Shown here: in pieces, positions 1 to 64,000 of the stretch
How the letters are laid out: each line of letters begins with the position of its first letter
How positions within the stretch are numbered: position 1 is the first letter of the stretch
DNA from: an uncultured Actinomycetes bacterium
GTDB taxonomy: Bacteria > Actinomycetota > Thermoleophilia > UBA2241
Assembly: GCA_963767005.1 (NCBI GenBank)
Contig: CAVYCN010000018.1
Coordinates: 68,341 to 132,340 of the forward strand
DNA: 64,000 nt
Direction: 5' to 3'
Notes under the pieces: generated by a model
The model's input: the letters and a program-made list of their open reading frames with translations, nothing else
What the model was told of the DNA's origin: nothing
Databases searched by the model: none
Translations under genes and position numbers: made by a program

Positions 1-2
1 TG

Positions 3-290
3 CAGGCCGTTCGCCTCGCGGCCATCGAGGCCGCGAAGGATCTCGGCGCCGAGGCTGAGCAGGCCGCGGCGCGCGCCTACGCCGACGCGATGGCTCTCCT
101 GGGCGTCCGTCCGTGCATGGTCATCGCTGCGCAGGCCGCCGGCAACGTGGCACCGCTCGCAGCTGGGCTGGGGTTCAACGTCGACTACCCGGTCGGCAAG
201 CAGTCGATCGACTTGCTCGCGTGGCGCGCTGGACCCGCCGACGCGCCGCCATCACGACGGTCTGAGGTCGCAGCATGCCGGAATCCGTGA
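3..290 (+). CDS. C-terminal end of a gene entering from upstream of the window (hypothetical protein)
   Basis: Frame open from the window edge to TGA at 288-290. No recognisable motif. Confidence 0.3.
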   Translation, partial: QAVRLAAIEAAKDLGAEAEQAAARAYADAMALLGVRPCMVIAAQAAGNVAPLAAGLGFNVDYPVGKQSIDLLAWRAGPADAPPSRRSEVAACRNP

Positions 291-297
291 CAATGAA

Positions 298-782
298 GTG
301 GCGCGGCGTCGAGGCGACGGCGGCGGAACGCGCTGGCGCTGCCGCGGCCTCACCCTCTGGGCCGAGCACGTGCTGCAACAGTCGGTCGAGATCGTGCCGC
401 TGTTGGAGGGCACGCTAGAGCGCAGCGGCGCGGTCAGTCCAGCGAACGCCGAAAGCCTGACGGCCGCCGTCTCCTACGACACGCCCTACGCGGTGCGCCA
501 GCATGAGGACCTCACGTATCACTATCCGAACGGGCGCCAGGCGAAGTACCTCGAAACGCCGCTCAATGCGTCGGTCGACACGGGCAAGGCGTTAGTGGCC
601 GAAGAGATCCACGCGGCGCTCACCGGCGGCCGGCTGCGCCCGTCCTATCGGCGGCCGAGGACGCCTCGACCCCCGACGACAGCGGCGGCCCGGACGTGGG
701 TGACATGGTCAGCGACGTGGCCAGCGTGGCGCAGGTCGTGGTCAACGTGATCGCGCCCGAAACGCTCATCTTCGACCTCTGA
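298..782 (+). pseudogene. hypothetical protein with an apparent -1/+2 frameshift near 640-660; the N-part is ORF 298-750 and the C-part continues in another frame to TGA 780-782
   Basis: Both pieces have protein-like composition: '...YDTPYAVRQHEDLTYHYPNGRQAKYLETPL...' and '...DDSGGPDVGDMVSDVASVAQVVVNVIAPETLIFDL*'. They cannot be joined without a frame change. Confidence 0.3.
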
Positions 783-808
783 CCGGAAGACGATCAGGGG
801 CAGCGGCC

Positions 809-1767
809 ATGACCATCCAACTGATCGAAACCGCCCAGTCCGACGAGCTGCTCGAGCCCGATTTCATGTTCGCCGACGACGACCGGACCGCGACGAGCAG
901 CTGCAGCAGCGAGCACAGGAGTGGAAAGAGCGAATCGGCCACGGGGCCGTGGCCGACCTGTGGACGGGCTGCAACTTCGGCTGCAGGTACTGCCTGCCGA
1001 TGGCTCGCGGCTGGGCGGCGCAGTGGCAGGAGCGCGCCGCCCTGCCGCCTGGGCACCGCTTGCTAGACAGCCACGTCCAGCCGCGCACCTGCGACCCGCT
1101 CAATACCGTGCGACTGGAGGCGACCGAAGGTCCGGCCCCGCCGGCTGTGCTCTCTCCCTTCAGCGACCCCTATCCGCCCGAGGAAGAGGCGGCCGGCGTG
1201 ACCAGGGCTGCGATCGCGGCCCTGCACGGCTACGGTATCGGCGTCCAGATCATCACGAAGTCGGGAACGCGGCCCGTGCGTGACTTTCAGGCGCTCCGCC
1301 CGGGCCGCGGCGCGAAGCGAGGCGCGAAACTCGGCGCCCATCCCGACGACGCCTTTGGTGCGACCCTCACGTTCGTGAACGAGGGCGACTCGCGAGCCTG
1401 GGAGCCTCGAGCAGCGTCGCCCGCGGAGCGCATGGCGGGTCTCGAGGAAGCGCACCGGCGCCGCATCCCGACGTTCGTCAACCTAGCTCCCGTGATGGAC
1501 GCCAACCAGGCCCTCGAGCTCATCCGCCGCACGCACGCCTACGTCGACTTCTACCACGTCGGCATGATGCGGCAGCGCGAAAGCGCGGTCTCACCGGCCG
1601 ACTACGAGGGATTCGGCCGGCAGGCGGCGGTGCTGTGCCGGGACGTGAACGTCCCCTGCTCCATCAGCCGACCGACGAACAGCGTCGACGAGTGCTACAG
1701 GATCGTGGACGACGTCATGAGCCTCGCCGGCTGGCGGATGACTTGCGCGACGCGCCCCGAGTGGTGA
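809..1767 (+). pseudogene. radical SAM protein (CxxxCxxC 'CNFGCRYC'), apparently frameshifted between the ATG-809 frame and the GTG-949 frame
   Basis: ATG at 809 has an AGGGG Shine-Dalgarno. The CxxxCxxC motif lies only 8 codons after the first in-frame start (GTG 949) of the downstream frame. The upstream piece of that frame ('DEQLQQRAQEWKERIGHGAVADLW') has no start codon. Confidence 0.5.
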
Positions 1768-1879
1768 CCGCGCACGTTGGCGACTCGTTGTCGAGGCGCA
1801 GGAAACGCGCTCGCCGCCACGGCGCTGCATCATAGGCAGTGATGCGGTGATACCATCGCGGCTGTCGAGCGGGGGGCCC

Positions 1880-2053
1880 GCGATGGCAGTATGTCCGAGG
1901 TGTGGGCAGCAGCTGGTGAGCGGCCGGTGCATCAACTGCCAGCCGCTCCGCCCGGGCTTCGACAGGACGACCTTCCTCATCGGCCAGGTCTGGAAGCTCG
2001 TCATGCTGATCGTCTTCATCGCGATCCTGCTCTTCTTCATCTGGCACTGCTGA
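1880..2053 (+). CDS. small zinc-ribbon (CPRCG...CINC) protein with a C-terminal transmembrane helix
   Basis: GGGGGG Shine-Dalgarno before ATG 1880. It has two CxxC pairs followed by a hydrophobic helix, 'LVMLIVFIAILLFFIW'. Confidence 0.45.
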   Translation, partial: AMAVCPRCGQQLVSGRCINCQPLRPGFDRTTFLIGQVWKLVMLIVFIAILLFFIWHC

Positions 2054-2147
2054 ACCGCGTTCGGAGCGACTCCGTCGCAACGACGGTGGGGCCGCCGCGC
2101 ATACGATCCCGCGAATCTAGAGTTGCGCTACCCGGATAGGAGGGGCC

Positions 2148-2522
2148 ATGTCTCGGAGAACGTTGGCGGTAGGGGCGGTCGCAATCATCGCGCTGGCCCT
2201 TGTACTGTCGGCCTGCGGGTCGAAGGACCCGTTCGTCGGTGACTGGAAGCAGTCTGACCAGGGCGGCACGATGTACTTCCACGTCGACGCGCCAAAGAAC
2301 GGGGTCTACGACATCAGCTGGAGCAACGGAACATCCGGGACGGAGAGCCCCACCGCCGACACCTCAGAGGTGATGCACTTTCAGGTGAAGAAGACGGGGT
2401 CCGGGGTCTACTCGGGCGGCGACCCCACAACGACCCTCACCCTGGTCGGCGACAAAAGCATGACGGTCGAGTACATGGACACCGACAACCAAGAGGCCCG
2501 CGCCAATTTCACGAAGCAGTAG
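2148..2522 (+). CDS. lipoprotein (signal peptide + lipobox LSAC)
   Basis: AGGAGGGG Shine-Dalgarno 6 nt before the ATG. The N-terminus is 'MSRRTLAVGAVAIIALALVLSACGS'. Confidence 0.75.
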   Translation: MSRRTLAVGAVAIIALALVLSACGSKDPFVGDWKQSDQGGTMYFHVDAPKNGVYDISWSNGTSGTESPTADTSEVMHFQVKKTGSGVYSGGDPTTTLTLVGDKSMTVEYMDTDNQEARANFTKQ

Positions 2523-2534
2523 GGGAAGCCCGCT

Positions 2535-2942
2535 TCACAGCTTGCTCGCCAGGGCAGCCGGGATACTGCTCCACCGCATCGTCGCGGGATCAGCAGAGAG
2601 CAACTCTTCAATCACCGCGGCCTTGCGCCGACGGGTGACGTGGGCCCGCACCTCTTCGTCGGGGTTACGAGAGGGACGGACGGGCTTCGACGGACAAGCC
2701 TTCGGAAACGCGGTCCACGTGTTCGCCTCGTCCGGGTCAATACGCTCCAGCGGCCTAAGCATGTAGACGAACTCCTCGCTGCCTTCCTCGGAGAGCTCGC
2801 TCAAAGCGTAGACCGTCCCGTCCTTAAGAAGAAGGCTGCGTCCGGGGCTTGCCGCCAGGCGCAGGCCCAGCGGCCTCCGCTCCTCTTCCCAAGTGAAGTC
2901 GCCGAGCAGTTCCCAACCCTCGAGCGGATCGCGATCGTCCAC
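2535..2942 (-). CDS. hypothetical protein
   Basis: 135-aa ORF starting at GTG with a GGGGGGG Shine-Dalgarno. No recognisable domain. Confidence 0.4.
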   Translation of the reverse strand: MDDRDPLEGWELLGDFTWEEERRPLGLRLAASPGRSLLLKDGTVYALSELSEEGSEEFVYMLRPLERIDPDEANTWTAFPKACPSKPVRPSRNPDEEVRAHVTRRRKAAVIEELLSADPATMRWSSIPAALASKL

Positions 2943-2998
2943 GGAGCCCCCCCACGTCGATACCGTGCCGGCATCATGTCAAAACTCCCTGGGACGAG

Positions 2999-3034
2999 AA
3001 AGGTCCGCCACCGCCGCAACGGTGGCGGACCTTT
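2999..3034 (-). terminator. perfect 15-bp stem / 6-nt loop hairpin downstream of ORF 3057-3578
   Basis: 'aaaggtccgccaccg ccgcaa cggtggcggaccttt' is followed on the minus strand by GUUUUG. Confidence 0.5.
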
Positions 3035-3056
3035 CTGTCGTTCCGGTACAGGTCGC

Positions 3057-3578
3057 TCAGGACTGCACGGCGGCCTTCTCCATGCGCCTGGCGGCCTCCT
3101 GGCGCCCGAGCGGGTAGGTCGTGACCAGTAGAAGCGTCTCCCGGCACTCGCGCAGCACGACCATGAAACTGAGGTCGACCGGCGCGACGACTACCGTATC
3201 GAGGCGAGCTCGGCCGCTGCGGCCGGCGCGATTCCTGCGCGGCTGACGCCAGGAGCAGGCCCGGAGGTCGCCCTTCGCCTGTCGCTCGAGGATGTCCCAA
3301 ACGCGCCCCAGCATGGCGCAGCGCTCAAGGTCCAGCCACCGGCCCCGCTTCGGGCCGCGGTCGCCGGTGACGAGATGCCAGAACAGCGTCTCGTGGTCGC
3401 CGCAGGCCGCCACCGTTCGGCCGTCGATCGCCAGGTGGCCGTCGACGATCGCCTCGAATTGCCAGCGGCAGCGTTGCAGCCACTCGATTAGCGGGCCGTC
3501 GAAGTCGCGGATGCGGAAGGGCTCCGGCAGGCCGAGCTCGCCGCGAAGATCCGGCGCGATCGCGACCATCACGACCAC
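3057..3578 (-). CDS. hypothetical protein
   Basis: 173-aa ORF. Alternative start ATG at 3569. Confidence 0.4.
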   Translation of the reverse strand: MVVMVAIAPDLRGELGLPEPFRIRDFDGPLIEWLQRCRWQFEAIVDGHLAIDGRTVAACGDHETLFWHLVTGDRGPKRGRWLDLERCAMLGRVWDILERQAKGDLRACSWRQPRRNRAGRSGRARLDTVVVAPVDLSFMVVLRECRETLLLVTTYPLGRQEAARRMEKAAVQS

Positions 3579-4106
3579 TCGCTACGGGGCGCCCTGAGGC
3601 GCTGACGGCGCGCCTCGCGCGCCAAGCGGGCCGCGGCGTCTACCCGGTCGACTGCGCGCCGGTAGGTCTGTGTTGGCTCCGCTACCGCGTGTTGGTAGGC
3701 CCGCCGCACCGTCTCGCAGGCCGGCAGGCGGTGGACCTGTCCGCCCTCGGTGCGGGCCAGGTACATGAACTCTACGGCGCGCTCGGCGTCGACCGACACG
3801 AGATCCTCGTCGGCCGGCTTGGCGCCGGGAGACGCGCTGCCGACCACGAAGCCGGCAGCGGTCTCGAGAAGCATGAGGCGCCGGCCGGGCGTCCCCCGGC
3901 TTGCGACCTCAGCGACGAGCGACCCTACCTCGCTCGTCAAGACCTGTGCAGATGCCGTTCGCATGTGACCCCTTTCGGTTGGCCGTGCTGCCAACGCTGC
4001 TGCCAACGTTGGCCGTGTCCGGCCGTGTCCTTGGGTGGGTCGCCATGGGCGGCGCTGGCCTTCGGAACATGCCTGTGAGCAGGGAAATCGATAGCTCGTA
4101 ATGATG

Positions 4107-4139
4107 GGGTCCTCGGTTCGATTCCGAGCGTCGGCTCCA
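4107..4139 (+). other. orphan tRNA 3'-end fragment (variable region, T-arm, acceptor 3' strand, discriminator and CCA) without a matching 5' half
   Basis: 'ctcgg ttcgatt ccgag' forms a perfect T-arm with a GTTCGATTC loop, followed by 'cgtcggc t cca'. No complementary 5' acceptor strand, D-arm or anticodon arm exists upstream. Confidence 0.45.
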
Positions 4140-4242
4140 AGAACTTCCGCGGCAGACTCCATCTGCGGCGGCGGGGCCTCTTCTCTCACCCGGTGCGCGC
4201 AGCGTCCCGGCCGGTCGCCGGTCCGCGTGCCTTGCCGGTGCT

Positions 4243-5364
<1,122 letters not shown>

Positions 5365-5461
5365 CGCCTTGCCCCCTGGATCGAAGAAGGACGTTCTCCG
5401 GCGGCACGCGGGGCAGGGACGACCCCTCGTGCGCTCAGGTTCGGGCGAAGCGGCGGAAGAA

Positions 5462-5500
5462 GAGGCGCCCGCCGGAGCGGTGAGCTCCGACGGGCGCCTC
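5462..5500 (-). terminator. long GC hairpin downstream of csp
   Basis: 'gaggcgcccgccggagc ggtga gctccgacgggcgcctc' is followed on the minus strand by CUUCUU. Confidence 0.45.
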
Positions 5501-5537
5501 TGGAGGTCCGCTCAGGACTTCGCGGCGCGAACGTCCG

Positions 5538-5738
5538 TCAGGCGAGCCTTACGTTGGTAGCCTGGGGGCCCTTCTGGCCCTGCTCGACCTCGAACTCAAC
5601 GGCCTGATCCTCGGACAGGCTCGCAAGACCGGGCGCCAGCGAGTTGGCGTGCACGAACACGTCCTTGCTGCCGTCGTCCGGGGCGATGAAGCCGTAGCCC
5701 TTGCCACCGTTGAACCACTTAACTTTGCCTTGAGCCAA
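5538..5738 (-). CDS. cspA: cold-shock protein (CspA family)
   Basis: '(M)[33 protein letters not shown]'. TTG start with GAGGAG Shine-Dalgarno. The ORF track's upstream ATG at 5798 would add 20 aa. Confidence 0.85.
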
Positions 5739-5888
5739 TTCCTGCTCCTCTAGCCAGGAGCGTGTCTGCGGCAACTCTCGAAGCAACGACGCGCTCACCT
5801 ATGAATGCTGCTACGAAAGCTGCAACGCAACAGTCATGACAGTGTACCCTATTTCGGCCTTTTTGGGAGCCGCCATGAGTCGATGGTC

Positions 5889-7292
5889 TCACATCTCCGG
5901 CTGCAAGGGGGCTTCGCGGCGGACATCGGGCGTGCGCAGCGCGAGCTTCTTCAGGTATCCGCGGTTGGATCGATCCCAGCGCCAGCGGCGCGCGTACCAC
6001 CAGCACCAGGCGTGGTCGCGCACCGCCGCGAAGCGCAGACCGGCGAGGTGATCGAGGACGCGACGCAGTGAGTAGAAGCGGGCGTAGCCGCGCAGCACCT
6101 CGGTCTGCAGGTCGACCGGCCGCAGGCGCCGCGGTGTGAACACCACGTGCTGCCCGTCGTAGAGGCGCCAGTCGCGTTCGAAGATCCGCCCTTCGGCCTG
6201 CATGTCCGCGAACTGGCGCGTGCCCGGCGCCGGCGTGAGGATGTTGAGCATCAGCGTGTCGACGCCATGGGCGCGGGCGAAGTCGACGGTTTCACGCACG
6301 GTACCGGCCGAGTCGGTGTCGGCGCCCAGGACGAACATGCCATGGCAGCGGATGCCGACCTCGTGCAGCCGGCGCACCGCCTGCACGACGTCGTCGACCG
6401 TCTGCGACTTGTCGAAGCTGTCGAGCGTGGCCTGGTCGATCGACTCGAGGCCGAGGGCCACCCGGTAGCAGCCCGACCGTCGCATGAGGTCGAGCAGCTC
6501 GTCGTCGCGCGTGGCGTCGGCCCTGATCTGAGCCTGCCAGGGCACGACCAGGTCGCGTTCGATCATGAGACGCAGCAGCGTCTTCAGGCGCCGCTTGTCG
6601 GCGGCGAAGTTGTCGTCGTAGAAGAACACGAAGCTGGGCCGTTTCGCGGCGAGCTCGGCGATCACGGCCTCGGGGCTGCGATACCGGTAGCGGCGCCCGA
6701 ACATCGCGGTCACCGAGCAGAAGTTGCAGGCGAAGGGGCAGCCCCAGCTCGTCATGATGGGGGTCGACCTCAGGCGCTCGTGGCCGACGATCAGCGTGAG
6801 GTCGGGCACGGGCAGGTCGTCGAGGTCGGCGGCCGGCTCGCGCGGCTCGTTGTGTACCGACACGCCCGCCCGCCTGAACGACAGGCCGGGGATGTCGTCG
6901 AGCGCGCGCCGGCCCCGCAGCGCCTCGACGAGCTCGAGCATGAGCGCCTCGCCACCCTCGCCGCGGGCCACGTAGTCGGCGTGGGCGAGCGCCTCGTCGG
7001 CGGCGAAGGTCACGTGCGAGCCGCCGATCACGGTGGGTATCCCGCGGCCCCGCAGCTCGTCGGCCAGCTCGTAGGCGGCGGGCGCCGTCGCGGTCGTCGC
7101 CGAGATGCCTACGAGATCGCTCGACAGGAGGTCGCGGCGATCGATCGGCGCGACGTGAGGACAGTAGACGAGCACGTCGTGGCCCGCCTCGTTGAGCGCC
7201 GCGCCGATCATCGGCAGGCCGAGCCGCGGATACAGCAGGGGCGACCACAGATGAAGGCTCGGCGACTCCGGCTCGATCAAGCGGATCTTCAT
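5889..7292 (-). CDS. B12-binding-domain radical SAM protein (class B)
   Basis: N-terminal cobalamin-binding fold ('MKIRLIEPE...VLVYCPH...IGISATT'), then 'CPFACNFC' (CxxxCxxC). GGGAG Shine-Dalgarno before the ATG at 7292. Confidence 0.8.
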   Translation of the reverse strand: MKIRLIEPESPSLHLWSPLLYPRLGLPMIGAALNEAGHDVLVYCPHVAPIDRRDLLSSDLVGISATTATAPAAYELADELRGRGIPTVIGGSHVTFAADEALAHADYVARGEGGEALMLELVEALRGRRALDDIPGLSFRRAGVSVHNEPREPAADLDDLPVPDLTLIVGHERLRSTPIMTSWGCPFACNFCSVTAMFGRRYRYRSPEAVIAELAAKRPSFVFFYDDNFAADKRRLKTLLRLMIERDLVVPWQAQIRADATRDDELLDLMRRSGCYRVALGLESIDQATLDSFDKSQTVDDVVQAVRRLHEVGIRCHGMFVLGADTDSAGTVRETVDFARAHGVDTLMLNILTPAPGTRQFADMQAEGRIFERDWRLYDGQHVVFTPRRLRPVDLQTEVLRGYARFYSLRRVLDHLAGLRFAAVRDHAWCWWYARRWRWDRSNRGYLKKLALRTPDVRREAPLQPEM

Positions 7293-7458
7293 GGGACTCC
7301 CGTCAGCCGACACGGGCCGAGGCGACCGGCGTCGTGGGCCCGGCCCACGAGCGGGGCCCCTCGCGCGCCTCGTGGTGGCCCCTTTCTACCCACAAGACGG
7401 GCTGCGCGGGGGCGTTCGGCGTTGGAAGTTTCGAGACGGACCGCGGAACTTCTCGGGG

Positions 7459-7668
7459 CTATTTGGTGCGGGTGCCGAGCGACGCACGCTTGAGCTGGGG
7501 CCACTGCGACTTGCGCACGACGAGCCGCCGGCCGCCCTGAGCGACGAGCGTGACGTAGGGCTCCTGCGATGAATCGCCGTAGCGGACCGCGGTGCTCATG
7601 TTCCGCTCGGCGACAGTCCACATATGGCCGTCGAAGCGCACGTATGCGCCCAGCTCGGTATTGTCCAC
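7459..7668 (-). CDS. small hypothetical protein (69 aa)
   Basis: Non-repetitive composition, GTG start, TAG stop. Lies directly upstream of the B12-radical-SAM gene. Confidence 0.35.
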   Translation of the reverse strand: MDNTELGAYVRFDGHMWTVAERNMSTAVRYGDSSQEPYVTLVAQGGRRLVVRKSQWPQLKRASLGTRTK

Positions 7669-7795
7669 GATCGTCTCCCATGCGGTGATCCGCGCCAGTG
7701 GAGAGGTGGGCGCCCACGCCGGCTCCAGAGCGAGCGGAGCTGAGCAAGAGCTTACACCCTCGTGGCGCGCTCTGCCCCGATCGCGACGGTCCTTC

Positions 7796-8434
7796 CTACG
7801 AGGTCGCGCTCGCGTCGGCCTCGAGGTGGTAGCGCTTCCAGGCGGCGTCGTTGTCGGCGGCGTCGGTCCCAGTCAGCAGGCGGCGTTCGTCGGAGCCGGC
7901 GAGCCTCTTCAGGTGCATCGTCTGCCCGCAGGCGGGACAGTCCTGCGTGGCTCGGGGCGGAGGCTCGACCGCGACCGCGCAGTACGGGCAGGAGACCGGC
8001 CCGTCCATACGCGTCGGGTCCGTGGCCGGCTCGCCCTCTGTGCGCGGCAAGCTCGACGTTGCCACTGAGGAGCCGGTCGCCGCGGCCGGAGGCTGGTCGG
8101 CGGTCGTCGCCGGCACGGCGAGCTCCCATTCCGCGAGCTCGGCGAGCCATTCACGCAGGCCGTCGTGCGCCCAGTCCAGCCAGGCGCGCCGATCGTAGTC
8201 GATGAGCTTGCCGGCGCTGACCGACGCGCCCTCGACGGACAGCCGTGGCGCCCGGTAGACGACCTGCTTGCCCGCCCAGGAGCTGCGCGAGTTGAAGGTG
8301 GCGACGACTCTGGGCGGCGCCGCCGAGCCGGCCGCGACGGGGGTCGCGGTGACCCCGTCCGGCGACGCGCCGCAGGCCGGACAGACCTGCACCGCGGGGT
8401 CGAGCGCGGCTCCACACGTGCGACAGCGCGGCAT
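7796..8434 (-). CDS. double zinc-ribbon protein
   Basis: GAGGGAG Shine-Dalgarno before the ATG. It has 'CRTCGA...CPACGA' at the N-terminus and 'CPYC...CPACG' at the C-terminus. Confidence 0.6.
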   Translation of the reverse strand: MPRCRTCGAALDPAVQVCPACGASPDGVTATPVAAGSAAPPRVVATFNSRSSWAGKQVVYRAPRLSVEGASVSAGKLIDYDRRAWLDWAHDGLREWLAELAEWELAVPATTADQPPAAATGSSVATSSLPRTEGEPATDPTRMDGPVSCPYCAVAVEPPPRATQDCPACGQTMHLKRLAGSDERRLLTGTDAADNDAAWKRYHLEADASATS

Positions 8435-8650
8435 GGCGACTCCCTCATCGGATGTCCCTTCAGCCCGCTCTGTGATGCAGGTCAGGGCAGGGCCAGCGTA
8501 CCCTCCGGGAAGCCCCCGGCACAACCTGGACCTCGGCAAGAAATCGCCCCGAATCGTGCGCTCGACGGCGCGAGGCGACATAATGCGTCAGAACAGTGTG
8601 CATCGCGGCCGACGGCGGTCTCGGTGCGCCCAGGAAGGCGAGGCAGAGAG

Positions 8651-9031
8651 ATGGGACCTGAGGTCGACTCCGTTCGCGGGTACCGCGAATGGCTGGCGCG
8701 AGGCCTCTACTGCTGGCTCGAGTGGCGGGCGGTGATGGCCGAGGAGCGGCCGGCCGACCGGCGCTGCCTGCAGGCCGCCAAGGCGCTCTACCGCGCGGCG
8801 CGCGAGGTCATGGCGCTGCCCGACGACGACCCGCGGCTGCTGCGGCTGGCGCGTCTTTGTGATGCGGGCGACGGCGCCGTGCGCGAGTTCCGCGAGCAGG
8901 AGTGCCGCATCATCGCCTGCCACGGTTTCGGCTCTGCCGGCACGCAGACCACCGGGGGCCTGCTGGCCGCCCTGGTGAGGGCGGCAGACGACGCCGTGCT
9001 CCTGTCGCTCGAAAACGCACTCTCGCCGTAG
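8651..9031 (+). CDS. hypothetical protein
   Basis: GAGGCAGAGAG before ATG 8651. The upstream part of the track ORF is antisense to the zinc-ribbon gene. Confidence 0.45.
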   Translation: MGPEVDSVRGYREWLARGLYCWLEWRAVMAEERPADRRCLQAAKALYRAAREVMALPDDDPRLLRLARLCDAGDGAVREFREQECRIIACHGFGSAGTQTTGGLLAALVRAADDAVLLSLENALSP

Positions 9032-9134
9032 GGCGACGACCTGAGGATGCGGCGCTGCGAGGCCTGGCTCTGGGAAGCTGCCGCAGGCCAGGCAGAGCAC
9101 TGACGATACCCACTCCCGGAAAGCAGACCAAGGT

Positions 9135-9842
9135 ATGTCTCAACTCGGCGATCGCCTGACGCGTGGTAGATCAGGTCGTCAGGGACCGCGGCTCGTGCCC
9201 TACGCCGCGACGGTGCTGGCCGTCCGGCCGATCCTGAGAAGCGCCTACCGCCTCAGGGTCGTCGGCCCCGACCGAGTCCCCGCCGCGGGGCCACTCGTGG
9301 TCGTCGCCAACCACGAGAGCAACCTCGATGGCTTCGTCCTGATCTCGGTCCTCGGGAAGCGGCGCCTCACGTTCCTCTCCGCCGCGCACCTCTTCGAACG
9401 ACCCGTCATCGGGCGCTATCTGCGCGCCATCGGCGCGCTGCCGGTCGAGGAGGAGCGCGCCAACGTCGCGAGCTTCAGGAAGGCCCTCGCGATCCTCGCC
9501 GCGGGCGGGACCGTGGCCGTCTTTCCCCAGGGAGGCATCGACCGCACCGAGACCCAGGGCGGCGCGGCATACCTGGCGCTCAAAGCGGGCGCGCCGCTGC
9601 TGCCGCTGCACCTTTCGGGTACGCGCGAGGCGCTGCCGGCAGACGGCACCTGGCCTGCCCTGGCGCGCATCACGGCGCACGTCGGTGTGCCGGTCCCCGC
9701 CAGCGCGATCGCCAACGGGCACACCAGCACCAGCGCGGCGGTCGCCGAGGGCACCGCCCTCATCGCGCGACTGCTGGCCGAGATGCGAACGGCACAGGTG
9801 CCTTCACCCCGCCGTGGCGGGGTGGTCGCCCGCGACGCATGA
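9135..9842 (+). CDS. plsC: 1-acyl-sn-glycerol-3-phosphate acyltransferase family (PlsC-like)
   Basis: 'VVANHESNLDG' (HX4D motif) and 'FPQGG'. Confidence 0.8.
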   Translation: MSQLGDRLTRGRSGRQGPRLVPYAATVLAVRPILRSAYRLRVVGPDRVPAAGPLVVVANHESNLDGFVLISVLGKRRLTFLSAAHLFERPVIGRYLRAIGALPVEEERANVASFRKALAILAAGGTVAVFPQGGIDRTETQGGAAYLALKAGAPLLPLHLSGTREALPADGTWPALARITAHVGVPVPASAIANGHTSTSAAVAEGTALIARLLAEMRTAQVPSPRRGGVVARDA

Positions 9843-10597
9843 CTCGCGGCGAGCGGCGCCGGCCGGGGCAGCCCGCGCGCCGACGCAGACGGCTCCTGGC
9901 CGCCGTCGCCGTCGCGGCGGCGGTCGTCGCCCTCGTCCTGCTCGGGCTCGACCTGCACCGCCGCTGGCCCCCCTCGTCCTCCGCCCTCGCCCAGATGCGC
10001 CGCGACGCGGTGGTGTGGCAGGCCGCCCTGGCGCCGCGCTGGCCGAGCGCCTACGCCGACGACCTGAAGCTGCCGCCCGCGGTGGTGCGCGCGCTCGACG
10101 CGCGCGAGCGCTCCCAGCTCGCGAGCGTCGAGACGCAGGAGATGCTGCACGAGGACCTCGCCCAGTCCGGGATCGCCGAGCTCATGACGCAGGCGCGCCG
10201 GCTGAACCCCCAGGAGCCCCGTGAGCCGGTCGAGACGCTCTGGCAGCGCCGCGTGGTGTCGTTCCGGTTCGCGCGGCGCGACCTCGACGGCGCGATCGTC
10301 TGCGACGCTCTGATCTGGTCGGGCTCGCGCCTCGCCCGGTGGGACTCTCGGACGAAGCGCTTCGTGCCGGCGCGGCGCTTCGACGTCGAGCCGCTGTACG
10401 AGCTCGTGTTCCGCCGCGATCAGGGCCGCTGGCGGCTCGACGCGGCCGCCGTCCTGCGGTACTCGGTGGACACGAGCTCGCGCTACGGCCCCTCCACCCC
10501 GCACCGGCTGCTGCCGCCGGGCTGGGCGCCGGTCGCCACCGTGCCGGCGGCGACCTCAGCGTCGTCGCGCCCGGCGTCCTCGCCGTCGAGCCGCTAG
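9839..10597 (+). CDS. membrane-anchored hypothetical protein, translationally coupled to plsC
   Basis: ATGA overlap at 9839. One N-terminal transmembrane helix. Confidence 0.55.
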   Translation: MTRGERRRPGQPARRRRRLLAAVAVAAAVVALVLLGLDLHRRWPPSSSALAQMRRDAVVWQAALAPRWPSAYADDLKLPPAVVRALDARERSQLASVETQEMLHEDLAQSGIAELMTQARRLNPQEPREPVETLWQRRVVSFRFARRDLDGAIVCDALIWSGSRLARWDSRTKRFVPARRFDVEPLYELVFRRDQGRWRLDAAAVLRYSVDTSSRYGPSTPHRLLPPGWAPVATVPAATSASSRPASSPSSR

Positions 10598-11340
10598 ACG
10601 GGCTCCTCGTCGAGCGTCCAGCCGGGGCAGGCGGCGGGATCGACGCGGACGACGTGCAGGCGGCGCTCCGCGAGCGCCGCCCGCACGTCGTCGAAGGTCT
10701 CCCAGGGCACGAAGGGCAGCCCGTCCCGCGCGCAGATGCGGGCCAGCACGTCCTTGGCGAAGACGACGTCGGCGTACACCGCGGCGTAGCGGTCCGAGCT
10801 GCCGTCGCCGACGAAGGCCACCGGCCCGCGCCGGCGGTGATCGAGCACGGCCTGCATCTTGCAGGTGCCGCAGCCGCGACACCGTGGGTGCTCTCGCGGA
10901 TGACGGAGCGTCAGGCCGTCGACGCCCTCGACCAGCACGTTCGTGAGGACCGGCACGTGCGAGAGCCCGGCGGCGGCGAGCAGCGGCTCGACGTAGAAGC
11001 CGAGCCCGTCGCTCACGACCGCCACCTCCACCCCCCGGCCCTGCGCCCAGCGCACGAAGGCAGCGAAGCCGGGATCAAGCGTGATGTGCTCGAGCGCGAA
11101 GGCGAGCAGCTCATCGCGCGGCGCCCGCAGCAGCCGCGCCAGACGCGCCATGTCGGCGCGGTGGGTCGCGCTGCCCTTCCAGCTCGCCCGCGCGAAGTGA
11201 CGCTCCCAATCGTCGCCGACGAAGCGCCGGCAGAGCTCGATGAAGCCGTCGAGCGGGCTCGCCGTGCCGTCGAAGTCGACGAGCACGCTCGCGACCTGCC
11301 ACGCGGGCGGCCGGCCCCCACTGTCGCGCGAAGTCGCCAT
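10594..11340 (-). CDS. HAD-family phosphatase, MtnX-like
   Basis: 'VLVDFDGT', the Cys-rich block 'HPRCRGCGTCK' and 'GDGSSD'. ATG at 11340. Confidence 0.7.
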   Translation of the reverse strand: MATSRDSGGRPPAWQVASVLVDFDGTASPLDGFIELCRRFVGDDWERHFARASWKGSATHRADMARLARLLRAPRDELLAFALEHITLDPGFAAFVRWAQGRGVEVAVVSDGLGFYVEPLLAAAGLSHVPVLTNVLVEGVDGLTLRHPREHPRCRGCGTCKMQAVLDHRRRGPVAFVGDGSSDRYAAVYADVVFAKDVLARICARDGLPFVPWETFDDVRAALAERRLHVVRVDPAACPGWTLDEEPV

Positions 11341-11428
11341 CACGCCCGATCCTGCGCGCGGCCGAGACGGCGCGCAACCCGGGCGCCGGCCGGTGCAATG
11401 GCTCGCCGAAGCGACCGGCGTGGTCGTC

Positions 11429-13102
11429 CTAGGCGGAGGCGCCCGGACCGCGCAGCACCGCGCCACCACGCGCCCCGGTGTGCGCGCCGTCCCACACGGC
11501 GGCCTCACCGTTCACGAAGACGTAGTCCATGCCCTCGGCGTAGCGATGCGGGATGTTCTCGAAGGGCGCCGTGTGCGGGTACGGGTTGGTGGCGCAGTCG
11601 TGCACGCGCTCGAGGTCGAAGACCAGCAGGTCGGCGCGCGCCCCCGGCCGCAGGATGCCGCGATCCCACAAGCCGAAGCGCTGGGCCGGCAGCGACGTCA
11701 TCTTGCGCACGGCCTCCTCGAGGCGCAGCACCTCGCGGTCGCGCACGAAGCGTTCGAGGATGCCGGGGTACTCGCCGAAGCTGCAGGGCCAGTACGCGGT
11801 CGCGTCGTCGGGCGCCGGCAGGGGCTGCACGAGGCCGTCGGAGCAGAACATGCTGAGCGGGTGCCGCGCCACGATCTCGACCTGTTCCGAGTCGATGTAC
11901 TCGAAGATGCCGACGATCTCGTCGCGCGATTCGACGATCAAGTCGAGGAACGTGTCGAAGGAGTCGGCGCCGCGCGCCGTGGCGATGTCGGCGACCGAGC
12001 GGCCGAGCAGCGTCTGGTCGGGTGCGCTCAGCACGACGACGCGCTCGAAGCGGCCGTGCCGCACGAGGCCGGCGTAGCCCGGGCCGGGCCGGTGGTCGTC
12101 GGCGGCGACCTCGCCACGCAGGGCCGCGCGCCGCCCGGGGTCGCGCAGCACGGCGACGAGCTCGTCGACGGCGAGGCTGTGCAGCGGCTGCGGCAGGCCC
12201 CGCGACAGGCGCGGCGCAAGCTCGGTGTGGACGTCGTTGTCGAGCGTGACGTCGAGCCCCGCGGCGCGCGCCCGCTCGATCGCGCCGAGGTTCTCGGCGG
12301 CCCGCGGCCCGCCCCACTTGGGCACGTTGTGCGAGACCTCGACCGGCAGGCCGGCCTCGCGACCGACCAGCAACGCCTCGTCGACGGCGGCGACGATCGT
12401 CTCGCGCTCGCCGCGCACGTGGCTCGTGTAGATGCCGTGGAAGGGCGCGACCACCCGTGCGAGCGCGACGATCTCGTCGGTCGACGAGTAGCAGCCCGGC
12501 GGGTAGACGAGGCCGGTCGACAGACCGTAAGCGCCGGCGGCCATGCTCGCCGCCAACAGGTCCTTCATGACGGCGAGCTCGCGCTCGCCGGCGGGGCGCT
12601 CGTCGAAGCCCATCACCGCCACGCGCAGCGCGCCGTGACCGACCAGCGCGGCGACGTTGATGCCGCAGCCGCCGGCCTCGACGCCGCCGAGATACTCGGC
12701 GAACGTGCGCCAGGTGATCGGCGGCACGTCGAAGTAGAACTCCCACATCTTCACGAGGTCGGCGACGTGGGCGTCGGCGACCGGGGCCGCCGACATGCCG
12801 CAGTTGCCCATGACGTGGGTCGTCACGCCCTGGTAGAGCGCCGACTCGGCGCCGGGGTCGGTGAGCACCGTGAAGTCGGAATGCGTGTGCGGGTCGACAA
12901 AGCCCGGCGTGACGTAGCGGCCGCCGGCGTCGATCACGCGGGGCGCGGGCCGGCCGGCGCGCGGCAGCGCGCCGGCCGGCCCCACCCGCGCCACCAGGCC
13001 GCCCTCGAGCAGCACGTCGGCCGCGACCCAGGGGTTGCCGGCGCCGTCGACCAGCCGACAGCCCGTGATCAGTACGCTGTCGGGGCCGGCCGGGACGCTC
13101 AT
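11429..13102 (-). CDS. N-acyl-D-amino-acid deacylase (D-aminoacylase, amidohydrolase superfamily)
   Basis: 'PGFVDPHTHSD', 'HVMGNCG' and 'SDGLV'. TAG stop. Confidence 0.85.
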   Translation of the reverse strand: MSVPAGPDSVLITGCRLVDGAGNPWVAADVLLEGGLVARVGPAGALPRAGRPAPRVIDAGGRYVTPGFVDPHTHSDFTVLTDPGAESALYQGVTTHVMGNCGMSAAPVADAHVADLVKMWEFYFDVPPITWRTFAEYLGGVEAGGCGINVAALVGHGALRVAVMGFDERPAGERELAVMKDLLAASMAAGAYGLSTGLVYPPGCYSSTDEIVALARVVAPFHGIYTSHVRGERETIVAAVDEALLVGREAGLPVEVSHNVPKWGGPRAAENLGAIERARAAGLDVTLDNDVHTELAPRLSRGLPQPLHSLAVDELVAVLRDPGRRAALRGEVAADDHRPGPGYAGLVRHGRFERVVVLSAPDQTLLGRSVADIATARGADSFDTFLDLIVESRDEIVGIFEYIDSEQVEIVARHPLSMFCSDGLVQPLPAPDDATAYWPCSFGEYPGILERFVRDREVLRLEEAVRKMTSLPAQRFGLWDRGILRPGARADLLVFDLERVHDCATNPYPHTAPFENIPHRYAEGMDYVFVNGEAAVWDGAHTGARGGAVLRGPGASA

Positions 13103-13141
13103 GGGCTCCTCCTGGTCGCGCGCGCGGGATCCCGCGCGCGC

Positions 13142-14305
13142 TCAGACGCCGTAGGCGGCGCGCACCAGTGCGAGATAGTCCTCGTAGCCGGCGTCGCGCG
13201 CATTGTCGGGCGAGCATACATGCTCAGCCGACAGCCGCGCGACCTGCTCGGCCTCGGCGTCGGACAGCGGCTGCAGCTCGCGCAGCGCCGGGATGCCGAT
13301 CTCGCGCATGAGGGCCCGCACCCGCTCGACGCCCGCGGCCGCCGCCGCCGCGTCGTCGCGGCCGCCGACCTCGACGCCGAGCGCCGCCGCGACACGCGCG
13401 TGCTTGACGGGATCGGCCGGCGCGTTGAACTCGAGCACGGCCGGCAGGAACACGGCGCAGGCCAGGCCGTGCGGCGTGTCGAACACGCCGCCCAGGCTCT
13501 CGCCCAGGCAGTGCACCGCTCCGACATCGGCGTTGCCGAACGCCATGCCGGCCAGCAGGCTGCCGAGCAGCATGTCGCTGCGCGCCGCGCGGTCGGTGCC
13601 ATCGGCGACGGCCCGCGGCAGGGCGCCGCCGACGAGGCCGATCGCGCGCAGTGCGAGGGCGTCGCTCACCGGGTTGGCGGCCTTGCAGGTGTAGGCCTCG
13701 ACCGCGTGGATCAGCGCGTCCATGCCGGTCGAGGCGGTGAGCGCGAGCGGCAGCGACGCGGTGAGCTCGGGGTCGAGCACGGCGACGCGCGGCGCGATGC
13801 GCGGGTCGAGGAGCGTCATCTTGTAGTGATGCTCCTCGTCGGTGATCACGGCGACCCAGGTGACCTCGCTACCGGTACCAGCTGTGGTCGGCACGGCGAG
13901 CAGCGGGATGGGCGGCTTCTCGGGCACCTTGGGGTCTTCCCAATCCTTCACGCGGCCGCCGTTCGTCACCAGGGTGGCGGCCGCCTTGGCGACGTCGATC
14001 GCGCTGCCCCCGCCGAGGCCGACGATGGCCCCGGCGCCGGCCGCGAGGGCCGCGTCGGCCGCCGCCCGGCACTCGGCGTCGCGCGGGTTCGACGAGATCG
14101 CCGAGAACACGGTGCACTCGCGACCGGCTGCCTTCACGATGCCGGCGACGCGGTCGGCCAGGCCCGCCGCGACGAGGCCGGCGTCGGTGATCAGCAGGAC
14201 GGCACCGTCCGACAGCGCCGCCGCTTCCTGGCCCACCTCGGCGACTCTGCCGGGTCCGAACACGATGCGGGTGGCAAGCTGGAAGCCGAAGGCGACATCG
14301 TCCAT
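13142..14305 (-). CDS. iron-containing alcohol dehydrogenase
   Basis: 'GLGGGSAIDVAKA' and 'GTGSEVT'. AAAGGAG Shine-Dalgarno before ATG 14305. Confidence 0.85.
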   Translation of the reverse strand: MDDVAFGFQLATRIVFGPGRVAEVGQEAAALSDGAVLLITDAGLVAAGLADRVAGIVKAAGRECTVFSAISSNPRDAECRAAADAALAAGAGAIVGLGGGSAIDVAKAAATLVTNGGRVKDWEDPKVPEKPPIPLLAVPTTAGTGSEVTWVAVITDEEHHYKMTLLDPRIAPRVAVLDPELTASLPLALTASTGMDALIHAVEAYTCKAANPVSDALALRAIGLVGGALPRAVADGTDRAARSDMLLGSLLAGMAFGNADVGAVHCLGESLGGVFDTPHGLACAVFLPAVLEFNAPADPVKHARVAAALGVEVGGRDDAAAAAAGVERVRALMREIGIPALRELQPLSDAEAEQVARLSAEHVCSPDNARDAGYEDYLALVRAAYGV

Positions 14306-14528
14306 GACTGCTCCTTTGGGCGGACCCAACGTGGCACGGTAGCCGGATGGTATCGCCCGGGAAACGACGCTTGAACGGCCGGCCAGAAGGCCGTGCGCAC
14401 GGCCGTGGCCGTCTGCACCCGGGGCCTCGCCGCCGGCGGTGCAACCGCACACCGCAAGGCTACGCGCGCGGCGCCGATCGACGGTCCGGCTCCGAACGCC
14501 CCGGGTGGCACGGGGTCGACCGGCGCCG

Positions 14529-16271
14529 TCAGCCTCGAGGCAGCTCGCGGGCGGCCAGCACGTCGGCGGCACGCAGGCCCAGGTAGACCTCGACCAGGCC
14601 ACCGCTCGCCGCCAGGTCGACGCCGAGGAGCTGCTCGATCCGCGCCAGACGCTTGCGCAGGGTGTTGCGGTGCACGAAGAGCACCTCGGCGGTCTCGCCG
14701 ACCTGGCAGCCGTGCGCCAGATAGGCCTCGAGCGTGTCGAGCAGCCCGGTGCCGCGGCGCGCGTCGGTCGAGCGCAGGCGGTCGGCGACCGCCGCCCGCA
14801 GCTGGGTCAGCACCTCGGTCGAGAGCGCGTCGAGAGCCAGGTAGCGCGCCCCGAGCTCCTCGAACAGCGTGACCGTCGGCGCCGGCCGCGAGCGCGCCGT
14901 GGGCGGCGCCTGTCCCGGCCGCGCCCCGCCGGTCGACCGGTCGAGAGCCGCCGAAGCGCCGACGCCGTCGCCCGCGTCGCGGCCGTGGTACAGTGCGAGG
15001 CGCGCCTGGCCGGCGGCGCGCCGCACCTGCTCGACGCCGGTCGCCGCCGCCGACACGCCGACCGGCAGCGAGCCGAGGTCGGTGCGTACGCCCACCGTCT
15101 CGGCGACCTCGCCGAAGAACCGCGCCGCCGCCTCGCCGCCCGCACCGGCGACCGCCGCCGGGCAGAACGCGAACACCTCGGCGCCGAGGCGGTGCGACAG
15201 GAACGGCACGTCGCGCTCCTCGAGCAGGCCGTCGAGGGCCGCGTGCGCCGCGGCCGCCGGTGCGACGCCGACGCCGAGCACCGCCACCCGCCAGGGCTCG
15301 CCGGGCTCGATGCCCTGGTTGACGAGGCGCTCGGCGAGCTCACCCGGGCCGCCGCGCTCGTGCAGCAGCAGCTCGAGCAGGCCCGAGCGGGCGCGCCGCC
15401 GCGAGTCGGCCGTGACGTGGATCGTGCCGAGGCTCACCTCGAGCAGCCGCTGCGCGAACGACAGCGAGGCGTCGGCGAGCTCCGAGATCAGCCGGCCCGC
15501 AGGGTGGACGACGAGCAGCAGCCGCTCGAGGCGGCCACCGACCCGCACCTCGCGAAAGCCGACCCAGCGGTCGTCGAGCTCGAACACCGAGCGCGGCGCG
15601 CCCTGCCGGGTGAGGCGGTCGTACTCGCGCCAGGCACGCGCGACGAGCTCGCGCTCGTCGGCCGCCGGATTCGGCCCCGACGAGCTCGCCAGCACGCGCC
15701 CGGCGCGGTCGAACACGACCGCCTGGGCGCCGAGCAGCTCGCCCAGGCGCCCGACCAGGGCCTCGACGCTGTGCTCGTCGAGCAGCGCGTCGACGAGGCA
15801 CTGCTGCATGGCGACGCTGCGCCGCAGGCGGTGCATGTCGCGCGAGGCGAGGGCGTTGAAGACGTAGCTCGTGATCAGCCGGAAGGGCGTCTCCTCGGGC
15901 ACGCGCAGGATCGGCAGGCCCTCGTCGTCGCCGGCCCGCAGCATGGCGTCCGGGATCACGCGCACGTTGGGCTGGATGGCCACGCCCACGCCCGCCATGC
16001 CGCTGCGCTTGAGCAGGCGCACGAGCCGCACGCCCGACTCGGGGTCGGCTTCGAGACGCGGTCCCGTAGTGAGCACGACGCTGCCCTGTACCATCCAGGG
16101 CGTCGGGTCGTCGAGGTCGCCGATGTACACGGCCTCGACGACCTTGGACAGGCCGGCGCGGCCGGCCACCACCTGCAGGTGCAGGTCGGGGGCCTTGACG
16201 AGCTCGGCGACCGTGAGGCCGCCCGGCGGCAGGCCGCCGTCGTCGACGGGGTTGAGGCGCTGCGGCTGCAC
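14529..16271 (-). CDS. PucR/CdaR-family transcriptional regulator
   Basis: N-terminal PucR-like domain and C-terminal HTH '[20 protein letters not shown]'. Confidence 0.8.
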
Positions 16272-16396
16272 GACGGTCAGCCTATACCGTCGCGCGGAGC
16301 GACGTCTCGCCGGCCGTGGCCGGCGCGGGCTTCTGGGGGGCAGAGAGCCCGCGCCGGCCGGACGCCGCGGCCGGCGTCAGCAGACCCGGCCGCGGC

Positions 16397-17332
16397 TCAC
16401 CGCAAAAAGAGCGCGGCGACGGCCTTCTCGGTGTGCATGCGGTTCTCACCCTGGTCCCAGAAGGCGCAGTAGGGGCTCTCGATGACCTCGTCGACCATGT
16501 CCTCGCCGCGGTAGCCCGGCAGGCAGTGCATGTAGATCACGTCAGGCTTGGCCATCTCGATCACGCGCATGTTGACCTGGTAGGGGGCGAAGTCCTTGAG
16601 GCGCTGCTCGCGGTTCTCGGTGGCCATCGAGTGCCAGGTGTTGCCGTAGATCACGTCGGCCTGGCCGGCGACCTCTTCGAGGTCGGGCGTATAGACGATC
16701 TTCGACCCCGAGAGGGCGGCCCACTTCTGGGCGATCGCGAGCTGCTCGGCGTTGGGCTGATAGCTCTCGTTGGGCTGGGCGGCGTAGAAGTCCATGCCGA
16801 GCATGGCGGAGCCCATCATGAGCGAGTGGCAGACGTTCCAGATGTCGCCCAGGTAGGCGACCTTGAGGCCCTTGTAGTGGCCCTTCTTCTCTTTGATCGT
16901 CATCAGGTCGCAGAGGCCTTGGCAGGGGTGGGTCTCGTTGGTCAGCGCGTTGATCACCGGGTTGAGCATGTAGCGGGCGAACTCCTCGACGACCTCCTGG
17001 CCGAAGGTGCGGATGAAGAGGCCCTCGCAGTAGCGGTCGATGATGCGCGCCGTGTCTGAGATCGGCTCGCCGCGGCTGGTCTGCATCTGGTCGGGGCTCA
17101 TGTAGAAGGTCTGGCCGCCGAGCTGGGCGATGCCCGCCTGAAAGCTCAGGCGGGTGCGCGTCGATGCCTTCTCGAAGATCAGGGCGACGGTCTTGCCGCG
17201 CAGCGGCTCGAAGAGCTCGCCGATCAGGCGCTTGCGCTTGAGCTCGATCGCCGTGTCGACGATGAAGCGCACCTCGTCGGGGGTGAAGTCGGCGAGCTTC
17301 AGGAAGTCTCTGCCCTGGAAGTGGTGCTGCAT
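16397..17332 (-). CDS. ornithine-carbamoyltransferase-family enzyme with an atypical second-substrate motif
   Basis: 'STRTR', 'HPCQ' and 'HCLP' are present. The ornithine-binding 'DxxxSMG' is replaced by 'NTWHSMA'. Confidence 0.85.
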   Translation of the reverse strand: MQHHFQGRDFLKLADFTPDEVRFIVDTAIELKRKRLIGELFEPLRGKTVALIFEKASTRTRLSFQAGIAQLGGQTFYMSPDQMQTSRGEPISDTARIIDRYCEGLFIRTFGQEVVEEFARYMLNPVINALTNETHPCQGLCDLMTIKEKKGHYKGLKVAYLGDIWNVCHSLMMGSAMLGMDFYAAQPNESYQPNAEQLAIAQKWAALSGSKIVYTPDLEEVAGQADVIYGNTWHSMATENREQRLKDFAPYQVNMRVIEMAKPDVIYMHCLPGYRGEDMVDEVIESPYCAFWDQGENRMHTEKAVAALFLR

Positions 17333-17347
17333 GGTAGGGGGCTCCTC

Positions 17348-17992
17348 TCAGTCCGTCCAGCCGTAGGCTCTGATCGGCGAGCCGTCGCCGCCGGCCAGGC
17401 GCAGCGGCACGAAGGCGCAGTGTGCGGCCCGGCCGGCGGCCAGGCCCGCCAGCTCGGTCAGATTGGTCAGGTTCTCGACGATCAGCACGTCGGCGCCCAG
17501 CAGGATCTCGTGGGCATGGGTCGTGTCCTGCAGCGAGCTGTCGACGTTGAAGGCGTCGGTGCCGACCAGGCCTACGCCGGCGGCCACGACGGCCCGGCAG
17601 GCCCCGGCGCCGAGCCAGGGGTGCTCGAACATGCCGGCGCCGCCCCAGTGACGATCCCAGCCGGTGGCCAGTAGCAGGGCGCCGCCGGCCGGCAGCCGCG
17701 CGAGCGCGGCGGCGAGCGCAGGCTCGCCGATCTCGTCGTCGGCGCCCGCCGTCACGCTCGCCACCACGGCCGGCAGCACGAAGCGCTCGAGCGGGTACTC
17801 GTCGATCGCGGAGCCGCCGCGCACGTAGTGGCCGGCGGCGTCGATGTGGGTGCCGCTGTGGCTGCCGAGCGCCAGGCGCGAGACACGCCAGGGCTCGCCG
17901 ACGGCGGCGTCGACGAGCTCGACGACCGGATCGCCGGGGTAGATCGGCATCCCGGTCGCGAGCTCGTGACTCAGATCGACGAAGTGCGTCAC
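17348..17992 (-). CDS. cyclase-family protein (kynurenine formamidase / isatin hydrolase-like)
   Basis: 'HSGTHIDAAGHY' (HxGTHxDxPxH). GTG start overlapping the permease stop (GTGA). Confidence 0.8.
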   Translation of the reverse strand: MTHFVDLSHELATGMPIYPGDPVVELVDAAVGEPWRVSRLALGSHSGTHIDAAGHYVRGGSAIDEYPLERFVLPAVVASVTAGADDEIGEPALAAALARLPAGGALLLATGWDRHWGGAGMFEHPWLGAGACRAVVAAGVGLVGTDAFNVDSSLQDTTHAHEILLGADVLIVENLTNLTELAGLAAGRAAHCAFVPLRLAGGDGSPIRAYGWTD

Positions 17993-19464
17993 GCGTTTGC
18001 TCCGGCGCGGTGCAGCTCCCTGTCGCTGGCCTCGATCGCGGCGTACTCGCTCGCCGGGTCGAAGTTGCGGGTCAGCAGGAAGTAGGCGGCGGCGGTGACG
18101 ACCACGCCGACCATCCAGGCGATGTCGACGCTGTTCAGGTAGTGACCGGCGATCGGCCCCGTGAAGTAGCTCTTCAGACTGACCAGGTTGAGCAGCACCA
18201 TGAAGGGGACCTCGGCCGCGAAGCCGATCGCATAGGCCAGCATGCCGCGCGGCGACCAGACACCGTAGATGCCGTGCGGCTTGAAGATGTCGACGATCGA
18301 GTAATGGCCGCGACGCACGAAGAAGAAGTCGATCAGGTTGGTCGTGGTCCACGGCACGAGCAGGTAGAGCATGAGGGTCAGGGCGGTGTCGACGACGCCC
18401 ACGGCGCTCGTCGAGATCGCCTTCGCGATCACGAACCAGATCACCGTCAGCACGAGGATCGTGACGATCCGCGCGCGCTTGGTGGGTGTCACCTTGCGGA
18501 ACGAGTCGACGCCGGCCAGCGTGGTGAGCATGCCGCCGTAGGCGTTCATGCCCATCGTCGCGGCGAGCGCGCTGGCCGACACGAACGCGGTGAGGCCGCC
18601 GAGGTGGCCGATCACATGGTTGCCGGCACTCTGCAGGCCGACGAGGCCGTCGGTCGCGCCCAGACGGACGGCGAGCCAGGCGCCCAGGGCGATCAGCCAG
18701 ACCGATGGGATCGCCGCGCCGCTGAACACCCAGGCGATGGTCGAGCCCTTGGCGGTGCGGCGCGGCAGGTAGCGCGAGTAGTCGGACACATAGCCGGCGT
18801 AGGTCAGGTTGTAGGCGGCCGCCGCCGAGAGCTGCGCCATAAAGCCGGTCCAGTTGAAGCCGTAGGCCGTGTGGCTGGCGACGTGGCCGGCGTGACCGGT
18901 GAGGATGCCGATCGAGATGATGCCGACGAGCGGCAGCGAGATGTAGAGCAGCCAGCGGAACATGCGGTGCAGCCAGTCGTAGCCGTAGATGGCCAGCAGC
19001 GCGGCGCCGGCCGTCGCAACGACGGCGATGACGTTCGCGTTCCAGCCGAAGGTGCCGTGCAGACCCTGAGCGAGCAGCACCTGGTCGGCCACGTTGAAGG
19101 CCATGTACGTGAAGAGCATGGCAAAGAGCGGCACGACCACGCCGCGAAAGCCGAACTGGGCGCGCGACTGGATCATCTGCGGCAGCCCGAGCACCGGCCC
19201 CTGGGTCGCGTGGAAGGCCATGAAGACCGTGCCGGCGACGATGCCGAGCAGGCCGGCCAGGATGGTCCAGTACAGCGACAGGCCGAAGGCCGGACCGATG
19301 AAGCCGATGGGGATCGTGAAGTACTGGAAGTTCCCCAGGAACCACAGCGGCCCCTGATGCCACACCTTGCCGTGTCGCTCGGAGTCGGGGATCCAGTCGA
19401 TGGAGCGCACCTCGATCCCGCTGATGCCGCTCGGGGTGCGCGTCGGTGACTCAACCGTGGCCAT
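17989..19464 (-). CDS. NCS1-family nucleobase/hydantoin:cation symporter
   Basis: 12-TMS profile typical of cytosine/purine/allantoin permeases. GAGGAGAG Shine-Dalgarno before ATG 19464. Confidence 0.85.
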   Translation of the reverse strand: MATVESPTRTPSGISGIEVRSIDWIPDSERHGKVWHQGPLWFLGNFQYFTIPIGFIGPAFGLSLYWTILAGLLGIVAGTVFMAFHATQGPVLGLPQMIQSRAQFGFRGVVVPLFAMLFTYMAFNVADQVLLAQGLHGTFGWNANVIAVVATAGAALLAIYGYDWLHRMFRWLLYISLPLVGIISIGILTGHAGHVASHTAYGFNWTGFMAQLSAAAAYNLTYAGYVSDYSRYLPRRTAKGSTIAWVFSGAAIPSVWLIALGAWLAVRLGATDGLVGLQSAGNHVIGHLGGLTAFVSASALAATMGMNAYGGMLTTLAGVDSFRKVTPTKRARIVTILVLTVIWFVIAKAISTSAVGVVDTALTLMLYLLVPWTTTNLIDFFFVRRGHYSIVDIFKPHGIYGVWSPRGMLAYAIGFAAEVPFMVLLNLVSLKSYFTGPIAGHYLNSVDIAWMVGVVVTAAAYFLLTRNFDPASEYAAIEASDRELHRAGANA

Positions 19465-19587
19465 GGCAAGCTCTCCTCTCGCCTGACGTCGTTGGGGCTG
19501 GCCGGTGGGCTGCTGCTGATCGTGCACGATCCACGGCGACCGCCACAGGCGTCGCCGGACAGAGGGACAAAAGCAGGCGCGGACGGC

Positions 19588-20487
19588 TCACGACCGTCCC
19601 GCCTGACGGGGCGCGCCGGCGCGGGCGGCGGCCGGCATGCCGGCCGCCGCCCGCGCCGGCGCGCTCACCGCGGCGTAGAGCTCGGGGCGCCGGTCGCGCA
19701 GCTGCGAGCCGTAGCCCGCGCGCGCCTGCCGGGTGTGTTCCAGGTCGACGGCGCCGGCGAGCAGAGCGTCCTCGCCGTCGTCGAGCGCGGCGACCTGGTG
19801 CCCGAAGCAATCGACGATGCGCGAGTGGCCCGAGAACGACGCCGGCCCGTCGGGTCCGGTGCGGTTGACCGCGACGTGCGGCACGACGTTGTCGTAGGCG
19901 CGGGCCGCGACCGCGAGCTCCCAGTCGGCGACGTAGGGGTCCTCCCAGGCGCCGATCGTGACGAGCAGCTCGGCGCCGGCCAGCGCGTGCGTGCGGGCGA
20001 CCTCGGGAAAGGCCGCGTCCCAGCAGATCATGAGACCGAGCTCGCCGAGCGATGTGGCGACGATCGGCAGCTCGTCGCCGTCGGCGAAGTGGCGGAGCTC
20101 GGTCTTGAGGCAGTGCGTCTTGCGGTACGAGACCACGGGGCGGCCGTTGCGCTCGAAGACGGCGGCCGCGTCGTAGATCAGGCCGGGCGCGCCGCCCGCC
20201 TCGGCGTAGCCCGCGATCAGCACCACGTCGAGCTCGGCGGCGAGGGCGGCAAGGGCCCGCAGGCTGGCGCCGTCGGGCCAGGGTTCGGCCAGCGCGGCGA
20301 ACCGCTCGCCGGCCGAGTAGCCGGTGACGGCGAGCTCGGGCGCGACCAGCAGCGCGAGCTCGGGTTGCGCCGCCTTGAGCTCGCGCCCGAGCGCGGCCAT
20401 ACGGGCCACGTTGGCCGCAGGGTCGCCGGTCGTAGGCCGCAGCTGGATGCCGCCGGCGACGATCACGGACGCACGCGGGCGGGCCAT
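19588..20487 (-). CDS. carbon-nitrogen hydrolase (nitrilase superfamily; N-carbamoyl amidase-like)
   Basis: 'YRKTHC' (Lys) and 'ICWD' (Cys) catalytic motifs. Confidence 0.8.
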   Translation of the reverse strand: MARPRASVIVAGGIQLRPTTGDPAANVARMAALGRELKAAQPELALLVAPELAVTGYSAGERFAALAEPWPDGASLRALAALAAELDVVLIAGYAEAGGAPGLIYDAAAVFERNGRPVVSYRKTHCLKTELRHFADGDELPIVATSLGELGLMICWDAAFPEVARTHALAGAELLVTIGAWEDPYVADWELAVAARAYDNVVPHVAVNRTGPDGPASFSGHSRIVDCFGHQVAALDDGEDALLAGAVDLEHTRQARAGYGSQLRDRRPELYAAVSAPARAAAGMPAAARAGAPRQAGRS

Positions 20488-20497
20488 CGGGCTCCTC

Positions 20498-21355
20498 TCA
20501 GACGTCCCGCAGGAGCGGGAACGTCATGCAGTGCGGTCCGCCGCCGCCCTTCAAGATCTCGCTGATCTCGGGGGCGATGACCTCGAGGCCGAGGGCGCGC
20601 AGCTTCGCGTTGACGTCGCGATTGCCGGCGAAGGTCAGCACGCGGCCGTCGCCGAGCGCCTGGATGTTGCAGTGGTGGGCGAGCACGCCGGCGCTGCTCA
20701 CCTCGATCAGCTCGAAGCGGCGCTTGGCCAGGGCGCGCAGGAAGAACTCGGGCATCTGCTCGACGGCGCACACAGCGACGCCCGGCGCCACGATGTTGAA
20801 GGCCATGTCGAGGTGCAGGTTGCGCGAGGGAAGCTGCACGCCGCGCACGGTGTAGCCGAGCGGCTCGAGGATCTCCTGGGCGTTGCGCAGCCCCTCCCAG
20901 TCGGTGCGCGCCACCACGCCGTGGGCCACCGTGGCCTCGTCTATGAGCCAGAAATCGCCGCCCTCCAAGGAGCCGCGGCAGACCTTGCCGATGATGGGCA
21001 CGCCGAGCTCTCGCAGCCTGGCCTCGTAGAGCAGCTCCTCGCCCTGGCGCACCGGCTCGCGGAAGCTGCCGATCAGCGCACCCTCGGCCAGACAGGCGCC
21101 GAAGTCGCGCGCGTAGACCATGTAGGGCAGCTCGGGATCGGGCTCAATGAGCTCGACCGCGACGCCGGCCTCGCGGTAGGCCGCCACGAGCTCTGAGTGC
21201 TCGCGGGAAAAGGCCGCAAGGTCGGGCTGCTCGCCGCGGGCCAGCACGCCGCGGGTGATCTCGTTGATGGGCTGGAAGCTGAAGTGGTCGGGGGGGCACA
21301 GCAGGACCTTGCGGAGCCTGCCCGTCGCGTTCGACACAAACAGCTGCTCGGTCAT
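20498..21355 (-). CDS. amidinotransferase-superfamily hydrolase (DDAH-like)
   Basis: About 285 aa, with a C-terminal 'GGGGPHCMT' catalytic Cys. GGAGAGGAG Shine-Dalgarno before ATG 21355. Confidence 0.75.
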   Translation of the reverse strand: MTEQLFVSNATGRLRKVLLCPPDHFSFQPINEITRGVLARGEQPDLAAFSREHSELVAAYREAGVAVELIEPDPELPYMVYARDFGACLAEGALIGSFREPVRQGEELLYEARLRELGVPIIGKVCRGSLEGGDFWLIDEATVAHGVVARTDWEGLRNAQEILEPLGYTVRGVQLPSRNLHLDMAFNIVAPGVAVCAVEQMPEFFLRALAKRRFELIEVSSAGVLAHHCNIQALGDGRVLTFAGNRDVNAKLRALGLEVIAPEISEILKGGGGPHCMTFPLLRDV

Positions 21356-21502
21356 CTGGGGCAACTCCTCTCCACCTGACGCTGTCGCGAGCGGAACGTA
21401 TCCGGCGCGGACGAGAGCGACAAGTGGACCTCTGCACCCGAAATGATGGATGGAAGGTGCCCTTGTACACCTGGTTTGATGCCGACGGCTGGCGGTGGTC
21501 GA

Positions 21503-22153
21503 ATGGGACCCGTGCAACGTCCCGTCATCATGTTCGACAACGACGGCGTGCTGGTCGATTCGTTCGACGCCTTCCTCGCGGCGTTCGGCGCGGCCTGCCG
21601 CCGCCACGGCCACCCCGAGGTCGGCACCCGCGAGCGGTTCCTGGGCCTGTTCGAGGGCAACTTCTACGACGCCATGGCGGCGCGCGGCGTAGCCGGCGAC
21701 GCGCTGCGCGCGATCGTCGCCGACACGACGGCCGCGCTCGACGCCTCACCGGAGCTGCAGCATCCCTTCCCCGGCGTGCCGGAGCTGCTGGGCGGCCTCG
21801 CCGCCCGCTTCGACGTTGTGGTGATCACCTCGAACGCGGCCGCCGTGGTGCGCGACTTCCTGGAGCGCGAGGGGCTCGCCGGCCTCGTGACCGACGTGCT
21901 CGGCGTCGAGACCGATCCGAGCAAGGTGCGCAAGATCGCCACGGTCACCGCGCGCTACCCCGGCCAGGCGCCGTACTACTACGTGGGCGACACGAGCGGC
22001 GACATGATCGAAGGCGCCGCGGCCGGAGTGACCCCGCTCGGCGCCGGCTGGGGCTGGCACGGGCCGGCGGCGCTCGCGACGGCCGGCGCAGCCTACGTCG
22101 CGTCCACGCCGGCCGACCTGCTCGCGTTCGTGACGGACGGCGCCGGCTCGTAG
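21503..22153 (+). CDS. HAD-IA hydrolase (phosphoglycolate phosphatase-like)
   Basis: 'MFDNDGVLVDS' and 'GDTSGD'. Confidence 0.7.
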   Translation: MGPVQRPVIMFDNDGVLVDSFDAFLAAFGAACRRHGHPEVGTRERFLGLFEGNFYDAMAARGVAGDALRAIVADTTAALDASPELQHPFPGVPELLGGLAARFDVVVITSNAAAVVRDFLEREGLAGLVTDVLGVETDPSKVRKIATVTARYPGQAPYYYVGDTSGDMIEGAAAGVTPLGAGWGWHGPAALATAGAAYVASTPADLLAFVTDGAGS

Positions 22154-22168
22154 CGCGGCGCCGCCGCC

Positions 22169-22888
22169 TCAGAACGAGGCGACGAAGTTCTCGACGAGCC
22201 GCCGGCAGAGCTCCCGCGAGCCCTCTACGATCGTCGGCACGCTCTCGACGAGCCCCGCGTAGAGGGCGGGGTCGCGGCGCGCCACTCCCTTGTTGTCGCG
22301 CCGCAGCCAGAACCGCAGGATGCTCTCGTCGACCTCGACGTGGAACTGCAGCCCCCAGGCGCGACGGCCCACCCGGAACGCCTGCACGCCGGGATCGCCG
22401 GCGCGCCGGGCGAGCACCTCGGCGTCGGTCGGCACGGTGAACGACTGGGCGTGCCACTCGAGGGCGTGGAACGGTGAGGCGAGGCCCCGCAGCAGACCAT
22501 CGCCGCGCACCACCTCGACCGGCAGCCAACCGACCTCGGGCTCGCCGCGCGCATACACGCGCCCACCGATCGCGGCGGCGAGCTGCTGCCCGCCCAGGCA
22601 GATGCCCAGGAGCGGCATGCCGAGCTCGACGGCCGCGGCAAGCAGACGCCGTTCAGGGTCGATGAACGGGAACTCGGCCGCCTGGTCGGTGTTCATCGAG
22701 CCGCCGAGCACCACGAGCCCGCCCATCCGTCCGAGCTCCTCGACGCGCGGCACCGTGGCCCCGGCGTGGAGCTGGCGTACGTCGACCGTCAGGCCGGCGT
22801 TGACGAGCGCCTCGTAGAGCGTGCCCGCGTGACCGGCAGCCTCGTGCTGCAGGACCACGACCGGCTCGTCGGTGGGCGGATGGATCAT
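22169..22888 (-). CDS. class I glutamine amidotransferase-like protein
   Basis: 'GICLGGQ' and 'FHVE'. The start is ambiguous (ATG 22888 or GTG 22921). Confidence 0.7.
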   Translation of the reverse strand: MIHPPTDEPVVVLQHEAAGHAGTLYEALVNAGLTVDVRQLHAGATVPRVEELGRMGGLVVLGGSMNTDQAAEFPFIDPERRLLAAAVELGMPLLGICLGGQQLAAAIGGRVYARGEPEVGWLPVEVVRGDGLLRGLASPFHALEWHAQSFTVPTDAEVLARRAGDPGVQAFRVGRRAWGLQFHVEVDESILRFWLRRDNKGVARRDPALYAGLVESVPTIVEGSRELCRRLVENFVASF

Positions 22889-23098
22889 GGTCGAAAGCGT
22901 ACCCTGCCGGGCCCTACGCACGAAACATAAGTTGTGACGGGCGTTTGCCGATACACCACCCTGCCGGGAGAGAGACGCTCGGCGTCCGCGCGCCGTGGCC
23001 CGAGAGGGCTCCTCCGGCGACGGCGGGCGCCCGGTGCTCTCCGGGGTTGGCGGAGAAAAGGGTCACGTTTGACGAACCGGAGCACGAGCGCGGGCTGG

Positions 23099-26863
<3,765 letters not shown>

Positions 26864-26966
26864 AGCCTCGGCGGGCCGCCGCCTCCGGGTCCCGGCAACG
26901 GCGGGCCGACGGCGCCGCAGCGGGCACACTAGCGCCACGGCCACCACGTCCACGAGGGCAGGGCAG

Positions 26967-27938
26967 ATGACAGACCGAGTCGGGCAGATCCTCTCCTGGT
27001 ACCGCTCCGAGAATCCAGGGGTCCAGGCCAACCTCTACCGCCTGCTCATGAGCGGCCGCCTGGCGGGCACCGGCAAGCTCGTCATCCTGCCGGTCGACCA
27101 GGGCTTCGAGCACGGTCCGGCGCGCAGCTTCGCGCCCAACCCGGCGGGCTACGACCCGCGCTACCACTTCCAGCTCGCGATCGACGCCGGCTGCAACGCC
27201 TACGCGGCACCGCTCGGCTTCATCGAGGCCGGCGCGGCGGAGTTCGCCGGCCGTATACCGCTCATCCTCAAGGCCAACAACCACGACCTGCTCTACACGA
27301 ACGTCGAGGGGCCGCTGCCGGCGGTGACGGCGGGCGTCGAGGACGCCCTGCGCCTGGGCTGTGTCGCGATCGGCTTCACGATCTACCCGGGCTCGGCCGC
27401 CCGCACCGAGATGTACGAGGAGCTACGCGAGCTGGCCCTCGAAGCCAAGGCCGCCGGCCTGGTCGTCGTCGTCTGGTCGTACCCGCGCGGCGGCGAGCTC
27501 ACCAAGGAGGCCGAGACGGCGGTCGACGTGTCGGCCTACGCCGCGCAGATCGCCGCCCAGCTCGGCGCCCACGTCGTCAAGGTCAAGCCGCCGACCTACG
27601 GCCCCTGGGACGCCAAGTCGAAGGAGGCGCTCGAGAAGGCCGGAGTGCCGCTCGAGACGCTGACCGACCGGGCGCGCTTCGTCGTGCAGGGCGCCTTCGC
27701 CGGCCGTCGCATCGTGATCTTCTCGGGCGGCGAGGCCAAAGGCACCGCGGCCGTGCTGCAGGAGAACCGCGATCTGGCCGCGGCCGGCTCGTTCGGCACG
27801 ATCATGGGACGCAACTCGTTCCAGCGCCCCCACGACGAGGCCGTCAAGCTCCTCCAGGATGTCATGGAGATCCACCGCGTGGGCGCCGCGCCCGGCGCCG
27901 TGCGCGAGCCGGCGCGCGACGAGGTCACGTCAGCCTGA
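26967..27938 (+). CDS. fbaB: class I fructose-bisphosphate aldolase (FbaB/DhnA type)
   Basis: 'GRLAGTGKLVILPVDQGFEHGP' and 'AYAAPLG'. Confidence 0.85.
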   Translation: MTDRVGQILSWYRSENPGVQANLYRLLMSGRLAGTGKLVILPVDQGFEHGPARSFAPNPAGYDPRYHFQLAIDAGCNAYAAPLGFIEAGAAEFAGRIPLILKANNHDLLYTNVEGPLPAVTAGVEDALRLGCVAIGFTIYPGSAARTEMYEELRELALEAKAAGLVVVVWSYPRGGELTKEAETAVDVSAYAAQIAAQLGAHVVKVKPPTYGPWDAKSKEALEKAGVPLETLTDRARFVVQGAFAGRRIVIFSGGEAKGTAAVLQENRDLAAAGSFGTIMGRNSFQRPHDEAVKLLQDVMEIHRVGAAPGAVREPARDEVTSA

Positions 27939-27970
27939 GCGGCGGCGACGTCGCTTGCTGACCGCCGCGA

Positions 27971-29374
27971 CTAGCGAATGACCGGACGGCGACCGGCGAG
28001 CCCCGCCCGGAATCGCTCGACGGCCGGCAGGTGCAGGTCGAGCAGGTCGGCGATGTGCGCCTTGGCCTCGAGCGGGCTCGGGTCGTCGTAGTAGCTCGCC
28101 TCGGTCTCGAAGATGCGTCCGAGGCGCAGCTCACCGCGCAGCTCGTGCATGGCGGCGTTGTCGGACAGGTCGCGCGGCGCGACCCCGAGCCGGTCGGCCA
28201 CGTAGCGTTTGGCCTGCGTGATCCTCATGCCCTTCGCCATCTGCATCCGCGCCACCAGATCTCCGGCGGCGCGCAGTCCGTTCATGCCGGAGGCGCACGA
28301 GTGGGCGACGTCCATACCGAACGAGTCGCCCGTGCCCACCTACAAGCCGTCCAGGCGGAGCACGTCGACGCAGGCGCGCGACACCCGCGAGACGGCGTCG
28401 ACCGGCGCGAAGGCGGTCATCGGCACGCCGCCCACGCCCATGCCGACGTTCATGTGCACGGGTATCTCGGCGGCGGCCATGCAGGGCTTCACGAAGGTGA
28501 GGGCGCGAGCCACGTTCCAGGGCGTCGACCTGCTCGTGTTGGTGTTCACCGCCGGTCCGAACACCGTCGCGCCGGCCTGCTGCACCACCGCGAGCTGACC
28601 CGCTGGCTTGAGCCCCGCCAGGCGCGTGCCGCGATACTCGAGCCGGCCGTGGGTGCCGAGCACGATCTCGGCCGCCATGCCGACCATGATGCCCAGGTCG
28701 GGGTGCCGCTCCCGCAAGATCTCGACGGTGCGCAGGGTGGCCAGCAGGTCGGCGTCGCCGGCGGCGCCGGCGGTGTCGAAGTTCACACCGTCGGCGCCGG
28801 CGTCCCACATGGCCTCGGCCACGTAGACCATGTCGGCCACGGCAAGCTCGACCGCCTCTTCCTGGGCGGCGCGCGCCTCGTCGATGCGCACCTCGGGCAG
28901 GAGCTGCGCCCAGTTGCCGCAGGGTCCGTCGGGTTCCGAGTACCGGCCCAGGTCGGGCTGGGCGCCGTAGTGCACCGGCACCGTCAGCCGCTCCTGGGCC
29001 TCCTTCATGTACTGCTGCTCGAAGGGGACAACGGGCTTGACCGCCTTGTAGGAGTAGTCGATGTGGAACAGCTCGACGCTGTCGTGGGCGAGCACCTGCT
29101 CGTAGGCGTACAGGGCGTCGACCCTGCTGCCGAGCTGCGGCGTGCCGGTGCCATCCTTTGAGAGCACGACCTCGTCGCCCACATCGACCGCCGTGAAGCG
29201 CGCCTGCGACGCGAAGATGTCGAGCAGATGGTCGAGCTCACTGTCGTCGAGCGACGCCAGCTTGCCGCGGGTGGCGGCGGCCTGCGTGCCCGCGTCGAGC
29301 TCGACGCGGATGGCGCTCCGGGTCGCCTCGACGAGCGACCCGTCGCCCATCCGCATCGGGACCTGCCGTTCCAT
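27971..29374 (-). CDS. mtbB: dimethylamine:corrinoid methyltransferase-like protein (MtbB-like), copy 1, with an in-frame TAG at 28340-28342
   Basis: ORFs 28340-29383 and 27971-28339 are in the same frame, separated only by TAG. It has the 'RMGDG', 'HIDYSYK', '[11 protein letters not shown]', 'MGVGGVP' and '...LRLDGL-TAG-VGTGD...GDLVARMQ' blocks. GGAGGTG Shine-Dalgarno before ATG 29374. Confidence 0.75.
28340..28342 (-). other. in-frame amber codon (candidate pyrrolysine) in mtbB-like copy 1
   Basis: Plus strand reads 'cta'. The reading frame continues on both sides. Confidence 0.7.
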
Positions 29375-29462
29375 CAACGTCACCTCCGCGGCGCCGTCGC
29401 CCCCCTGGCGTCGGTCCCGGGGATGCTATCGCAGTCGCAGGCAAAGCGGCAACGCGCCTTCA

Positions 29463-29519
29463 GGCAAGAAGCGAGGCGGGGGCGGCGCCTTCGGCGCCGC
29501 CCCCGCCTCGCTTCTTGCC
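29463..29519 (-). terminator. 27-bp perfect-stem GC hairpin downstream of mtbB copy 2 (no U-tract)
   Basis: 'ggcaagaagcgaggcgggggcggcgcc ttc ggcgccgcccccgcctcgcttcttgcc'. Confidence 0.45.
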
Positions 29520-29550
29520 GTCGCCGGTCTGACCGCCGCGCCGCGGCCTT

Positions 29551-30936
29551 TTACAACCCGACGCGCTGCTTGAAGCGCTCGACGCTGTTGATCGTGATGT
29601 CGAGCGCCTTGGCGATGTTGAACTTGGCCTCGATCATGCCGGCGTCGCCGGGACGCACCGCGGAGGTGTGAGGCAGGCACCCCAGCCCCTTCTCGATGCG
29701 GATCTGCTCCATGGCGATCGGGTCGGACAGGTCGCGTACGCCGCAGCCGAGCTTGTCGGCGACGTAGGCCTTGGCTTCACTCAGGCGCATCCTTCGGGTC
29801 ATCTGCATGCGTGCCACGAGATCTCCCGCGGTCCGCATTCCGCCCATGCCCGAAGCCTGCGAATGGGCAGACTCCATGCCCATGGCATCGCCCGTGCCCA
29901 CCTAGTAGCCGTCGATCTTGAGGATCTCGACGAAGGCCTTGGAGGCACGCGACGTGGCATCGGCCGGCGGATAGACGCAGGTCGGCACGCCGCCCACACC
30001 CATGCCCACGTTGACGTGCACCGGGATCTCGGCGATCTCGGCGGCCGGCTTGATGAAGGTCATCGCCCGGGCGATGTTCCAGGCGGTCGACTTGCCTGTG
30101 TTGATGTTGACGGCGGGGCCGTAGATCGAGGCGCCCGCGGCCTGCACCATGCGCACCTGGTCCTTGGGCCACATGCCGGCCAGACGCTCGCCGTCGAACT
30201 CGAGCTGGCCGTGCATGCCGAGCACGAACTCGCTCGCCATGCCGATCTCGATGCCGAGCCACGGGTATCTGTCGCGTAGCATGCGGCAAGCGGTGAGGCC
30301 GGCGAGAAAGTCGGCGTCGCCGGCCGCGCCGGTCGTGTCCATGTCGATGCCGTCGGCGCCGGCTTCGATCATGTGGTCGGCGACGAAGTTGATGTCGTTG
30401 ACCAGCATGTCGCAGGCCTCGAGCTGCGCGGCGCGGGCCTCGTCGACCTTCATGAGCGGCAGCAGCTCGGACCAGTTGTCGATCGGCCCGTCGGGCTTCG
30501 AGTAGCGGCCGAGGTCGGGCATCGCCCCGTACTGCACCGGGTTCGTGCAGAGCATCTGGGCGATCTTCATCGACTGGCCCTCGTGGGCCACGTTGGTCTT
30601 GACCGCCTTGTACGAGTAGTCGATCTGCCAGAGCTCGATCATGTCGATGCCGACGACCTGCTCGTAGGTCTGCAGGTCCTGCACCCGGTTACCGATGTGC
30701 TTGGTGCCGGTGCCGTCGTTGCTCATGACGACCTCGTCGCCGATGTCGACGGCGGTGAAGCGGGCCGACGAGGCATAGATGTCGAGCAGGTGGTCGAGCT
30801 CGTCCTGATTGAGCGGGTCGACCTTGGCCCGTTTGGCGGCCTGTTGCGTGCCGTCCTCGAGGTCGGCCTTGATCTCGGAGCGCGTCATATCGACGAGCGC
30901 GCCGTCTCCCATGCGCGTTGCGATCTTGGGTTCCAA
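29551..30936 (-). CDS. mtbB: MtbB-like dimethylamine methyltransferase, copy 2, with an in-frame TAG at 29902-29904
   Basis: Same architecture as copy 1: '...ILKIDGY-TAG-VGTGDAMGMES...GDLVARMQ'. TTG start 6 nt after a GGAGGTG Shine-Dalgarno gives 'MEPKIATRMGDG'. TAA stop. Confidence 0.75.
29902..29904 (-). other. in-frame amber codon (candidate pyrrolysine) in mtbB-like copy 2
   Basis: Plus strand 'cta'. ORFs 29902-30951 and 29551-29901 share a frame. Confidence 0.7.
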
Positions 30937-31232
30937 GCGCATCACCTCCACGTGCGCACGTTCGCGGGGACCGGCCGCCGGTAGCGACCGGGACCGGATC
31001 GGACTCGGATGTGCCCCGGGTCTGGGTCACGAAGGGCCACACCGGGAGCCGTCGGCCCATGGTATATCGGCCCTCCCACCGTCCGCCACCCGGGGCACCC
31101 AGGGGCCCGAGCGCGGCACGCCGAGACCGGGACGCTCGCTCTCACCCCGAGTCGCGCCGCATCACCCCCCCTCGCGGCGGTACGACCAGGGGCGCGGCAT
31201 CACCCCACGGCGCGCCGGCGTCTCGCGCATGC

Positions 31233-31634
31233 TCAAAGCCCCTCGAGATCGAACCGTTCGTCGATGGCGAGGCAGTGGCCGACCCCCAGCCGCCGTGCGA
31301 CCAGGAAGGTCGCGCAGTCCACGAGCGACGGCTGCCGTTCGGCGCCTGCCGTGTTCAGCTCACCGATCAGTCGCTCGACGGCGAGCTCGTGCTCGACGGG
31401 TCGGACCCACTCGACATCGAACGCCGGGAGAAGATCGCGCAGGAACGTCGTCACCGCTGCCACGCCCAGACGGCGTCTGAGCACATCGACGGTCTCGAGC
31501 GCGACGTAGTTGGTGACGATGAGCCGGTCGGCCGCATCGAGCTCGTAGGCGAACATGTGCCGCGTCAGCTCGTGCTCAGGATGGCGACCGTCCAGGAGCG
31601 CGACGAGCGCCGTCGTGTCGATCAGAGTCGCCAC
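31233..31634 (-). CDS. vapC: PIN-domain toxin (VapC)
   Basis: 'VATLIDTTALVALLD...IVTNYVALETV...VDCATFLVARRLG'. GTG start 1 nt after the vapB TGA. Confidence 0.75.
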   Translation of the reverse strand: MATLIDTTALVALLDGRHPEHELTRHMFAYELDAADRLIVTNYVALETVDVLRRRLGVAAVTTFLRDLLPAFDVEWVRPVEHELAVERLIGELNTAGAERQPSLVDCATFLVARRLGVGHCLAIDERFDLEGL

Positions 31635-31635
31635 G

Positions 31636-32088
31636 TCACTCGTCGTCGCGCGGGTTGTCGAGCCAGTACCGAGGCGCTCTCCGCTCGCCGGGATCACTGC
31701 CGCGCTGCGCATTGTTCCCAGGCGCCGGACCGGCCGCCGTGTCGAACCCGGCACCGGCCGCCATGTCGAACCCTGCACCGGCCGCCATGTCGAACGCTGG
31801 GTCGGGTGCGGGGCCGGGCGTCGTGCCCGGACCAGGCTCGACGTCATCGACGACGGCCAGCGCGCGCCGCCGGACGAGACGGACGAGCGACTCAGACCGC
31901 GCTACCTGGATGTCGAGAGCGTGCCGCACGTAGCCCGCCAGGGAGAGACCATCGAGCCTCGCCCGTTCCCGGACGGCGTCGAACTGCTCTTCATAGAGCT
32001 GCACGGTCACGCGGATCAAAGGCTGACCTCGCAGGTCGCGGAGAGACCGCGGTGCCGTGCCGATGCGCGAGGCCAGCCCGTCGCGCAC
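31636..32088 (-). CDS. vapB: ribbon-helix-helix antitoxin (VapB/CopG-like) with a repeat-containing C-terminus
   Basis: 'IRVTVQLYEEQFDAVRERARLDGLSLAGYVRHAL'. The C-terminus carries 'AFDMAAGAGFDMAAGAGFDTAAG'. Confidence 0.65.
   Translation of the reverse strand: MRDGLASRIGTAPRSLRDLRGQPLIRVTVQLYEEQFDAVRERARLDGLSLAGYVRHALDIQVARSESLVRLVRRRALAVVDDVEPGPGTTPGPAPDPAFDMAAGAGFDMAAGAGFDTAAGPAPGNNAQRGSDPGERRAPRYWLDNPRDDE
31729..31800. repeat. 24-bp x 3 tandem repeat inside vapB
   Basis: Three tandem copies of 'ccggccgccrtgtcgaacccbgca'. Confidence 0.7.
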
Positions 32089-32111
32089 GGGAGGTACGGG
32101 AGTGTGGGTGT

Positions 32112-32160
32112 GTGTGGTGCCATCATGCCATCACTTTCTGCTGGCATGATGGCACCACAC
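32112..32160. repeat. perfect 19-bp inverted repeat with an 11-nt loop in a locally AT-richer spot
   Basis: 'gtgtggtgccatcatgcca tcactttctgc tggcatgatggcaccacac'. Confidence 0.7.
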
Positions 32161-32267
32161 ACCCTCGGGGTCCCGCGGCTCGAGTGGGCCACGGGCTCAC
32201 ATTTGACGCGGGAACGAGGTCACGGAGCGCAGCTGGAGCGGTTGACGAAGGAGTGGGTGCGGTCACG

Positions 32268-32411
32268 GCGACGCGATCCTCGGGCGACGCGATCCTCGGG
32301 CGGCGCGGTTCTCGGGCGGCGCGGTCCTCGGGCGGCGCGGTCGTCAGGCGGCGCGGTCCTCGGGCGGCGCGGTCGTCAGGCGGCGCGGTCGTCAGGCGGC
32401 GCGGCGGGCGG
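32268..32411. repeat. 16-bp x 9 tandem minisatellite (gcgrcgcggtcctcgg variants)
   Basis: Head-to-tail units with no spacers. It overlaps the last codons of the 2-hydroxyacid dehydrogenase gene. Confidence 0.75.
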
Positions 32412-33417
32412 TCGCGTCGGCGGCGTCGGGCGCTATGCGGATCTCGTTGACGAGTGGGCGACCGGCCTCGAAGTCGGCGGCGTTCGCGAGCGTCGTCGTC
32501 GCGATCTGCTCGAGCGCCTCGCTCGTGAAGTAACCCTGGTGCGCCGTGATCACCACGTTGGGGAACGTGAGCAGGCGACTGAAGACGTCGTCCTGGATGA
32601 TCTGACCCGACAGGTCGCGCGAGAAGAGCTCCGTCTCCTCTTCGTAGACGTCGAGACCGAGCGCGCCGATGTGGCCCGACTTCAGCCCCGCGATCACGGC
32701 GCGCGAGTCGACGAGGCCGCCGCGGCTCGTGTTGACGAGCATGACGCCGCGCTTCATCAGCGCGATGGCGTCGCGGTCGATCAGGTGGGTGGTCTCCGGC
32801 AGCAGCGGGCAGTGCAGCGTGACGATGTCAGAGGCGGCGAGCAGCTCGGCCAGCGACACGTAGGTGACGCCCATCTCGCGGGCGCGCTCGCTCGGGAACG
32901 GGTCGTAGCCCAGCAGGACGCAGCCGAAGCCGCGCAGGATGCCGGCCGTCGTGGCACCGATGATGCCCGTGCCGACGATGCCGACGGTGCGACCGTTGAG
33001 GTCGAAGCCCAGCAGGCCGTCGAGCGAGAAGTTGCCGTCGCGGACGCGCTGGTAGGCGCGATGGATCTTGCGGTTCAGCGCGAGGATGAGCGTGACGGTG
33101 TGCTCCGCTACGGCGTGCGGCGAGTAGGCCGGCACGCGCACGACGCGCAGGCCCAGGGCGGACGCGGCCGCGAGGTCGACGTTGTTGAAGCCCGCCGAAC
33201 GCAGGGCGACGAGCGTCGTTCCGCCCGCGGCGAGCGTCGCGAGCGTCTCGCCGCCGAGCTCGTCGTTGACGAAGACGGACACGCCGGGGAACCCGGCCGC
33301 AAGCGGAGCCGTGTCGGCGGTGAGCCGCGCCTCGAAGAACACGAGCTCATGAGCGAAGCTCGCGTTGGCCGCGGTCAGGAACTCACGGTCGTACCGCCTG
33401 GCGGAGAAGACTGCGAT
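32392..33417 (-). CDS. D-isomer-specific 2-hydroxyacid dehydrogenase (D-lactate dehydrogenase-like)
   Basis: Aligns along its whole length with LdhA: '[15 protein letters not shown]...[15 protein letters not shown]...GIVGTGIIG...NTSRGGLVD...HQGYFT'. No canonical start codon at the aligned N-terminus; the nearest is ATC 33417, with a GTG 45 codons upstream. Confidence 0.65.
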
Positions 33418-33548
33418 GCGCGTGGCGTCCTCGCTGGAGTCGGGCTTGCGTCCGACCCCACGGTTCCCCGCCAGGAGCAGGACAAACGCAATCGTCGCGG
33501 CGAGGCGCGATCGTCGCGACGAGGCGCGCCGCGATAGGGCGATGAGGT

Positions 33549-33590
33549 CGGCGGTGGGCGGGCGCCCATACGGGCGCCCGCCCACCGCCG
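33549..33590 (-). terminator. 19-bp perfect-stem GC hairpin immediately downstream of mtbB copy 3
   Basis: 'cggcggtgggcgggcgccc atac gggcgcccgcccaccgccg'. No U-tract. Confidence 0.45.
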
Positions 33591-33593
33591 CGA

Positions 33594-35000
33594 TCAGCGT
33601 CCGACGGGGTGCTTGCGGCCGGCCATCTCGCGGAAGCGCTCCACGCAGTTGACCGGCACGTCGAGCACGGCCGCGATGTTGAACTTGGCCTCGATCCCCA
33701 TGGGGTCGCCGACGTCGGTGATCTCGCCCGACTCGAGGATGCCGCCGAGGCCGTGCTCCTTGCGCACGTCGAGCATGACCGTCGGGTCGGAGAGGTCGAT
33801 CGTCGAGACGCCCAGCCGGTCGGCCACGTACCGCTTGGCCTCGACGAGCCGCATCCCTCGGGTGATCTGCATCCGGGCCACCAGATCTCCAGCAGTCCGG
33901 ATCCCGCCCATCCCCGAGGCGACGCCGTGGCTCACAGCCTGGCCGTACACGTCGCCCGCGCCCACCTACAAGCCATCCAGGCGCAGGATGTCGACCGCGG
34001 CGCGCGAGGCCCGGCAGGTGGCGTCGCCGGCCGGGGTGACGTGCATCGGCACGCCGCCCACCCCCATGCCGCCGTTCAGGTGCACCGGCACGGTCGCCTC
34101 GTCGCAGCACGGCTTGGCGATGGTCAGCGTGCGCGCCACGTTCCAGGCGATCGACCTGCCGGTGTTCACGTTGATCGCCGGGCCGAAGATGGTGACGCCG
34201 GCCTTGGCGGCCACCTTCATCTGCTCGCGCGGCCACAGGCCGGCGAGGCGCACGCCGTCGTACTCGAGCTCGCCGTGCATGCCGAGCACGAACTCGCCGG
34301 CCATGCCGATCTGGATGCCCACCGTCGGGTGCGCGGCGCGGATGCGCTCGACCGCCTTGAGCGTGGCGAGGAAGTCGGCGTCGCCGGCCGCGCCGGCCGT
34401 GTCGAGGTCGATGAACTCGGCGCCGGCTTCGATCAGCTCGTCGGCCACGAAGCAGATGTCGTCGACCGCGAGCTCGACCGCCTGTTCCTGGGCCGCGCGA
34501 GCTTCGTCGATGCGACCGAGCGGCAGAAGCTGCGACCAGTTCGGCACCGGACCGTCGGGCACGGTGTAGAGGCCGAGGTCGGGCATGGCGCCGTAGCCGA
34601 GCGGCGCCGTGGTCACGAACTGCGCCTGGCGCATCATGACCTGCTCGAAGGCCGTGACCCCCTTCGCCGGCTTGTAGGAGTAGTCGTGGTGGTAGAGCTC
34701 GAGCGAGTCGGCGCAGAGGTACTGCTCGTAGTACTGCAGGTCGTTGATGCGCGTGCCGAGGTCCTGGCTGCCGCAGCCGTCGAAGGACAGCACGACCTCG
34801 TCGCCGATGTCGACGCCGGTGAACCGGCTGTTCGAGCAGAAGATGTCGGCGAGGTGGGCGAGCTCGTCGGCGCCCAGCTCGGGACTCTTGCTGCGCTTGG
34901 CGCCGGCCTGCGTGCCGGCCTCGAGGTCGGCGCGGATCTGCGACGGCGTCATCTCGACGAGCGCGCCGTCGCCCATGCGCGTGCGGATCGTGGGTTCCAT
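33594..35000 (-). CDS. mtbB: MtbB-like dimethylamine methyltransferase, copy 3, with an in-frame TAG at 33966-33968
   Basis: '[12 protein letters not shown]' after a GAGGTGA Shine-Dalgarno. '...[21 protein letters not shown]...GDLVARMQ'. TGA stop. Confidence 0.75.
33966..33968 (-). other. in-frame amber codon (candidate pyrrolysine) in mtbB-like copy 3
   Basis: Plus strand 'cta'. ORFs 33966-35000 and 33594-33965 share a frame. Confidence 0.7.
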
Positions 35001-35430
35001 CGCTCACCTCATGGTCGGATGCGCCGTGAAGCCGAAAAGACCGAGAACTGAGCCGGGCAAGCCTCCTGCGTGAGCCCGGCGAGTCGAGCCTACTCCCCGG
35101 TCGCCGGACCTGCTACGGAAGGCGCGAAGAACGCACAAGTTCGCGAGCCGGGCCCGTCACCACCGTCGACGGGACGGCAGCCGGTCGCCGCGGAGCGGTG
35201 ACCCGGCGGTCCAAGCTCCGTCCACCCCCAGGCCGCGACGGACCGGCGCCGTCTCTACTAAGCAGATAAGAGTTGCCTGAGCGTAGAAGTGATGCAACAA
35301 TCCGACGTGATTTTCCGAGCCCCGCTGCTACGGCCTTCATGGGTGGTCGCCTGCGGGGTGACCACGCCCGGCGCACGCTGTACCTGGGGAGCGCCGGACG
35401 GTCTGTGAAACGGAGCAAGGGGAGGTCTGC

Positions 35431-36939
35431 ATGCCTGAAATCCAAATGGCGACCGAGAAAGCCAAACTCACCAAGACCCTACGTCGGTGGGACATGGCGC
35501 TGTTCACCGCCTGCGCCATCATCGGGTTCGACTCGCTCGCCTACACCACCTCGGTCGGGCTGGGCCAGGCCATCACCTGGCTGATCATCACCTTCTTCAT
35601 CTTCCTCATCCCGTTCGGCCTGCTCACCGCCGAGGTCAGCACCGCCTTCCCGGCCGAGGGTGGCGTCTACGCCTGGTGCCGCATGGCGTTCGGCAAGCTC
35701 TTCGGCGAGCTCGCCACCATGATGTACTGGCTGTCGAACGCGATCTGGCTGGGCGGCACGCTGACCGCCGTCACGATCGGTGTCATCGATGTCTTCTTCA
35801 CGCCCAAACACCTGCTCGGCACCGCCGCGTCGATCGTCGTCGGCCTCGTTTTCACCTGGGTGACCATCTTCTTGTCGGTGATCAACCTCAAGTACGGCAA
35901 GTGGACGGGCAACCTGGGCACCTTCTTCAAGGCCATCATCATGGTGGTGATGGCGGTACTCGGCATCCTCTTCCTGGTTCGCCACGGCATCCCCAAGGGG
36001 ATCGCCCCGGCGAGCTCGTACACGCCCAGCATCACAGGCTTCCTCGCCGTCATCGGCGTCATCGTCTTCCTGTGGGTCGGCTTCGAGCTCCAGGGCTCGG
36101 CCAGCGAGGAGATGGTCAATCCGCAGAAGGACGTGCCGCGCTCGATTCTCAGCTCCGGCGCCATCACGACCGCCATGTACGTCGTTGTCATGCTCTGCAT
36201 GCTCCTCGTGCTGAAGGAGAAGGACCTCACCGCAGCGTCCGGCATCCCCGCCGCGGTGCAGGCCGTCATGGCCGACGCGGTGGGTAGCGGCACGGCCAAG
36301 GCGATCGGCTATTTCCTCGGCGTCATCTTCATCCTGCAGTACCTGAGCTCGGCGTCGGTGTGGACCCTGGGTTCGGCCCGCGTGCAGGCAGTGGCCTCGC
36401 TCGACGGCTCGGCCCCGCGCATGCTCGGCAAGTTCTCCAAGCAGGGCACCCCGCTCGCGATGTGCGTCCTCATGGGCATCGTCGGCTCGATCATGTGCTT
36501 CATCGTGTTCCTCGTGACGAGCGGCAGCCTGCACAGCTTCATCGTCGTGATGATCGCCCTCGACACCTCGCTCACGGTGGTCGTCTACGTCTTCCTGATC
36601 CCGGCGATGGTGCGTCTGCGCACCACGCACGCGCACGTCCATCGGCCGTTCATCGTGCCGGGCGGCGCGGTCGGCCTGTGGGCCTGCGCGGCCATCACTT
36701 GGATCCTCTCCGTCATCACCTGCATCACCCTGCTGTGGCCGGGCCTCATCAACAACATGCTCGGCCAGAGCTTCTCGATCACGGACTACGAGGGCATGTC
36801 CCGGCTGCGGTTCGAGCTCATGGACCTCGGCACGTTCGTCGTCCTCATGATCATTGGCGTGGGCTTCTGGGCCTACGGTCGTACACAGGGCACGGTCTCC
36901 GAAGACGCCGTCATCGAGGGCGTCGTCGAGGAGTCCTGA
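35431..36939 (+). CDS. APC-superfamily amino acid/amine permease
   Basis: 12-TMS profile. AAGGGGAGG Shine-Dalgarno before the ATG. It is preceded by a 180-nt leader of lower GC. Confidence 0.8.
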   Translation: MPEIQMATEKAKLTKTLRRWDMALFTACAIIGFDSLAYTTSVGLGQAITWLIITFFIFLIPFGLLTAEVSTAFPAEGGVYAWCRMAFGKLFGELATMMYWLSNAIWLGGTLTAVTIGVIDVFFTPKHLLGTAASIVVGLVFTWVTIFLSVINLKYGKWTGNLGTFFKAIIMVVMAVLGILFLVRHGIPKGIAPASSYTPSITGFLAVIGVIVFLWVGFELQGSASEEMVNPQKDVPRSILSSGAITTAMYVVVMLCMLLVLKEKDLTAASGIPAAVQAVMADAVGSGTAKAIGYFLGVIFILQYLSSASVWTLGSARVQAVASLDGSAPRMLGKFSKQGTPLAMCVLMGIVGSIMCFIVFLVTSGSLHSFIVVMIALDTSLTVVVYVFLIPAMVRLRTTHAHVHRPFIVPGGAVGLWACAAITWILSVITCITLLWPGLINNMLGQSFSITDYEGMSRLRFELMDLGTFVVLMIIGVGFWAYGRTQGTVSEDAVIEGVVEES

Positions 36940-36989
36940 CGATCCTCACCTGCGATCCCACCGTCTGAGGTCGATCGCCTCTGACGGCC

Positions 36990-37041
36990 GGGACCGGGGC
37001 GGGGCGAGCCTTGCGGCTCGCCCCGCCCCGGTCCCTTTTTC
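36990..37041 (+). terminator. intrinsic terminator after the APC permease
   Basis: 'ggaccggggcggggcgagcc ttgc ggctcgccccgccccggtcc' followed by CTTTTT. Confidence 0.8.
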
Positions 37042-37166
37042 GTGAGGCCGCATTGACGGCGGCCGTACCGATGCCGGAGCATTGTCGGCAGACGGCCCCG
37101 CATCGCGCGGTTCGACTCGCGAGGGCCTGGCGGCGACCGGCGGCGGCCGGCATACGAGGGGGCATC

Positions 37167-38057
37167 ATGAGCGATCAGTCGGCGTCCCGCGTCTCGGGCG
37201 ACACCATCATCCGCGCCTACGAAGCCTCCGACTTCGACGCGCTCGTCGGCCTCATCGGCGCGGCCTTCGGCGGCGAGACGCCCGACAGCGTGCGGTTCGC
37301 GGCATCGGCGGCGAACACCGTCACCTTCATCGCGCAGCGCGCCGACGACGTGGTCGGCGTCGCGATGGCGATCGTGTTCGGCGCCACGGCCTGGATCGGC
37401 AACGTGGTCGTCGCCGCCGAGTGCCGGCGGGGCGGCCTGGGGACGGCGCTGACCGAGGCGGCGGTCGCCGCGGCCCGCGAGCGGGCCGGCACCGTGCTGC
37501 TGCTGGCGCTGGGCGACGCCCAGCGCATCTACACGCGTCTCGGCTTCGAGCCCGACGGCCTCTACGGCACATGGCAGGCGACCAACGCGACGCCGGGGCT
37601 GGTCGCGGCCGGGCGCGCCGGCGACCCCGGCCCGCGGCTGGTCCCGGCCGCCGACACGCCCGGCCTCTTCGAGCAGGGCATCGCCCTCGACCGCTGGGCG
37701 ACCGGCGAGGACCGGCGCGCGTACCTCGAGCTGTTCGGCCCCTCCATGAAGGTCGCTCTGCGCCGCGACGCCTTAGGCGTCGAGACGGTCGCCGCCTACC
37801 GCACGCGCAAGGCCTGGGGCACCGGCGCCGTCGTCGCGCGCGACGCCGGCGCGGCTCGCGCCGTCCTGTGCGACCTGCTGCGCGAGGCTCCCGGCACGCG
37901 TCTCGAGTTCCCCGACGCGAACGAGTCGGGCGTGCGGCTCGCCGCCGAGCTCGGCCTCGAGCGCTTCAAGGAGAACCTGCGCATGCGCCTCGGTCCGCCG
38001 GTCGCCGGCTTCAGGCCGCAGGCCGTCTTCAAGGCGCTCTCACCCGCGGTCGGCTAG
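37167..38057 (+). CDS. GNAT-family N-acetyltransferase with a C-terminal extension
   Basis: GAGGGGG Shine-Dalgarno. Acetyl-CoA motif 'ECRRGGLGTALTEAAV'. Confidence 0.65.
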   Translation: MSDQSASRVSGDTIIRAYEASDFDALVGLIGAAFGGETPDSVRFAASAANTVTFIAQRADDVVGVAMAIVFGATAWIGNVVVAAECRRGGLGTALTEAAVAAARERAGTVLLLALGDAQRIYTRLGFEPDGLYGTWQATNATPGLVAAGRAGDPGPRLVPAADTPGLFEQGIALDRWATGEDRRAYLELFGPSMKVALRRDALGVETVAAYRTRKAWGTGAVVARDAGAARAVLCDLLREAPGTRLEFPDANESGVRLAAELGLERFKENLRMRLGPPVAGFRPQAVFKALSPAVG

Positions 38058-38121
38058 CGGCCGGCGCCGAAGCGGCCGCTGCCGAGGCCGCGGGGCTCAG
38101 ATGCCGCGGAAGTCGTGAGGC

Positions 38122-39180
38122 TCAGGCCGTGGCGAACTCGAGCCGCAGGGTCTCGGCGATCTGTTCGGGCGTCACGAAGATGAGCTCGCCGCCGAGCTGC
38201 TTCTGCAGGAAGTAGTCGTCGGTGCGGTAGTCCTGCCGGAAGGCCGTGCGCGCCACGACGTGGAGCTGCACGGCGTAGGTGTCGATCGAGCCGCCGAGCG
38301 GCCCGCCCGAGAGCGTGAAGTTGAAAGCCGACAGGCCCTCGCGCTCGTACCAGGCGAGCACCCGCGAGAGCCCGAAGGCGGCCTCGCTCACCTGCTCGTC
38401 GTCGAGCGCCGCCACTCGCGCGACGCCGGGCAGCAGGCCCACGACCTCGCGCCCGCCGGTCGGCGCGAAGGGGGCCAGCCAGGTCCAGCCGGCGCGGCTG
38501 CCGATGAAGCGCTCGCCGTGTGACTGCTCCTCGTCGGCGAGCGCGCGCCAGTACGACACGCCGTGCTCGCCGCGGAAGGCCGCAGCCCGCTCCCACTGCA
38601 GACGCACGAGCCACGGCGCCCCGGTACCCCCGAAGACCTGGAAGTGAGGGTGCACCATGCTCGCCCCGGCCGGCAGCATGTTGTTACAGCACACCTCGAG
38701 GTGCTCGAGGCCGGCGACGGCGCCCTCGGCGAGCCCGGCGAACTCGACCGCCGCGCCGAGGCCCTCGTGCAGCAGGCCGGGCGCGAAGTCGGAGGGCCGC
38801 AGGAAGTGGCGCTTGGGATAGGTCACGACGGCGTGCAGCGCGGCGAGCGGGAAAAGGTTCGGAAAGACGAGGGCGCGACCGTGCTCGAGCCGGCCGCCGG
38901 GGACGATCTCGTCGGGATACCTCGGCGTGACCTCGAGCACCCTGTCGGGACAGAAGAAGCAGCCCTCGCGCGAGCTCCTGGCAAGCTGCTCCGCGTACTC
39001 CCAGTCGGTGCTCCCGTAGAACATCGCCTCTTTCGAGGCAAGCTCCGCCGACGCCACCGCCGTCGCCCCCGTGAGCGGGTCGCGCCGCACCTCGATGGGC
39101 TGCTCGGTGTGCGCCATGCCGAGCAGCGGGCTGAAGAAGGCTGCCGTCTCGGTGGTGCGCTCGAAGCTGATCAGTGCCAT
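38122..39180 (-). CDS. HIT-superfamily hexose-1-phosphate nucleotidyltransferase (GalT-like)
   Basis: 'CFFCP' zinc motif and 'HPHFQVF' (HxHxQ). GAGGGGG Shine-Dalgarno. Confidence 0.65.
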   Translation of the reverse strand: MALISFERTTETAAFFSPLLGMAHTEQPIEVRRDPLTGATAVASAELASKEAMFYGSTDWEYAEQLARSSREGCFFCPDRVLEVTPRYPDEIVPGGRLEHGRALVFPNLFPLAALHAVVTYPKRHFLRPSDFAPGLLHEGLGAAVEFAGLAEGAVAGLEHLEVCCNNMLPAGASMVHPHFQVFGGTGAPWLVRLQWERAAAFRGEHGVSYWRALADEEQSHGERFIGSRAGWTWLAPFAPTGGREVVGLLPGVARVAALDDEQVSEAAFGLSRVLAWYEREGLSAFNFTLSGGPLGGSIDTYAVQLHVVARTAFRQDYRTDDYFLQKQLGGELIFVTPEQIAETLRLEFATA

Positions 39181-39279
39181 GGGGGACCCCCTCGCCGGGT
39201 GTCGGTTCGCTGCCGGCCCCGATGATACGGGTGCGGACGGGCGCCGGGCAACGACGGCGCCCGTCCGCCTGCCTCTCCC

Positions 39280-41445
39280 CTACGCGGCCTGCGTCTGCGA
39301 GCGGGCGGCGTCGGCCAGCGTGCCGAGCAAGCCGCCGACCGACTCGCGCACCGCCTCGCTGCGTCCTCCGTCACGCACGCAGCTCCACACCAGATGAGTG
39401 TCGCCTGCCCCGTCGCCGCGCGCCGGTCCCATGACGTCGCGGATCTGGCGCTGCGCCTCGCGCAGATGGCCTTCGTCGCACGACGCGCCCATCACCGCGA
39501 GCGGCTTGCCGGCGAGGGCCTCGCGACCGTCCTGCGAGTCCGCCGCCCAGGCGAAGGCGTTGCGCAGCGCCGCGCGCACGTCGCCCTCGTACTGCGGCGT
39601 CGCCACGAGCACGGCGCCCGCCCGGCGCAGCGCGGCGCGCAGATGCTCGACCTGCACCGGCTCGGCCGTCTCGGTGGCCGCGCCGTCGCCTGGGTAGTCG
39701 GGTAGCGAGGCGACGTCGAACTCGTCGATCGTCATGCCCTCGGGCGCCTGACGCTGGGCCGCGCGGAACAGGCTGCGATGGTACGAGCGCCGGCCGCCGG
39801 CGGACGCGCTGGCCGCGACCAGGCCGAGCACCTGCACGGGGCGCGACTGCACGGCGACGGGCGCCGCGGCCCGCGCGGGACCGGCGGCGGCGGCCGGCAC
39901 GGCCGCCGCCGCCTCGGCCGCCACCTTCGCCTTCGACTCGATGAGGGCGGCCGCGAGCGCGGCCGCCCCGGCGAGCACGCCGGCCAGCACCCAGAAGCCC
40001 ACCCGGAAGCCGTGCGTGGCGGCCGCGACCGGAGCCAGCGCGCCCAGGCCGGCGTGAGTCCGCAGGTAGCTCGTCGTCGCGGTCGTGGCGACCGTCGTGA
40101 TCACCGCGAGACCCACCGCGCCGCCGATCTGCTGGCTCGTGTTGATCAGGCCCGACGCCGCGCCCGCCTCGTCGCCGCGAGCGCCGGTCAGCGACGAGAT
40201 CGTGTCGGGTACGAAGGCCAGACCCAGGCCGGCGCCCGTGAGCAGGAACCCGGGCAGCAGGTCGGCGACGTAGCTGCCGTGCACCGGCAGGCGCGTGTAG
40301 AGCAGCACGGCGACGGCGGCCAGGGCGAGCCCGACGGGCAGCACCACGCGCGAGCCGAACCGGTTGACGAGCGACTGGGCTACCACCGCCGAGACCACGA
40401 CGAGGAACGTGGTCGCGATGTAGGCCACGCCCGTCTTGAGGGCCGAGTAGCCCAGGATCTGCTGCATGTACAGGGACAGCAGGAAGAACTGCGAGAACAG
40501 GCCCGCCCCGATCAGAAAGCCGACTACGTTCGCCGCCCGGGGCGTGCGCAGGCCGAGGATGCGGAGCGGCAGCACGGCGTTGCGCGAGCGCACCTCGATG
40601 ACGACGAAGGCGGTGAGCAGACCGGCGGCGGCGATCAGCAGACCGATCGTCTCGGCCGCGCCCCAGCCGACCTGCGTCGCCCGGGTGAGGGCGTAGACGA
40701 GGACCATGAGGCCGCCGGTCACGGTCACGGCGCCGGGCAGGTCGAAGCTGCGCCGGGCGCCCTCGAGACGGCTCGCCGGCAGCAGGAACGGGCACAGCGC
40801 GATCAGCGCCGCGCCGATCGGCACGTTGATGTAGAAGATCCACTGCCAGCCCAGGCCGCTCGTCAGCACGCCGCCCAGCAGGGTGCCGGCCGCCGCCCCG
40901 CTGCCGGCGATGCCGCCCCAGATACCGAGCGCCAGGTTGCGCTCGCGGCCCTCGGCGAACGTCGCGACCAGGATCGACAGGGCCGCCGGCGACAGCAGCG
41001 CGCCGCCCAGCCCCTGGATGCAGCGGAAGGTGATGAGCGACGCCTCGGACCACGACAGCCCGCAGGCGAGCGAGGCGCCGGCGAACAGAATGAGCCCGAT
41101 CATGAACAGGCGCCGGCGGCCCAGCACATCGGCGAGGCGGCCGCCCAGCAGCAGGAACCCGCCGAAGAAGATGGCGTAGGCCGACAGCACCCACTGCAGG
41201 CTCTCGACCGAGAAGTGCAGGTCGCTGCGGATCGAGGGCAGCGCGACGTTCACCACCGCGACGTCGAGCACGACCATGAACTGGGCCACGCAGATCGCGG
41301 CGAGGATGTACCACTTGCGGCGATCCCAGGCCGAGCGGCCCGGGCTCGGCGCGTCTGCGCCGCGCTCGCCGCCCGGGCCCGAGCGGCCCGCGCCCGGTCC
41401 GGCTGCGCCGAAGGCGGGTGACGGAGATGTCTGAGGGTCGGCCAT
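39280..41445 (-). CDS. MFS transporter (DHA2/EmrB-like, 14 TMS) fused in-frame to a C-terminal NADPH-dependent FMN-reductase-like domain
   Basis: AGGGAGAGG Shine-Dalgarno before ATG 41445. About 510 aa of MFS, then an Ala/Pro linker, then '...VLVATPQYEGDVRAALRNAFAWA...GKPLAVMGAS'. There is no stop codon between the two parts. Confidence 0.7.
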   Translation of the reverse strand: MADPQTSPSPAFGAAGPGAGRSGPGGERGADAPSPGRSAWDRRKWYILAAICVAQFMVVLDVAVVNVALPSIRSDLHFSVESLQWVLSAYAIFFGGFLLLGGRLADVLGRRRLFMIGLILFAGASLACGLSWSEASLITFRCIQGLGGALLSPAALSILVATFAEGRERNLALGIWGGIAGSGAAAGTLLGGVLTSGLGWQWIFYINVPIGAALIALCPFLLPASRLEGARRSFDLPGAVTVTGGLMVLVYALTRATQVGWGAAETIGLLIAAAGLLTAFVVIEVRSRNAVLPLRILGLRTPRAANVVGFLIGAGLFSQFFLLSLYMQQILGYSALKTGVAYIATTFLVVVSAVVAQSLVNRFGSRVVLPVGLALAAVAVLLYTRLPVHGSYVADLLPGFLLTGAGLGLAFVPDTISSLTGARGDEAGAASGLINTSQQIGGAVGLAVITTVATTATTSYLRTHAGLGALAPVAAATHGFRVGFWVLAGVLAGAAALAAALIESKAKVAAEAAAAVPAAAAGPARAAAPVAVQSRPVQVLGLVAASASAGGRRSYHRSLFRAAQRQAPEGMTIDEFDVASLPDYPGDGAATETAEPVQVEHLRAALRRAGAVLVATPQYEGDVRAALRNAFAWAADSQDGREALAGKPLAVMGASCDEGHLREAQRQIRDVMGPARGDGAGDTHLVWSCVRDGGRSEAVRESVGGLLGTLADAARSQTQAA

Positions 41446-41768
41446 CGTCCTCTCCCTGGCCTCGTGGCTCGGCGGCGCACCGTTCCGGCGACGCGCCGCC
41501 CCGCGGTCTTGCCTGTCGACTTCGGCGGCGCGGACCGGTGGTCTTCTGGACGTCACGACCACGCGGCAGGGCCCGCCCCGGCCAATCGTTTCGCCGTGCT
41601 TTCCCCGACTTTTGAGCGCCCAACCCATCAGATCGCCACGGGTGAGCAACGGCTCCGAGGACTAAGGCGACCACACGCCGGGGTATCCCGAGGCCGACGC
41701 GGCGCCGGGGTCGCAGGCCGGCCGCCGCCGTCCCGAGGGATGCAGGCTCGAACGAGAGGGACAGCTGC

Positions 41769-42875
41769 GTGACCGACATCGTCGCCGCACGGATGGACGG
41801 CCGGGCCCCGGCGACCGGCCACACGAGATTCGACGGCGCGGCCGCTGGCGGCGGCGGCGCGCGCCGCGATCCGGTCGTCTACCTCGATCACGTGCCGGAC
41901 GCGCTGCTGGCCGAGCTGCCCGCGCGCTACAGCAGCCCCTTCAGCACCGCCGAGTACTTCGCCATCTACGACCGGCCCGCGCACCTGCAGGCGGTCGAGC
42001 TGGGCACGCCGCGCCACGTGCTGGTCTTCACCTCGCGCGGCGCCACCGCCGACGTCCTGAACAAGGTGATCGACATCGAGCCGAGCGCCCTGCGCGACGC
42101 CGCCGATGCCATCTTTCGCGCGCGGCCGGACGTCAGGCGCATACGAGCCGAGGTGAAGTTCCCGCCAAGCCGGCTCGAAGGCCCCCAACGGGAGGTCTGC
42201 TTCAGCGACGACAACGTGGTCGAGCTGCCGGGCAACCTGGATGAGTATGAGGCGTCACTGGGGTCGTCGACCCGCCGGAACCTGCGTCGCGCCCGCAATC
42301 GCCTGCTGCGCGCGCATCCGGACTTCACGGTGCACACGGTGGAGGGCAGCGACATCACCTACGACCTCGTACGTCAGGCGTTCGCCTGGAGCGAGGAGCG
42401 TATCCGCGCGAAGGGGCAGGTGTGGGGCTACGCCGGCCAGCCCGTCGCCGCCCATCAGGTCTGGCGCCTGCTGACCGCGCACGGCGTGGCGCTGTGCGGC
42501 TTCATCGGCGATCGCCTCGTGGCCGTCAGCCTCTGTCTGTTCGTCGGTCGCGACTCATGGGCCCACACGGCGGGCTACGATCCCGCCTTCCTCGACCTGC
42601 GCCTGGGCGCGCTCATGGTCTCGTTCGTGATCGCCGAGAGCATCAGCCGGGACTGCGGACGCTGTCATCTGTTGTGGGGCACGCCGACGTACAAGTGCGA
42701 CCTCGGCGCCCGGCCGGTCCGCGCCTGGCGCGTCTCGATCTACCGCTCACGACTCGAGCAGGCGCTGTACGCGCCGGAGCGCTGGCCGGTGCTCTGGCGC
42801 CAGCGCAACGACCACTACTGGCGCCTGCGCGGCGCCGCGAAGCGGCGGCTGCTGGGGACGATCGCCCGGGCCTGA
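41769..42875 (+). CDS. hypothetical protein, possibly a CelD/FemAB-like GNAT
   Basis: GAGGGA Shine-Dalgarno before the GTG start. Weak resemblance to the acetyltransf_6 family. Confidence 0.5.
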   Translation: MTDIVAARMDGRAPATGHTRFDGAAAGGGGARRDPVVYLDHVPDALLAELPARYSSPFSTAEYFAIYDRPAHLQAVELGTPRHVLVFTSRGATADVLNKVIDIEPSALRDAADAIFRARPDVRRIRAEVKFPPSRLEGPQREVCFSDDNVVELPGNLDEYEASLGSSTRRNLRRARNRLLRAHPDFTVHTVEGSDITYDLVRQAFAWSEERIRAKGQVWGYAGQPVAAHQVWRLLTAHGVALCGFIGDRLVAVSLCLFVGRDSWAHTAGYDPAFLDLRLGALMVSFVIAESISRDCGRCHLLWGTPTYKCDLGARPVRAWRVSIYRSRLEQALYAPERWPVLWRQRNDHYWRLRGAAKRRLLGTIARA

Positions 42876-42924
42876 CGCGAGCGCGCCGAGCAACCCGGGA
42901 ACGCCACGTTTGATAGGCAACATG

Positions 42925-43000
42925 TGGAGCCGGCGGGGGGAATCGAACCCTCGACCTGCTGTTTACAAGACAGCTGCTCTGCCAACTGAGCTACGCCGGC
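42925..43000 (-). tRNA. tRNA-Thr (anticodon TGT)
   Basis: The reverse complement folds as a cloverleaf: acceptor GCCGGCG/CGCCGGC, D-arm GCTC-AGTTGGC-AGAGC, anticodon arm GCTGT-CTTGTAA-ACAGC, T-arm GAGGG-TTCGATT-CCCCC (one A.C mismatch), then CCA. Confidence 0.8.
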
Positions 43001-43225
43001 CCGCGCCTAGTCTACCGCCCGGCCGGCGGCGCGCGGAACGACCGCACGCGCCGGCGTGTGCCCCACCCCTGGGGTTGCGCCTCGACGCCGTGGTTCTGCA
43101 GCGCATCGCGCGCGGCGATTGAATCCCGGACGACTCGAGCCTACAGTGGGGACAGCCACCCGGTCGGTAGCAGCGCGACTCCGCACGCCGGTCCCGGCCG
43201 CCCACTGAACGAAAGGGATGCAGCG

Positions 43226-43453
43226 ATGACACCGACGGTAGCCGTGGACCTCAACCCTGTCACCATGGTCATCATCTTCGCGATCGTCGTGCTGCTGTTC
43301 GGCGCATCGCGGATACCCGGCCTCGGCAAGTCGGTCGGCCAGAGCATCCGCGGCTTCAAGTCAGGGCTCGAGGGCGACGACGAGATGGAGCCCAAGAAGC
43401 TCGACGGCGGAGCCGGCGCGCAGACGCCCGACAAGAAGCCGCCGCACGACTGA
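43226..43453 (+). CDS. tatA: Sec-independent protein translocase TatA/E
   Basis: 'VIIFAIVVLLFGASRIPGLGKSVGQSIRGFKSG'. Confidence 0.8.
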   Translation: MTPTVAVDLNPVTMVIIFAIVVLLFGASRIPGLGKSVGQSIRGFKSGLEGDDEMEPKKLDGGAGAQTPDKKPPHD

Positions 43454-43514
43454 CCGCCACGGACGCCTCATCGGCCGGGGCGGCCGACGGCGCCAGCCGA
43501 CCCCAGAAATGCGA

Positions 43515-43539
43515 CGGACCCCGCGGGGGGCGGGGTCCG
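43515..43539 (+). terminator. 10-bp GC hairpin after tatA
   Basis: 'cggaccccgc ggggg gcggggtccg'. Weak U-tract. Confidence 0.35.
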
Positions 43540-43659
43540 TCACCAGGGCTTGGGGGTCGCCCTTGAGGGGGGTCGAACGGAAGTATGTCCGAGCCGGATT
43601 AAGCCGGTGTTAACCAGGGCTTAAGCGAGGTTAATGGGGCTGAGACGAAGCTGAGAGTC

Positions 43660-46503
<2,844 letters not shown>

Positions 46504-46507
<4 letters not shown>

Positions 46508-47352
46508 AGCGAAGCCTCGGCGTCGCGATCGTGGCCGGCGCGACCGCCCGCCTGGGCGGAACCGCTCGCGCCATCGCGCGCCGCCGCCACAGCCTCGCCG
46601 AGCCGCCAGCCCTCGAGCATCTCGAAGGCCCGCGGGTCGACCAGGTCGAAGTGCAGCGGCGTGATCGACAGGTAGCCGGCCGCGAGCGCGGCGAAATCGG
46701 TGCCGTCCTCGCTGGCGCAGTCGCGCTCGTCGCTTGCGATCGTGTACTGACGCACCGGGCCCTCACCGGTCTCGAGCACGATGCGCTCGTGCACGCTCGC
46801 GCAGCCGAGGCGCGTTATGCGCACGCCGCGGACCTCGGCGGCGGGCGTGTCGGGCAGGTTGACGTTGAGCACGAGCCCGTGCGGCAGGCCGTCGGTCAGC
46901 ACGCGCGCCACGATGGGCGCGGCGAGGTGGGCCGCGGCGGCGAAGTGGCGCGGCGCGGCGCCCTGCACCGACACGGCCACCGCCGGCAGCCCCAGCAGGG
47001 CGCCCTCGAGCGCGGCGGCCACGGTGCCGGAGTAGGCCACGTCGTCGCCCAGGTTGGCGCCCCGGTTGATGCCGGCGACTACGATCTCGGGGCGGTCGCC
47101 GAAGAACCCCATCGCTCCGGCGCGCACGCAGTCGGCGGGCGTGCCGTCGAGCGAGAACCCGTCGAAGCCGTCGCCGAACCGAGTCTCGCGGGCACGCAGC
47201 GGCCGGTCGATCGTGATGCTGCGCGCGATCGCGCTGCGGTTGACGTCGGGCGCCAGCGTGACCACCGTACCGAGCGGGTCGAGCGCGCGCCGCAGGGCCG
47301 CCAGGCCGGGCGCGTCGATACCGTCGTCGTTGGTCAGCAGGATGTGCTTCAT
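46504..47352 (-). CDS. surE: 5'/3'-nucleotidase SurE
   Basis: 'MKHILLTNDDGIDAPG'. Confidence 0.85.
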
Positions 47353-47559
47353 CGCTCGCGTCGGATTCTAGCGCACGGCCCGGCCGGACCGTGCCGCCCG
47401 TCGCCGCCGGCGACCGCCGGTCGCCGGCCCGCTCCGGCGTCGCCAGCTCTGGCAACGTCCGGCAGGAGCCCGGCAGCGGACGTCGTAGCAGTCTGAAACC
47501 GGCGCGAAAGCGAGTGTGGCAGCACGAGCACTCTCCATCCCGACCTGACCGAGCGGCAT

Positions 47560-48417
<858 letters not shown>

Positions 48418-48431
48418 CAGACGGCGGCGGA

Positions 48432-48500
48432 GCCCTCAGGCCCGAGGGCAGCTTGGCCGGCCGCGGGCCCTCAGGCCGAGGGCAGCTTGGCCGGCCGCAC
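48432..48500. repeat. imperfect tandem duplication of about 34 bp overlapping the 3' end of the EAL gene
   Basis: 'gccctcaggcc(c)gagggcagcttggccggccgc' occurs twice. Confidence 0.6.
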
Positions 48501-49835
48501 CTTGGGCAGGCGTGTGTCGGGCCGCGCGAAGACCTCGCCGCTCATGAGCTCGACCCCCACGCGGCGCAGCGCCTTCAACTGGCGCACGCCGCCGACCTCG
48601 GGGGCGATCAGGCGGGCCTCGATGCGGGCCGCGAAGCGCAGCAGGAGCTGGACGATGTCCATGCAGGTCGGGTCGTCGGTCGCGCCGACGCTGATGACGG
48701 GGTCGATCGCCAGGTAGTCGGGCCGCGCCCTCGTGATCAGGTCGAAGGCGGTGAGGTGGCCACCGACCCCGGCGATGCAGACCGGGAAGCCCATCTCACG
48801 CACCGGGCCGAGCACGCGCAGGGCCGATGCCGCGTTGCCGGCCACGTCGGCCATCTGCAGCTCGAACACGACGTGCTGGGGCACGAGCGCCTGGTTCAAC
48901 GAATAGAACTCGCTCAGCGCGTAGACCGCCGCCGCGGGCAGCTCGACCGACTCGCACGACAGCACGAGGAGGGCCTCGGGCCCGAGGCCGACCGCCTTGG
49001 TGACGGCGAGCTCGCGCGTCTCGATGCCGTAGCTCGACAGCAGGGCGGAGCGGCGCGCGACCTCGTCGAGCACGTCGGGCAGGCGCAGCGGCGAATAGAA
49101 GGGTCCGCGGATCGCCGTGTGATAGCCGATCACGCGGCGCTCGGCCACGTCGCAGATGGGCTCGAAGAGCGGCTCGAGGCTGTGGTTGGCGACGGCGTCG
49201 GCCAGGGTGCGCTCGAGATCCTCCTCGTAGAGCAGCCACTCGCGCTCGGCGGCCTGCATGGCCGCCGCCACGCCGCTCTGCAGCGACTGCTCGAAGGTGA
49301 GCTCGGCGTCGGCCTGCAGCACCGCCACCGTCACGAAGGGATGGACGCGGTCGAAGACGCCCGGCGCGAGGTCGTTCAGCAGCATGGACTGCAGGCGCTC
49401 GTACACGCGCCGGCTGATCGCGTTCAGGTCGTCGCGCACGATCTCCTTGGCGCGCCGCGGCGGCGAGAGCACGACGATGAAGGCGTTGTCGGACAGCGTG
49501 AAGTCGGCCAGCACGTCGAGCTTGCGCAGCGACGTGCCCACCATCTCCTGGAGGATGCTCGAGCAGGCGTCGAGCACGTCTGAGGTGATCTGCCAGCCGA
49601 AGACGCGCTCGAGGCGGCCGTAGCGCTTGAGCCCGACGTAGAGGATGGCGACCTCGCCGTGACGTTCGAGCTCGAGCCTGATGTCGTCGGCGATGACGCT
49701 GAGCGAGGGCAGGGTCTTGGAGTCGTCGCTCACCAGGTTGCGCAGGTTGGTGCGCGCCTGGCGCGCAAAGCGCTCACTCGGCTCCTGGTCGATCAGGGTC
49801 CGCTCCGCTGCGAGCTCGTCGTCTGGCGCTGCCAT
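48471..49835 (-). CDS. degenerate GGDEF-EAL protein (likely non-catalytic c-di-GMP sensor)
   Basis: The GGDEF motif is 'LSDNAF'. The EAL signature reads 'FEP' and DDFGTG is replaced by 'AGVGGH'. AGGGGGGG Shine-Dalgarno before ATG 49835. Confidence 0.7.
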   Translation of the reverse strand: MAAPDDELAAERTLIDQEPSERFARQARTNLRNLVSDDSKTLPSLSVIADDIRLELERHGEVAILYVGLKRYGRLERVFGWQITSDVLDACSSILQEMVGTSLRKLDVLADFTLSDNAFIVVLSPPRRAKEIVRDDLNAISRRVYERLQSMLLNDLAPGVFDRVHPFVTVAVLQADAELTFEQSLQSGVAAAMQAAEREWLLYEEDLERTLADAVANHSLEPLFEPICDVAERRVIGYHTAIRGPFYSPLRLPDVLDEVARRSALLSSYGIETRELAVTKAVGLGPEALLVLSCESVELPAAAVYALSEFYSLNQALVPQHVVFELQMADVAGNAASALRVLGPVREMGFPVCIAGVGGHLTAFDLITRARPDYLAIDPVISVGATDDPTCMDIVQLLLRFAARIEARLIAPEVGGVRQLKALRRVGVELMSGEVFARPDTRLPKVRPAKLPSA

Positions 49836-49855
49836 GACCCCCCCTGCCGGTCGGC

Positions 49856-50245
49856 CTACCCGCCCTTGCCGGCCGACGACCTGGCGGCCGCGCCGCCCGC
49901 GCCGTCGCCCTGCGCCGCGCCGCCGCCCGCCTTGCCGCCGTCGGCTTTGCCGTCGCCCGCCTTGCCGCCGTCGGCCTTGCCGTCGCCCGAGGCCTTCGTG
50001 GCGCCGCCCTCGGAGGCGTCGCCGTCGCGCGACTTGCCGGCCTCGCCGGCGGGGCGCTTGCTGGAGCCGCGCCCGTAGTCGGTCGTGTAGAAGCCCGAGC
50101 CCTTGAAGTGGATGGCGACGGGGTGCAGGACTTTCGTCAGGTGCCCCCCGCAGACCTCGCAGGCCTCGAGGGGCTCGTCTGCGAACTTCTGGAAGGCTTC
50201 GACGGTGTGGCCGCACGCGTCACAGCGGTACTCGTAGATCGGCAA
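49856..50245 (-). CDS. FmdB-family zinc-ribbon protein with a C-terminal Gly/Lys/Ala-rich repeat tail
   Basis: 'MPIYEYRCDACGH...CEVCGG'. TTG start with AGGAGC Shine-Dalgarno. The tail carries repeated 'KADGGKAGDG' units. Confidence 0.7.
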   Translation of the reverse strand: MPIYEYRCDACGHTVEAFQKFADEPLEACEVCGGHLTKVLHPVAIHFKGSGFYTTDYGRGSSKRPAGEAGKSRDGDASEGGATKASGDGKADGGKAGDGKADGGKAGGGAAQGDGAGGAAARSSAGKGG

Positions 50246-50377
50246 GAACCTGCTCCTGGCGTCGCTTCGAGCTCGGCTTTTCAGTCTAGCACAGGGCCGG
50301 GCGGCCCGACCGCCGCACCGCCGCGGCCGGTCCGACCGGCCCGGCGGCCGTGCGCGCTTGCGCGCCGGCCGCGTCGC

Positions 50378-51088
50378 TCAGGCGCCGGGACGGAAGGGCG
50401 GTACGTGCCCGGGAATGAGCAGGCTCGCTCCCCACGAGGCGATCGCCCTCCACGAGGCGGCGAGGACCGGATCGGCTCCCTCGTCGACACCGGCCGCCAC
50501 GCGCTCGTACTCGTCGCGCGTCGGACCGATGGTGTCGCCGGCGAGCACGACGAGACCGTCGTCGGTCGCGACGCGGTAGCACACGCCGCCCGCGGTGTGG
50601 CCCGGCGTGCGAACCCAGGTGATGCCGGCGGCAAGCTCGCCCTCGTCGCCGCGCAGCAGCCGCAGCCGCTCGCGCGGCAGGATGCCGGCCACCATGGGTC
50701 GGTCGGGGTCGTCGAGCTCGAGCTCGTGAACGACGACCGGCCCCGGCACGTCGGCGCACGCGCCGGCGTGGTCGAAATGGGCGTGGGTGAGCGCGATCAG
50801 GTCGAGGTCGTCGACGCCGAGGTCGCGGGCTTCGAGTGCCCTGATGACGGGTTCGTTCTGCAGGTGCATGCCAGGGTCGACGAGGATCGTCTGCGGACCG
50901 CGCAGCAGCACGGTGTTGGGGTACGTCGTCATGCCGACCACCGTGCGTGCCGCGGCGAGCTCCTGGTAGAGCGCCCAGGTCTCGGGCGAGCGGTGCTCGG
51001 GCAGCACCTCGACGCGCTCGCCGTCGGTCCAGAAGGCGAAGCGGACCGTCGGCAGCAGCAGCTCGACGCTGTAGACGGCCGTGGCCAT
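50378..51088 (-). CDS. MBL-fold metallo-hydrolase
   Basis: 'LTHAHFDHAG'. Confidence 0.75.
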   Translation of the reverse strand: MATAVYSVELLLPTVRFAFWTDGERVEVLPEHRSPETWALYQELAAARTVVGMTTYPNTVLLRGPQTILVDPGMHLQNEPVIRALEARDLGVDDLDLIALTHAHFDHAGACADVPGPVVVHELELDDPDRPMVAGILPRERLRLLRGDEGELAAGITWVRTPGHTAGGVCYRVATDDGLVVLAGDTIGPTRDEYERVAAGVDEGADPVLAASWRAIASWGASLLIPGHVPPFRPGA

Positions 51089-51489
51089 CAGCCGGCCACG
51101 GGGCCGGCCGGGGCAGCCGGCGCGGCGCCGCTGTCGGTCTGCGCGTCGCGCGCGTAGATCGCGTCGACCCGCGCCAGGTTGACGACCACGAACGGCGCGC
51201 TCTCGAGCAGCTCGCCGGTGGCGTGCCGGTAGATGCTCGCCCGCGAGAGCGTGAGGCGGCCATCGGAGATGTGGTGCAGGTGGTCGGAGGCGCGCCGCGA
51301 GGTGGCGCGGCCGCCGGTCCCGAAGTGCGCGTAGCCGACGATCTTGAGGTCGCCGCTGTAGGCGACCACCTCGAGCTCGAGGAACCCGATCTCGACCTTG
51401 AACTCATGCTCGGTGTCGCCGGCACGCACCATCACCGGCTCGTCGCCCTCTACCTTCTTGCCGTCGAACACGTAGAAGTCCACGCTCAC
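51088..51489 (-). CDS. hypothetical protein
   Basis: 133 aa. Overlaps the start of the MBL gene (ATGA). Confidence 0.45.
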   Translation of the reverse strand: MSVDFYVFDGKKVEGDEPVMVRAGDTEHEFKVEIGFLELEVVAYSGDLKIVGYAHFGTGGRATSRRASDHLHHISDGRLTLSRASIYRHATGELLESAPFVVVNLARVDAIYARDAQTDSGAAPAAPAGPVAG

Positions 51490-51791
51490 TCCTTGCCTTC
51501 GGAGCCCGCCGGGGGTCTCCCGCCGTGTGGCAGGAGGACGCCGGGCCGCCCGTCCGATCAGTGCCCTTCGGTCTCTGTTTCGCCCGCGCGACAGGATTCT
51601 TGAGTACAGGGCGGCCCCGCAAAGGCGGAGAGCGTGCGTCCGCGACGCGCCGCGACCAGGCGCCGGTAGTGCAGACCGAGCAGCCGCGGCGTGAGGACGG
51701 CGCTCAGTGCGCCGCCGAGGATCGTGCCGACGAACACGGTGCGCAGGCGGGCCATGCGGCCATTATGACGGCGGCGCCGGGCCCGGACAAT

Positions 51792-51966
51792 GTCCCGCGA
51801 TCGACTTCGTCGTCACGGCTCAGGCGTGCGTGACTACGTCGCGCGCCTAGTCCCGCGATCGCCTTCGTCGTCACGGCTCAGGCGTGCGTGACTACGTCGC
51901 GCGCCTAGTCCCGCGATCGACTTCGTCGTCACGGCTCAGGCGTGCGTGACTACGTCGCGCGCCTCG
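51792..51966. repeat. 58/59-bp x 3 tandem repeat, each unit with an internal 6-bp-stem hairpin (gtcacg...cgtgac)
   Basis: Near-identical units immediately 3' of the clpC stop. Confidence 0.8.
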
Positions 51967-51968
51967 CG

Positions 51969-54401
51969 TCAGGCCTTGGCGAAGGCGAGCGCGCCGTCGG
52001 GGCCGGCGTCGACCGTGATCGTGTCGCCCTCGCTGAAGCGGCCGCGCAGCAGCTCGCTCGACAGCGGGTTCTCGACCAGGCGCTGGATCGCGCGCCGCAG
52101 CGGGCGCGCGCCGTAGGCCGTGTCGTAGCCCTCGTCCAAGATCCTGGCCTTGGCCGCCTCGGTCACCTCCAGGTGCATGCCCTGGCCTTCGACCAGGTCG
52201 CGCACGTGGGTGAGCAGCAGGTCGACGATGTGCTCGAGCTGGCCGCGGTCGAGCGGGTCGAACACGATGATCTCGTCGATGCGGTTGAGAAACTCGGGCC
52301 GGAACGTCTTGCGCAGCTCGTCGAGCAGGCGCTTCTCGAAGTCCTCGTGGCTCGGCGGCCCGCCGTCGCCGGGCGCGAAGCCGAGCGTGTTCTGGCGGAT
52401 CAGGCTGCCGCCGACGTTGCTCGTCATGATGACGACCGTGTTCTTGAAGTCGACGGTGCGGCCCTTGTTGTCGGTCAGGCGGCCGTCGTCCAGGATCTGC
52501 AGCAGCGTGTTGAAGACGTCGGGGTGGGCCTTCTCGATCTCGTCGAAGAGCACCACGCTGTACGGCCTGCGGCGCACCGCCTCGGTGAGCTGGCCGCCCT
52601 CGTCGAAGCCCACGTAGCCGGGCGGCGAGCCGAACAGGCGCGACGTCGAGAACTTCTCGGTGTACTCGCTCATGTCGAGCCTGATCAGGGCGCTCTCGTC
52701 GTCGAACAGGAACTCGGCGAGCGCCCGCGCGAGCTCGGTCTTGCCCACGCCCGTCGGCCCCAGGAAGATGAACGAGCCGATCGGCCGCTTCGGGTCCTTC
52801 AAGCCGGCGCGCGCCCGGCGCACCGCCTCGGCGACCGCGACGACCGCCTGGTCCTGGCCGACCACGCGCTCGTGCAGGTGGCCCTCCATCTCGAGCAGCT
52901 TGTCGGCCTCTTCCTGCAGCATGCGCTGCACGGGGATGCCGGTCCACGAGCTCACGATCTCGGCGATGTCGTCGGCGTCGACCGTGGCGTCGGCGATGCC
53001 CTTGGCGGCCAGCCAGACGTTCTTGGCCTCGACGAAGGTCTGCTGGATCTTGTCGGTCTGCTCCTTGAGCTGGGCCGCCTTCTCGTAGTCCTGGGCCTGG
53101 ACGGCGGCGGCGCCCTCGCGCGACAGCTCGTTCATGCGCAGCTCCATGTCGCGCAGGTCGGGCGGCAGCATCGTCGACTCGATGCGCAGCTTGCTGGCCG
53201 CCTCGTCGAGGAGGTCGATCGCCTTGTCGGGCAGGAACCGGTCGCTGATGTAGCGGTCGGACAGCCGGGCCGCCTCGGCCAGCGCCTCGTCGGTGATGCT
53301 CACCTTGTGGTGAGCCTCGTACTTGTCGCGCAGGCCGTGGAGGATAGCGATCGTCTGCTCGACGGTCGGCTCGCCCACGAGGATCGGCTGGAAGCGGCGC
53401 TCGAGGGCCGAGTCCTTCTCGATGTGCTCGCGGTACTCGTCGAGCGTGGTCGCCCCGACGCACTGCAGCTCGCCGCGGGCCAGCATCGGCTTCATCAGGT
53501 TCGAGGCGTCGATCGCGCCCTCGGCCGCGCCGGCGCCGACCACGTTGTGCAGCTCGTCGATGAACAGCACGACGTCCTTGGCGCGCTGCACCTCGTCGAG
53601 CGCGCCCTTCAGGCGCTCCTCGAACTCGCCGCGATACTTGGCGCCGGCGACCATGGCGCCGAGGTCGAGGCCGAGCACGCGCCTGTCGCGCAGGATCTCG
53701 GGCACGTCGCCGGCCACGATCTTCTGAGCCAGACCCTCGGCGATCGCCGTCTTGCCCACGCCCGGCTCGCCGATCAGCGCCGGATTGTTCTTGGTGCGCC
53801 GCGACAGCACCTGGATGACGCGCTTGATCTCGTCGTCGCGGCCGATCACCGGGTCGAGCTTGTCCTCGCGCGCCGCCTGCGTGAGGTCGCGGGTGTACTT
53901 CTTGAGCATGCTCTCGCCGGTCGCGCTGCCCTCGTAGTCGACGCCGCTGCTGCGCACCTGGGCCAGGGCCTGGCGCAGGCGCTCCTCGGTCATGCCGAGG
54001 TCCTTGAGGATGGCGCTACCGGGTCCCTCGCCCTCGAGGAAGATGCCGAGCAGCAGGTGCTCGGTGCCGACGAACTCGTCGCCCAGCTTCTGCGCCTCCT
54101 GCACGGCGATGTCGAGCGCCGCCTTGGCGCGCGGCGTCATGTAGAGCATGCCCTCGGGCACGGCGCCGGGCGGGCCCGAGCCGACCGGCTGGTTCTGGGC
54201 GAACTGGTTGGCGCGCGTCATCGCCGCGCCCTTCTCGACGCCGAGCGCGTTCAGGACCTGCTCGACGACGCCGCCGGGCAGGCTGAGCACGCCGATCAGG
54301 AGGTGCTCCGTACCCAGCATGTTGCCGGGGCCGCGGCGCACCACGCCCTGCGCGGTCTCGAGCGCCTCGCGCGCCCGCTCTGAGAACTTGCTCACGTCCA
54401 T
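51969..54401 (-). CDS. clpC: AAA+ chaperone/unfoldase of ClpC type (two NBDs, short UVR-like middle domain)
   Basis: N-terminal Clp_N repeats. Two Walker A motifs, 'GEPGVGKT' and 'GPTGVGKT'. The middle domain is about 75 aa with '[12 protein letters not shown]'. It has an 'LGF' loop. At 810 aa it is shorter than ClpB. Confidence 0.8.
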
Positions 54402-54474
54402 GTCGTCGTCCTTCGCTTGTGATGCCTGTGATGGGAGCCGGCCACCCGCGCCGCCGGCCGTCCGGCCGGCCGCC

Positions 54475-54888
54475 TCACGGCTGCCGGCGGCGCTTGCCGA
54501 CGCGCACGATGGCCATGCGGCTCACCGGCACGAGGTCGCGGCGCGCCGCGCGCTCGGCGCTGCGCAGCTGCGCGCGCAGGTCGTCGGCGGCGTGCAGCAG
54601 CGCGGCCTCGAGCTCCGCGACCCGCTCGTGCATGGCAGCCACCTGCTCTTCGAGGGCCAGCACGCGCTCGACCCCGGCCAGGTTCAGGCCCAGGTCGGTC
54701 AGCTCCTGGATGCGCTGCAGCCGGGCCACGTCGGCCTGCGAGTAGAGTCGCGTGTTCTTGGCCGAGCGGCGCGGCTGCAGGAGCCCGCGCCGCTCGTACA
54801 GGCGCAGGGTCTGCGGATGCATCGCGGCCAGCTCGGCCGCGATCGAGATCATGAAGAGCGGTCGCGTGGGGTCGTCACGTTGCGGCAT
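54475..54888 (-). CDS. hspR: MerR-family heat-shock repressor HspR
   Basis: 'FMISIAAELAAMHPQTLRLYERRGLLQPRRSAKNTRLYS'. Confidence 0.8.
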   Translation of the reverse strand: MPQRDDPTRPLFMISIAAELAAMHPQTLRLYERRGLLQPRRSAKNTRLYSQADVARLQRIQELTDLGLNLAGVERVLALEEQVAAMHERVAELEAALLHAADDLRAQLRSAERAARRDLVPVSRMAIVRVGKRRRQP

Positions 54889-54918
54889 CGCGCCTCACCT
54901 GCGTTTCCGTCCTCTTGG

Positions 54919-56055
54919 TCACACCATCCCGAAGCGCGCCTCGCGCGGGTCGGCCTCGGTCCGGCCGAGCTCCTCGGCCAGACGCTTCTGTTCCTTGCTC
55001 AGCTTGGCCGGCACCACCAGGTGCACGCGCGCCAGCAGGTCGCCGTTGCCGCCGCCCCGCAGGCGCGGCGCGCCCTTGCCCCGCACACGGAGCGTGCGGC
55101 CGTCGGCGCTGCCCGGCGGCACCTTGAGCGACACCCTGCCGCCACCCGGCGTCGGGATGCGCGCGGTCACACCCAGCATGGCCTCGGACACGGTCACTGG
55201 CACCTCGATCACGAGGTCGTCGCCGCGGCGCTCGAAGAGCTCCGAGTCCTCGACGTGCACGACCACGTACAGGTCACCGGACGGTCCGCCGGCGGCGCCG
55301 GCCTCGCCCTTGCCCTTGAGCCGGATCTTCGTGCCCTCTTTGGCGCCGGCAGGGATCTTCACGGCGTAGCGCCGCGTCTGGCGCGTGATGCCGCTGCCGT
55401 GGCAGGTCGGACAGGGCGTGTCGATCACGGTGCCGTTGCCGTGACAGCGCGGGCAGGGCACCGAGATCGCAAAGGGGCCCTGGTTCTGGGCGAGCACGCC
55501 GCGCCCCTGGCACTCGGGGCAGATCTTGGCCGTCGTGCCGGGCGCCGCGCCCGAGCCGTGACAGGTCGGGCAGGGGCCGTTGGTGTCGACCGGCACGCGC
55601 ACCTGCGCGCCCTGCAGCGAATCGTCGAACGAGATCGTGACTGCGGCCTGCAGGTCGGCGCCGCGCTGTGCCCCGCCGCGCCCGCCGCCGCGACGGCCGC
55701 CCTGGCCCATGCCGCCGCCGAACAGGTTCGAGAGGATGTCGCCGAAGTCGCCCATCTGGAAGGTCTGGGCGCCGCCGAACATGCTGGGGTCGAAGCCCTG
55801 GAAACCGCCTTGACCCGGCCGCCCGGTGCGCGGGTCGAAGGCCCCGAGGCGCAGCATCTCGTCGTAGTGCTTGCGCTTGTCGGGGTCGGAGAGCGTCTCG
55901 TAGGCCTCGCCTACCTCCTTGAACTTCTCCTCGGCGCCCTTGTCGCCCGCGTTCGCGTCGGGGTGGTACTTGCGTGCCAGCTTGCGGAACGCCTTGCGAA
56001 CGTCGTCCTGCGAGGCGCCGCGCGGCACGCCGAGCGTCTGATAGAAGTCGGCCAT
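54919..56055 (-). CDS. dnaJ: chaperone DnaJ
   Basis: J-domain with 'HPD', four CxxCxGxG zinc repeats. Confidence 0.9.
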
Positions 56056-56056
56056 C

Positions 56057-56674
56057 CTACCTCGCCACGATCACTCTGGCCGGCCGCAGCAGGCGGCCGT
56101 GCAGCAGATACCCCGCCTCGAGCACGGCCACGATCGCACCCTCCGAGTACTCGTCGGACTCCTGGGCGACGACCGCCTCGTGGACGTTGGGGTCGAACGG
56201 CAGGCCGGGGGCGGCCGGCACCTCATCGAGGCCGTGACCCTCGAGCACCGAGCGCAACTGCCCGGAGACGATCTCCACGCCCTTGATCAGTTGCCCTTCC
56301 TCGTGCTGCTCCGCCGCCTCGAGCGTGCGCGCCATGTTGTCGAGCACCGGCAGCAGCGACTCGATCACGCCCTCGCCGGCGCGCAGCACCAGGGCCTCGT
56401 TGTCGCGCTGCACGCGCTTGCGATAGTTCTCGAACTCGGCCTTGAGGCGCTGCAGGTGGTCGAGGTACTGGTCGCGCTCCGCGGTGGCGCGCGCGAGCTC
56501 GACGGCCGACGGCGCGGCGCCGGCTTCGGTCGGGACCGCGGCCGCCGCGGCGGCTTCGGCGCCGGCGCTCGCGGGCGCGGCTGCCGCCGGGTCGGGCGCC
56601 CCCGGGCGAGCGCCGGCGTCGTCGCCGCGCTTCGCCTGGGTGCGCCGATCCTTCTTGTCGTGCGGAGTCGTCAT
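56057..56674 (-). CDS. grpE: nucleotide exchange factor GrpE
   Basis: '[18 protein letters not shown]'. Confidence 0.85.
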
Positions 56675-56825
56675 CGTCTGGTCGCCCTTTGTCGTCGTCG
56701 CCTGGTTGTCGTCTGCCTCGTCGGCTTGCTCCCGTTCGCCGAGTCCCGGTGGGGCGCCGGCGAGGTACGCGGCCCGGCGGGCGTCGCCCGCCGGGCCGCG
56801 CGTGGCGCCGGCGCCGCGTGCGTGA

Positions 56826-57290
56826 TCAGTCCGCCGCCGAGGCCGTGGTCGCCTCGACCGTGGGGCGCACCGACCTGACCTCGATGCGCTTCGGCTTCTG
56901 CTCGTCGGTCTTGGGCACCGTCACCTGCAGGACGCCGTCCTCGTAGGTGGCCTGGATATCGTCGGCCTTGACGCCCTGTGGCAGGGCGAGGCTCCGCTGG
57001 AACGAGCCGTAGCGCCGCTCCACGCGGTAGTAGCGCTCCTGGTCGACCTTCTCCTCGAAGCTGCGCTCGCCCTTGATGGTGAGCACGTTGTCGTCGACTT
57101 CGATCTGGATGTCGTCGATCTTCATGCCGGGCAGCTCGGCCTTGAGCACGACGGCGTCTTTTGCGTCGAACACGTCGACCGCCGGTACCCAGCTCTCCTT
57201 CTGCCCCGACCACAGCGAGTCGGCCAGCCGGTTCACCTGGTTCTGCAGCGTGGTCATCTCACGGAAGGGGTCCCACCTGATGATCGCCAT
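56826..57290 (-). CDS. Hsp20/alpha-crystallin small heat-shock protein
   Basis: 'AVDVFDAKDAVVLKAELPGMKIDDIQIEV...GVLQVTVPK'. GGAAGGAG Shine-Dalgarno. Confidence 0.8.
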   Translation of the reverse strand: MAIIRWDPFREMTTLQNQVNRLADSLWSGQKESWVPAVDVFDAKDAVVLKAELPGMKIDDIQIEVDDNVLTIKGERSFEEKVDQERYYRVERRYGSFQRSLALPQGVKADDIQATYEDGVLQVTVPKTDEQKPKRIEVRSVRPTVEATTASAAD

Positions 57291-57417
57291 TGTGCCGTCG
57301 CTCCTTCCTGGTCTCGTCCACCGGCTCCCGTGACCCGGCGGCACTCGACCTTCGTCTGGTGCCTTCCGGCGCTTCGTGACGCGCGTCGCCGGGGCGCACG
57401 CGACCGTGTCGCCGGCC

Positions 57418-59319
57418 TTACTTCTGGTCGTCGTCGATGACCTCGTAGTCGCCCTCTTCGACGTTCTCGTCGCCGGTCGGGCCGGTGGCCCCGCCGTCGC
57501 CCGTGGGCGGCGTCTGCTGCTGGGCCTGCTGGTAGATCGCCTCGGCCAGCTTGTGTGATGCCTGCATGAGGGCGTCGGTCTTGGCTTTGATGTCGTCGAC
57601 GTTGTCGGAGTCGAGCGCCGTGCGCACGGCCGCCGCCGCCGATTCGATCTCGGTGCGTGTGGCCTGATCGACACGGTCGCCCATCTCGCGCAGCGACTTC
57701 TCGGTCGAGTACACGAGGTTCTCGGCGTTGTTCTTGACCTCGGCCACGTCGCGCAGCCTGCGGTCTTCCTCGGCGTGCGACTCGGCGTCTTTCATCATGC
57801 CTTCGATGTCCTGCTCGGACAGGCCGCTCGACGCCGTGATCGTGATCTTCTGCTCGTTGCCGGTGCCGAGGTCCTTGGCGCTCACGTGCACGATGCCGTT
57901 GGCGTCGATGTCGAAGGCGACCTCGACCTGTGGGATGCCCCGCGGCGCCGGCGGGATGCCGACGAGCTGGAACTTGCCGAGCGTCTTGTTGTAGCGCGCC
58001 ATGTCGCGCTCGCCCTGCAGGACGTGGATCTCGACGCTCGTCTGGTTGTCCTCGGCGGTCGAGAAGATCTCGCTCTTCTTGGTCGGGATCGTCGTGTTGC
58101 GCTCGATCAGGCGCGTGAACACGCCGCCCTTGGTCTCGATGCCCAGCGACAGCGGCGTGACGTCGAGCAGCAGCACGTCCTTGACCTCGCCGGCCAGCAC
58201 GCCGCCCTGGATGCCGGCGCCCACGGCCACGACCTCGTCGGGATTGACGCCTTTGTGGGGATCCTTGCCGATCAGGTCGCGCACCTTGTCCTGCACCGCC
58301 GGCACACGCGTCATGCCGCCGACCAGGATCACGTGGTCGATCTTGTCGGGCGACAGGTTGGCGTCGGAGAGTGCCTGCTTGACGGGGCCGACCACGCGGT
58401 CGACCAGGGTCGCCGTGAGCTCGTTGAACTTGGCCCGCGTGAGGTTCAGGTCGAGGTGCTTGGGGCCGTTCTCGTCGGCGCTGATGAACGGCAGATTGAC
58501 GTTGCTGCTCATCGTGGTCGAGAGCTCGATCTTGGCCTTCTCGGCGGCCTCGTAGAGGCGCTGCAGGGCCATCTTGTCCTTGCTCAGGTCGATGCCGTTG
58601 TCGCGCTTGAACTCGGCCACCATCCAGTCGACGACCGCCTTGTCGAAGTTGTCGCCGCCGAGGTGGGTGTCGCCGTTGGTCGACTTGACCTCGAAGACCC
58701 CGTCGCCGAGGTCGAGGATCGAGACGTCGAAGGTGCCGCCGCCCAGGTCGAACACGAGGATGGTCTGGTCGTGCTCCTTGTCGAGGCCATAGGCGAGCGC
58801 GGCCGCGGTGGGCTCGTTGATGATGCGCTTGATCTCGATGCCGGCGATCTTGCCGGCATCCTTGGTGGCCTGGCGCTGCGAGTCGTTGAAGTAGGCCGGG
58901 ACGGTGACGACCGCCTCGTTCACCTTCTCGCCGAGATACTCCTCGGCGTCGCGGCGCAGCTTCTGCAGGATCATCGCCGAGATCTCGGGCGGCGAGTAGA
59001 GCTTGCCCTGGATGTCGACCGACGCGTCGCCGTTGGGGGCGGCCACCACCTTGTAGGGCACGATCTTCATCTCTTCGGAGACGTCGCCGTACTTGCGGCC
59101 CATGAAGCGCTTGATCGAGAAGACGGTGTTCTCGGGGTTGGTGACCGCCTGGCGGCGGGCGACCGTGCCCACGAGGCGCTCCCCGCTCTTGGAGAAGGCC
59201 ACCACCGACGGTGTGGTGCGACCGCCTTCGGAGTTCGGGATGACCGTGGGTTCACCACCCTCGAGGACGCTCACGCAACTGAACGTCGTCCCCAGGTCGA
59301 TACCGATCACTTTGGCCAT
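57418..59319 (-). CDS. dnaK: chaperone DnaK (Hsp70)
   Basis: '[12 protein letters not shown]'. AAGGAGG Shine-Dalgarno before ATG 59319. Confidence 0.92.
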
Positions 59320-59366
59320 TCGTCTGCCTCCTTGGCGTTCTTCCAATCGTAGTGGAGTCCAGAGGG

Positions 59367-59395
59367 ATAATAAAATGTGAGTGTATGCTTGTCAA
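59367..59395 (-). promoter_or_regulatory. consensus sigma-70 promoter of the dnaK operon (TTGACA-17 nt-TATTAT) in a local AT-rich island
   Basis: Minus-strand sequence 'TTGACAagcatacactcacatttTATTAT', about 45 nt upstream of the dnaK ATG. Confidence 0.6.
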
Positions 59396-59529
59396 CTTTG
59401 TACCCGTTGCCACCGACCACAAACCCGGGTCGTGAGCGCCCCCGAGCGCCGGCAACGAGGCTCCGGTCGGGCCGTGCCGCGCTGCGCCGACCGAGCAAGT
59501 GAGAGGTCTTGAGCCCCTCTCGATAGAAT

Positions 59530-60771
59530 GTGTCCGGCATGAGCGACGACGACGCCTCGAGGGCGGACCACGACGACACGGCGGCGACCGGCGGCGACCG
59601 GGTGGCGAGCGCGTGCGACAGCGGCGCGGCGGCGAGCGGCGCGACCGCGGCCGGCGCCGCGGCGCCGGCCGCGCGCGGCCTCGTGGTGCCGCGCTGGGTG
59701 CAGCTCGCCGTGCTGCCGGTGCTGCTCATCATCGGCTGGCTGCTGCTCACGCGCATCGGCGAAGCGGTCTTCATCTTCGTCGTCGCGACCCTCCTCGCGC
59801 TGGCCCTCAACCCCTTCGTCCGCGCGCTGCAGCGCCTGAAGTTGCCGCGGCCGCTCGCCGTGGCCATCGTCTACCTCGTGGCGATCGGCGTGCTGGCCGG
59901 CGCCCTCGCGCTCGTCATCCCGCCGCTCGTGCACCAGCTCCGCGCCCTGCTGAACGCGCTCCCCGGCATGGCCCAGCAGGCGCGCGCCGGCATGCAGTCG
60001 CTGCAGCGCCTGGCCGATCGCTTCCACCTGCACATCAACGTCTCGCAGGAGCTGCAGAGAGCCGCCACGTCGGTCGCGACCTACCTGCTCGGCGCCTCGC
60101 GCAGCCTGCTCGGCATCGGCGTGTCGGTCGCCCGCACGGTCACTGTGACGGGCATCATCGTGGTCATCTCGATCTACATGCTGCTCGACACCAGGCGGAT
60201 CGGGCGCTTCATCGTCGACCACTTCCCCACCGGCTCGCGGGCCGACGGCTACGAGTACCTCACCATCACCCAGAGCGCCGTGGTCCGCTACCTGCAGGCC
60301 CAGATCCTGCTGTCGGCGGCGATCGGCACCGGCACCGGGCTCACGATGTGGGTGCTGGGGTTCACCGGCGTGTTCCCGTCGGGCTCCAAGTACGCCGTCG
60401 CCTTCGGCGCCTGGGCCGGTGTCACCGAGGTCATCCCCTACCTGGGACCGGTGCTCGGCGCGGTGCCGCCGGTCATCGTCGCCCTGCTGCACGCGCCGCT
60501 CACCGCCGTCTGGGTGGTGCTGGCATACGTCGGCATCCAGGAGATCGAGGGCCACATCGCGGCGCCGCTCATCATGGGCACGCGCTTTCGCGTGCACCCG
60601 CTCGTCGTGATCTTCGCCCTGCTGGTCGGCAACCAGCTCCACGGCATCATCGGCATGCTCATCGCCGTGCCCCTCATCCCCCTCGTGCGCGAGAGCTGGG
60701 TCTTCTTCCGCGGCCGCGTGCGACTCGAAGGCTGGAAGAAGGCCGCGCTCGACCTCCTCGACGACGACTAG
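59530..60771 (+). CDS. AI-2E family transporter (PerM/UPF0118)
   Basis: 8-TMS profile and a conserved C-terminal 'EIEGHIAAPLIMG' block. Confidence 0.75.
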   Translation: MSGMSDDDASRADHDDTAATGGDRVASACDSGAAASGATAAGAAAPAARGLVVPRWVQLAVLPVLLIIGWLLLTRIGEAVFIFVVATLLALALNPFVRALQRLKLPRPLAVAIVYLVAIGVLAGALALVIPPLVHQLRALLNALPGMAQQARAGMQSLQRLADRFHLHINVSQELQRAATSVATYLLGASRSLLGIGVSVARTVTVTGIIVVISIYMLLDTRRIGRFIVDHFPTGSRADGYEYLTITQSAVVRYLQAQILLSAAIGTGTGLTMWVLGFTGVFPSGSKYAVAFGAWAGVTEVIPYLGPVLGAVPPVIVALLHAPLTAVWVVLAYVGIQEIEGHIAAPLIMGTRFRVHPLVVIFALLVGNQLHGIIGMLIAVPLIPLVRESWVFFRGRVRLEGWKKAALDLLDDD

Positions 60772-61181
60772 ACGTAGTCGCTCGCCGGTCTGATCGAGCA
60801 GGCCGCTCGCGGGGCGGCGGCGACCGCAGCTTTCGGTTGCCACCTCGCGGTGCACTTGCCGAATCGGCTGCCGAAACGGCAGATTTGCTGCCGCAACCGA
60901 CGCATCATCGACGAAGTGCTGTACACTGGCCGCGCCAGCCGAACGTCGATGCTCCGGCAGTGGGGGGAGCAGGTCCCGGCGGCCGGGGTACTGCGCCCCG
61001 GCGACGTCAGTCGACAGGCTGCGAGGTGATCCGCGGCTGGTCAGTGGTGGTTCGTGGCTTCTTCTTCATTTTCGTGCGCGGTCGCACGACCGCGTTCAGC
61101 GGCGCCTGACGTAGCCTCACTACGAGGCGCCCAGGACGGGTAGACCCCCAGGGAGCAGGATCTCCCCGCGACGCAAGGAGT

Positions 61182-62579
61182 GTGCTGAGAATGGCTTCAA
61201 CCGCACCGGTCCAGATCGATCGCAAGCGCATCGCGGAGCTCACCGACAAGGAGGAGCAGCGACTCGAGGCCTCGACGCCCAAGTCGTTCGAGCTCTACAA
61301 GCGCGCCGTCACGCACATGCCGATGGGCGTCGCCTCCACCTACCACGCCCGCGACCCGTACCCGGTGTACTTCACCCACGGCAAGGGTCCCAAGATCTAC
61401 ACGGTCGACGGTCAGGAGATCAGCGACTTCCACAACGGCTACGGCTGCATGGTGCAGGGCCACGCCCACCCCGTCATCGTCGAGGCCATCCAGAAGCGCG
61501 CGCCCTTCGGCACGCAGTTCGGTCTGCCCACCGAGGACGGCATCATCATGGCCGAGCACCTCGCCAGCGCCTTCAAGCTGCCGAAGTGGCGTTTCGTGAA
61601 CTCGGGCTCCGAGGCCACGATGGACGCCATCCGCGTGGCCCGCGGCTTCACCGGGCGTGAGCCGATCGTCAAGATGTTCGGCTCCTATCACGGTCACCAC
61701 GACTATGTGATGGTCTCGATCGGCGTGAAGGACTTCGGCGACGTCGGTCCGCGCGACAACTACAAGTCGGTCTCGTACGGCGCCGGCATCCCGCAGTCGT
61801 CGATCGACCTGACGATCCCCGTGCCCTTCAACGACCCCGAGAACATGAACAAGCGCATCGAGCGCATGGTCGCCGAGGGCAACACGCCGGCCGCCCTCAT
61901 CATGGAGCCCGCCATGATGAACCTCGGCGTCGTGCTGCCCGAGCCCGGCTTCCTCGAGGCGGTACGCGCCATCACCAAGAAGCACGGCATCGTCCTCATT
62001 TTCGACGAGGTCAAGACCGGCATCTGCACCGCTCGCGGTGGCGCCGTCGAGCGCTGGGGCGTCGTGCCCGACATGATTTGCCTCGGCAAGGCGATCGCCG
62101 GCGGCACGCCGTGCGGCGCGATCGGCGGCACCGACGAGGTCATGGACGTCATCCACGAGGGCACCGTCTTCCAGGTCGGCACTTACTCCGGCAACCCGCT
62201 CTCCATGGCGGCCGCCCGGGCCAGCTTCGAGCAGGTCATGACCGACGAGGCCTATGCCCACCTGAACTACCTGAACGACCGCCTCGTCAAGGAGTGCGAC
62301 GCGATCTGCGCCAAGTACGACTTCCCGGGCTACACGGTCGGCATCTCGTCCAAGGGCTGCGTCAACTTCGCCGCGGGGCGTATCACCGACTACGAGTCGT
62401 TCATCAAGTACCAGGACCACGAGCTCGTCGCCCTGGCCTGGCTCTACAACTTCAACCGCGGCGTGATCATCGCTCCCGGGCGCGAAGAGGAGTGGACCCT
62501 GTCGATCACGCACACCGACGAGGACATCGACCGCTACGTCACCGCCTTCGACGAGCTGGTGCGCGACGTGACCGCCTGA
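61182..62579 (+). CDS. class-III aminotransferase (glutamate-1-semialdehyde aminomutase-like)
   Basis: 'FDEVKTG' PLP-Lys region and 'SGSEATMDAIRVARGFTGR'. Alternative ATG at 61191. Confidence 0.8.
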   Translation: MLRMASTAPVQIDRKRIAELTDKEEQRLEASTPKSFELYKRAVTHMPMGVASTYHARDPYPVYFTHGKGPKIYTVDGQEISDFHNGYGCMVQGHAHPVIVEAIQKRAPFGTQFGLPTEDGIIMAEHLASAFKLPKWRFVNSGSEATMDAIRVARGFTGREPIVKMFGSYHGHHDYVMVSIGVKDFGDVGPRDNYKSVSYGAGIPQSSIDLTIPVPFNDPENMNKRIERMVAEGNTPAALIMEPAMMNLGVVLPEPGFLEAVRAITKKHGIVLIFDEVKTGICTARGGAVERWGVVPDMICLGKAIAGGTPCGAIGGTDEVMDVIHEGTVFQVGTYSGNPLSMAAARASFEQVMTDEAYAHLNYLNDRLVKECDAICAKYDFPGYTVGISSKGCVNFAAGRITDYESFIKYQDHELVALAWLYNFNRGVIIAPGREEEWTLSITHTDEDIDRYVTAFDELVRDVTA

Positions 62580-62600
62580 CGTCCGACAGGCACGCGTAAA

Positions 62601-62648
62601 GCGGGGGCGCCCGCCGGCCGGCCGGCCGGCGGGCGCCCCCGCTTTTTT
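62601..62648 (+). terminator. intrinsic terminator after the aminotransferase
   Basis: 'gcgggggcgcccgccggcc ggcc ggccggcgggcgcccccgc' followed by TTTTTT. Confidence 0.8.
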
Positions 62649-62684
62649 GTCGTCTGCGGCCGCCGACGCCGCGCCCGCGAGCGG

Positions 62685-63668
62685 CTACCAGGACCAGGTG
62701 CGCGGGTCCTCGTAGCCGGCATCGTCGTCGGGGCCGGTCGCCGGTGACGCGCCCTCGGAGCCGGCCGTGTCACCGGCCGGCGCGGGCGTGTCGCTCAACG
62801 CGTCGAACACCAGGTCGAGGCCGCTACCGTCCTCGCCCAGGTCGAGCGCCGGTCCGGGCGACGGCTGCGGCTGCGCCTCGCCGGCTAGACGGGCGATCTC
62901 GCCGGCCACGCTGTCGCGGTGGGCGTCGAGGTCGGTGGTCGGCGCCTGCGGCCGGTCGCCGGCGGTGAGCAGCACGCGCGCGTGGCAGAACTTGCCGAGG
63001 ATCGAGATGACCGTGACCTCTTCGAGATGGCTGGCCGCCGCGACCTCGCTCACGGTGCGGCGGTCGTCGACCAGACCGAGCACGTGGAACTCGTCGCGGC
63101 CCATGGGGATGGCGTGGTGCGGCAGGGTCTCGTAGTCGCGATTGCGGATGAGGATCGTGCTGGCGGCGCCCAGGACGTCGAAGGCCGCCACGTAGTCGGC
63201 CCCCACCGACGAGACCTCGATCAGCACGCTCTGCGTGTCGATCGTGATGTAGTCGACCGGCACCGCCGTGTCGTCCATCACGAACATGAACGTGCCGTTC
63301 TGGCCGGTCGTCTTGACCGCGAGGAAGGTGTTGGCCACCTGGCGCGACAGCACCTCGCGCACGTCATCCTCGGCGACGTAGCCGCGCTCGACCAGGATGG
63401 TGCCGAGCGGCCGCGGGTCGCTCTCCTGCTCGCGCAACGATCGGTCGAGCTGCTCCTGGCTCACGAGCGAGCGCTTGGTGAGCAGGCTGCCGAGGACGGT
63501 GTCGGCGTAGACGCGGGTGGAGTCGCGGGTCTCGGCGATGCGGCCGCGCACGAAGTGGACGTCGATCTGCCGCTCGGCGCATTCGATGTGAAGGGTACCC
63601 GACCGCCGCACCCTGCCGAGCATCTGCAGCACTTCGACGACGCTGAAGGTGTCAAGCGTGCCGTGCAT
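62685..63668 (-). CDS. DUF4388-domain protein
   Basis: 'MHGTLDTFSVVEVLQMLGRVRRSGTL', with an acidic low-complexity C-terminus. Confidence 0.6.
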   Translation of the reverse strand: MHGTLDTFSVVEVLQMLGRVRRSGTLHIECAERQIDVHFVRGRIAETRDSTRVYADTVLGSLLTKRSLVSQEQLDRSLREQESDPRPLGTILVERGYVAEDDVREVLSRQVANTFLAVKTTGQNGTFMFVMDDTAVPVDYITIDTQSVLIEVSSVGADYVAAFDVLGAASTILIRNRDYETLPHHAIPMGRDEFHVLGLVDDRRTVSEVAAASHLEEVTVISILGKFCHARVLLTAGDRPQAPTTDLDAHRDSVAGEIARLAGEAQPQPSPGPALDLGEDGSGLDLVFDALSDTPAPAGDTAGSEGASPATGPDDDAGYEDPRTWSW

Positions 63669-63696
63669 GGGTGGCCCGAGTGTATACTCGCCTCTG

Positions 63697-64000
63697 ATGA
63701 GAGTCGACCTGCACGTCCACACGTACCCCGCCTCGACGTGCTCCTCAATCGCCTACCGCGACCTCATCGCCCACTGCCGCGACCACGGGGTCGGAGCCAT
63801 CGCCCTCACCAACCACGGCGACGTCGACGACAACCGCCGCCTCGCGGCGCCGCTCGCCGAGGTCGGCACCGTCCTCGTGCACGGCGTCGAGATCTCGACG
63901 CTGTACGGCGACTTCGTCGTGTACTCGCCCGAACTCGACTTTCTCGCCGGCTTCGCGAAGCTGCAGGCCGTGCCCGAGGCCGGCGCGCTGCCCGCCGACG
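63697..64000 (+). CDS. PHP-domain phosphoesterase (5' part; runs off the window)
   Basis: 'MRVDLHVHTYPAS...HG'. Confidence 0.55.
   Translation, partial: MRVDLHVHTYPASTCSSIAYRDLIAHCRDHGVGAIALTNHGDVDDNRRLAAPLAEVGTVLVHGVEISTLYGDFVVYSPELDFLAGFAKLQAVPEAGALPAD

Follow-up and report, generated by a model that had tools for sequence, protein, structure and literature searches.

A DDAH-like hydrolase and an OTC-family transcarbamylase in a cluster that looks like a third variant of the arginine- and agmatine-deiminase routes

The arginine and agmatine deiminase pathways, and the residues holding the substrate in their enzymes and relatives, serve here as points of reference. In ornithine transcarbamylase (OTC), D231 is a direct ligand of the alpha-amino group of ornithine (PMC4581275), and a Lys two residues before STRT ion-pairs its alpha-carboxylate, whereas putrescine transcarbamylase (PTC) lacks both this Lys and the xSM motif (PMC3282769). 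The window considered here (the whole 64-kb stretch of DNA analysed, from an uncultured Actinomycetes bacterium) holds a cluster which, in our opinion, probably specifies a catabolic route of deiminase and transcarbamylase, organised like those two and acting on a different guanidino compound.

Layout and transcript boundaries of the cluster

Six real genes, all on the minus strand, occupy 21355-14529 of the window in the order DDAH-like, C-N hydrolase, NCS1 permease, cyclase, OTC-like and PucR (Table 1), with intergenic distances of 10, 123, -4, 15 and 125 nt, the negative one being a GTGA junction at which the NCS1 stop codon overlaps the GTG start of the cyclase. Such co-directional genes with short gaps or overlaps and GTGA coupling had been described in the first-pass annotation, and the ORF coordinates, Pfam matches and a GC3 of 0.93-0.96 for each called frame bear this out. 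The DDAH-like gene is proposed to be the first in the operon and to encode a candidate guanidino-acid deiminase. At a distance of 7-13 kb from the cluster there are also three dimethylamine methyltransferase genes of the pyrrolysine type.

Table 1. Features of the cluster and its surroundings, in window coordinates
Feature	Coordinates	Strand	Remarks
Promoter/operator-like region 5' of DDAH-like gene	21395..21472	(-)	blocks conserved in six related loci
DDAH-like hydrolase	20498..21355	(-)	285 aa; Pfam DDAH_eukar 4.5e-32, ADI 6.9e-24
C-N hydrolase (nitrilase superfamily)	19588..20487	(-)	299 aa; Pfam CN_hydrolase 1.3e-47
NCS1-family permease	17989..19464	(-)	491 aa; Pfam Transp_cyt_pur 3.3e-32
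Cyclase, kynurenine-formamidase-like metal hydrolase	17348..17992	(-)	214 aa; PF04199, Pfam Cyclase 2.2e-29
OTC-family transcarbamylase	16397..17332	(-)	311 aa; above NCBIfam OTC equivalog cut-off
Intergenic region, two long GC-rich hairpins	16272..16396	(-)	RNA fold vs shuffles
PucR-family transcriptional regulator	14529..16271	(-)	580 aa; Pfam PucR + GGDEF_2 + HTH_30
Iron-type alcohol dehydrogenase (Fe-ADH)	13142..14305	(-)	387 aa; Pfam Fe-ADH
Amidohydro_3 protein (D-aminoacylase-like)	11429..13102	(-)	downstream, same strand
MtnX-like HAD	10594..11340	(-)	downstream, same strand

Two very stable hairpins lie directly 3' of the OTC-like stop codon (gap RNA fold of -93.5 kcal/mol vs a shuffle mean of -68.6; z = -5.84, with 0/200 shuffles as stable); a simple terminator scan misses them, the U-tract being absent, and they are likely a transcript boundary or an mRNA stabiliser. 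The cluster had been placed under a PucR regulator, and regulation by this protein is plausible, but its gene sits at the 3' end, downstream of the enzymes, and, because the hairpins precede it, is probably carried on a separate transcript with its own promoter. In front of the DDAH-like gene there are two operator-like GTGY-N7-CACYT sites, at 21455-21470 (palindromic) and 21422-21437, with TTGTCG (21418-21423), a 17-nt spacer and TACGTT (21395-21400) on their 3' side; these blocks are invariant in the six related loci, while the flanks diverge. Matches to this pattern number 6 across the window vs 1.19 expected; three of the 6 fall within this region and represent the two sites, one matching on both strands. 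The PucR-family regulator may act at both.

Conservation across related loci

Comparison of genome neighbourhoods, as the first-pass annotation had suggested, used the DDAH-like protein as the sole query and covered 80 loci belonging to many phyla, and the pairing proved to be conserved across phyla: an OTC-family gene lies ≤10 kb from the DDAH-like gene in 44/80, far above a roughly estimated chance level of ~1% that presumes one or two OTC-family genes per genome. A carbamate kinase gene is found within the same distance in 26/80 loci; none was found within the 64-kb window. PucR-family genes, whose family includes catabolic activators, turn up in ~50 of 80-83 related loci, whatever the architecture. 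The clusters of Serratia, Pseudomonas lundensis, Atlantibacter, Enterococcus and Slackia consist of OTC-like, APC permease, DDAH-like, carbamate kinase and SSF genes, with PucR in some, and their kinase is bona fide (TIGR00746 433 vs cut-off 358); elsewhere APC, YfcC/DcuC-type, Pot-like ABC, SSF or Gate transporters replace NCS1, depending on the lineage.

The conserved core is, then, narrower than the six-gene operon initially described, comprising the DDAH-like, OTC-like, carbamate kinase and PucR genes with varying transporters; the C-N hydrolase (10-11 loci, 8 of ~11 also with NCS1), NCS1 and the cyclase are lineage-specific accessories. The cyclase gene adjoins the DDAH-like gene in 18 loci and is its most frequent actinobacterial partner, the fuller relatives having two cyclase paralogues of ~38% identity. 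The three downstream genes had been suggested to share the regulon: in L004, L008, L010 and L011 the immediate neighbour of the OTC-like gene is an Fe-ADH orthologue (67-69% identity), and a near-match to the candidate operator, listed with Fe-ADH, occurs at 14437-14452, but neither the D-aminoacylase-like nor the MtnX-like gene was found in any of the 80 loci. Fe-ADH probably belongs to the system, reducing an aldehyde derived from the amine product.

Active sites of the two core enzymes

The AF2 model of the DDAH-like protein (pLDDT 89) has a guanidino-modifying fold, its best matches being NnhA, the ArgZ N-domain, PaDDAH, AGAT and ADI at ~15-24% identity, and the NCBIfam DDAH, ADI and ArgZ models all score far below cut-off. 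Invariant in the family are D84, R103, R150, H181, D183 and C276; when mapped onto DDAH and ArgZ by sequence alignment at ~22% identity, C276 and H181 fall on the catalytic Cys and His of PaDDAH, D84 on the guanidino-binding Asp (D66/D79), with D183 within the HLD motif, and R103/R150 on PaDDAH R85/R132 (human R98/R145). In CtlX, which acts on ureido groups, Asn occupies both Asp positions (PMC9007349), and the dihydrolase ArgZ has FTAN where YARD is found here. Judged by its fold, Cys/His pair and Asp pattern, the enzyme would be a guanidino-type deiminase. Both carboxylate-binding Arg residues are invariant throughout the family, and R145 of human DDAH1 touches the substrate alpha-carboxylate, whereas the alpha-amino-binding Asp (D60 in PaDDAH, D73 in human DDAH1, also Asp in ArgZ) is replaced by Y78.

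The OTC-like protein scores 354.8 vs 280.85 with the NCBIfam OTC equivalog, has P. furiosus OTC as its full-length best PDB match (E 4.7e-85), and keeps FEKASTRTR, HPCQ and HCLP, the carbamoyl-phosphate motifs being retained, whereas GDGNN has become GDIWN and DVWASMG has become NTWHSMA, with the DxxxSMG pattern lost. The changed motif persists in most of the 120 homologues listed, down to ~58% identity and in several phyla. The D231 position is Asn, this Asp being absent from 46/46 linked transcarbamylases; a bulky Trp/Tyr/Phe stands for the Asn of GDGNN; the Lys two residues before STRT is kept, as is xSM.

The substrate would keep a carboxylate, because both the DDAH-type Arg pair and the OTC-type Lys/xSM are retained, and an alpha-amino group would go unrecognised, because D231 of OTC is Asn and D60/D73 of DDAH is Tyr78. 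Going by these sequence patterns, the two core enzymes seem to have shifted their preference from arginine and ornithine, and the substrate is most likely a carboxylate without an alpha-amino group. The initial idea of an ADI/AgDI-like pairing acting on a non-standard guanidino substrate thus gains support from the cross-phylum pairing, the carbamate kinase and these substitutions, but its candidate methylarginines and citrulline analogues are disfavoured by the same changes, a guanidino carboxylic acid without the alpha-amino group fitting better.

Position 78 tracks the partner, being Tyr with NTWHSM-type transcarbamylases or an M20 carbamoylase, Val or Leu where the transcarbamylase loop is of another type, and Asn where an ornithine aminotransferase (above its cut-off) is present and the transcarbamylase absent; this co-variation spans few clades, so the events are non-independent. 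In some clades the partner is an M20 hydantoinase/carbamoylase-family amidase (TIGR01879 312 vs 204), and the DDAH-like product is therefore argued to be a ureido acid.

Proposed pathway and alternative readings

We infer the chemistry, direction and substrate of the route as follows. The permease (NCS1 here) is proposed to bring in the substrate or a precursor; the DDAH-like enzyme would turn the guanidino group into a ureido group and ammonia by Cys-His covalent catalysis; the OTC-like enzyme would phosphorolyse the ureido acid, yielding a free amine (an omega-amino acid) and carbamoyl phosphate; the latter would serve ATP synthesis via carbamate kinase (in the cluster of many relatives) or biosynthesis; and the amine would be transaminated and the aldehyde reduced or oxidised, with Fe-ADH here and, in relatives, an aldehyde oxidoreductase together with a GABA-type aminotransferase. 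The C-N hydrolase, NCS1 and the cyclase presumably funnel in related precursors or give a hydrolytic bypass.

The GABA transaminase equivalog (cut-off 506.65) is passed in L002 (550), L025 (558), L040 (544), L055 (515) and L087 (512), where the genes adjoin type-I OTC-like or Tyr78 DDAH-like genes, and AFOR or Fe-ADH is frequently beside such clusters. Aminotransferases of this type are also used in putrescine catabolism, and in L025 they accompany a PatA-like enzyme as well as a further DDAH/transcarbamylase pair, which makes the association ambiguous. As the best, though tentative, choice of a single compound, 4-guanidinobutyrate, which conifers and animals commonly form from arginine (PMC2647905), may be converted via 4-ureidobutyrate to GABA and carbamoyl phosphate; other candidates are 5-guanidinovalerate, 3-guanidinopropionate and analogues of the alpha-oxo or alpha-hydroxy kind.

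The best NCBIfam match of the C-N hydrolase is N-carbamoylputrescine amidase (AguB; 125 vs cut-off 410), and its PDB matches include a plant N-carbamoylputrescine amidohydrolase and a beta-ureidopropionase-like nitrilase; this accessory enzyme could be either a hydrolytic decarbamoylase like AguB or an amidase acting on an amide precursor. With an enzyme nearest to ureido-amidases in the same operon, either phosphorolysis would be redundant or the role of the C-N hydrolase has been misjudged. The cyclase scores 70.7 vs 223 with the arylformamidase model, its HSGTHIDAAGH metal motif being visible in the alignment to 1r61; NCBIfam offers no specific subfamily for the permease and no model at cut-off for Fe-ADH, and the Fe-ADH and transporter subfamilies are uninformative on the substrate. 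A simple linear guanidino acid leaves the cyclase and NCS1 unexplained, and these two may hint at a precursor that is cyclic or an amide.

An unlikely, though the best surviving, alternative keeps the same logic with a short, N-substituted or cyclic substrate (creatine/creatinine, guanidinoacetate/glycocyamidine or 3-guanidinopropionate), the cyclase opening a lactam and NCS1 importing the cyclic form. The NCS1 family is named for cytosine, purines, uracil, thiamine and allantoin, isatin (lactam) hydrolases are among the relatives of the cyclase, itself so frequent an actinobacterial partner, the bulky residue in GDGNN could fill the space of a smaller substrate, and L086 joins a variant transcarbamylase and carbamate kinase to a cyclic-amidohydrolase-type enzyme. 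Carriers of type-B clusters, moreover, include Pseudomonas lundensis, Serratia quinivorans and Vagococcus, which are associated with meat and animals, creatine being abundant there; cyclase, C-N hydrolase and NCS1 genes, however, were undetected in type-B clusters, a glycine or sarcosine product needs none of the GABA-type aminotransferase, aldehyde oxidoreductase or Fe-ADH seen in several loci, and the Arg pair, placed as in arginine-binding enzymes, suggests a near-arginine chain length.

Less probable still is an ordinary arginine/methylarginine route, in which a short ADI/DDAH gives citrulline, methylamines being released or not, and an OTC working catabolically turns the citrulline into ornithine and carbamoyl phosphate. 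Databases label the OTC-like protein as ordinary OTC or argF everywhere, in line with its equivalog score, and the hydrolase, which matches DDAH and ADI models, as DDAH or arginine deiminase family, yet the NCBIfam DDAH, ADI and ArgZ scores of the hydrolase, all far below cut-off, and the loss of the alpha-amino-binding Asp from both enzymes speak against this, and the Asn78 sister clade with its ornithine aminotransferase looks like the true arginine branch. The nearby methyltransferases could use dimethylamine from a true DDAH, but mtbB synteny is limited to the near-identical relative L005.

An agmatine-type pathway (agmatine deiminase, N-carbamoylputrescine amidase and a PTC variant) seems very improbable: the AguB and plant amidohydrolase matches, PatA-like putrescine aminotransferases flanking some Tyr78 DDAH-like genes (L033, L044) and Pot-like ABC transporters in several clades would suit it, but the AguB score is low, the carboxylate-binding Arg pair is invariant, and all PTC signatures fail, with Lys and xSM in place of the Gln before STRT and the (Y/W)(G/W)(V/L/I)x loop, no C-terminal extension, and TIGR04384 at 257 vs cut-off 500. 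That the genes lie side by side but have no pathway in common, or that the transcarbamylase is anabolic and makes a ureido metabolite or natural product, is the least credible reading, for although the window is without a carbamate kinase, a hydrolytic C-N hydrolase is present and thermodynamics disfavour the phosphorolysis of ureido compounds (PMC9007349), the linkage persists across phyla and architectures, catabolic carbamate kinase, uptake transporters and PucR-type regulators recur, active-site residues co-vary between both enzymes, and NRPS, PKS or tailoring genes were not found near the cluster.

Preferring, then, the catabolic deiminase-transcarbamylase pathway, we note that the cluster resembles a third variant, so far uncharacterised, of the routes known for arginine and agmatine deiminase.

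Gene layout, transcription units and surrounding sequence

The first-pass annotation had described six co-directional genes with short gaps or overlaps, including GTGA coupling, and every structural detail of this was borne out by the gene calls and domain assignments: reading from the DDAH-like gene to the PucR gene, the intergenic distances are 10, 123, -4 (the GTGA overlap), 15 and 125 nt, and each of the six genes has a GC3 of 0.93-0.96 in its called frame, within a cluster region of high GC content (about 0.66-0.78). The lower GC of the OTC-like gene (64%) was rejected as a mark of horizontal transfer, its GC3 being 0.96 and the drop thus one of amino-acid composition. Beyond PucR, an Fe-ADH gene, a gene for an Amidohydro_3 (D-aminoacylase-like) protein and one for an MtnX-like HAD phosphatase follow on the same strand.

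Features of the window, in order from the DDAH-like gene through the cluster and then to its surroundings
Feature	Coordinates	Strand	Remarks
DDAH/ADI-superfamily protein	21355-20498	minus	285 aa
C-N hydrolase	20487-19588	minus	299 aa
NCS1 permease	19464-17989	minus	491 aa
Cyclase / kynurenine-formamidase-like protein	17992-17348	minus	214 aa
OTC-family transcarbamylase	17332-16397	minus	311 aa
Hairpin-bearing gap	16272-16396		between OTC-like and PucR genes
PucR regulator	16271-14529	minus	580 aa
Near-copy of GTGY-N7-CACYT	14437-14452		palindromic, one mismatch; upstream of Fe-ADH gene
GTGY-N7-CACYT site	21455-21470		palindromic; upstream of DDAH-like gene
GTGY-N7-CACYT site	21422-21437		upstream of DDAH-like gene
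HAD-family phosphatase	21443-22153	plus	divergent
Multi-domain signalling protein	22934-26863	plus	1309 aa; GAF, HD-GYP-type HD_5, GGDEF
Dimethylamine methyltransferase (MtbB)	27971-29383	minus	Pfam Dimeth_Pyl
Dimethylamine methyltransferase (MtbB)	29551-30951	minus	Pfam Dimeth_Pyl
Dimethylamine methyltransferase (MtbB)	33594-35000	minus	Pfam Dimeth_Pyl

The gap before PucR holds, directly 3' of the OTC-like stop codon, two back-to-back long GC-rich hairpins (folding energy -93.5 kcal/mol versus -68.6 for shuffles; z = -5.8), which have no U-tract and were missed by a simple terminator scan but recovered by folding. Consensus scans for sigma-70 promoters and U-tract terminators gave zero matches, which is unsurprising for actinobacterial sequence of 73% GC. 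We infer one five-gene transcript running from the DDAH-like through the OTC-like gene and a separate one for PucR, so that, of the single six-gene operon under PucR proposed earlier, the five-gene unit would stand, whereas PucR, with two hairpins lying before it, probably does not share the transcript.

In front of the DDAH-like gene, the otherwise divergent sequences of six related loci have invariant blocks in common, namely two GTGY-N7-CACYT sites, TTGTCG, a 17-nt spacer and TACGTT, in this order. The GTGY-N7-CACYT pattern has 6 matches in the window versus 1.19 expected, three of them upstream of the DDAH-like gene (two sites, one of which is read on both strands), and the near-copy upstream of the Fe-ADH gene faintly suggests co-regulation of the latter with the operon. 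The PucR protein carries PucR N-terminal, GGDEF-like middle and C-terminal HTH_30 Pfam domains, all above cut-offs, and a search of positions 14000-22000 against Rfam for riboswitches (e.g., guanidine-I to IV) gave zero matches at E <= 1.

In L005 and L006 (two of the related loci retrieved for comparison, all numbered in this way below), the divergent gene for a HAD-family phosphatase is likewise retained upstream; its longest ORF overlaps the conserved operator-like block, and its true start is therefore probably the Met near 21503. The gene for the signalling protein, lying between the operon and the mtbB genes, is syntenic in L005. In each of the three mtbB genes an in-frame TAG occupies precisely the position of pyrrolysine (context GGC-TTG/TAC-TAG-GTG-GGC), and each has an Rfam PYLIS_2 element (73, 55 and 51 bits). 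By implication, this high-GC actinobacterial genome decodes pyrrolysine; the window showed neither pyl genes nor a tRNA-Pyl, its sole tRNA being Thr. That dimethylamine from a true DDAH feeds these mtbB genes was rejected as a general explanation of the cluster, since the synteny is confined to the near-identical relative L005 among the 80 loci compared (best 80 of 464).

Active sites of the hydrolase and the transcarbamylase

The AF2 model of the DDAH-like protein (pLDDT 89) is matched by Foldseek with a probability of 1.00 to NnhA, the ArgZ N-domain, PaDDAH, AGAT and ADI at an identity of only about 15-24%, with a TM of about 0.85 for the model over the ArgZ N-domain and PaDDAH, which places it in the pentein-type fold of the guanidino-group-modifying superfamily. 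Every curated DDAH, ADI and ArgZ profile is far under its cut-off for this protein: 85.8 versus 300, 67.1 versus 340 and 55.9 versus 450 for the NCBIfam DDAH models, 65-71 versus 414-489 for the ADI models (64.7 versus 489 for TIGR01078) and 54.8 versus 450 for the ArgZ/AgrE model NF052232, while ADI chains (about 410 aa versus 285 aa) align well only over the C-terminal ~55 residues. The family to which it belongs is compact (52 representatives at 50% identity with E <= 1e-30), taxonomically widespread, and invariant in YARD (D84), LHLD (H181, D183) and C276.

In the alignment with PaDDAH and the human enzyme, the guanidino-binding Asp (D66/D79) corresponds to D84, the catalytic pair to H181 and C276, the Arg pair of the carboxylate region (R85/R98 and R132/R145) to R103 and R150, and the Asp holding the alpha-amino group (PaDDAH D60, human D73) to Tyr78, a position at which ArgZ also has Asp. 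Binding of the substrate alpha-amino group by D73 is among the ligand contacts described for human DDAH1 (PMC10958460). The superfamily as a whole uses two guanidino-binding Asp residues, of the FTRD and HLD motifs, and the ureido-acting CtlX has Asn at both (PMC9007349); the DDAH-like protein keeps both Asp and shows YARD where the dihydrolase ArgZ has FTAN, so that it should act on the guanidino group and stop at the ureido product. Going by these residues, it should be a distinct guanidino-type deiminase. DDAH and ArgZ thereby resemble the window hydrolase in fold, size, catalytic Cys/His, guanidino-binding Asp and both carboxylate-binding Arg, but the identity is about 22%, the window enzyme has Tyr for the alpha-amino-binding Asp and Asp where ArgZ has Asn, and its gene is linked to that of a transcarbamylase, a linkage that is not known for DDAH or ArgZ.

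The OTC-like protein passes the NCBIfam OTC equivalog TIGR00658 (354.8 versus a cut-off of 280.85), a score that gauges overall similarity, not specificity, and its best PDB match is P. furiosus OTC (full-length alignment, E 4.7e-85), which is why its relatives are named OTC or argF by all sources. The carbamoyl-phosphate motifs, defined as SxRT, HPxQ and HxLP (PMC4581275), are kept (FEKASTRTR, HPCQ, HCLPGYRGED), and the alignment places two alterations in the ornithine site: GDGNN has become GDIWN, the first Asn being replaced by Trp and the second (Asn167 of GDxNN) kept, and DVWASMG has become NTWHSMA. It is the DxxxSMG loop that sets OTCs apart, its D231 (E. coli), S235 and M236 binding ornithine directly, and the same Asp is replaced in diaminopropionate and diaminobutyrate transcarbamylases (PMC4581275). 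The equivalent of D231 is absent from 46/46 transcarbamylases linked to DDAH-like genes and also from the listed OTC-like homologues with a readable loop; the variant motif is kept in most of the 120 homologues listed, down to about 58% identity, with listed carriers ranging from Thermoleophilia to Anaerolineae, Bacillota and Enterococcus. As judged from these substitutions, the window transcarbamylase does not appear to be an ordinary OTC.

It does not look like a putrescine transcarbamylase (PTC) either. The Lys two residues before STRT, which ion-pairs the ornithine alpha-carboxylate and is lost in PTC (PMC3282769), is retained (FEKASTRT), as is xSM, and the PTC signatures are absent: Lys stands in place of Gln, the loop reads HSMA instead of (Y/W)(G/W)(V/L/I)x, the 311-aa chain ends where OTCs end, without the C-terminal helix of about 20 residues found in PTC, and the PTC model TIGR04384 fails (256.9 versus a cut-off of 500). 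The non-ornithine members of the OTC branch, which comprise PTCase as well as the DPTCase and DBTCase enzymes that take part in making zwittermicin, viomycin and padanamide, have intact carbamoyl-phosphate motifs and have likewise had their specificity changed in the 240s/SMG loop, the conserved Asp being Thr or Ser in DPTCase/DBTCase (PMC4581275); the window loop NTWHSM[A/G] differs from theirs, however, HCLP is kept where those enzymes have Asp at the second position, and the context of the window type is catabolic (deiminase, carbamate kinase) rather than an antibiotic cluster.

Related loci and co-variation of the two enzymes

An alignment-based scan of one genome per species returned 464 stretches with a relative of the DDAH-like protein, the best 80 of which were analysed; the closest of these, from an uncultured Actinomycetes MAG, has 94% identity. 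The pairing singled out in the first-pass annotation recurs across relatives, an OTC-family gene lying within 10 kb of the DDAH-like gene in 44/80 loci (best 80 of 464). Found within the same distance were a carbamate kinase (26/80; best 80 of 464), a PucR regulator (about 50/83 loci), a D-2-hydroxyacid dehydrogenase (19 loci), a cyclase (18), a class-III aminotransferase (11), a C-N hydrolase (10-11), an M20 carbamoylase-type amidase (9), an Fe-ADH (8) and an NCS1 permease (7-8).

Recurrent architectures of the related loci
Architecture	Carriers	Genes
A	Actinomycetota, Thermoleophilia	DDAH, [C-N hydrolase, NCS1], [cyclase, APC permease, metallophosphoesterase-like], OTC-like, [second cyclase], PucR
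B	Serratia, Pseudomonas lundensis, Atlantibacter, Enterococcus, Slackia	OTC-like, APC, DDAH, carbamate kinase, SSF; PucR in some
C	Clostridia, Klebsiella indica, K. spallanzanii, Vagococcus, E. mundtii conjugative plasmid	PucR, OTC-like, YfcC-type carrier, DDAH, 2-hydroxyacid dehydrogenase, carbamate kinase
D	gut Bacteroidaceae, Lachnospiraceae	two DDAH paralogues, Pot-like ABC importer, M20 carbamoylase, PucR
E		DDAH, M20-like protein, aminotransferase

The transcarbamylase of architecture B is of the same NTWHSM type as that of the window. The closest relatives of the window (L005, L006 and L018; e.g., L005 14114-18536) have a larger cluster with three extra genes, for an APC permease, a 332-aa metallophosphoesterase-like protein and a second cyclase paralogue (38% identity), and the window, from which these are missing, thus represents a reduced form of architecture A. 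A type C cluster (PucR, "argF", YfcC, "arginine deiminase family") is found on the conjugative E. mundtii plasmid pLDW-8 (L085; NZ_CP018062.1, 62942-68880), which makes the system a mobile one. E. coli genomes had zero DNA matches to the enterobacterial version. Two loci extend the transcarbamylase side: L086 (8001-16542) has a variant (GYPWNV / GMSWKVMAG) with a carbamate kinase, a UrtA-like ABC transporter and an Amidohydro_3 protein and no DDAH-like gene, so its ureido substrate may come from a cyclic amidohydrolase, and L087 (8001-10331) has a type-I OTC-like gene and a GABA-type aminotransferase gene on a contig with archaeal-type genes (TrmB, Alba, archaeal pantoate kinase, phosphopantothenate synthetase), from which the subfamily may reach archaea.

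Position 78 of the DDAH-like protein tracks its partner, being Tyr with NTWHSM-type transcarbamylases or the M20 carbamoylase, Leu/Val with other loop types (GMTQYAMG, GMSHYSMG, TNVWAAM) and Asn where there is no transcarbamylase and an aminotransferase passes the ornithine aminotransferase cut-off (696.8 versus 656), although the clades are few, so that the association is not statistically independent. The Asn78 sister clade (L060, L066, L070-L072, L081) has a 550-640-aa M20-like partner, and L060 and L066 encode a bona fide ornithine aminotransferase; it thus seems to be the true arginine branch, which lets it act as an internal control for what position 78 means, and may represent an arginine-citrulline-ornithine route with a new type of citrullinase.

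Aminotransferases passing the GABA transaminase equivalog TIGR00700 (cut-off 506.65) adjoin type-I OTC-like or Tyr78 DDAH-like genes in five loci (L002, 550; L025, 558; L040, 544; L055, 515; L087, 512), often with an aldehyde:ferredoxin oxidoreductase or Fe-ADH beside them. Orthologues of the window Fe-ADH (67-69% identity) directly adjoin the OTC-like gene in four actinobacterial loci, and so, of the three downstream genes that the first-pass annotation named as possible members of the regulon, the Fe-ADH probably belongs; the D-aminoacylase-like and MtnX-like genes, absent from 80/80 related loci (best 80 of 464), are dropped, the amidohydrolases in L002 and L086 not being orthologous to the window protein. 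Typing of the Fe-ADHs (4-hydroxybutyrate dehydrogenase, sulfoacetaldehyde reductase, etc.) gave no model at cut-off, and these proteins are heterogeneous across loci.

The proposed pathway, its alternatives and its meaning

The core would be a deiminase-transcarbamylase(-carbamate kinase) pathway acting on a compound that has a guanidino group and a carboxylate but lacks an alpha-amino group: the DDAH-like enzyme would convert guanidino acid and water to ureido acid and ammonia, the OTC-like enzyme would convert ureido acid and phosphate to an omega-amino acid and carbamoyl phosphate, a carbamate kinase (elsewhere in the genome if present) would use the latter with ADP to form ATP, and the amine would proceed via an aldehyde to an alcohol or acid. 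The window holds three of the four parts (putative deiminase, transcarbamylase, transporter), with no carbamate kinase within 64 kb, and all four occur together in many related loci (e.g., L001, L028-L032, L059, L063). As for the substrate, 4-guanidinobutyrate, giving GABA, is put forward as a rather doubtful guess, favoured because the GABA-type aminotransferases fit and because replacement of the ammonium-binding Asp by Asn plus His suits a carboxylate one carbon closer; conifers and animals commonly form it from arginine (PMC2647905).

The simple pathway model is at its weakest in the roles of the C-N hydrolase, cyclase and NCS1 permease. Only general C-N hydrolase membership is established for the first (125.1 versus a cut-off of 410 for the AguB model TIGR03381), its best, sub-threshold similarity being to N-carbamoylputrescine amidase, and it may either remove the carbamoyl group hydrolytically or act as an amidase on an amide precursor. 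The cyclase scores 70.7 versus 223 with the kynurenine formamidase model TIGR03035 and shows general cyclase-family membership with the metal-binding His/Asp motif; this putative metal hydrolase and the NCS1 permease may supply precursors of cyclic or amide type. Transporter typing for a substrate hint (APC, SSF, YfcC, NCS1, Pot-like SBP) gave superfamily-level matches only. Creatine, creatinine and further guanidino compounds that are short or cyclic form a serious alternative as substrate, on the strength of the NCS1 permease, the lactam-hydrolase-like cyclase and the association of carriers with animals and meat.

The altered active sites of both enzymes, and the fact that an arginine-like clade exists apart from them, speak against ordinary catabolism of arginine or methylarginine. 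The ADI pathway (ArcA, the catabolic OTC ArcB, the carbamate kinase ArcC, the antiporter ArcD) shares its logic and superfamilies with the cluster, in that a Cys hydrolase of the guanidino-modifying kind is followed by an OTC-family transcarbamylase working in the phosphorolytic direction and by carbamate kinase, alongside a transporter; all four part types are carried by relatives. The window differs from it in a 285-aa hydrolase without the ADI helical insertion, a transcarbamylase without the ornithine alpha-amino-binding Asp, the lack of a carbamate kinase, a PucR-type regulator and, together with its relatives, NCS1, APC, YfcC, ABC or SSF transporters.

The agmatine deiminase pathway (AguA, PTC or AguB, AguC, AguD) is a precedent for a second deiminase/transcarbamylase/kinase route, with decarbamoylation either phosphorolytic (PTC) or hydrolytic (the C-N hydrolase AguB), and the window operon has both enzyme types. 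AguA belongs to the PAD_porph family, not to the DDAH-like one, and the predicted substrate here keeps its carboxylate; as an explanation of the cluster the agmatine pathway fails, as does every PTC signature, and it leaves the invariant Arg pair unaccounted for. The linkage to carbamate kinase, uptake systems and regulators of the PucR family, seen across phyla, contradicts the reading as an anabolic transcarbamylase or a chance set of unrelated neighbours.

Returning to guanidino-acid deimination, the guanidinobutyrase route (the ureohydrolase GbuA) would share both substrate and amine product (GABA) with it if the substrate guess is right, but GbuA frees urea in a single step and conserves no energy, whereas the window route is predicted to pass through a ureido intermediate and carbamoyl phosphate; the two would be related as ADI is to arginase and agmatine deiminase to agmatinase. 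Full-text literature searches yielded no description of a DDAH-like/transcarbamylase/PucR pathway, a guanidino-acid deiminase or ureidobutyrate, and the PGAP and JGI annotations are generic. The pathway logic is known, and what would be new, reading from the genes, is the substrate class, the enzyme specificities and the systematic mis-annotation. It seems possible, if still tentative, that DDAH-like/OTC-like pairs form an unrecognised, widespread family of substrate-level-phosphorylation pathways (guanidino-acid deiminase pathways) with at least three or four co-evolved specificity classes, each with new activities (e.g., 4-guanidinobutyrate deiminase, GABA carbamoyltransferase) and with the linked OTC-annotated genes mis-annotated, carried by soil Actinomycetota and Thermoleophilia, gut Clostridia and Bacteroidaceae, enterobacteria, enterococci, a conjugative plasmid and possibly archaea.

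If true, this would be the third deiminase/transcarbamylase/carbamate-kinase fermentation after those of arginine and agmatine, and would assign two new enzyme activities. It would also correct a systematic mis-annotation ("ornithine carbamoyltransferase/argF", "DDAH/arginine deiminase family protein"), its reach being given by the 464 stretches of the species-representative genome collection that have the DDAH-like gene, and would thereby repeat the history of putrescine transcarbamylase, which was long mis-annotated as OTC (PMC3282769). Position 78 of the DDAH-like protein and the 240s loop of the transcarbamylase provide a testable specificity code. The pathway would be the energy-yielding counterpart to the urea-releasing guanidinobutyrase route, and would account for soil and gut bacteria harvesting nitrogen and ATP from arginine-derived guanidino acids.

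Follow-up and report, generated by a model that had tools for sequence, protein, structure and literature searches.

Three genes for pyrrolysine (Pyl)-dependent dimethylamine methyltransferases, mtbB1 to mtbB3, lie in a 64-kb stretch of DNA from an uncultured soil Thermoleophilia bacterium (the window), far from the genes with which such enzymes usually work. Is this cluster a recently acquired or amplified fragment, or a native locus whose partners are encoded elsewhere? An earlier note on this DNA had favored the former, describing an orphan triplet within an accessory-looking mosaic. The features that it described were all present (the mtbB triplet, an aldolase, a 2-hydroxyacid dehydrogenase (2-HADH), a vapBC-like pair, two repeat arrays, an inverted repeat and an APC permease), and the mtbB genes and their associated elements are arranged as follows:

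29374..27971, minus strand: mtbB1, Pyl-encoding dimethylamine:corrinoid methyltransferase (PF09505; TIGR02368, 424 bits; 100% match to P0001)
28340-28342, minus strand: in-frame TAG of mtbB1, whose terminal stop is likewise TAG
28243..28342, minus strand: PYLIS_2 RNA element (RF02509) of mtbB1 (Rfam, 73.3 bits)
29459..29525, unstranded: intergenic hairpin between the mtbB2 stop and the mtbB1 start (sub-threshold hairpin-type Rfam matches on both strands)
~30942..29551, minus strand: mtbB2, Pyl-encoding MtbB paralogue (TIGR02368, 422 bits)
29902-29904, minus strand: in-frame TAG of mtbB2
29805..29904, minus strand: PYLIS_2 element (RF02509) of mtbB2 (Rfam, 54.8 bits)
35000..33594, minus strand: mtbB3, Pyl-encoding MtbB paralogue (TIGR02368, 400 bits)
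33966-33968, minus strand: in-frame TAG of mtbB3
33869..33968, minus strand: PYLIS_2 element (RF02509) of mtbB3 (Rfam, 50.6 bits)
33537..33602, unstranded: GC-rich hairpin immediately 3' of the mtbB3 stop (31-nt arms, 84% complementary, from a repeat search), a possible terminator though it has no T tract

Each of the three minus-strand genes matched PF09505 in the Pfam scan (E = 1e-161), and the full-length proteins, with X at the Pyl site, all exceeded the cutoff of the NCBIfam equivalog TIGR02368 (369 bits). They share the TAG context DG[L/Y]-TAG-VG[T/A]GD, and the residues flanking Pyl are kept in all three paralogues. MtbB1, MtbB2 and MtbB3 are only about 58-60% identical to one another, and each has a 1:1 orthologue across four relatives: those of mtbB2 are 96, 93, 87 and 78% identical in loci L002, L005, L007 and L009, and those of mtbB3 are 98, 86 and 68% identical in L002, L005 and L009. 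Because the paralogues are this divergent and have such orthologues, the triplication must be ancient, contrary to the amplification that had been proposed.

We next considered the genes that adjoin the triplet:

26967..27938, plus strand: class I fructose-bisphosphate aldolase of the DeoC/LacD family (NF006704, 479 bits against a cutoff of 277)
32392..~33470 (start approximate), minus strand: D-isomer-specific 2-HADH, D-LDH/VanH-like (PF02826, 1.8e-54; PF00389, 3.4e-27)
35431..36939, plus strand: APC-superfamily permease, divergent from mtbB3 (PF13520, 1.7e-40)
36990..37035, plus strand: strong intrinsic terminator 3' of the permease gene (20-bp stem and T tract)

The aldolase gene, convergent with mtbB1, is a conserved neighbor of mtbB, with homologues of 75-77% identity adjoining mtbB in six other loci (L108, L109, L111, L136, L159 and L161). 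The 2-HADH, for which no NCBIfam match reached its cutoff, also adjoins mtbB in L002, L005, L007, L141 and L145. Against NCBIfam, the permease gave solely sub-threshold matches, to GadC- and TyrP-type antiporters; it is kept divergently beside mtbB3 in L002, L005, L141, L145 and L167, and a 47%-identical homologue lies directly 3' of an mtbB-mttB-corrinoid operon in L132. Permease genes (mtbP/mttP) are also tied to the mtb/mtt clusters of methanogens, Methanosarcina among them (PMC5688252). The idea that the permease imports the amine substrate thus gains some support, and we regard it as a candidate importer.

The company of these genes also bears on what the enzymes act upon. It is possible, although we would give it only tentative credence, that the paralogues are Pyl enzymes with diverged substrates, at least some of them using amines other than dimethylamine, and that the neighboring permease, 2-HADH and aldolase may signal a more complex substrate. 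The paralogues have stayed in separate orthologue groups, about 60% identical, over long evolutionary time, a fourth MtbB type is linked to pylS and mtbC, the conserved neighbors have no role in canonical dimethylamine metabolism, and related contigs pair these genes with a Pyl-type mttB and a non-Pyl MttB homologue. However, all three proteins score above the MtbB equivalog cutoff with their Pyl-flanking residues intact, and conservation of the neighbors may merely mirror chromosomal context near ligA.

In each of the three genes, the PYLIS_2 element begins exactly at the in-frame TAG and scores above the RF02509 gathering score of 36, and its hairpin is backed by compensatory changes and covariation, both in a set of 14 sequences and in 52 independent sequences. 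The Pyl-site stop is a TAG in all 14 non-redundant mtbB copies from the window and its relatives and in 69 of 70 further metagenome copies (83 of 84 overall), and in none is it TGA or TAA, even though TGA is the dominant stop codon of the genome. In many orthologues the next codon is GTT, GTA, GTC, GCN or ATA, which excludes a restart of translation after the TAG. The mtbB coding sequence downstream of the TAG is under purifying selection, with dN/dS of 0.11-0.38 compared to 0.06-0.28 upstream.

The opposing account, in which a genome lacking Pyl carries decaying pseudogenes, or makes from each locus an N-terminal protein of 344 aa plus a C-terminal peptide (about 120 aa) with its own initiation, appears quite improbable. 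It would fit the absence of pyl genes from the window, the splitting of each mtbB in two by gene callers, the GTG that follows the TAG in all three window copies, and the use of TAG as a normal terminator in this genome; it is opposed by the near-invariant TAG, the non-start codons that follow it in orthologues, the retained PYLIS_2, a downstream dN/dS below 0.4 and the wide occurrence of Pyl cassettes in the class. A point against readthrough is that roughly one gene in four in the window, sigA and grpE among them, also ends in TAG without a backup stop; therefore, Pyl insertion must be limited or regulated.

Where, then, are the partners of a readthrough-dependent MtbB? Pfam scans of all GC3-supported open reading frames across the 64 kb yielded no MtbC-type corrinoid protein, URO-D/MtbA, pterin-binding methyltransferase, RamA or Pyl enzyme, and the only B12-binding domain lies in a class-B radical SAM protein (5889-7385). 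ARAGORN gave a tRNA-Thr only and thus no tRNA-Pyl in the window, and six-frame tblastn of the window with Thermoleophilia PylSc, PylSn, PylB, PylC, PylD, MtbC and the cassette radical SAM protein produced no match at E ≤ 1e-3. Corrinoid, methyltransferase-2, activase and pyl genes were likewise missing within ±10 kb of mtbB in the loci of five relatives. The reported lack of partners therefore holds over about 27 kb on each side of the triplet and in these relatives, and none of the mtbB and pyl loci examined contained a methylcorrinoid:THF or CoM methyltransferase or a RamA-type activase.

The machinery is, however, common elsewhere in the class. A motif scan for high-GC PylS returned 95 loci, 94 of them real pylS, and 45 of the 80 listed titles of pylS carriers were Thermoleophilia, Actinomycetes or Actinomycetota MAGs, giving at least 45 such species-representative MAGs with pylS; the literature searched counted just two PylRS genomes for Actinomycetota (PMC9630628). 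Every fuller annotated pylS locus held a cassette of pylSc, mtbC, a radical SAM gene, pylSn, pylT and pylDCB, separate from the mtbB triplet locus, with all scored components above their cutoffs (in parentheses): PylSc 317 (178), pyl_corrinoid 224 (215), PylSn 125 (51), PylD 221 (150), PylC 344 (248) and PylB 453 bits (348). The cassette includes a tRNA-Pyl(CUA), and its order is identical in L105-L107, L174 and L175. Pyl cassettes co-occur with the relatives' mtbB clusters in assemblies ERZ25039462 and ERZ25039527. For the window's own genome, no pyl gene, tRNA-Pyl or corrinoid gene was found in the 64 kb covered of a 240,844-bp contig; four look-ups with pylS gave no hit in its sample, ERZ25039480, and no match was found between pylS contigs and contigs carrying the mtbB1-mtbB3 cluster. 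We infer that the source genome of the window carries a pyl/mtbC cassette. The term orphan is thus true of the mtbB locus and not of the class, because the cognate corrinoid gene adjoins pylS in this separate cassette.

Such cassettes resemble the bacterial Pyl systems of Desulfitobacterium hafniense, Acetohalobium arabaticum and Bilophila wadsworthia, in which split pylSn/pylSc, pylBCD and pylT lie beside mttB/mttC-type genes: both have split PylSn and PylSc, a pylT with a CUA anticodon, pylB, pylC and pylD, and a cognate corrinoid protein gene beside the pyl genes, and in both UAG is still an ordinary stop elsewhere. The Thermoleophilia cassette differs in its order (pylSc, mtbC, rSAM, pylSn, a Germane-domain gene, pylT, pylDCB), in the extra conserved radical SAM gene within it, and in that the main methyltransferase genes are unlinked from it. 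Methanosarcina mtbB1/mtbB2/mtbB3 with mtbC belong to the same family (TIGR02368 and PF09505 above cutoff), carry the Pyl UAG at the same conserved position with PYLIS_2 downstream, and likewise occur as several paralogous copies per genome. In contrast, the present host is a Thermoleophilia bacterium of about 70% GC, its mtbB copies are just 58-60% identical with none adjoining mtbC, its corrinoid gene would sit, as in the class, in a pyl cassette at another locus, and coenzyme M cannot be the methyl acceptor, with no MtbA or RamA in the loci examined.

We then asked how the block came to be where it is. In L002, whose MtbBs are 91-98% identical to those of the window, gene order is identical from an MFS gene to a GGDEF gene, and in relatives the core (mtbB copies, 2-HADH, GGDEF/GAF/HD, aldolase and ligA) is kept at 68-82% identity; L112 carries a compact tandem b3-b2-b1. 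Conserved synteny in relatives is the very outcome that the earlier note had named as speaking against its reading. GC3 (0.93-0.96) and synonymous-codon scores of mtbB, aldolase, 2-HADH and permease equal those of dnaK, clpB and ligA, and no integrase, transposase or flanking tRNA was found in the window. An accessory mosaic, recently amplified or horizontally acquired and flagged by the toxin-antitoxin (TA) pair and repeats, is thus extremely improbable: vapBC, the inverted repeat and the arrays are restricted to the window and the L002 lineage, vapC has a slightly lower GC3 and the neighboring transporter is of the APC type in some relatives but of the ABC type in L009, but the whole-block synteny in L002, the core synteny down to 68% identity, the age of the paralogues and the housekeeping-like codon usage contradict it.

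The part that looks lineage-specific comprises the following:

31233..31634, minus strand: vapC-like PIN-domain toxin gene (PF01850, 22.0 bits, just below the cutoff of 23.6)
31637..32019, minus strand: vapB-like antitoxin gene with a TTG start (from translation; orthologue in L002)
31725-31795, unstranded: 24 bp x 3.0 tandem repeat inside vapB, encoding an FDMAAGAG-type linker expansion
~32110-32130 and 32142-32162, unstranded: perfect inverted repeat with arms of ~21 nt and an 11-nt spacer
32267..32404, unstranded: 16 bp x 8.6 tandem array (TRF score 199, 91% matches)

As in VapBC type II modules, the first gene is small and its product has an RHH-like N-terminus, the PIN-domain gene starts 2 nt further on, and a perfect palindrome lies upstream, the usual place of TA operators. 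Departures from such modules are the PIN match just below the Pfam cutoff, although PF01850 is on record for the L002 orthologue, and an antitoxin with a repeat expansion and no family match in the profile search. The GC3 of vapC is 0.83, and the 16-bp array begins at the 2-HADH stop codon and fills the 3' flank of that gene. The inverted repeat, about 90-140 nt upstream of vapB, probably serves the TA module as operator/promoter: its core GGTGCCATCATGCCA and the complement recur ahead of vapB in L002 at equal spacing, but not in L005, L007 and L009, where vapBC is missing and other genes take its place. The vapBC genes and repeats are the sole part of the block that looks like a lineage-specific insertion, a small module that probably entered between 2-HADH and mtbB2 in this sublineage and would have no functional link to mtbB.

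Taken together, we consider it likely that the locus is native to the chromosome and vertically inherited, with three anciently duplicated, Pyl-dependent mtbB genes, served in trans by Pyl machinery and MtbC. The genes for this machinery and for the cognate corrinoid protein of the MtbC type would lie jointly at the separate locus (pylSc, mtbC, radical SAM, pylSn, pylT, pylD, pylC, pylB), and Pyl-tRNA(CUA) would read the in-frame UAG, with the PYLIS_2 stem-loop following, to give a full-length MtbB of about 465 aa. The adjacent APC permease probably imports the substrate, and MtbB1, MtbB2 and MtbB3 would each demethylate dimethylamine or related amines and hand the methyl group to Co(I)-MtbC in trans, from which a further methyltransferase would pass it on, most likely to tetrahydrofolate.

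The block that holds mtbB1, mtbB2 and mtbB3, the three minus-strand window genes with an in-frame TAG, contains every neighbour listed in the earlier note, namely an aldolase, a D-2-hydroxyacid dehydrogenase (2-HADH), a vapBC-like pair, two repeat arrays, an inverted repeat and an APC permease. Its features, in window coordinates, are as follows.

26967-27938: class I aldolase
29374..27971, minus strand: mtbB1, PF09505; 424 bits against TIGR02368 (cutoff 369.1), full length with X at the TAG
about 30942..29551, minus strand: mtbB2, PF09505; 422 bits against TIGR02368 (cutoff 369.1), full length with X at the TAG
32019..31233: vapB/vapC-like pair; PIN domain 22.0 bits (cutoff 23.6)
within vapB: tandem array, 24 bp x 3
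upstream of vapB: perfect palindrome (inverted repeat), ~21 nt
32267-32404: tandem array, 16 bp x 8.6, unit GGCGGCGCGGTCCTCG, at the 3' end of the 2-HADH gene
32392 to about 33470: 2-HADH
35000..33594, minus strand: mtbB3, PF09505; 400 bits against TIGR02368 (cutoff 369.1), full length with X at the TAG
35431-36939: APC permease, followed by a strong terminator

Judged by their sequences, mtbB1-3 are genuine MtbB-family genes, with a predicted role in methyl transfer from dimethylamine to a Co(I)-corrinoid. TIGR02368 is the curated equivalog model for MtbB ([dimethylamine--corrinoid protein] Co-methyltransferase), and the PF09505 score for the window MtbB was 539 bits; a search of the PDB by sequence returned no relative of MtbB. 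The single in-frame stop in each gene is a TAG within the motif DG[L/Y]-TAG-VG[T/A]GD, at the conserved active-site position. At the pyrrolysine (Pyl) site this TAG is kept in every non-redundant copy of the window and its relatives (14/14) and in 69/70 further metagenome copies. The exception, a b3-type mtbB (L153:3293), has GAG (Glu) in place of TAG, either through a sequencing error or as a natural Pyl-to-Glu variant. More than 2,300 homologues of MtbB1 were found, one of them recorded under the name 'Thermoleophilia bacterium', and among the best 120 nearly all are exactly 344 aa long, the length given by a cut at the same TAG.

Downstream of the UAG, at +50 to +113, lies a hairpin that was first detected independently of Rfam. 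Its pairing is maintained at 93% across the 14 window and relative sequences and at 92.5% in 52 independent metagenome copies, with covariation of 0.30 and 0.25, respectively, compared to 0.10 in shuffles (0/500) and 0.02-0.10 in slid controls, and the compensatory changes sit at synonymous third positions. The hairpin is real but not novel: we had considered it as a possibly new element, which was ruled out by its identity with the known Rfam family RF02509 (PYLIS_2, 'pyrrolysine insertion sequence mtbB'). This family matches mtbB1-3 at 73.3, 54.8 and 50.6 bits against a gathering score of 36, and the matches begin exactly at the TAG in all three genes.

We also weighed other readings of the interrupted frames. 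As judged from substitution patterns, purifying selection acts on the mtbB segment 3' of the TAG, where dN/dS is 0.11-0.38 (vs 0.06-0.28 before it). The constancy of the TAG, the frequent non-start codon that follows it, the low downstream dN/dS and the PYLIS_2 element together make it unlikely, on these comparative grounds, that mtbB1-3 are pseudogenes or loci that each encode two polypeptides. A restart at a GTG codon after the TAG was ruled out by orthologues that carry GTT, GTA, GTC, GCN, ATC or ATA there.

Backup stops near TAG terminators, which would be a sign of genome-wide recoding of UAG, were absent from the window. The commonest terminator in this genome is TGA. TAG ends ~10 of the 41 window genes checked, including sigA (4243), grpE (about 56057), the MFS/FMN-reductase gene (39280) and mtbB1 itself (27971), and the next in-frame stop usually lies tens to >100 codons off. 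Since TAG ends ordinary genes and the next stop is distant, UAG is not globally reassigned; by the same distance, essential proteins would gain long extensions if Pyl suppression went unrestrained.

The earlier note had described the triplet as part of an accessory-looking mosaic and suggested amplification or horizontal acquisition. On a 1.02-Mb contig from a relative (L002), the MtbBs are 91-98% identical to those of the window and the gene order is the same (MFS/FMN-reductase, GNAT, permease, mtbB3, 2-HADH, vapBC, mtbB2, mtbB1, aldolase, GGDEF/GAF/HD), with the core of the inverted repeat 5' of vapB also kept. A core of two to three TAG-split mtbB genes, 2-HADH, the GGDEF/GAF/HD gene and the aldolase, adjoining ligA, is retained in L005 (82% identity), L009 (72%), and L007 and L008 (68%), where other small genes occupy the vapBC position; the transporter of L009 is an ABC system. 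Metagenome contigs repeat these mtbB neighbourhoods, one of them (L112) as a compact b3-b2-b1 tandem. On the earlier note's own terms, this conserved synteny refutes the accessory, amplification and transfer reading. Composition points the same way: mtbB1-3, the aldolase, 2-HADH and the permease (GC3 0.93-0.96, codon scores -0.59 to -0.73) are indistinguishable from dnaK (-0.65), clpB (-0.55) and ligA (-0.65), vapC being the only mildly atypical gene. The window ORFs include no integrase, transposase or other mobility gene, and no tRNA lies at the block borders, the nearest (Thr, 42925-43000) being 6 kb beyond the block. Nor are the copies near-identical, as recent amplification would have them: their mutual identity is 58-60%, and each has its own 1:1 orthologue in relatives (b1 91, 82, 72 and 68%; b2 96, 93, 87 and 78%; b3 98, 86 and 68%), which places the triplication before these lineages.

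Only the vapBC pair, the inverted repeat and the repeats behave as a lineage-specific insertion. The vapC- and vapB-like proteins have no NCBIfam match; the L002 vapC orthologue has PF01850 on record. The order of a small gene followed by a PIN-type gene, and the upstream palindrome, fit a type II toxin-antitoxin layout. The 16-bp array begins at the 2-HADH stop codon and ends ~100 nt short of the vapBC palindrome, in a region that aligns only loosely with L002. No sigma-70 promoter was predicted in the block, which is unsurprising at such GC. Compared with ENA's entry for its source contig (L001; contig_6431 of assembly ERZ25039480, 240,844 bp, present in NCBI as well), the window differs by one 19-bp tandem-repeat unit, one C-homopolymer base and 3 substitutions (about 33487-33528 and about 31164), which is assembly or population variation; the variable 19-bp repeat lies a short way 5' of the 2-HADH gene, whose called start shifts with the indel (398 aa vs 315 aa).

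Elsewhere in the window, which is ~70% GC with GC3 >0.9 marking genes, core genes are of actinobacterial type (sigA, ligA, surE, clpB, hspR-dnaJ-grpE-dnaK). A single 789-aa ORF (39280-41649, minus strand) combines an MFS transporter (PF07690) with an NADPH-dependent FMN reductase domain (PF03358), an unusual fusion that L001 and L002 share. Some 6 kb away from mtbB1-3 and their neighbours, a minus-strand nitrogen-catabolism run (16397-21613) of ornithine/aspartate carbamoyltransferase, an NCS1 permease, a C-N hydrolase and a DDAH/arginine-deiminase-like enzyme, with a PucR-type regulator just before it (14529-16376), looks like a cluster for the use of guanidino or ureido compounds.

In the usual operon arrangement, the cognate corrinoid gene mtbC adjoins mtbB. 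A Pfam scan of every GC3-supported ORF of the 64 kb found no MtbC-type corrinoid protein, URO-D/MtbA, pterin-binding methyltransferase or RamA, and no PylS, PylB, PylC or PylD. The tRNA search of the window returned tRNA-Thr only, hence no tRNA-Pyl, and six-frame tblastn of the window with Thermoleophilia PylSc, PylSn, PylB, PylC, PylD, MtbC and the radical SAM protein (rSAM) of the pyl cassette returned nothing. These searches bear out the factual claim that the corrinoid, methyltransferase, activase and pyl partners are absent here. The only B12-binding domain in the window belongs to a class-B radical SAM enzyme near sigA (5889-7385, minus strand), not of MtbC type; a PA0069-like radical SAM protein also lies near sigA (751-1767, plus strand). 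An MtbC-type gene is likewise absent within +-10 kb of mtbB in L002, L005, L007 and L009, and no methylcorrinoid:THF or CoM methyltransferase or RamA-type activase occurs in any locus examined.

We located pyl genes by scanning GTDB species-representative genomes for the PylS pocket motif PMLAPNLY in high-GC codons. Of 95 matches, 94 were genuine pylS by tblastn. The M. mazei PylRS catalytic domain taken as reference scores 612 bits against PDB 2q7e. Among the 80 titles listed, at least 45 carriers are 'uncultured Thermoleophilia', 'Actinomycetes' or 'Actinomycetota' MAGs of ~70% GC, most of them from MFD, the same project as the window. One Thermoleophilia PylS has ~4,000 close homologues in soil metagenomes, where MtbB homologues likewise number in the thousands, and automatic annotation has already given some NCBI records the name 'pyrrolysine--tRNA(Pyl) ligase large subunit [Thermoleophilia bacterium]'. 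The cassette encodes PylSc (317 bits, NCBIfam cutoff 178), PylSn (125, cutoff 51), PylD (221, cutoff 150), PylC (344, cutoff 248), PylB (453, cutoff 348), an MtbC-type 'methyltransferase cognate corrinoid protein' (224, cutoff 215) and tRNA-Pyl(CUA), in the order TldD/PmbA, ArsR, OsmC, BacA, amidase, pylSc, mtbC, rSAM, pylSn, Germane, pylT, pylD, pylC, pylB. The same order recurs in L105-L107, L174 and L175, and every fuller locus examined contains a complete cassette.

The rSAM gene between mtbC and pylSn (~290-350 aa) is conserved in the Thermoleophilia cassette, at these positions.

L047:7211-7999, L102:2057-2944, L046:4259-5389, L056:3907-4794, L105:11744-12640, L174:7882-8760, L175:7859-8737: cassette rSAM genes

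The canonical pyl gene set has no such gene. Its product is not PylB and shows weak similarity only, to the C-terminal regions of B12-rSAM proteins; possible roles are corrinoid activation, Pyl chemistry or something unrelated. Downstream of the cassette are genes for ThiS, ferredoxin and aldehyde:ferredoxin oxidoreductase (L105:18941-20861, L106:18940-20861), traits usually tied to anaerobic metabolism, which bear on whether these Thermoleophilia run Pyl enzymes anaerobically.

Cassettes share assemblies with the mtbB clusters of L007 (ERZ25039462, 783-kb contig) and L009 (ERZ25039527). Four pylS look-ups matched ERZ25039527, ERZ25039462, ERZ25039459 and ERZ25039600, none being the window's assembly ERZ25039480, and a search for an mtbB cluster and a cassette together found no contig common to the MtbB1, PylS and MtbB2 match lists. 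A fourth MtbB type adjoins pylS and mtbC in L084, L118, L120 and L122; L130 carries ligA, mtbB, a Pyl-type mttB, a corrinoid gene and a second mtbB, and L132 carries mtbB, mttB, a corrinoid gene and an APC permease 47% identical to that of the window. The corrinoid-less triplet is thus one of several arrangements. The description of the triplet as an orphan holds for the locus, with no corrinoid or pyl gene in 64 kb, but not for the class, in which an MtbC gene adjoins pylS elsewhere. What had appeared an orphaned, accessory and possibly transferred triplet is largely explained, in ordinary terms, as a native, conserved locus with its partners probably encoded elsewhere.

High-GC related contigs also carry a TAG-interrupted mttB (L118:2190-3722, L130:3394-4878, L132:2007-3869), the N-terminal part of which alone scores 443-458 bits against TIGR02369 (trimethylamine methyltransferase). 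L120:2355-3983 is an uninterrupted 542-aa gene of the MttB superfamily (304 bits, below cutoff), a non-Pyl homologue. All four of these mttB-type genes adjoin corrinoid genes.

Pyl-dependent methylamine methyltransferases are textbook enzymes, known from methanogens and a few anaerobic members of the Firmicutes and Deltaproteobacteria, and Thermoleophilia are among the commonest soil actinobacteria. Searchable literature yielded no account of Pyl or mtbB in Thermoleophilia; in the only survey found, by Guo et al. 2022 (PMC9630628), two actinobacterial genomes have PylRS. As members of the same family, mtbB1-3 would work as the Methanosarcina mtbB genes do, and the cassette resembles bacterial Pyl systems in its split PylSn/PylSc and in a corrinoid gene adjoining the pyl genes. 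Unlike those systems, it has a Thermoleophilia host, mtbB unlinked from mtbC, deep paralogue divergence and an extra rSAM in the cassette. As an extension of the known Pyl/MtbB system, this host range is of modest interest.

Tentatively, and with slightly more doubt than belief, we propose that Pyl decoding may be widespread in Thermoleophilia, as a large pool that has gone essentially undescribed. Their genomes would keep three to four anciently diverged MtbB paralogues and, in some lineages, a Pyl-type MttB too, all at scattered sites apart from the one corrinoid gene within the pyl cassette. If so, the enzymes would form a trans-acting methylamine network with a shared corrinoid protein and possibly distinct amine specificities, and some way would be needed to confine Pyl insertion to few mRNAs, with regulated pyl expression of the Acetohalobium kind as the obvious model. 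Expression of these genes would make a major soil lineage a consumer of di- and trimethylamine, by a route so far unconsidered in soil carbon and nitrogen cycling, and an example from nature of ambiguous UAG decoding at high GC.

Follow-up and report, generated by a model that had tools for sequence, protein, structure and literature searches.

Three mtbB genes with an in-frame amber codon in the pyrrolysine column in an uncultured Thermoleophilia bacterium

In a 64-kb stretch of DNA (the window), we found three diverged mtbB genes for dimethylamine:corrinoid methyltransferase, each carrying an in-frame TAG in the pyrrolysine (Pyl) column. Judged from sequence, these are very probably three Pyl-dependent MtbB isozymes, in which UAG would be read by Pyl-tRNA(CUA), the tRNA would be charged by a split PylSn+PylSc synthetase, and pyrrolysine would be synthesised by PylB, PylC and PylD. 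The Pyl reading of the window genes is well supported. Since close relatives possess the full set of pyrrolysine genes, we regard this as a genuine instance of an expanded genetic code, although one previously reported in Actinobacteriota.

The host belongs to the class Thermoleophilia and is an uncultured actinobacterium of soil or peat. The window has a GC content of about 70% and holds a dnaK-grpE-dnaJ-MerR/HspR-clpB cluster together with a sigma-70 gene, and the relatives, labelled Thermoleophilia/Actinomycetota, are all uncultured and metagenome-assembled; in the nearest of them, the neighbouring genes are about 70-94% identical in protein sequence. Base composition, gene cluster and labels thus agree with the first-pass annotation, which had described a host of about 70% GC with an HspR-dnaK operon and a sigma-70 gene.

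Three full-length members of the MtbB family

27971-29374, minus strand: mtbB copy 1, 467 aa, in-frame TAG at 28340-28342, predicted Pyl at codon 345
29551-30942, minus strand: mtbB copy 2, 463 aa, in-frame TAG at 29902-29904, predicted Pyl at codon 347
33594-35000, minus strand: mtbB copy 3, 468 aa, in-frame TAG at 33966-33968, predicted Pyl at codon 345

According to the ORF list and the translations, each of the three frames is interrupted by one TAG only, with the same frame on either side, and copy 1 also uses TAG as its terminator (27971-27973). The most likely starts are the ATG codons at 29374, 30942 and 35000 for copies 1, 2 and 3, respectively. The coordinates proposed in the first-pass annotation hold for copies 1 and 3; for copy 2, the start it had placed at 30936 gives way to 30942, which is more likely because the resulting N-terminus (MRLEPK...) agrees with the 346-aa homologues in the database.

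The Pfam profile PF09505 (cut-off 25 bits) spans profile positions 4-462 of 463 in the three copies with scores of 539-556 bits (E = 1e-161 for copy 1, residues 6-456; 8e-167 for copy 2; 1e-162 for copy 3). The NCBIfam equivalog TIGR02368, whose cut-off is 369.1 bits, was exceeded by copy 1 (423.7 bits), copy 2 (421.9 bits) and copy 3 (400 bits). These profile matches assign all three genes, over their full length, to the MtbB family, and the ORFs, translations and profiles together bear out the initial description of three diverged mtbB genes with an in-frame TAG each. Pairwise identity among the copies is 58-59%, and the N-terminal motif blocks named at that stage are present with some variation, one reading HIDYSYK, QIDYSYK or HHDYSYK and the FDTxGAAGDAD block occurring in one form as MDTTGAAGDAD.

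An exhaustive search yielded five distant family representatives that are 39-47% identical and 353-356 aa long. Within the family, the distant paralogue P0270 (33% identity) is not of the Pyl type: it carries Trp in the Pyl column and lacks the FDTxGAAGDAD block. A sequence search of the PDB gave no detectable MtbB relative. Protein searches with MtbB and PylSc returned 2786-3944 clusters, with all top matches from this clade. The nearest relatives of copy 2 are 96% identical and come from Thermoleophilia/Actinomycetes assemblies, and N-terminal parts of copy 3 recur in metagenomes at 97-98% identity. GenBank and gene callers enter the homologues as proteins of 342-346 aa.

The TAG and the sequence behind it

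In all three copies, the TAG aligns with the UAG at positions 1-3 of the Rfam family RF02509, and the five distant representatives all terminate in ..DG[LV], one column ahead of the window TAG; both alignments place the TAG in the Pyl column, as the first-pass annotation had supposed. The RF02509 (mtbB 'PYLIS_2') matches, for which the gathering score is 36, are as follows.

28243-28342, minus strand: match in copy 1, 73.3 bits, model positions 1-100, starting at the TAG
29805-29904, minus strand: match in copy 2, 54.8 bits, starting at the TAG
33869-33968, minus strand: match in copy 3, 50.6 bits, starting at the TAG

The first helix of copy 2 contains five non-standard pairs on each side, and helix 1 of copy 3 contains several. 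Because of these many non-standard pairs, we consider that the matches largely mirror conserved coding sequence, from which the score of copy 1 also mostly derives. A review reports that no PYLIS-like element is visible in mtbB and that the PYLIS of mtmB1 is not essential for Pyl incorporation (PMC2933860).

Using a motif search that permitted any residue at the TAG position, we found the TAG kept in 78 of 78 homologous genes, drawn from the window and 57 related loci in 48 species-level assemblies, and chance is therefore excluded. Beyond the TAG, purifying selection continues to act in the same frame: third-position changes predominate there, and pooled dN/dS for the three paralogue groups is 0.21, 0.31 and 0.33 after the TAG, compared with 0.19, 0.26 and 0.26 before it. 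These comparisons support the reading that the three are MtbB genes whose amber codon is maintained by selection, and that they are not decaying pseudogenes, as had been argued at the outset from their divergence.

The count of TAG codons that had been suggested for the complete genome was made for the window, where TAG ends 11 of 38 confident genes (29%), copy 1 included, and no further gene has a conserved in-frame TAG. In the window-wide scan, judged by GC content at the three codon positions (about 0.70/0.46/0.94), coding-composition flanks were found only at the three mtbB TAGs and at a junction at 39282. There, an MFS-FMN reductase gene ends in TAG and the next gene follows in the same frame. 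We rejected this junction as a fourth read-through candidate because relatives do not keep the shared frame.

Pyrrolysine machinery in relatives and other readings of the TAG

Relatives of the host have a conserved locus comprising pylSc, pylSn, pylB, pylC, pylD, tRNA-Pyl(CUA) and an MtbC-like corrinoid protein. The pyl set is complete in five loci (L058-L062), where the tRNA has the anticodon CUA, and the tRNA-Pyl of the relatives adopts a compact cloverleaf fold. In L061, the scores against the respective cut-offs are 448/348 for PylB, 331/248 for PylC, 206/150 for PylD, 127/51 for PylSn, 327/178 for PylSc and 229/215 for the pyl-type corrinoid protein. In these genomes, pylSc overlaps the end of a cell-wall amidase gene and adjoins the MtbC-like gene, pylB-pylC-pylD-pylT follow one another, and pylSn lies apart. 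In NCBI, proteins of this kind already bear the name 'pyrrolysine--tRNA(Pyl) ligase large subunit [Thermoleophilia bacterium]'.

The two or three MtbB copies of the lineage lie far from this locus. Within 10 kb of mtbB, no pyl gene was found in 56 of 57 related loci, and tRNA-Pyl was absent from all 57, where only tRNA-Thr and a few others occur. Direct linkage of pylSc and mtbB was seen only in L032 (contig CAVOGK010000002.1), where pylSc (TIGR02367, 322 bits against a cut-off of 178) lies 8 kb from mtbB, and at the level of the same assembly between L032 and L055 (contig 12), the latter being a window-like ligA-mtbB-tRNA-Thr-mtbB locus. The search for pyl genes proposed in the first-pass annotation was thus positive for the relatives (pylT, pylSc, pylSn and pylBCD) and negative for the 64-kb window, which contains neither a pyl gene nor a tRNA-Pyl. 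A lineage devoid of pyl genes would have spoken against Pyl, and this objection does not apply to the related Thermoleophilia. By analogy with them, the window genome would carry its own pyl locus at a separate chromosomal position.

The lack of pyl genes in the window would also be expected if the pyl system had been lost or had never been present, so that UAG terminates and leaves N-terminal fragments of about 345 aa as inactive relics or proteins with another role. The annotation of homologues at that length and the ordinary role of TAG as a terminator in this genome point the same way. However, the stretch of about 120 codons that follows the TAG evolves under in-frame purifying selection in three paralogue groups and ends in a proper stop, a dispensable terminator need not be invariant across 78 genes, and the lineage has complete, conserved pyl loci; we consider such a loss or original absence very unlikely.

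A split enzyme, whose N-terminal part ends at the TAG and whose C-terminal part starts from the directly following GTG before the two chains assemble, is suggested by the GTG after the TAG in all three window copies and by the listing of the downstream ORFs with GTG starts. Among the homologues, however, the next codon is GTC, GTA, GTT, ATC or ATA, none of them a start, in 29 of 78, and just one of the 78 has a Shine-Dalgarno-like motif ahead of the TAG. In the archaeal consensus, AUA follows the UAG, and mass spectrometry of Methanosarcina MtbB found Pyl where the UAG stands (PMC2933860), which makes the characterised enzyme one continuous chain. Two assembling chains are therefore extremely improbable here.

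It is scarcely credible, too, that the UAG is decoded without pyrrolysine, by a near-cognate or other suppressor tRNA that inserts a standard amino acid. The Trp of P0270 indicates that the fold tolerates a standard residue in this column, but in that case one or more of the 78 diverged genes would be expected to have exchanged the TAG for a sense codon, and not one has; moreover, the lineage has kept a dedicated tRNA-Pyl together with PylS and PylBCD, beside an MtbC-like gene. Sequencing or assembly errors have a negligible chance of explaining the stops: many related assemblies are long-read metagenomic ones with frameshifts, in which some homologues are split or missed, but the TAG occupies the same column in three 58%-identical paralogues, and 75 other genes, taken from independent assemblies of short or long reads, agree.

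With UAG read as pyrrolysine, we infer not only Pyl insertion but also the substrate and the downstream methyl acceptor. Full-length MtbB would employ Pyl for the activation of dimethylamine and would transfer a methyl group to the Co(I) corrinoid carried by the MtbC-like protein, and a further methyltransferase would transfer the methyl group onward, probably to tetrahydrofolate because the hosts are not methanogens.

Relation to known systems and gene neighbourhood

The window genes resemble MtbB1, MtbB2 and MtbB3 of Methanosarcina barkeri in belonging to PF09505/TIGR02368, in having a single amber codon in the same column, in occurring as three isozyme genes per genome, and in the conserved sequence after the UAG (..O-[VI]G.GD...AGDLVARM). 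Unlike M. barkeri, the window host is a bacterium of about 70% GC and not a methanogen, uses TAG commonly as a stop, and has no mtbC, mtbP or ramA adjacent to its mtbB genes; coenzyme M, in its methanogenic role, is excluded as its methyl acceptor. In non-Pyl members of methylamine methyltransferase superfamilies, such as MtgB in the MttB superfamily, a sense codon occupies the Pyl column; P0270 belongs to the same fold family by sequence, whereas the window genes are of the Pyl type.

As in the bacteria with a split synthetase (Desulfitobacterium hafniense, Acetohalobium arabaticum, Bilophila and deltaproteobacterial symbionts), the lineage has PylSn+PylSc, pylBCD and tRNA-Pyl(CUA), a pyl-type corrinoid protein nearby, and UAG still in use as a stop elsewhere. 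It differs from them in its phylum, Actinomycetota, and in the Pyl-dependent enzyme seen in this analysis, MtbB and not MttB. In D. hafniense the pyl genes are arranged as pylT-pylSc-pylBCD-pylSn, and compared with this order the Thermoleophilia arrangement is unusual.

The first-pass annotation had considered Pyl unexpected in such a host, a view that earlier work and NCBI protein names contradict. Actinobacteriota assemblies from Stordalen Mire express Pyl-type mtbB (Ellenbogen et al. 2023, PMC10805028), and PylRS has been reported in two Actinobacteria (Guo et al. 2022, PMC9630628). The Stordalen Mire set, which comprises Pyl-type mtbB/mttB genes, represents the same lineage with the same genes: bog_752 (L004) contains each of the three paralogues, its copy 2 being 93% identical to that of the window, and palsa_645, palsa_647 and fen_672 also carry the paralogues, so that the window genome is a further, non-identical one. 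In both studies, the Pyl genes were recognised only by amber truncation or the presence of PylRS, and the pyl locus, the tRNA, TAG stop usage and codon context were not described. A literature search combining pyrrolysine with Thermoleophilia, related taxa or soil found nothing relevant. The value of the present analysis is one of consolidation, namely a widespread lineage with a conserved chromosomal pyl locus and two to three MtbB isozymes in 48 species-level assemblies. The lineage, known only from uncultured and biochemically uncharacterised members, could provide a high-GC model of bacteria in which UAG is a stop and a sense codon at once, and it points to bacterial dimethylamine use in peat and soil that would compete with methylotrophic methanogens.

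Given that TAG ends 29% of the window genes, read-through at mtbB would have to be partial, context-dependent or induced. Wherever Leu stands ahead of the Pyl TAG, it is encoded by the rare TTG or TTA (44 of 44 cases); the other genes have TAC there. A bolder, rather doubtful proposal is that, with UAG serving both as a frequent stop and as the Pyl codon, the strictly kept rare codon is a cis-acting signal favouring Pyl-tRNA over release factor, and that high-GC soil and peat actinobacteria form a large overlooked Pyl reservoir. If true, such a rare-codon recoding context would be one not described for pyrrolysine, and these actinobacteria would be an overlooked reservoir of non-methanogenic dimethylamine turnover.

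No corrinoid protein, activase or second methyltransferase was found next to the window mtbB genes. A gene at 20498-21745 was tried as a dimethylargininase (DDAH), a local source of dimethylamine, and rejected as a weak match (85 bits against a cut-off of 300). Two further genes of the window are the following.

35431-36939, plus strand: APC-family permease, divergent from copy 3 (Pfam AA_permease_2, E = 2e-40)
42925-43000, minus strand: tRNA-Thr(UGU), found by ARAGORN, not a suppressor tRNA

The tRNA-Thr gene adjoins mtbB in most related loci and serves as a synteny landmark. The permease had no NCBIfam match above cut-off and is a candidate transporter of dimethylamine or a precursor; a permease also adjoins the mtbB cluster in four related loci (L003, L004, L070 and L071).

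MtbB-type genes interrupted by a single TAG

Each of the three minus-strand mtbB genes in the window consists of a pair of ORFs split by a single same-frame TAG, as the first-pass annotation had described, and the ORF list and direct translation both showed an identical frame on either side of the TAG. Codon numbers and product lengths below were counted from the likely ATG starts.

The three mtbB genes of the window.
27971-29374, minus strand: mtbB copy 1; TAG at 28340-28342 (codon 345); joined product 467 aa; alternative GTG start at 29383
29551-30942, minus strand: mtbB copy 2; TAG at 29902-29904 (codon 347); joined product 463 aa; alternative GTG start at 30951
33594-35000, minus strand: mtbB copy 3; TAG at 33966-33968 (codon 345); joined product 468 aa

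The joined products, which share 58-59% pairwise identity, matched Pfam PF09505 (Dimeth_Pyl) from end to end (E 1e-161 to 8e-167) and scored 400-424 bits with the NCBIfam equivalog TIGR02368 '[dimethylamine--corrinoid protein] Co-methyltransferase' (cut-off 369), confirming the proposed membership of the MtbB family. The claim that the TAG occupies the pyrrolysine (Pyl) position of MtbB held as well. Specifically, the Rfam model RF02509 (PYLIS_2, mtbB), whose consensus opens with UAG, matched all three copies over model positions 1-100, beginning exactly at each TAG, with scores of 73, 55 and 51 bits against a gathering score of 36. With O denoting Pyl (residue mass 237.148 Da), one of the predicted sequences spanning the UAG position would read ...IDGY-O-VGTGDAMGMESAHSQASGMGGMR. 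When 1.84 billion representative proteins were searched exhaustively with HMMER, five distant representatives of the full-size N-terminal part came back (39-47% identity, 353-356 aa). Every one terminated in ..DG[LV], one column ahead of the window's TAG, indicating truncation at the same amber codon. According to a review (PMC2933860), the three M. barkeri genes mtbB1-3 all contain an amber codon, whose position is conserved in this class of enzymes; no M. barkeri MtbB sequence was found in the PDB.

The protein search also returned P0270, a full-length 463-aa MtbB-family paralogue with 33% identity, in which Trp stands in the Pyl column and the FDTxGAAGDAD motif is degenerate. This rare protein, a counterpart of the non-Pyl proteins in the MttB superfamily, indicates that non-Pyl relatives exist; the window's mtbB genes are not of this type. 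We regard the interpretation of copies 1-3 as Pyl-type MtbB genes as highly likely.

Conservation of the TAG and its codon context

A scan for copy 2 relatives in which each species was represented by one genome yielded 56 loci in 48 assemblies, obtained from Microflora Danica, Stordalen Mire palsa, bog and fen, Lac Pavin and other sources. All were uncultured metagenome-assembled Thermoleophilia, Actinomycetota or 'Actinomycetes', except one labelled deltaproteobacterium. This exception (L034; CAWHEJ010000012.1, MFD04716.bin.3.457, 'uncultured delta proteobacterium') carries an mtbB gene 86% identical to copy 2 with a tRNA-Thr neighbour as in the Thermoleophilia loci; the label or the binning of this contig is probably wrong.

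When a motif search permitting any residue at the critical position was applied to the window and the related loci, TAG was found there in 78/78 genes. In the three paralogue groups, pooled dN/dS was 0.21, 0.31 and 0.33 on the 3' side of the TAG and 0.19, 0.26 and 0.26 on the 5' side, and third-position differences predominated on both sides, which argues that the downstream part is translated in the same frame. This in-frame purifying pattern, together with the invariant TAG, excludes both a pseudogene and an assembly error, and the earlier view that the TAG is retained by selection rather than decaying is upheld. Re-initiation 3' of the TAG is unlikely, since 29 of the 78 genes have a non-start codon after the TAG and only one of the 78 has a Shine-Dalgarno-like motif ahead of it.

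Among 38 confident window genes, the stop codons were TAG in 11, TGA in 25 and TAA in 2. TAG closes, among others, the sigma-70 gene, grpE and mtbB copy 1 (e.g. 4243-5511, 56057-56920, 27971-27973), and it also serves as the gene's own terminator in 32 of the 78 mtbB genes. Since TAG is common as an ordinary stop, UAG is not reassigned, and read-through must be regulated, partial or context-dependent.

The residue ahead of Pyl was Leu in 44 of the 78 genes and Tyr in 34, the latter encoded by TAC in all 34. The Leu codon (28343-28345 and 33969-33971 in the window) was TTG in 42 genes and TTA in 2, thus one of these two in 44/44, while TTG and TTA together account for just 5.2% of the Leu codons at other positions of these genes. 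Across the 60 genes alignable at full length, 42 columns held at least 20 Leu; the column 5' of the TAG (34 Leu) alone had TTG throughout (100%), against 20% in the next highest column and a median of 2.5%. The codon before the TAG may reflect a context constraint on UAG decoding at the nucleotide level.

A fourth read-through candidate was also considered, the TAG at 39280-39282, across which an MFS-FMN reductase fusion gene (39280-41649) would continue in the same frame into the gene at 38122-39180, which matched no family. The shared frame is not conserved in relatives, and this junction looks like a coincidence without read-through.

The pyl locus of the lineage

In the window, tRNA-Thr was the only tRNA, with no tRNA-Pyl, and Pfam and NCBIfam scans of ~45 of its ORFs found no pylS, pylB, pylC or pylD, nor a corrinoid protein beside the mtbB genes. 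Likewise, tRNA-Pyl was present within 10 kb of mtbB in 0/57 related loci. Using the M. mazei PylRS catalytic domain (sequence checked against PDB 2q7e) as the tblastn query, we obtained a match in a single locus, L032 (contig CAVOGK010000002.1), at 39% identity (E 1e-59). NCBIfam TIGR02367 identified it as PylSc (322 bits against 178), and the gene lies 8 kb from an mtbB gene carrying its own TAG. The same assembly also has a window-like ligA-mtbB-tRNA-Thr-mtbB locus on contig 12 (L055).

A search with this PylSc gave 3944 matches, the best 120 of which all fell at 78-100% identity with lengths of 284-286 aa; NCBI names several of them 'pyrrolysine--tRNA(Pyl) ligase large subunit [Thermoleophilia bacterium]'. 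Contigs with PylSc (L058-L069) share one conserved chromosomal locus. It begins with gltX – decarboxylase – pyrE – tldD/pmbA – ... – bacA – amidase – pylSc, continues with genes for an MtbC-like corrinoid protein, a 292-aa radical SAM protein, a 109-aa ORF and a Germane-domain protein, and ends with tRNA-Pyl – pylD – pylC – pylB – nitroreductase – ThiS – ferredoxin – AFOR. In one of these contigs, L061, every pyl component scored above its NCBIfam equivalog cut-off.

NCBIfam scores of the pyl components in L061 (cut-off in brackets).
PylB: 448 bits (348)
PylC: 331 bits (248)
PylD: 206 bits (150)
PylSn, the 109-aa ORF: 127 bits (51)
PylSc: 327 bits (178)
Pyl-type corrinoid protein: 229 bits (215)

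ARAGORN placed a 73-nt tRNA-Pyl with anticodon CUA right after pylD in 5/5 loci examined. Its fold is a compact cloverleaf that shows the hallmarks of tRNA-Pyl: a single base separates the acceptor stem from the D stem, the D loop has 5 nt, the anticodon stem is long and the variable region is very short. The layout of the locus is unusual compared with the pylT-pylSc-pylBCD-pylSn order of D. hafniense. In the Thermoleophilia locus the tRNA lies downstream of pylD (pylB-pylC-pylD-pylT), and pylSc begins within the end of the peptidoglycan amidase gene (L058-L062 and L069; e.g. L061 8919-17437).

The closest relative of the window, L003 (MFD02138.bin.2.13), has an identical gene order round mtbB, with neighbour proteins ~70-94% identical. 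A JGI metagenome contig (L070) carries copy 3 at 98% identity in the window's layout of permease, three mtbB genes and then a GGDEF-GAF-HD gene. Judging from these relatives, the window's own genome very probably carries the pyl locus.

Host, gene neighbourhood and proposed route

The host was correctly characterized in the first-pass annotation: the window is ~70% GC and has a sigma-70 gene, dnaK-grpE-dnaJ-hspR(MerR)-clpB and ligA. Pyl recoding in such a host is less surprising than was claimed there. PylRS genes have been reported in two Actinobacteria (Guo et al. 2022, PMC9630628), and Ellenbogen et al. (PMC10805028) reported expression of Pyl-type mtbB in Actinobacteriota from Stordalen Mire and placed genus Bog-752 among the most active methylotrophic bacterial genera; their study recognised Pyl genes solely by amber truncation and did not describe pyl genes. 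Assembly bog_752 corresponds to our locus L004; the three paralogues are all present there, and its copy 2 shares 93% identity with that of the window. A full-text literature search for pyrrolysine and Actinobacteriota found no further relevant paper. Pyl-type mtbB in this lineage is thus real and of a kind already known; the window is a further member of a known system, and the present analysis adds a description of the lineage's pyl locus.

In the MtbB family, Pyl binds and activates dimethylamine, and the corrinoid protein is methylated in its Co(I) form. In this genome, whose lineage has the decoding components, Pyl-tRNA(CUA) would read the UAG of mtbB mRNAs as Pyl, and the Pyl of MtbB would activate dimethylamine and methylate Co(I) of the MtbC-like corrinoid protein. 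The route would further need a methylcorrinoid:tetrahydrofolate methyltransferase and a reductive activase, neither of which was found in the stretches examined. An APC-family permease adjoining copy 3 is conserved in relatives and may transport the substrate.

At 5889-7385 lies a gene for a radical SAM protein that has a B12-binding domain (class B) and matched no named subfamily above cut-off; its presence implies that cobamide cofactors are in use in the host, in keeping with a corrinoid-dependent methyltransferase system. A PIN-domain toxin gene and a small ORF that overlaps it on the upstream side, probably encoding the antitoxin, occupy 31233-32088, between copy 2 and the gene for a D-2-hydroxyacid dehydrogenase (32392-33420). 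The toxin pair and the dehydrogenase gene set copy 3 apart from the first two copies; other relatives have the mtbB copies adjacent or split by tRNA-Thr.

In addition, a DDAH/arginine deiminase superfamily gene at 20498-21745 (Pfam DDAH_eukar, E 1e-31), also present in L003, reached only 85 bits with NCBIfam dimethylargininase (cut-off 300). Beside it, in the region 16397-21745, are genes for a CN-hydrolase, an NCS1 permease and an ornithine carbamoyltransferase. If the gene were a true dimethylargininase, for which the evidence is weak, dimethylamine would be released a few kb from mtbB.

Follow-up and report, generated by a model that had tools for sequence, protein, structure and literature searches.

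TAG-GTG junctions in three mtbB genes of an uncultured Thermoleophilia bacterium: almost certainly pyrrolysine codons, followed by the codon of a conserved valine

The window analysed here, a 64-kb stretch of Thermoleophilia-like actinomycetotal DNA (71% GC) from an uncultured soil bacterium, carries three mtbB genes on the minus strand, each with one in-frame TAG (Table 1). To assign proteins to MtbB, we used the curated equivalog cutoff of profile TIGR02368 (369.1 bits). When the parts on both sides of the TAG are joined, the predicted proteins of copies 1, 2 and 3 reach 423.7, 421.9 and 400.0 bits, respectively, each in a single alignment over profile positions 5-465 (5-464 for copy 1). Only the joined proteins pass the cutoff, the separate halves of all three copies being below it (e.g. 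313 and 92 bits for copy 1). In all three, the TAG corresponds to profile position 356, the N-terminal parts stop at position 354 or 355, the C-terminal parts begin at position 357, and the frame stays open for 116-123 codons past the TAG. Judged from these profile scores, the three genes belong to the MtbB family, i.e. dimethylamine:corrinoid methyltransferases (TIGR02368/PF09505). They are paralogues with 56-60% mutual amino acid identity. A sequence comparison with the PDB returned no chain matching MtbB. In the gene calling of the source assembly, each of the three copies is cut in two at the TAG.

Table 1. Positions of the mtbB genes, their in-frame TAG codons and the associated RNA matches in the window
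Feature	Position	Strand	Details
mtbB copy 1	27971..29374	-	344 codons before UAG, 122 codons after it
Copy 1 start codon (ATG)	29372-29374	-	GGAGGTGA before start
Copy 1 in-frame TAG	28340-28342	-	followed by GTG (Val) 28337-28339
Copy 1 terminal TAG	27971-27973	-	
Copy 1 Rfam PYLIS_2 (RF02509)	28243..28342	-	73.3 bits; 3' hairpin 28252-28269
mtbB copy 2	29551..30936	-	116 codons after UAG; ends in TAA
Copy 2 start codon (TTG)	30936	-	strong Shine-Dalgarno; longest ORF begins at GTG 30951
Copy 2 in-frame TAG	29902-29904	-	followed by GTG 29899-29901
Copy 2 Rfam PYLIS_2	29805..29904	-	54.8 bits; 3' hairpin 29814-29831
mtbB copy 3	33594..35000	-	344 codons before UAG, 123 codons after it; ends in TGA
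Copy 3 start codon (ATG)	35000	-	
Copy 3 in-frame TAG	33966-33968	-	followed by GTG 33963-33965
Copy 3 Rfam PYLIS_2	33869..33968	-	50.6 bits; 3' hairpin 33878-33895

An earlier sequence-only reading of this DNA had noted that the three TAG codons are each directly followed by GTG GGC, and this is true at all three minus-strand positions. The longer motif that it gave, GTG GGC (A/C)CG GGC GAC, holds for its first two codons, while the third codon is in fact (A/G)CG and the fifth is GAT in copy 2: the junctions read TAG GTG GGC ACG GGC GAC in copy 1, TAG GTG GGC ACG GGC GAT in copy 2 and TAG GTG GGC GCG GGC GAC in copy 3. As it also reported, the ORF caller opens a new ORF at each GTG (122, 116 and 123 aa). 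The 18-nt junction motif occurs three times in the window for 0.02 expected occurrences, but this excess is due to the paralogy of the three copies and provides no independent signal. GTG represents 46% of the valine codons in the genes of the window, which gives a probability of about 0.10 of finding it after the TAG in three copies out of three. The presence of GTG in all three copies is thus within chance.

We then compared these genes with 116 non-redundant mtbB copies from 68 loci of related Thermoleophilia and Actinomycetota genomes. The internal codon is TAG in all 116 copies, and the following codon is GTG (60 copies), GTC (32), GCG (10), GTA (8), ATC (4) or GTT (2). In comparison, the terminal stops of the 88 intact family copies are TGA (53), TAG (28) and TAA (7). 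The TAG is kept in all orthologues of copy 1 (next codon GTG 13, GTC 11, GCG 2, GTA 1), as well as in those of copy 2 (GTG 7, GCG 5, GTA 3, GTT 1) and of copy 3 (GTG 5, GTA 1, GTT 1). The nearest orthologue of copy 1, found in a sister MAG (locus L002), reads TAG GCG, and a bog_752 MAG (L005) possesses orthologues of all three copies, with 82-93% amino acid identity and the TAG kept. At the protein level, the UAG is followed by (V/I/A)-G-x-G-D throughout the family (116/116 relatives). The suggestion of a conserved valine after pyrrolysine (Pyl) is therefore borne out by a family motif in which GTG, GTC, GTA and GTT are synonymous wobble variants, the residue sometimes being Ala or Ile. GTG after each TAG is almost certainly the codon of this conserved valine and not a restart signal.

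Frame and contiguity across the TAG are preserved in every intact family copy, and the C-terminal parts remain in frame and of constant length in comparison with the sister MAG L002 and others. The dN/dS ratios of mtbB range from 0.06 to 0.30 for the N-terminal parts and from 0.11 to 0.36 for the C-terminal parts, values indicating that both halves are under purifying selection. A comparison with non-Pyl variants, as the sequence-only reading had proposed, found no intact MtbB with a sense codon at this position among the 116 copies. Only two TAG-less copies were detected and both are decayed, one being a truncated and frameshifted fragment (L038) and the other being broken over three frames (L067).

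Next, we looked for the Pyl machinery. No homologue of pylT, pylS, pylB, pylC, pylD or mtbC was found in the 64-kb window, and ARAGORN detected tRNA-Pyl neither there nor in loci L001-L067. This absence from the window was the sole basis for the earlier premise of a non-Pyl organism. The lineage itself has the full Pyl machinery: a complete pyl cassette (pylSc, pylSn, pylB, pylC, pylD and tRNA-Pyl(CUA)) occurs in relatives (L068-70, L084), and the MAG JAAZAR01 carries both a pyl cassette (L084) and two intact TAG-containing mtbB genes (L016). Using tblastn with Desulfitobacterium hafniense PylSc (100% identical to PDB 3DSQ) as query, we found pylS adjoining mtbB in one locus only (L035), in which some 270 nt separate pylSc from an intact mtbB on the same contig. 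In relatives, an MtbC-type gene (TIGR02370 scores of 223-225 bits for its protein, for a cutoff of 215.3) adjoins pylSc and, at other mtbB paralogues, lies about 2 kb downstream. None of the PylS clusters P0182, P0201, P0238, P0183 and P0145 comes from the sample of the window (ERZ25039480) or from the sister MAG CAVXDR01; P0160 belongs to an unrelated MAG, and P0232 is the only same-MAG match, with JAAZAR01. From these relatives and from the selection acting on the mtbB genes, we infer that a pyl cassette lies elsewhere in the host genome.

Copies 1-3 very probably encode full-length MtbB in which UAG is read as Pyl and GTG as valine, and the three in-frame TAGs themselves are almost certainly ordinary Pyl codons. 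Each gene would yield one MtbB of about 466-470 residues, with Pyl inserted at the UAG by a Pyl-tRNA(CUA) charged by a split PylSc/PylSn synthetase. The amino acid would be made by PylB, PylC and PylD, encoded elsewhere in the genome, and the GTG would specify the valine of the motif Pyl-(V/I/A)-G-x-G-D. TAG is also an ordinary terminal stop in 9 of the 31 genes of the window (29%), and copy 1 itself ends in TAG, where read-through would add 124 codons. Decoding of UAG therefore cannot be unconditional. The codon would be ambiguous, with competition between Pyl-tRNA and release factor 1 expected as in other Pyl organisms, so that some truncated product is probably made; the yield of full-length MtbB would be set by the expression of the pyl genes.

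The sequence-only reading had also raised the possibility of a split gene, in which UAG is a stop and translation restarts at the adjacent GUG, with subunits of about 344 and 120 aa forming a Pyl-free enzyme. The GTG abuts the TAG at all three junctions of the window, an arrangement typical of translational coupling, and the window is devoid of pyl genes. However, a GTG at three junctions out of three is not significant (p ~0.1), and in 56 of the 116 family copies, including that of L002, the TAG is followed by a codon other than a start codon (GTC, GCG, GTA, GTT or ATC). In the copies without GTG, the first start-capable in-frame codon is usually codon 9, at which initiation would lose the conserved GxGD. 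Translational coupling does not always need a Shine-Dalgarno (SD) sequence. The pairing energies before the GTG of copies 1, 2 and 3 (-5.5, -2.1 and -5.5 kcal/mol) lie between the 28th and 75th percentiles of a background of 524 internal GTG codons and are far weaker than those at the real starts of the three genes (-13.8, -13.6 and -9.9 kcal/mol), in agreement with the earlier remark that no SD is obvious before the TAGs. In addition, a plain terminator should drift to TGA, which accounts for 60-68% of stops here, whereas the internal stop never departs from TAG, and all intact copies are contiguous and in frame. With a next codon that varies, no SD, an invariant TAG and the Pyl machinery in the lineage, a stop followed by a restart at GTG is extremely improbable. 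Two variants of this idea were also rejected: an SD-like role of TAGGTGG is at odds with the GTC and GCG variants, which show that the motif is not conserved, and a restart at the Met found eight codons further on would remove GxGD from the product and meets a Gln at that position in genes of the copy 3 type.

The lack of pyl genes in the window would also suit relics, i.e. genes truncated at the TAG after loss of Pyl decoding, with an N-terminal fragment that works alone or with pseudogenes in decay. TAG is frequent as a genuine stop in the host genome, and decayed mtbB copies do exist in relatives. However, the C-terminal parts show purifying selection (dN/dS 0.11-0.36) and a constant frame and length against L002 and others, copies 1-3 are all intact and each has a strong SD before its start codon, and the truly decayed relatives are frameshifted and have lost the TAG, unlike copies 1-3. 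We consider relics to be very unlikely. Insertion of a standard amino acid at the UAG, by a suppressor tRNA or by near-cognate decoding, is formally allowed since pylT and pylS are absent from the window, but nothing specific speaks for it. The relatives have tRNA-Pyl(CUA) and PylS, sometimes adjoining mtbB, neither the window nor the loci surrounding the mtbB relatives showed any other type of tRNA with a CUA anticodon, and the chemistry of the family needs Pyl (PMC2933860, PMC9842639). Such read-through is hardly credible here.

All three copies also match the Rfam family PYLIS_2 above its gathering score (36 bits), each match beginning at the UAG (model positions 1-3 = TAG). In the Rfam consensus, the UAG precedes aUa GGu guc GGc Gac, and the scores of copies 1-3 are largely driven by conserved coding sequence. 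For the 5' hairpin of the model (positions 7-38), most pairs are canonical in less than 60% of 102 sequences, and copy 2 has many non-pairs. Pairing in the 3' hairpin (74-80/85-91) reaches 93%, with covariation at synonymous sites. This conserved 7-bp hairpin, 74-91 nt past every UAG, with the loop AGAY and an invariant loop codon GGA, is the one curiosity of an otherwise ordinary case. According to reviews, mtbB shows nothing PYLIS-like. That the hairpin is a functional cis-element, a genuine "PYLIS" by which bacterial mtbB tunes the decoding of its UAG or the fate of its mRNA, is conceivable but rather unlikely.

The genes of the window resemble MtbB1-3 of Methanosarcina barkeri, for which Pyl at the UAG position was established by mass spectrometry and methylation of the corrinoid protein from dimethylamine has likewise been demonstrated (PMC2933860), in scoring above the equivalog cutoff, in having one in-frame UAG at the homologous position, in occurring as several paralogues per genome, and in the (I/V)-G-x-G-D motif after Pyl and the PYLIS_2 match past the UAG. 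They differ in being bacterial, in the deep divergence of the paralogues, in the GUG after the UAG (AUA in the Rfam consensus), in the absence of an adjacent mtbC from the window and in the frequency of TAG as an ordinary stop. As in the bacterial Pyl systems of D. hafniense, Acetohalobium arabaticum, Bilophila and the delta-proteobacterial symbiont of Olavius, relatives in the lineage have split PylSc and PylSn, pylBCD and tRNA-Pyl(CUA), the Pyl clients are methylamine methyltransferases, and UAG is also a normal stop elsewhere. The gene order is different: the usual one in Firmicutes is pylT-Sc-B-C-D-Sn (PMC2933860), whereas in this lineage an amidase gene overlaps pylSc, an mtbC-like gene in convergent orientation comes next, pylSn lies apart, and pylB-pylC-pylD-pylT occupy the opposite strand, pylT being located downstream of pylD.

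How an organism can keep such an enzyme without Pyl is shown by the non-Pyl members of the MttB superfamily, e.g. the glycine betaine methyltransferase MtgB. These are likewise corrinoid-dependent methyltransferases related to a Pyl enzyme, but they belong to the MttB and not to the MtbB family, and a sense codon takes the place of their UAG, whereas the UAG is strictly retained in the MtbB copies. Actinobacterial terms are absent from a 2024 PylRS review, and in our literature search on Pyl with Thermoleophilia, Actinobacteriota or Actinomycetota, only one relevant paper was found (PMC10805028). This paper reports the expression of Pyl-encoding mttB/mtbB in Stordalen Mire Actinobacteriota, including the genus Bog-752, i.e. 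the same lineage and genes as here, L005 being a bog_752 MAG. In it, Pyl was deduced from truncation at the amber codon alone, and codon context, the pyl cassette and the restart alternative were outside its analysis.

The mechanism is therefore a known one, of which these mtbB genes are new members, and the TAG-GTG finding is largely ordinary: such a junction is what a Pyl codon with a conserved valine after it normally looks like when the genome is rich in GC. ORF callers will invariably cut these genes at the UAG. In the database, each of the best 120 relatives is an N-terminal fragment of about 344 aa, so that the Pyl genes of Thermoleophilia are systematically mis-called. A large group of uncultured soil and peat actinobacteria, hardly mentioned in Pyl reviews, possesses the complete Pyl machinery together with several mtbB paralogues of old origin. 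This wider context is of modest interest and bears on the identity of the methylamine consumers in soils and peat.

In each of the three mtbB genes (dimethylamine methyltransferase; copies 1 to 3) of the window, an N-terminal ORF of ~344 codons ends at a TAG, and the frame runs on directly from there as a second ORF of 116-123 codons starting with GTG GGC. The GC content of the window is 71%. Within a metagenome contig of 240,844 bp (ENA ERZ25039480 contig_6431), one segment matches the window at 99.9% identity, with three small indels (~20 nt in total) within 18340-39354. The sequence-only reading had given the junction as TAG GTG GGC (A/C)CG GGC GAC in every copy. The GTG GGC after the TAG holds in all three; it is followed by (A/G)CG, however, and copy 2 has GAT instead of GAC. 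We used the NCBIfam model TIGR02368 ([dimethylamine--corrinoid protein] Co-methyltransferase; curated cutoff 369.1 bits) as a family reference. The portions before the TAG (N-parts) cover positions 5-355 of this profile and those after it (C-parts) positions 357-465, and the TAG therefore corresponds to position 356. When joined with an X at the TAG, copies 1, 2 and 3 score 423.7, 421.9 and 400.0 bits, each in one single stretch, while no half alone passes the cutoff in any copy. Each of the 120 best relatives of copy 1 in the database is stored as an N-terminal fragment of ~344 amino acids (73% coverage). In public protein collections, gene callers have thus systematically cut the pyrrolysine (Pyl)-type mtbB genes of this lineage in two.

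Features of the window and of loci from related genomes (L-numbers)
Feature	Location	Strand	Details
mtbB copy 1	27971-29374	minus	TAG GTG GGC ACG GGC GAC
mtbB copy 2	29551-30936	minus	TAG GTG GGC ACG GGC GAT
mtbB copy 3	33594-35000	minus	TAG GTG GGC GCG GGC GAC
3' hairpin	28252-28269, 29814-29831, 33878-33895	minus	same position in 102 related sequences
APC-family permease	35431-36939	plus	divergent from copy 3
Tandem repeat	31725-31795		24-nt unit x 3; within a PIN-domain/antitoxin-like gene pair between copies 2 and 3
Tandem repeat	32267-32404		16-nt unit x 8.6; overlaps 3' end of 2-hydroxyacid dehydrogenase gene (stop 32392-32394)
Tandem repeat	33487-33528		19-nt unit x 2.2
TAG-less mtbB	L038 1746-2328	minus	truncated, frameshifted fragment, residues 205-399; 6-nt deletion takes TAG and next codon
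TAG-less mtbB	L067 3724-4966, 1931-3291		TCG instead of TAG; gene broken over three frames
pyl locus	L084 6925-15961; L068-L070 8913-18187; L035 11671-13676		unusual layout
Three assemblies of one locus	L068 17122-18187, L069 15873-17115, L070 15062-17847
MtbC-type gene	L084 8952-9584		adjoins pylSc
MtbC-type gene	L040, L041, L044, L046, L049, L059, L066, ~12,950-13,670		~2 kb downstream of other mtbB paralogues
pylSc	L084		TIGR02367, 319.7 bits (cutoff 178.15)
MtbC-type corrinoid protein	L084		TIGR02370, 225.4 bits (cutoff 215.3)
pylSn	L084		TIGR03912, 126.7 bits (cutoff 51.15)
pylD	L084		TIGR03911, 212.1 bits (cutoff 150.05)
pylC	L084		TIGR03909, 336.9 bits (cutoff 248.3)
pylB	L084		TIGR03910, 444.4 bits (cutoff 348.2)
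tRNA-Pyl (CUA)	L084		called by ARAGORN

Two readings of the GTG had been put forward from the sequence, a restart codon in a split gene or a conserved Val after Pyl. The restart draws on the presence of GTG in all three copies, but GTG makes up 46% of Val codons, and three out of three is expected by chance with p ~0.10. The Rfam model PYLIS_2 (RF02509, "Pyrrolysine insertion sequence mtbB"), which takes the Pyl-encoding UAG of known mtbB genes as its first codon, has a match at each of the three sites, and in each its UAG aligns with the TAG of the window (73, 55 and 51 bits; gathering score 36). Beyond the UAG its consensus runs aUa GGu guc GGc Gac, and (I/V)-G-x-G-D after Pyl is therefore a family feature. 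Most of its seed genes have AUA (Ile) directly after the UAG, a codon that cannot serve as a start. To this we added a scan of GTDB representative genomes, which gave 66 loci, nearly all from Thermoleophilia/Actinomycetota MAGs sampled in Danish soils (Microflora Danica) or at Stordalen Mire. With the window, these loci contain 116 mtbB copies after removal of redundancy, and each of the 116 has TAG as its internal codon, followed by GTG (60), GTC (32), GCG (Ala; 10), GTA (8), ATC (Ile; 4) or GTT (2). L002, the nearest orthologue of copy 1 (C-part ~95% identical), has TAG GCG. In copies with a non-start codon after the TAG, in-frame initiation usually becomes possible only at codon 9, and a product begun there would be without the conserved GxGD motif.

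Initiation signals point the same way. We compared the 20 nt 5' of each post-TAG GTG with the anti-Shine-Dalgarno (anti-SD) sequence, using 524 internal in-frame GTG codons as background. Pairing energies are -5.5, -2.1 and -5.5 kcal/mol for copies 1, 2 and 3 (28th, 75th and 28th percentiles of the background), and for the true starts of the three genes, which carry sites of the GGAGGTGA type, the values are -13.8, -13.6 and -9.9. The earlier remark that no SD element is obvious before the TAGs is thus borne out. Terminal stops of the 88 intact copies are TGA (53), TAG (28) and TAA (7), and those of the ordinary genes of the window TGA (21), TAG (9) and TAA (1); a mere terminator at the internal site would drift mostly to TGA. 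Real stops drift even inside orthologue groups, whereas the internal TAG is strictly kept across paralogues that, among the three copies, are only 56-60% identical, and it is therefore read as a codon. Both halves are under purifying selection relative to their orthologues (dN/dS in N-parts, 0.06-0.30; in C-parts, 0.11-0.36). Only two mtbB copies are TAG-less (L038 and L067), both degraded. The MAG containing L067 is labelled as a delta proteobacterium and that of L065 as Thorarchaeota; both loci may be mis-binned actinobacterial contigs. With a family-wide motif, a TAG that is always kept and a variable next codon, a conserved Val after Pyl is supported, and a split gene with a GTG restart is not.

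The nucleotide right after the UAG is a purine (G or A) in all copies. Amber suppression is classically more efficient before a purine; the observation fits this rule, but a V/I/A residue requires a purine equally. GTA is ~6-fold enriched after the UAG (8 of 102 Val codons vs. 1.5% in the genes of the window; window and L002-L072), and post-UAG codons ending in a purine are favoured overall, the Rfam consensus there being AUA. This bias may reflect a context effect on UAG decoding.

The 5' hairpin of PYLIS_2 is poorly kept in this lineage. Its 3' hairpin is kept at 74-80/85-91 after the UAG (7 bp, loop AGAY), as already predicted within a larger structure by Have et al. 2013 (PMC3639795). Two synonymous third-position pairs (types CG/GC/UG/UA and CG/UG/GC) are 98% canonical, vs. 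68-72% expected for independent columns. The Gly codon of the loop is GGA in 102 out of 102 sequences, a codon used for 6.1% of the Gly residues of these genes. Among 70 distinct sequences, 93% of cells are paired vs. 86% in shuffles (0/500 reach it; slid controls, 26-51%), and 26 cells are changed on both sides vs. 5 expected (0/500), statistics that are inflated by sequence relatedness. From its distance to the UAG, the hairpin is probably too far for the action of a classical read-through stimulator.

We then looked for the decoding machinery. No tRNA-Pyl, pylS, pylB, pylC, pylD or corrinoid protein was found in the 64-kb window, nor, despite the three mtbB genes, any methylcorrinoid:acceptor methyltransferase or activase. 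The suggestion of a "non-Pyl organism" had only this absence from the window behind it and fails for the lineage, which has the full pyl machinery. In L035 (Thermoleophilia MAG MFD00032.bin.2.59), the catalytic subunit of PylS (314 bits with TIGR02367; cutoff 178) is encoded ~270 nt from an intact mtbB whose TAG precedes GTC. PylSc relatives with >70% identity fall into no fewer than 120 database clusters, and for some of these the NCBI name is Thermoleophilia or Actinobacteria pyrrolysine--tRNA(Pyl) ligase large subunit. The whole cassette lies inside ~9 kb in L068-L070 and L084; scores were taken from L084, where all genes are unfragmented. The tRNA-Pyl of the lineage (GGGGGGTCGATCGAAAGGATCAGCGTGGGCTCTAAACCCACGTAGGCGGGTGTGACTCCCGCACTCCCCGCCA) folds into a compact cloverleaf, as expected. 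The same MAG, JAAZAR01 (GCA_012514235.1), carries this cassette (L084, contig 71) and two intact TAG-containing mtbB genes (L016, contig 40). Given these relatives and three intact, selected genes keeping the TAG, the genome of the window probably carries a pyl cassette too.

At the pyl locus, pylSc and the gene of a peptidoglycan amidase share 4 nt, and a convergent mtbC-like gene and then a radical-SAM gene come next. pylSn stands alone, pylB-pylC-pylD are on the opposite strand with tRNA-Pyl downstream of pylD, and the flanks (PmbA/TldD, OsmC, BacA) are conserved. pylB and pylC are frameshift-fragmented in some L068-L070 assemblies and intact in at least one other, a pattern more like indel errors of long reads than decay, and a reason for caution when calling pseudogenes in these MAGs. 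In the window, the APC-family permease could be a candidate substrate transporter.

The UAG would be decoded by Pyl-tRNA(CUA) in competition with RF1, giving one single polypeptide, and the Val codon would have no role in initiation. Although the lineage decodes UAG as Pyl, TAG does not seem to be avoided by the genes of the window and accounts for 29% of their stops (9/31). Copy 1 itself ends in TAG (27971-27973), where read-through would add 124 codons antisense to the neighbouring aldolase gene. UAG decoding must therefore be incomplete or depend on conditions, as it does in other bacteria that use Pyl. No dedicated mechanism for Pyl insertion is known, UAG being ambiguous between stop and Pyl (PMC12626013, PMC2933860). 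The M. barkeri genes mtbB1-3 likewise have one in-frame amber codon each, with the frame conserved on either side. For Actinobacteriota of Stordalen Mire, expression of Pyl-encoding mttB and mtbB has been reported, Bog-752 being among the most active genera (PMC10805028), and L005, from a bog_752 MAG, holds orthologues of all three window copies. The three genes are new Pyl-type members of mtbB, and expression of such genes had already been reported for their actinobacterial lineage.
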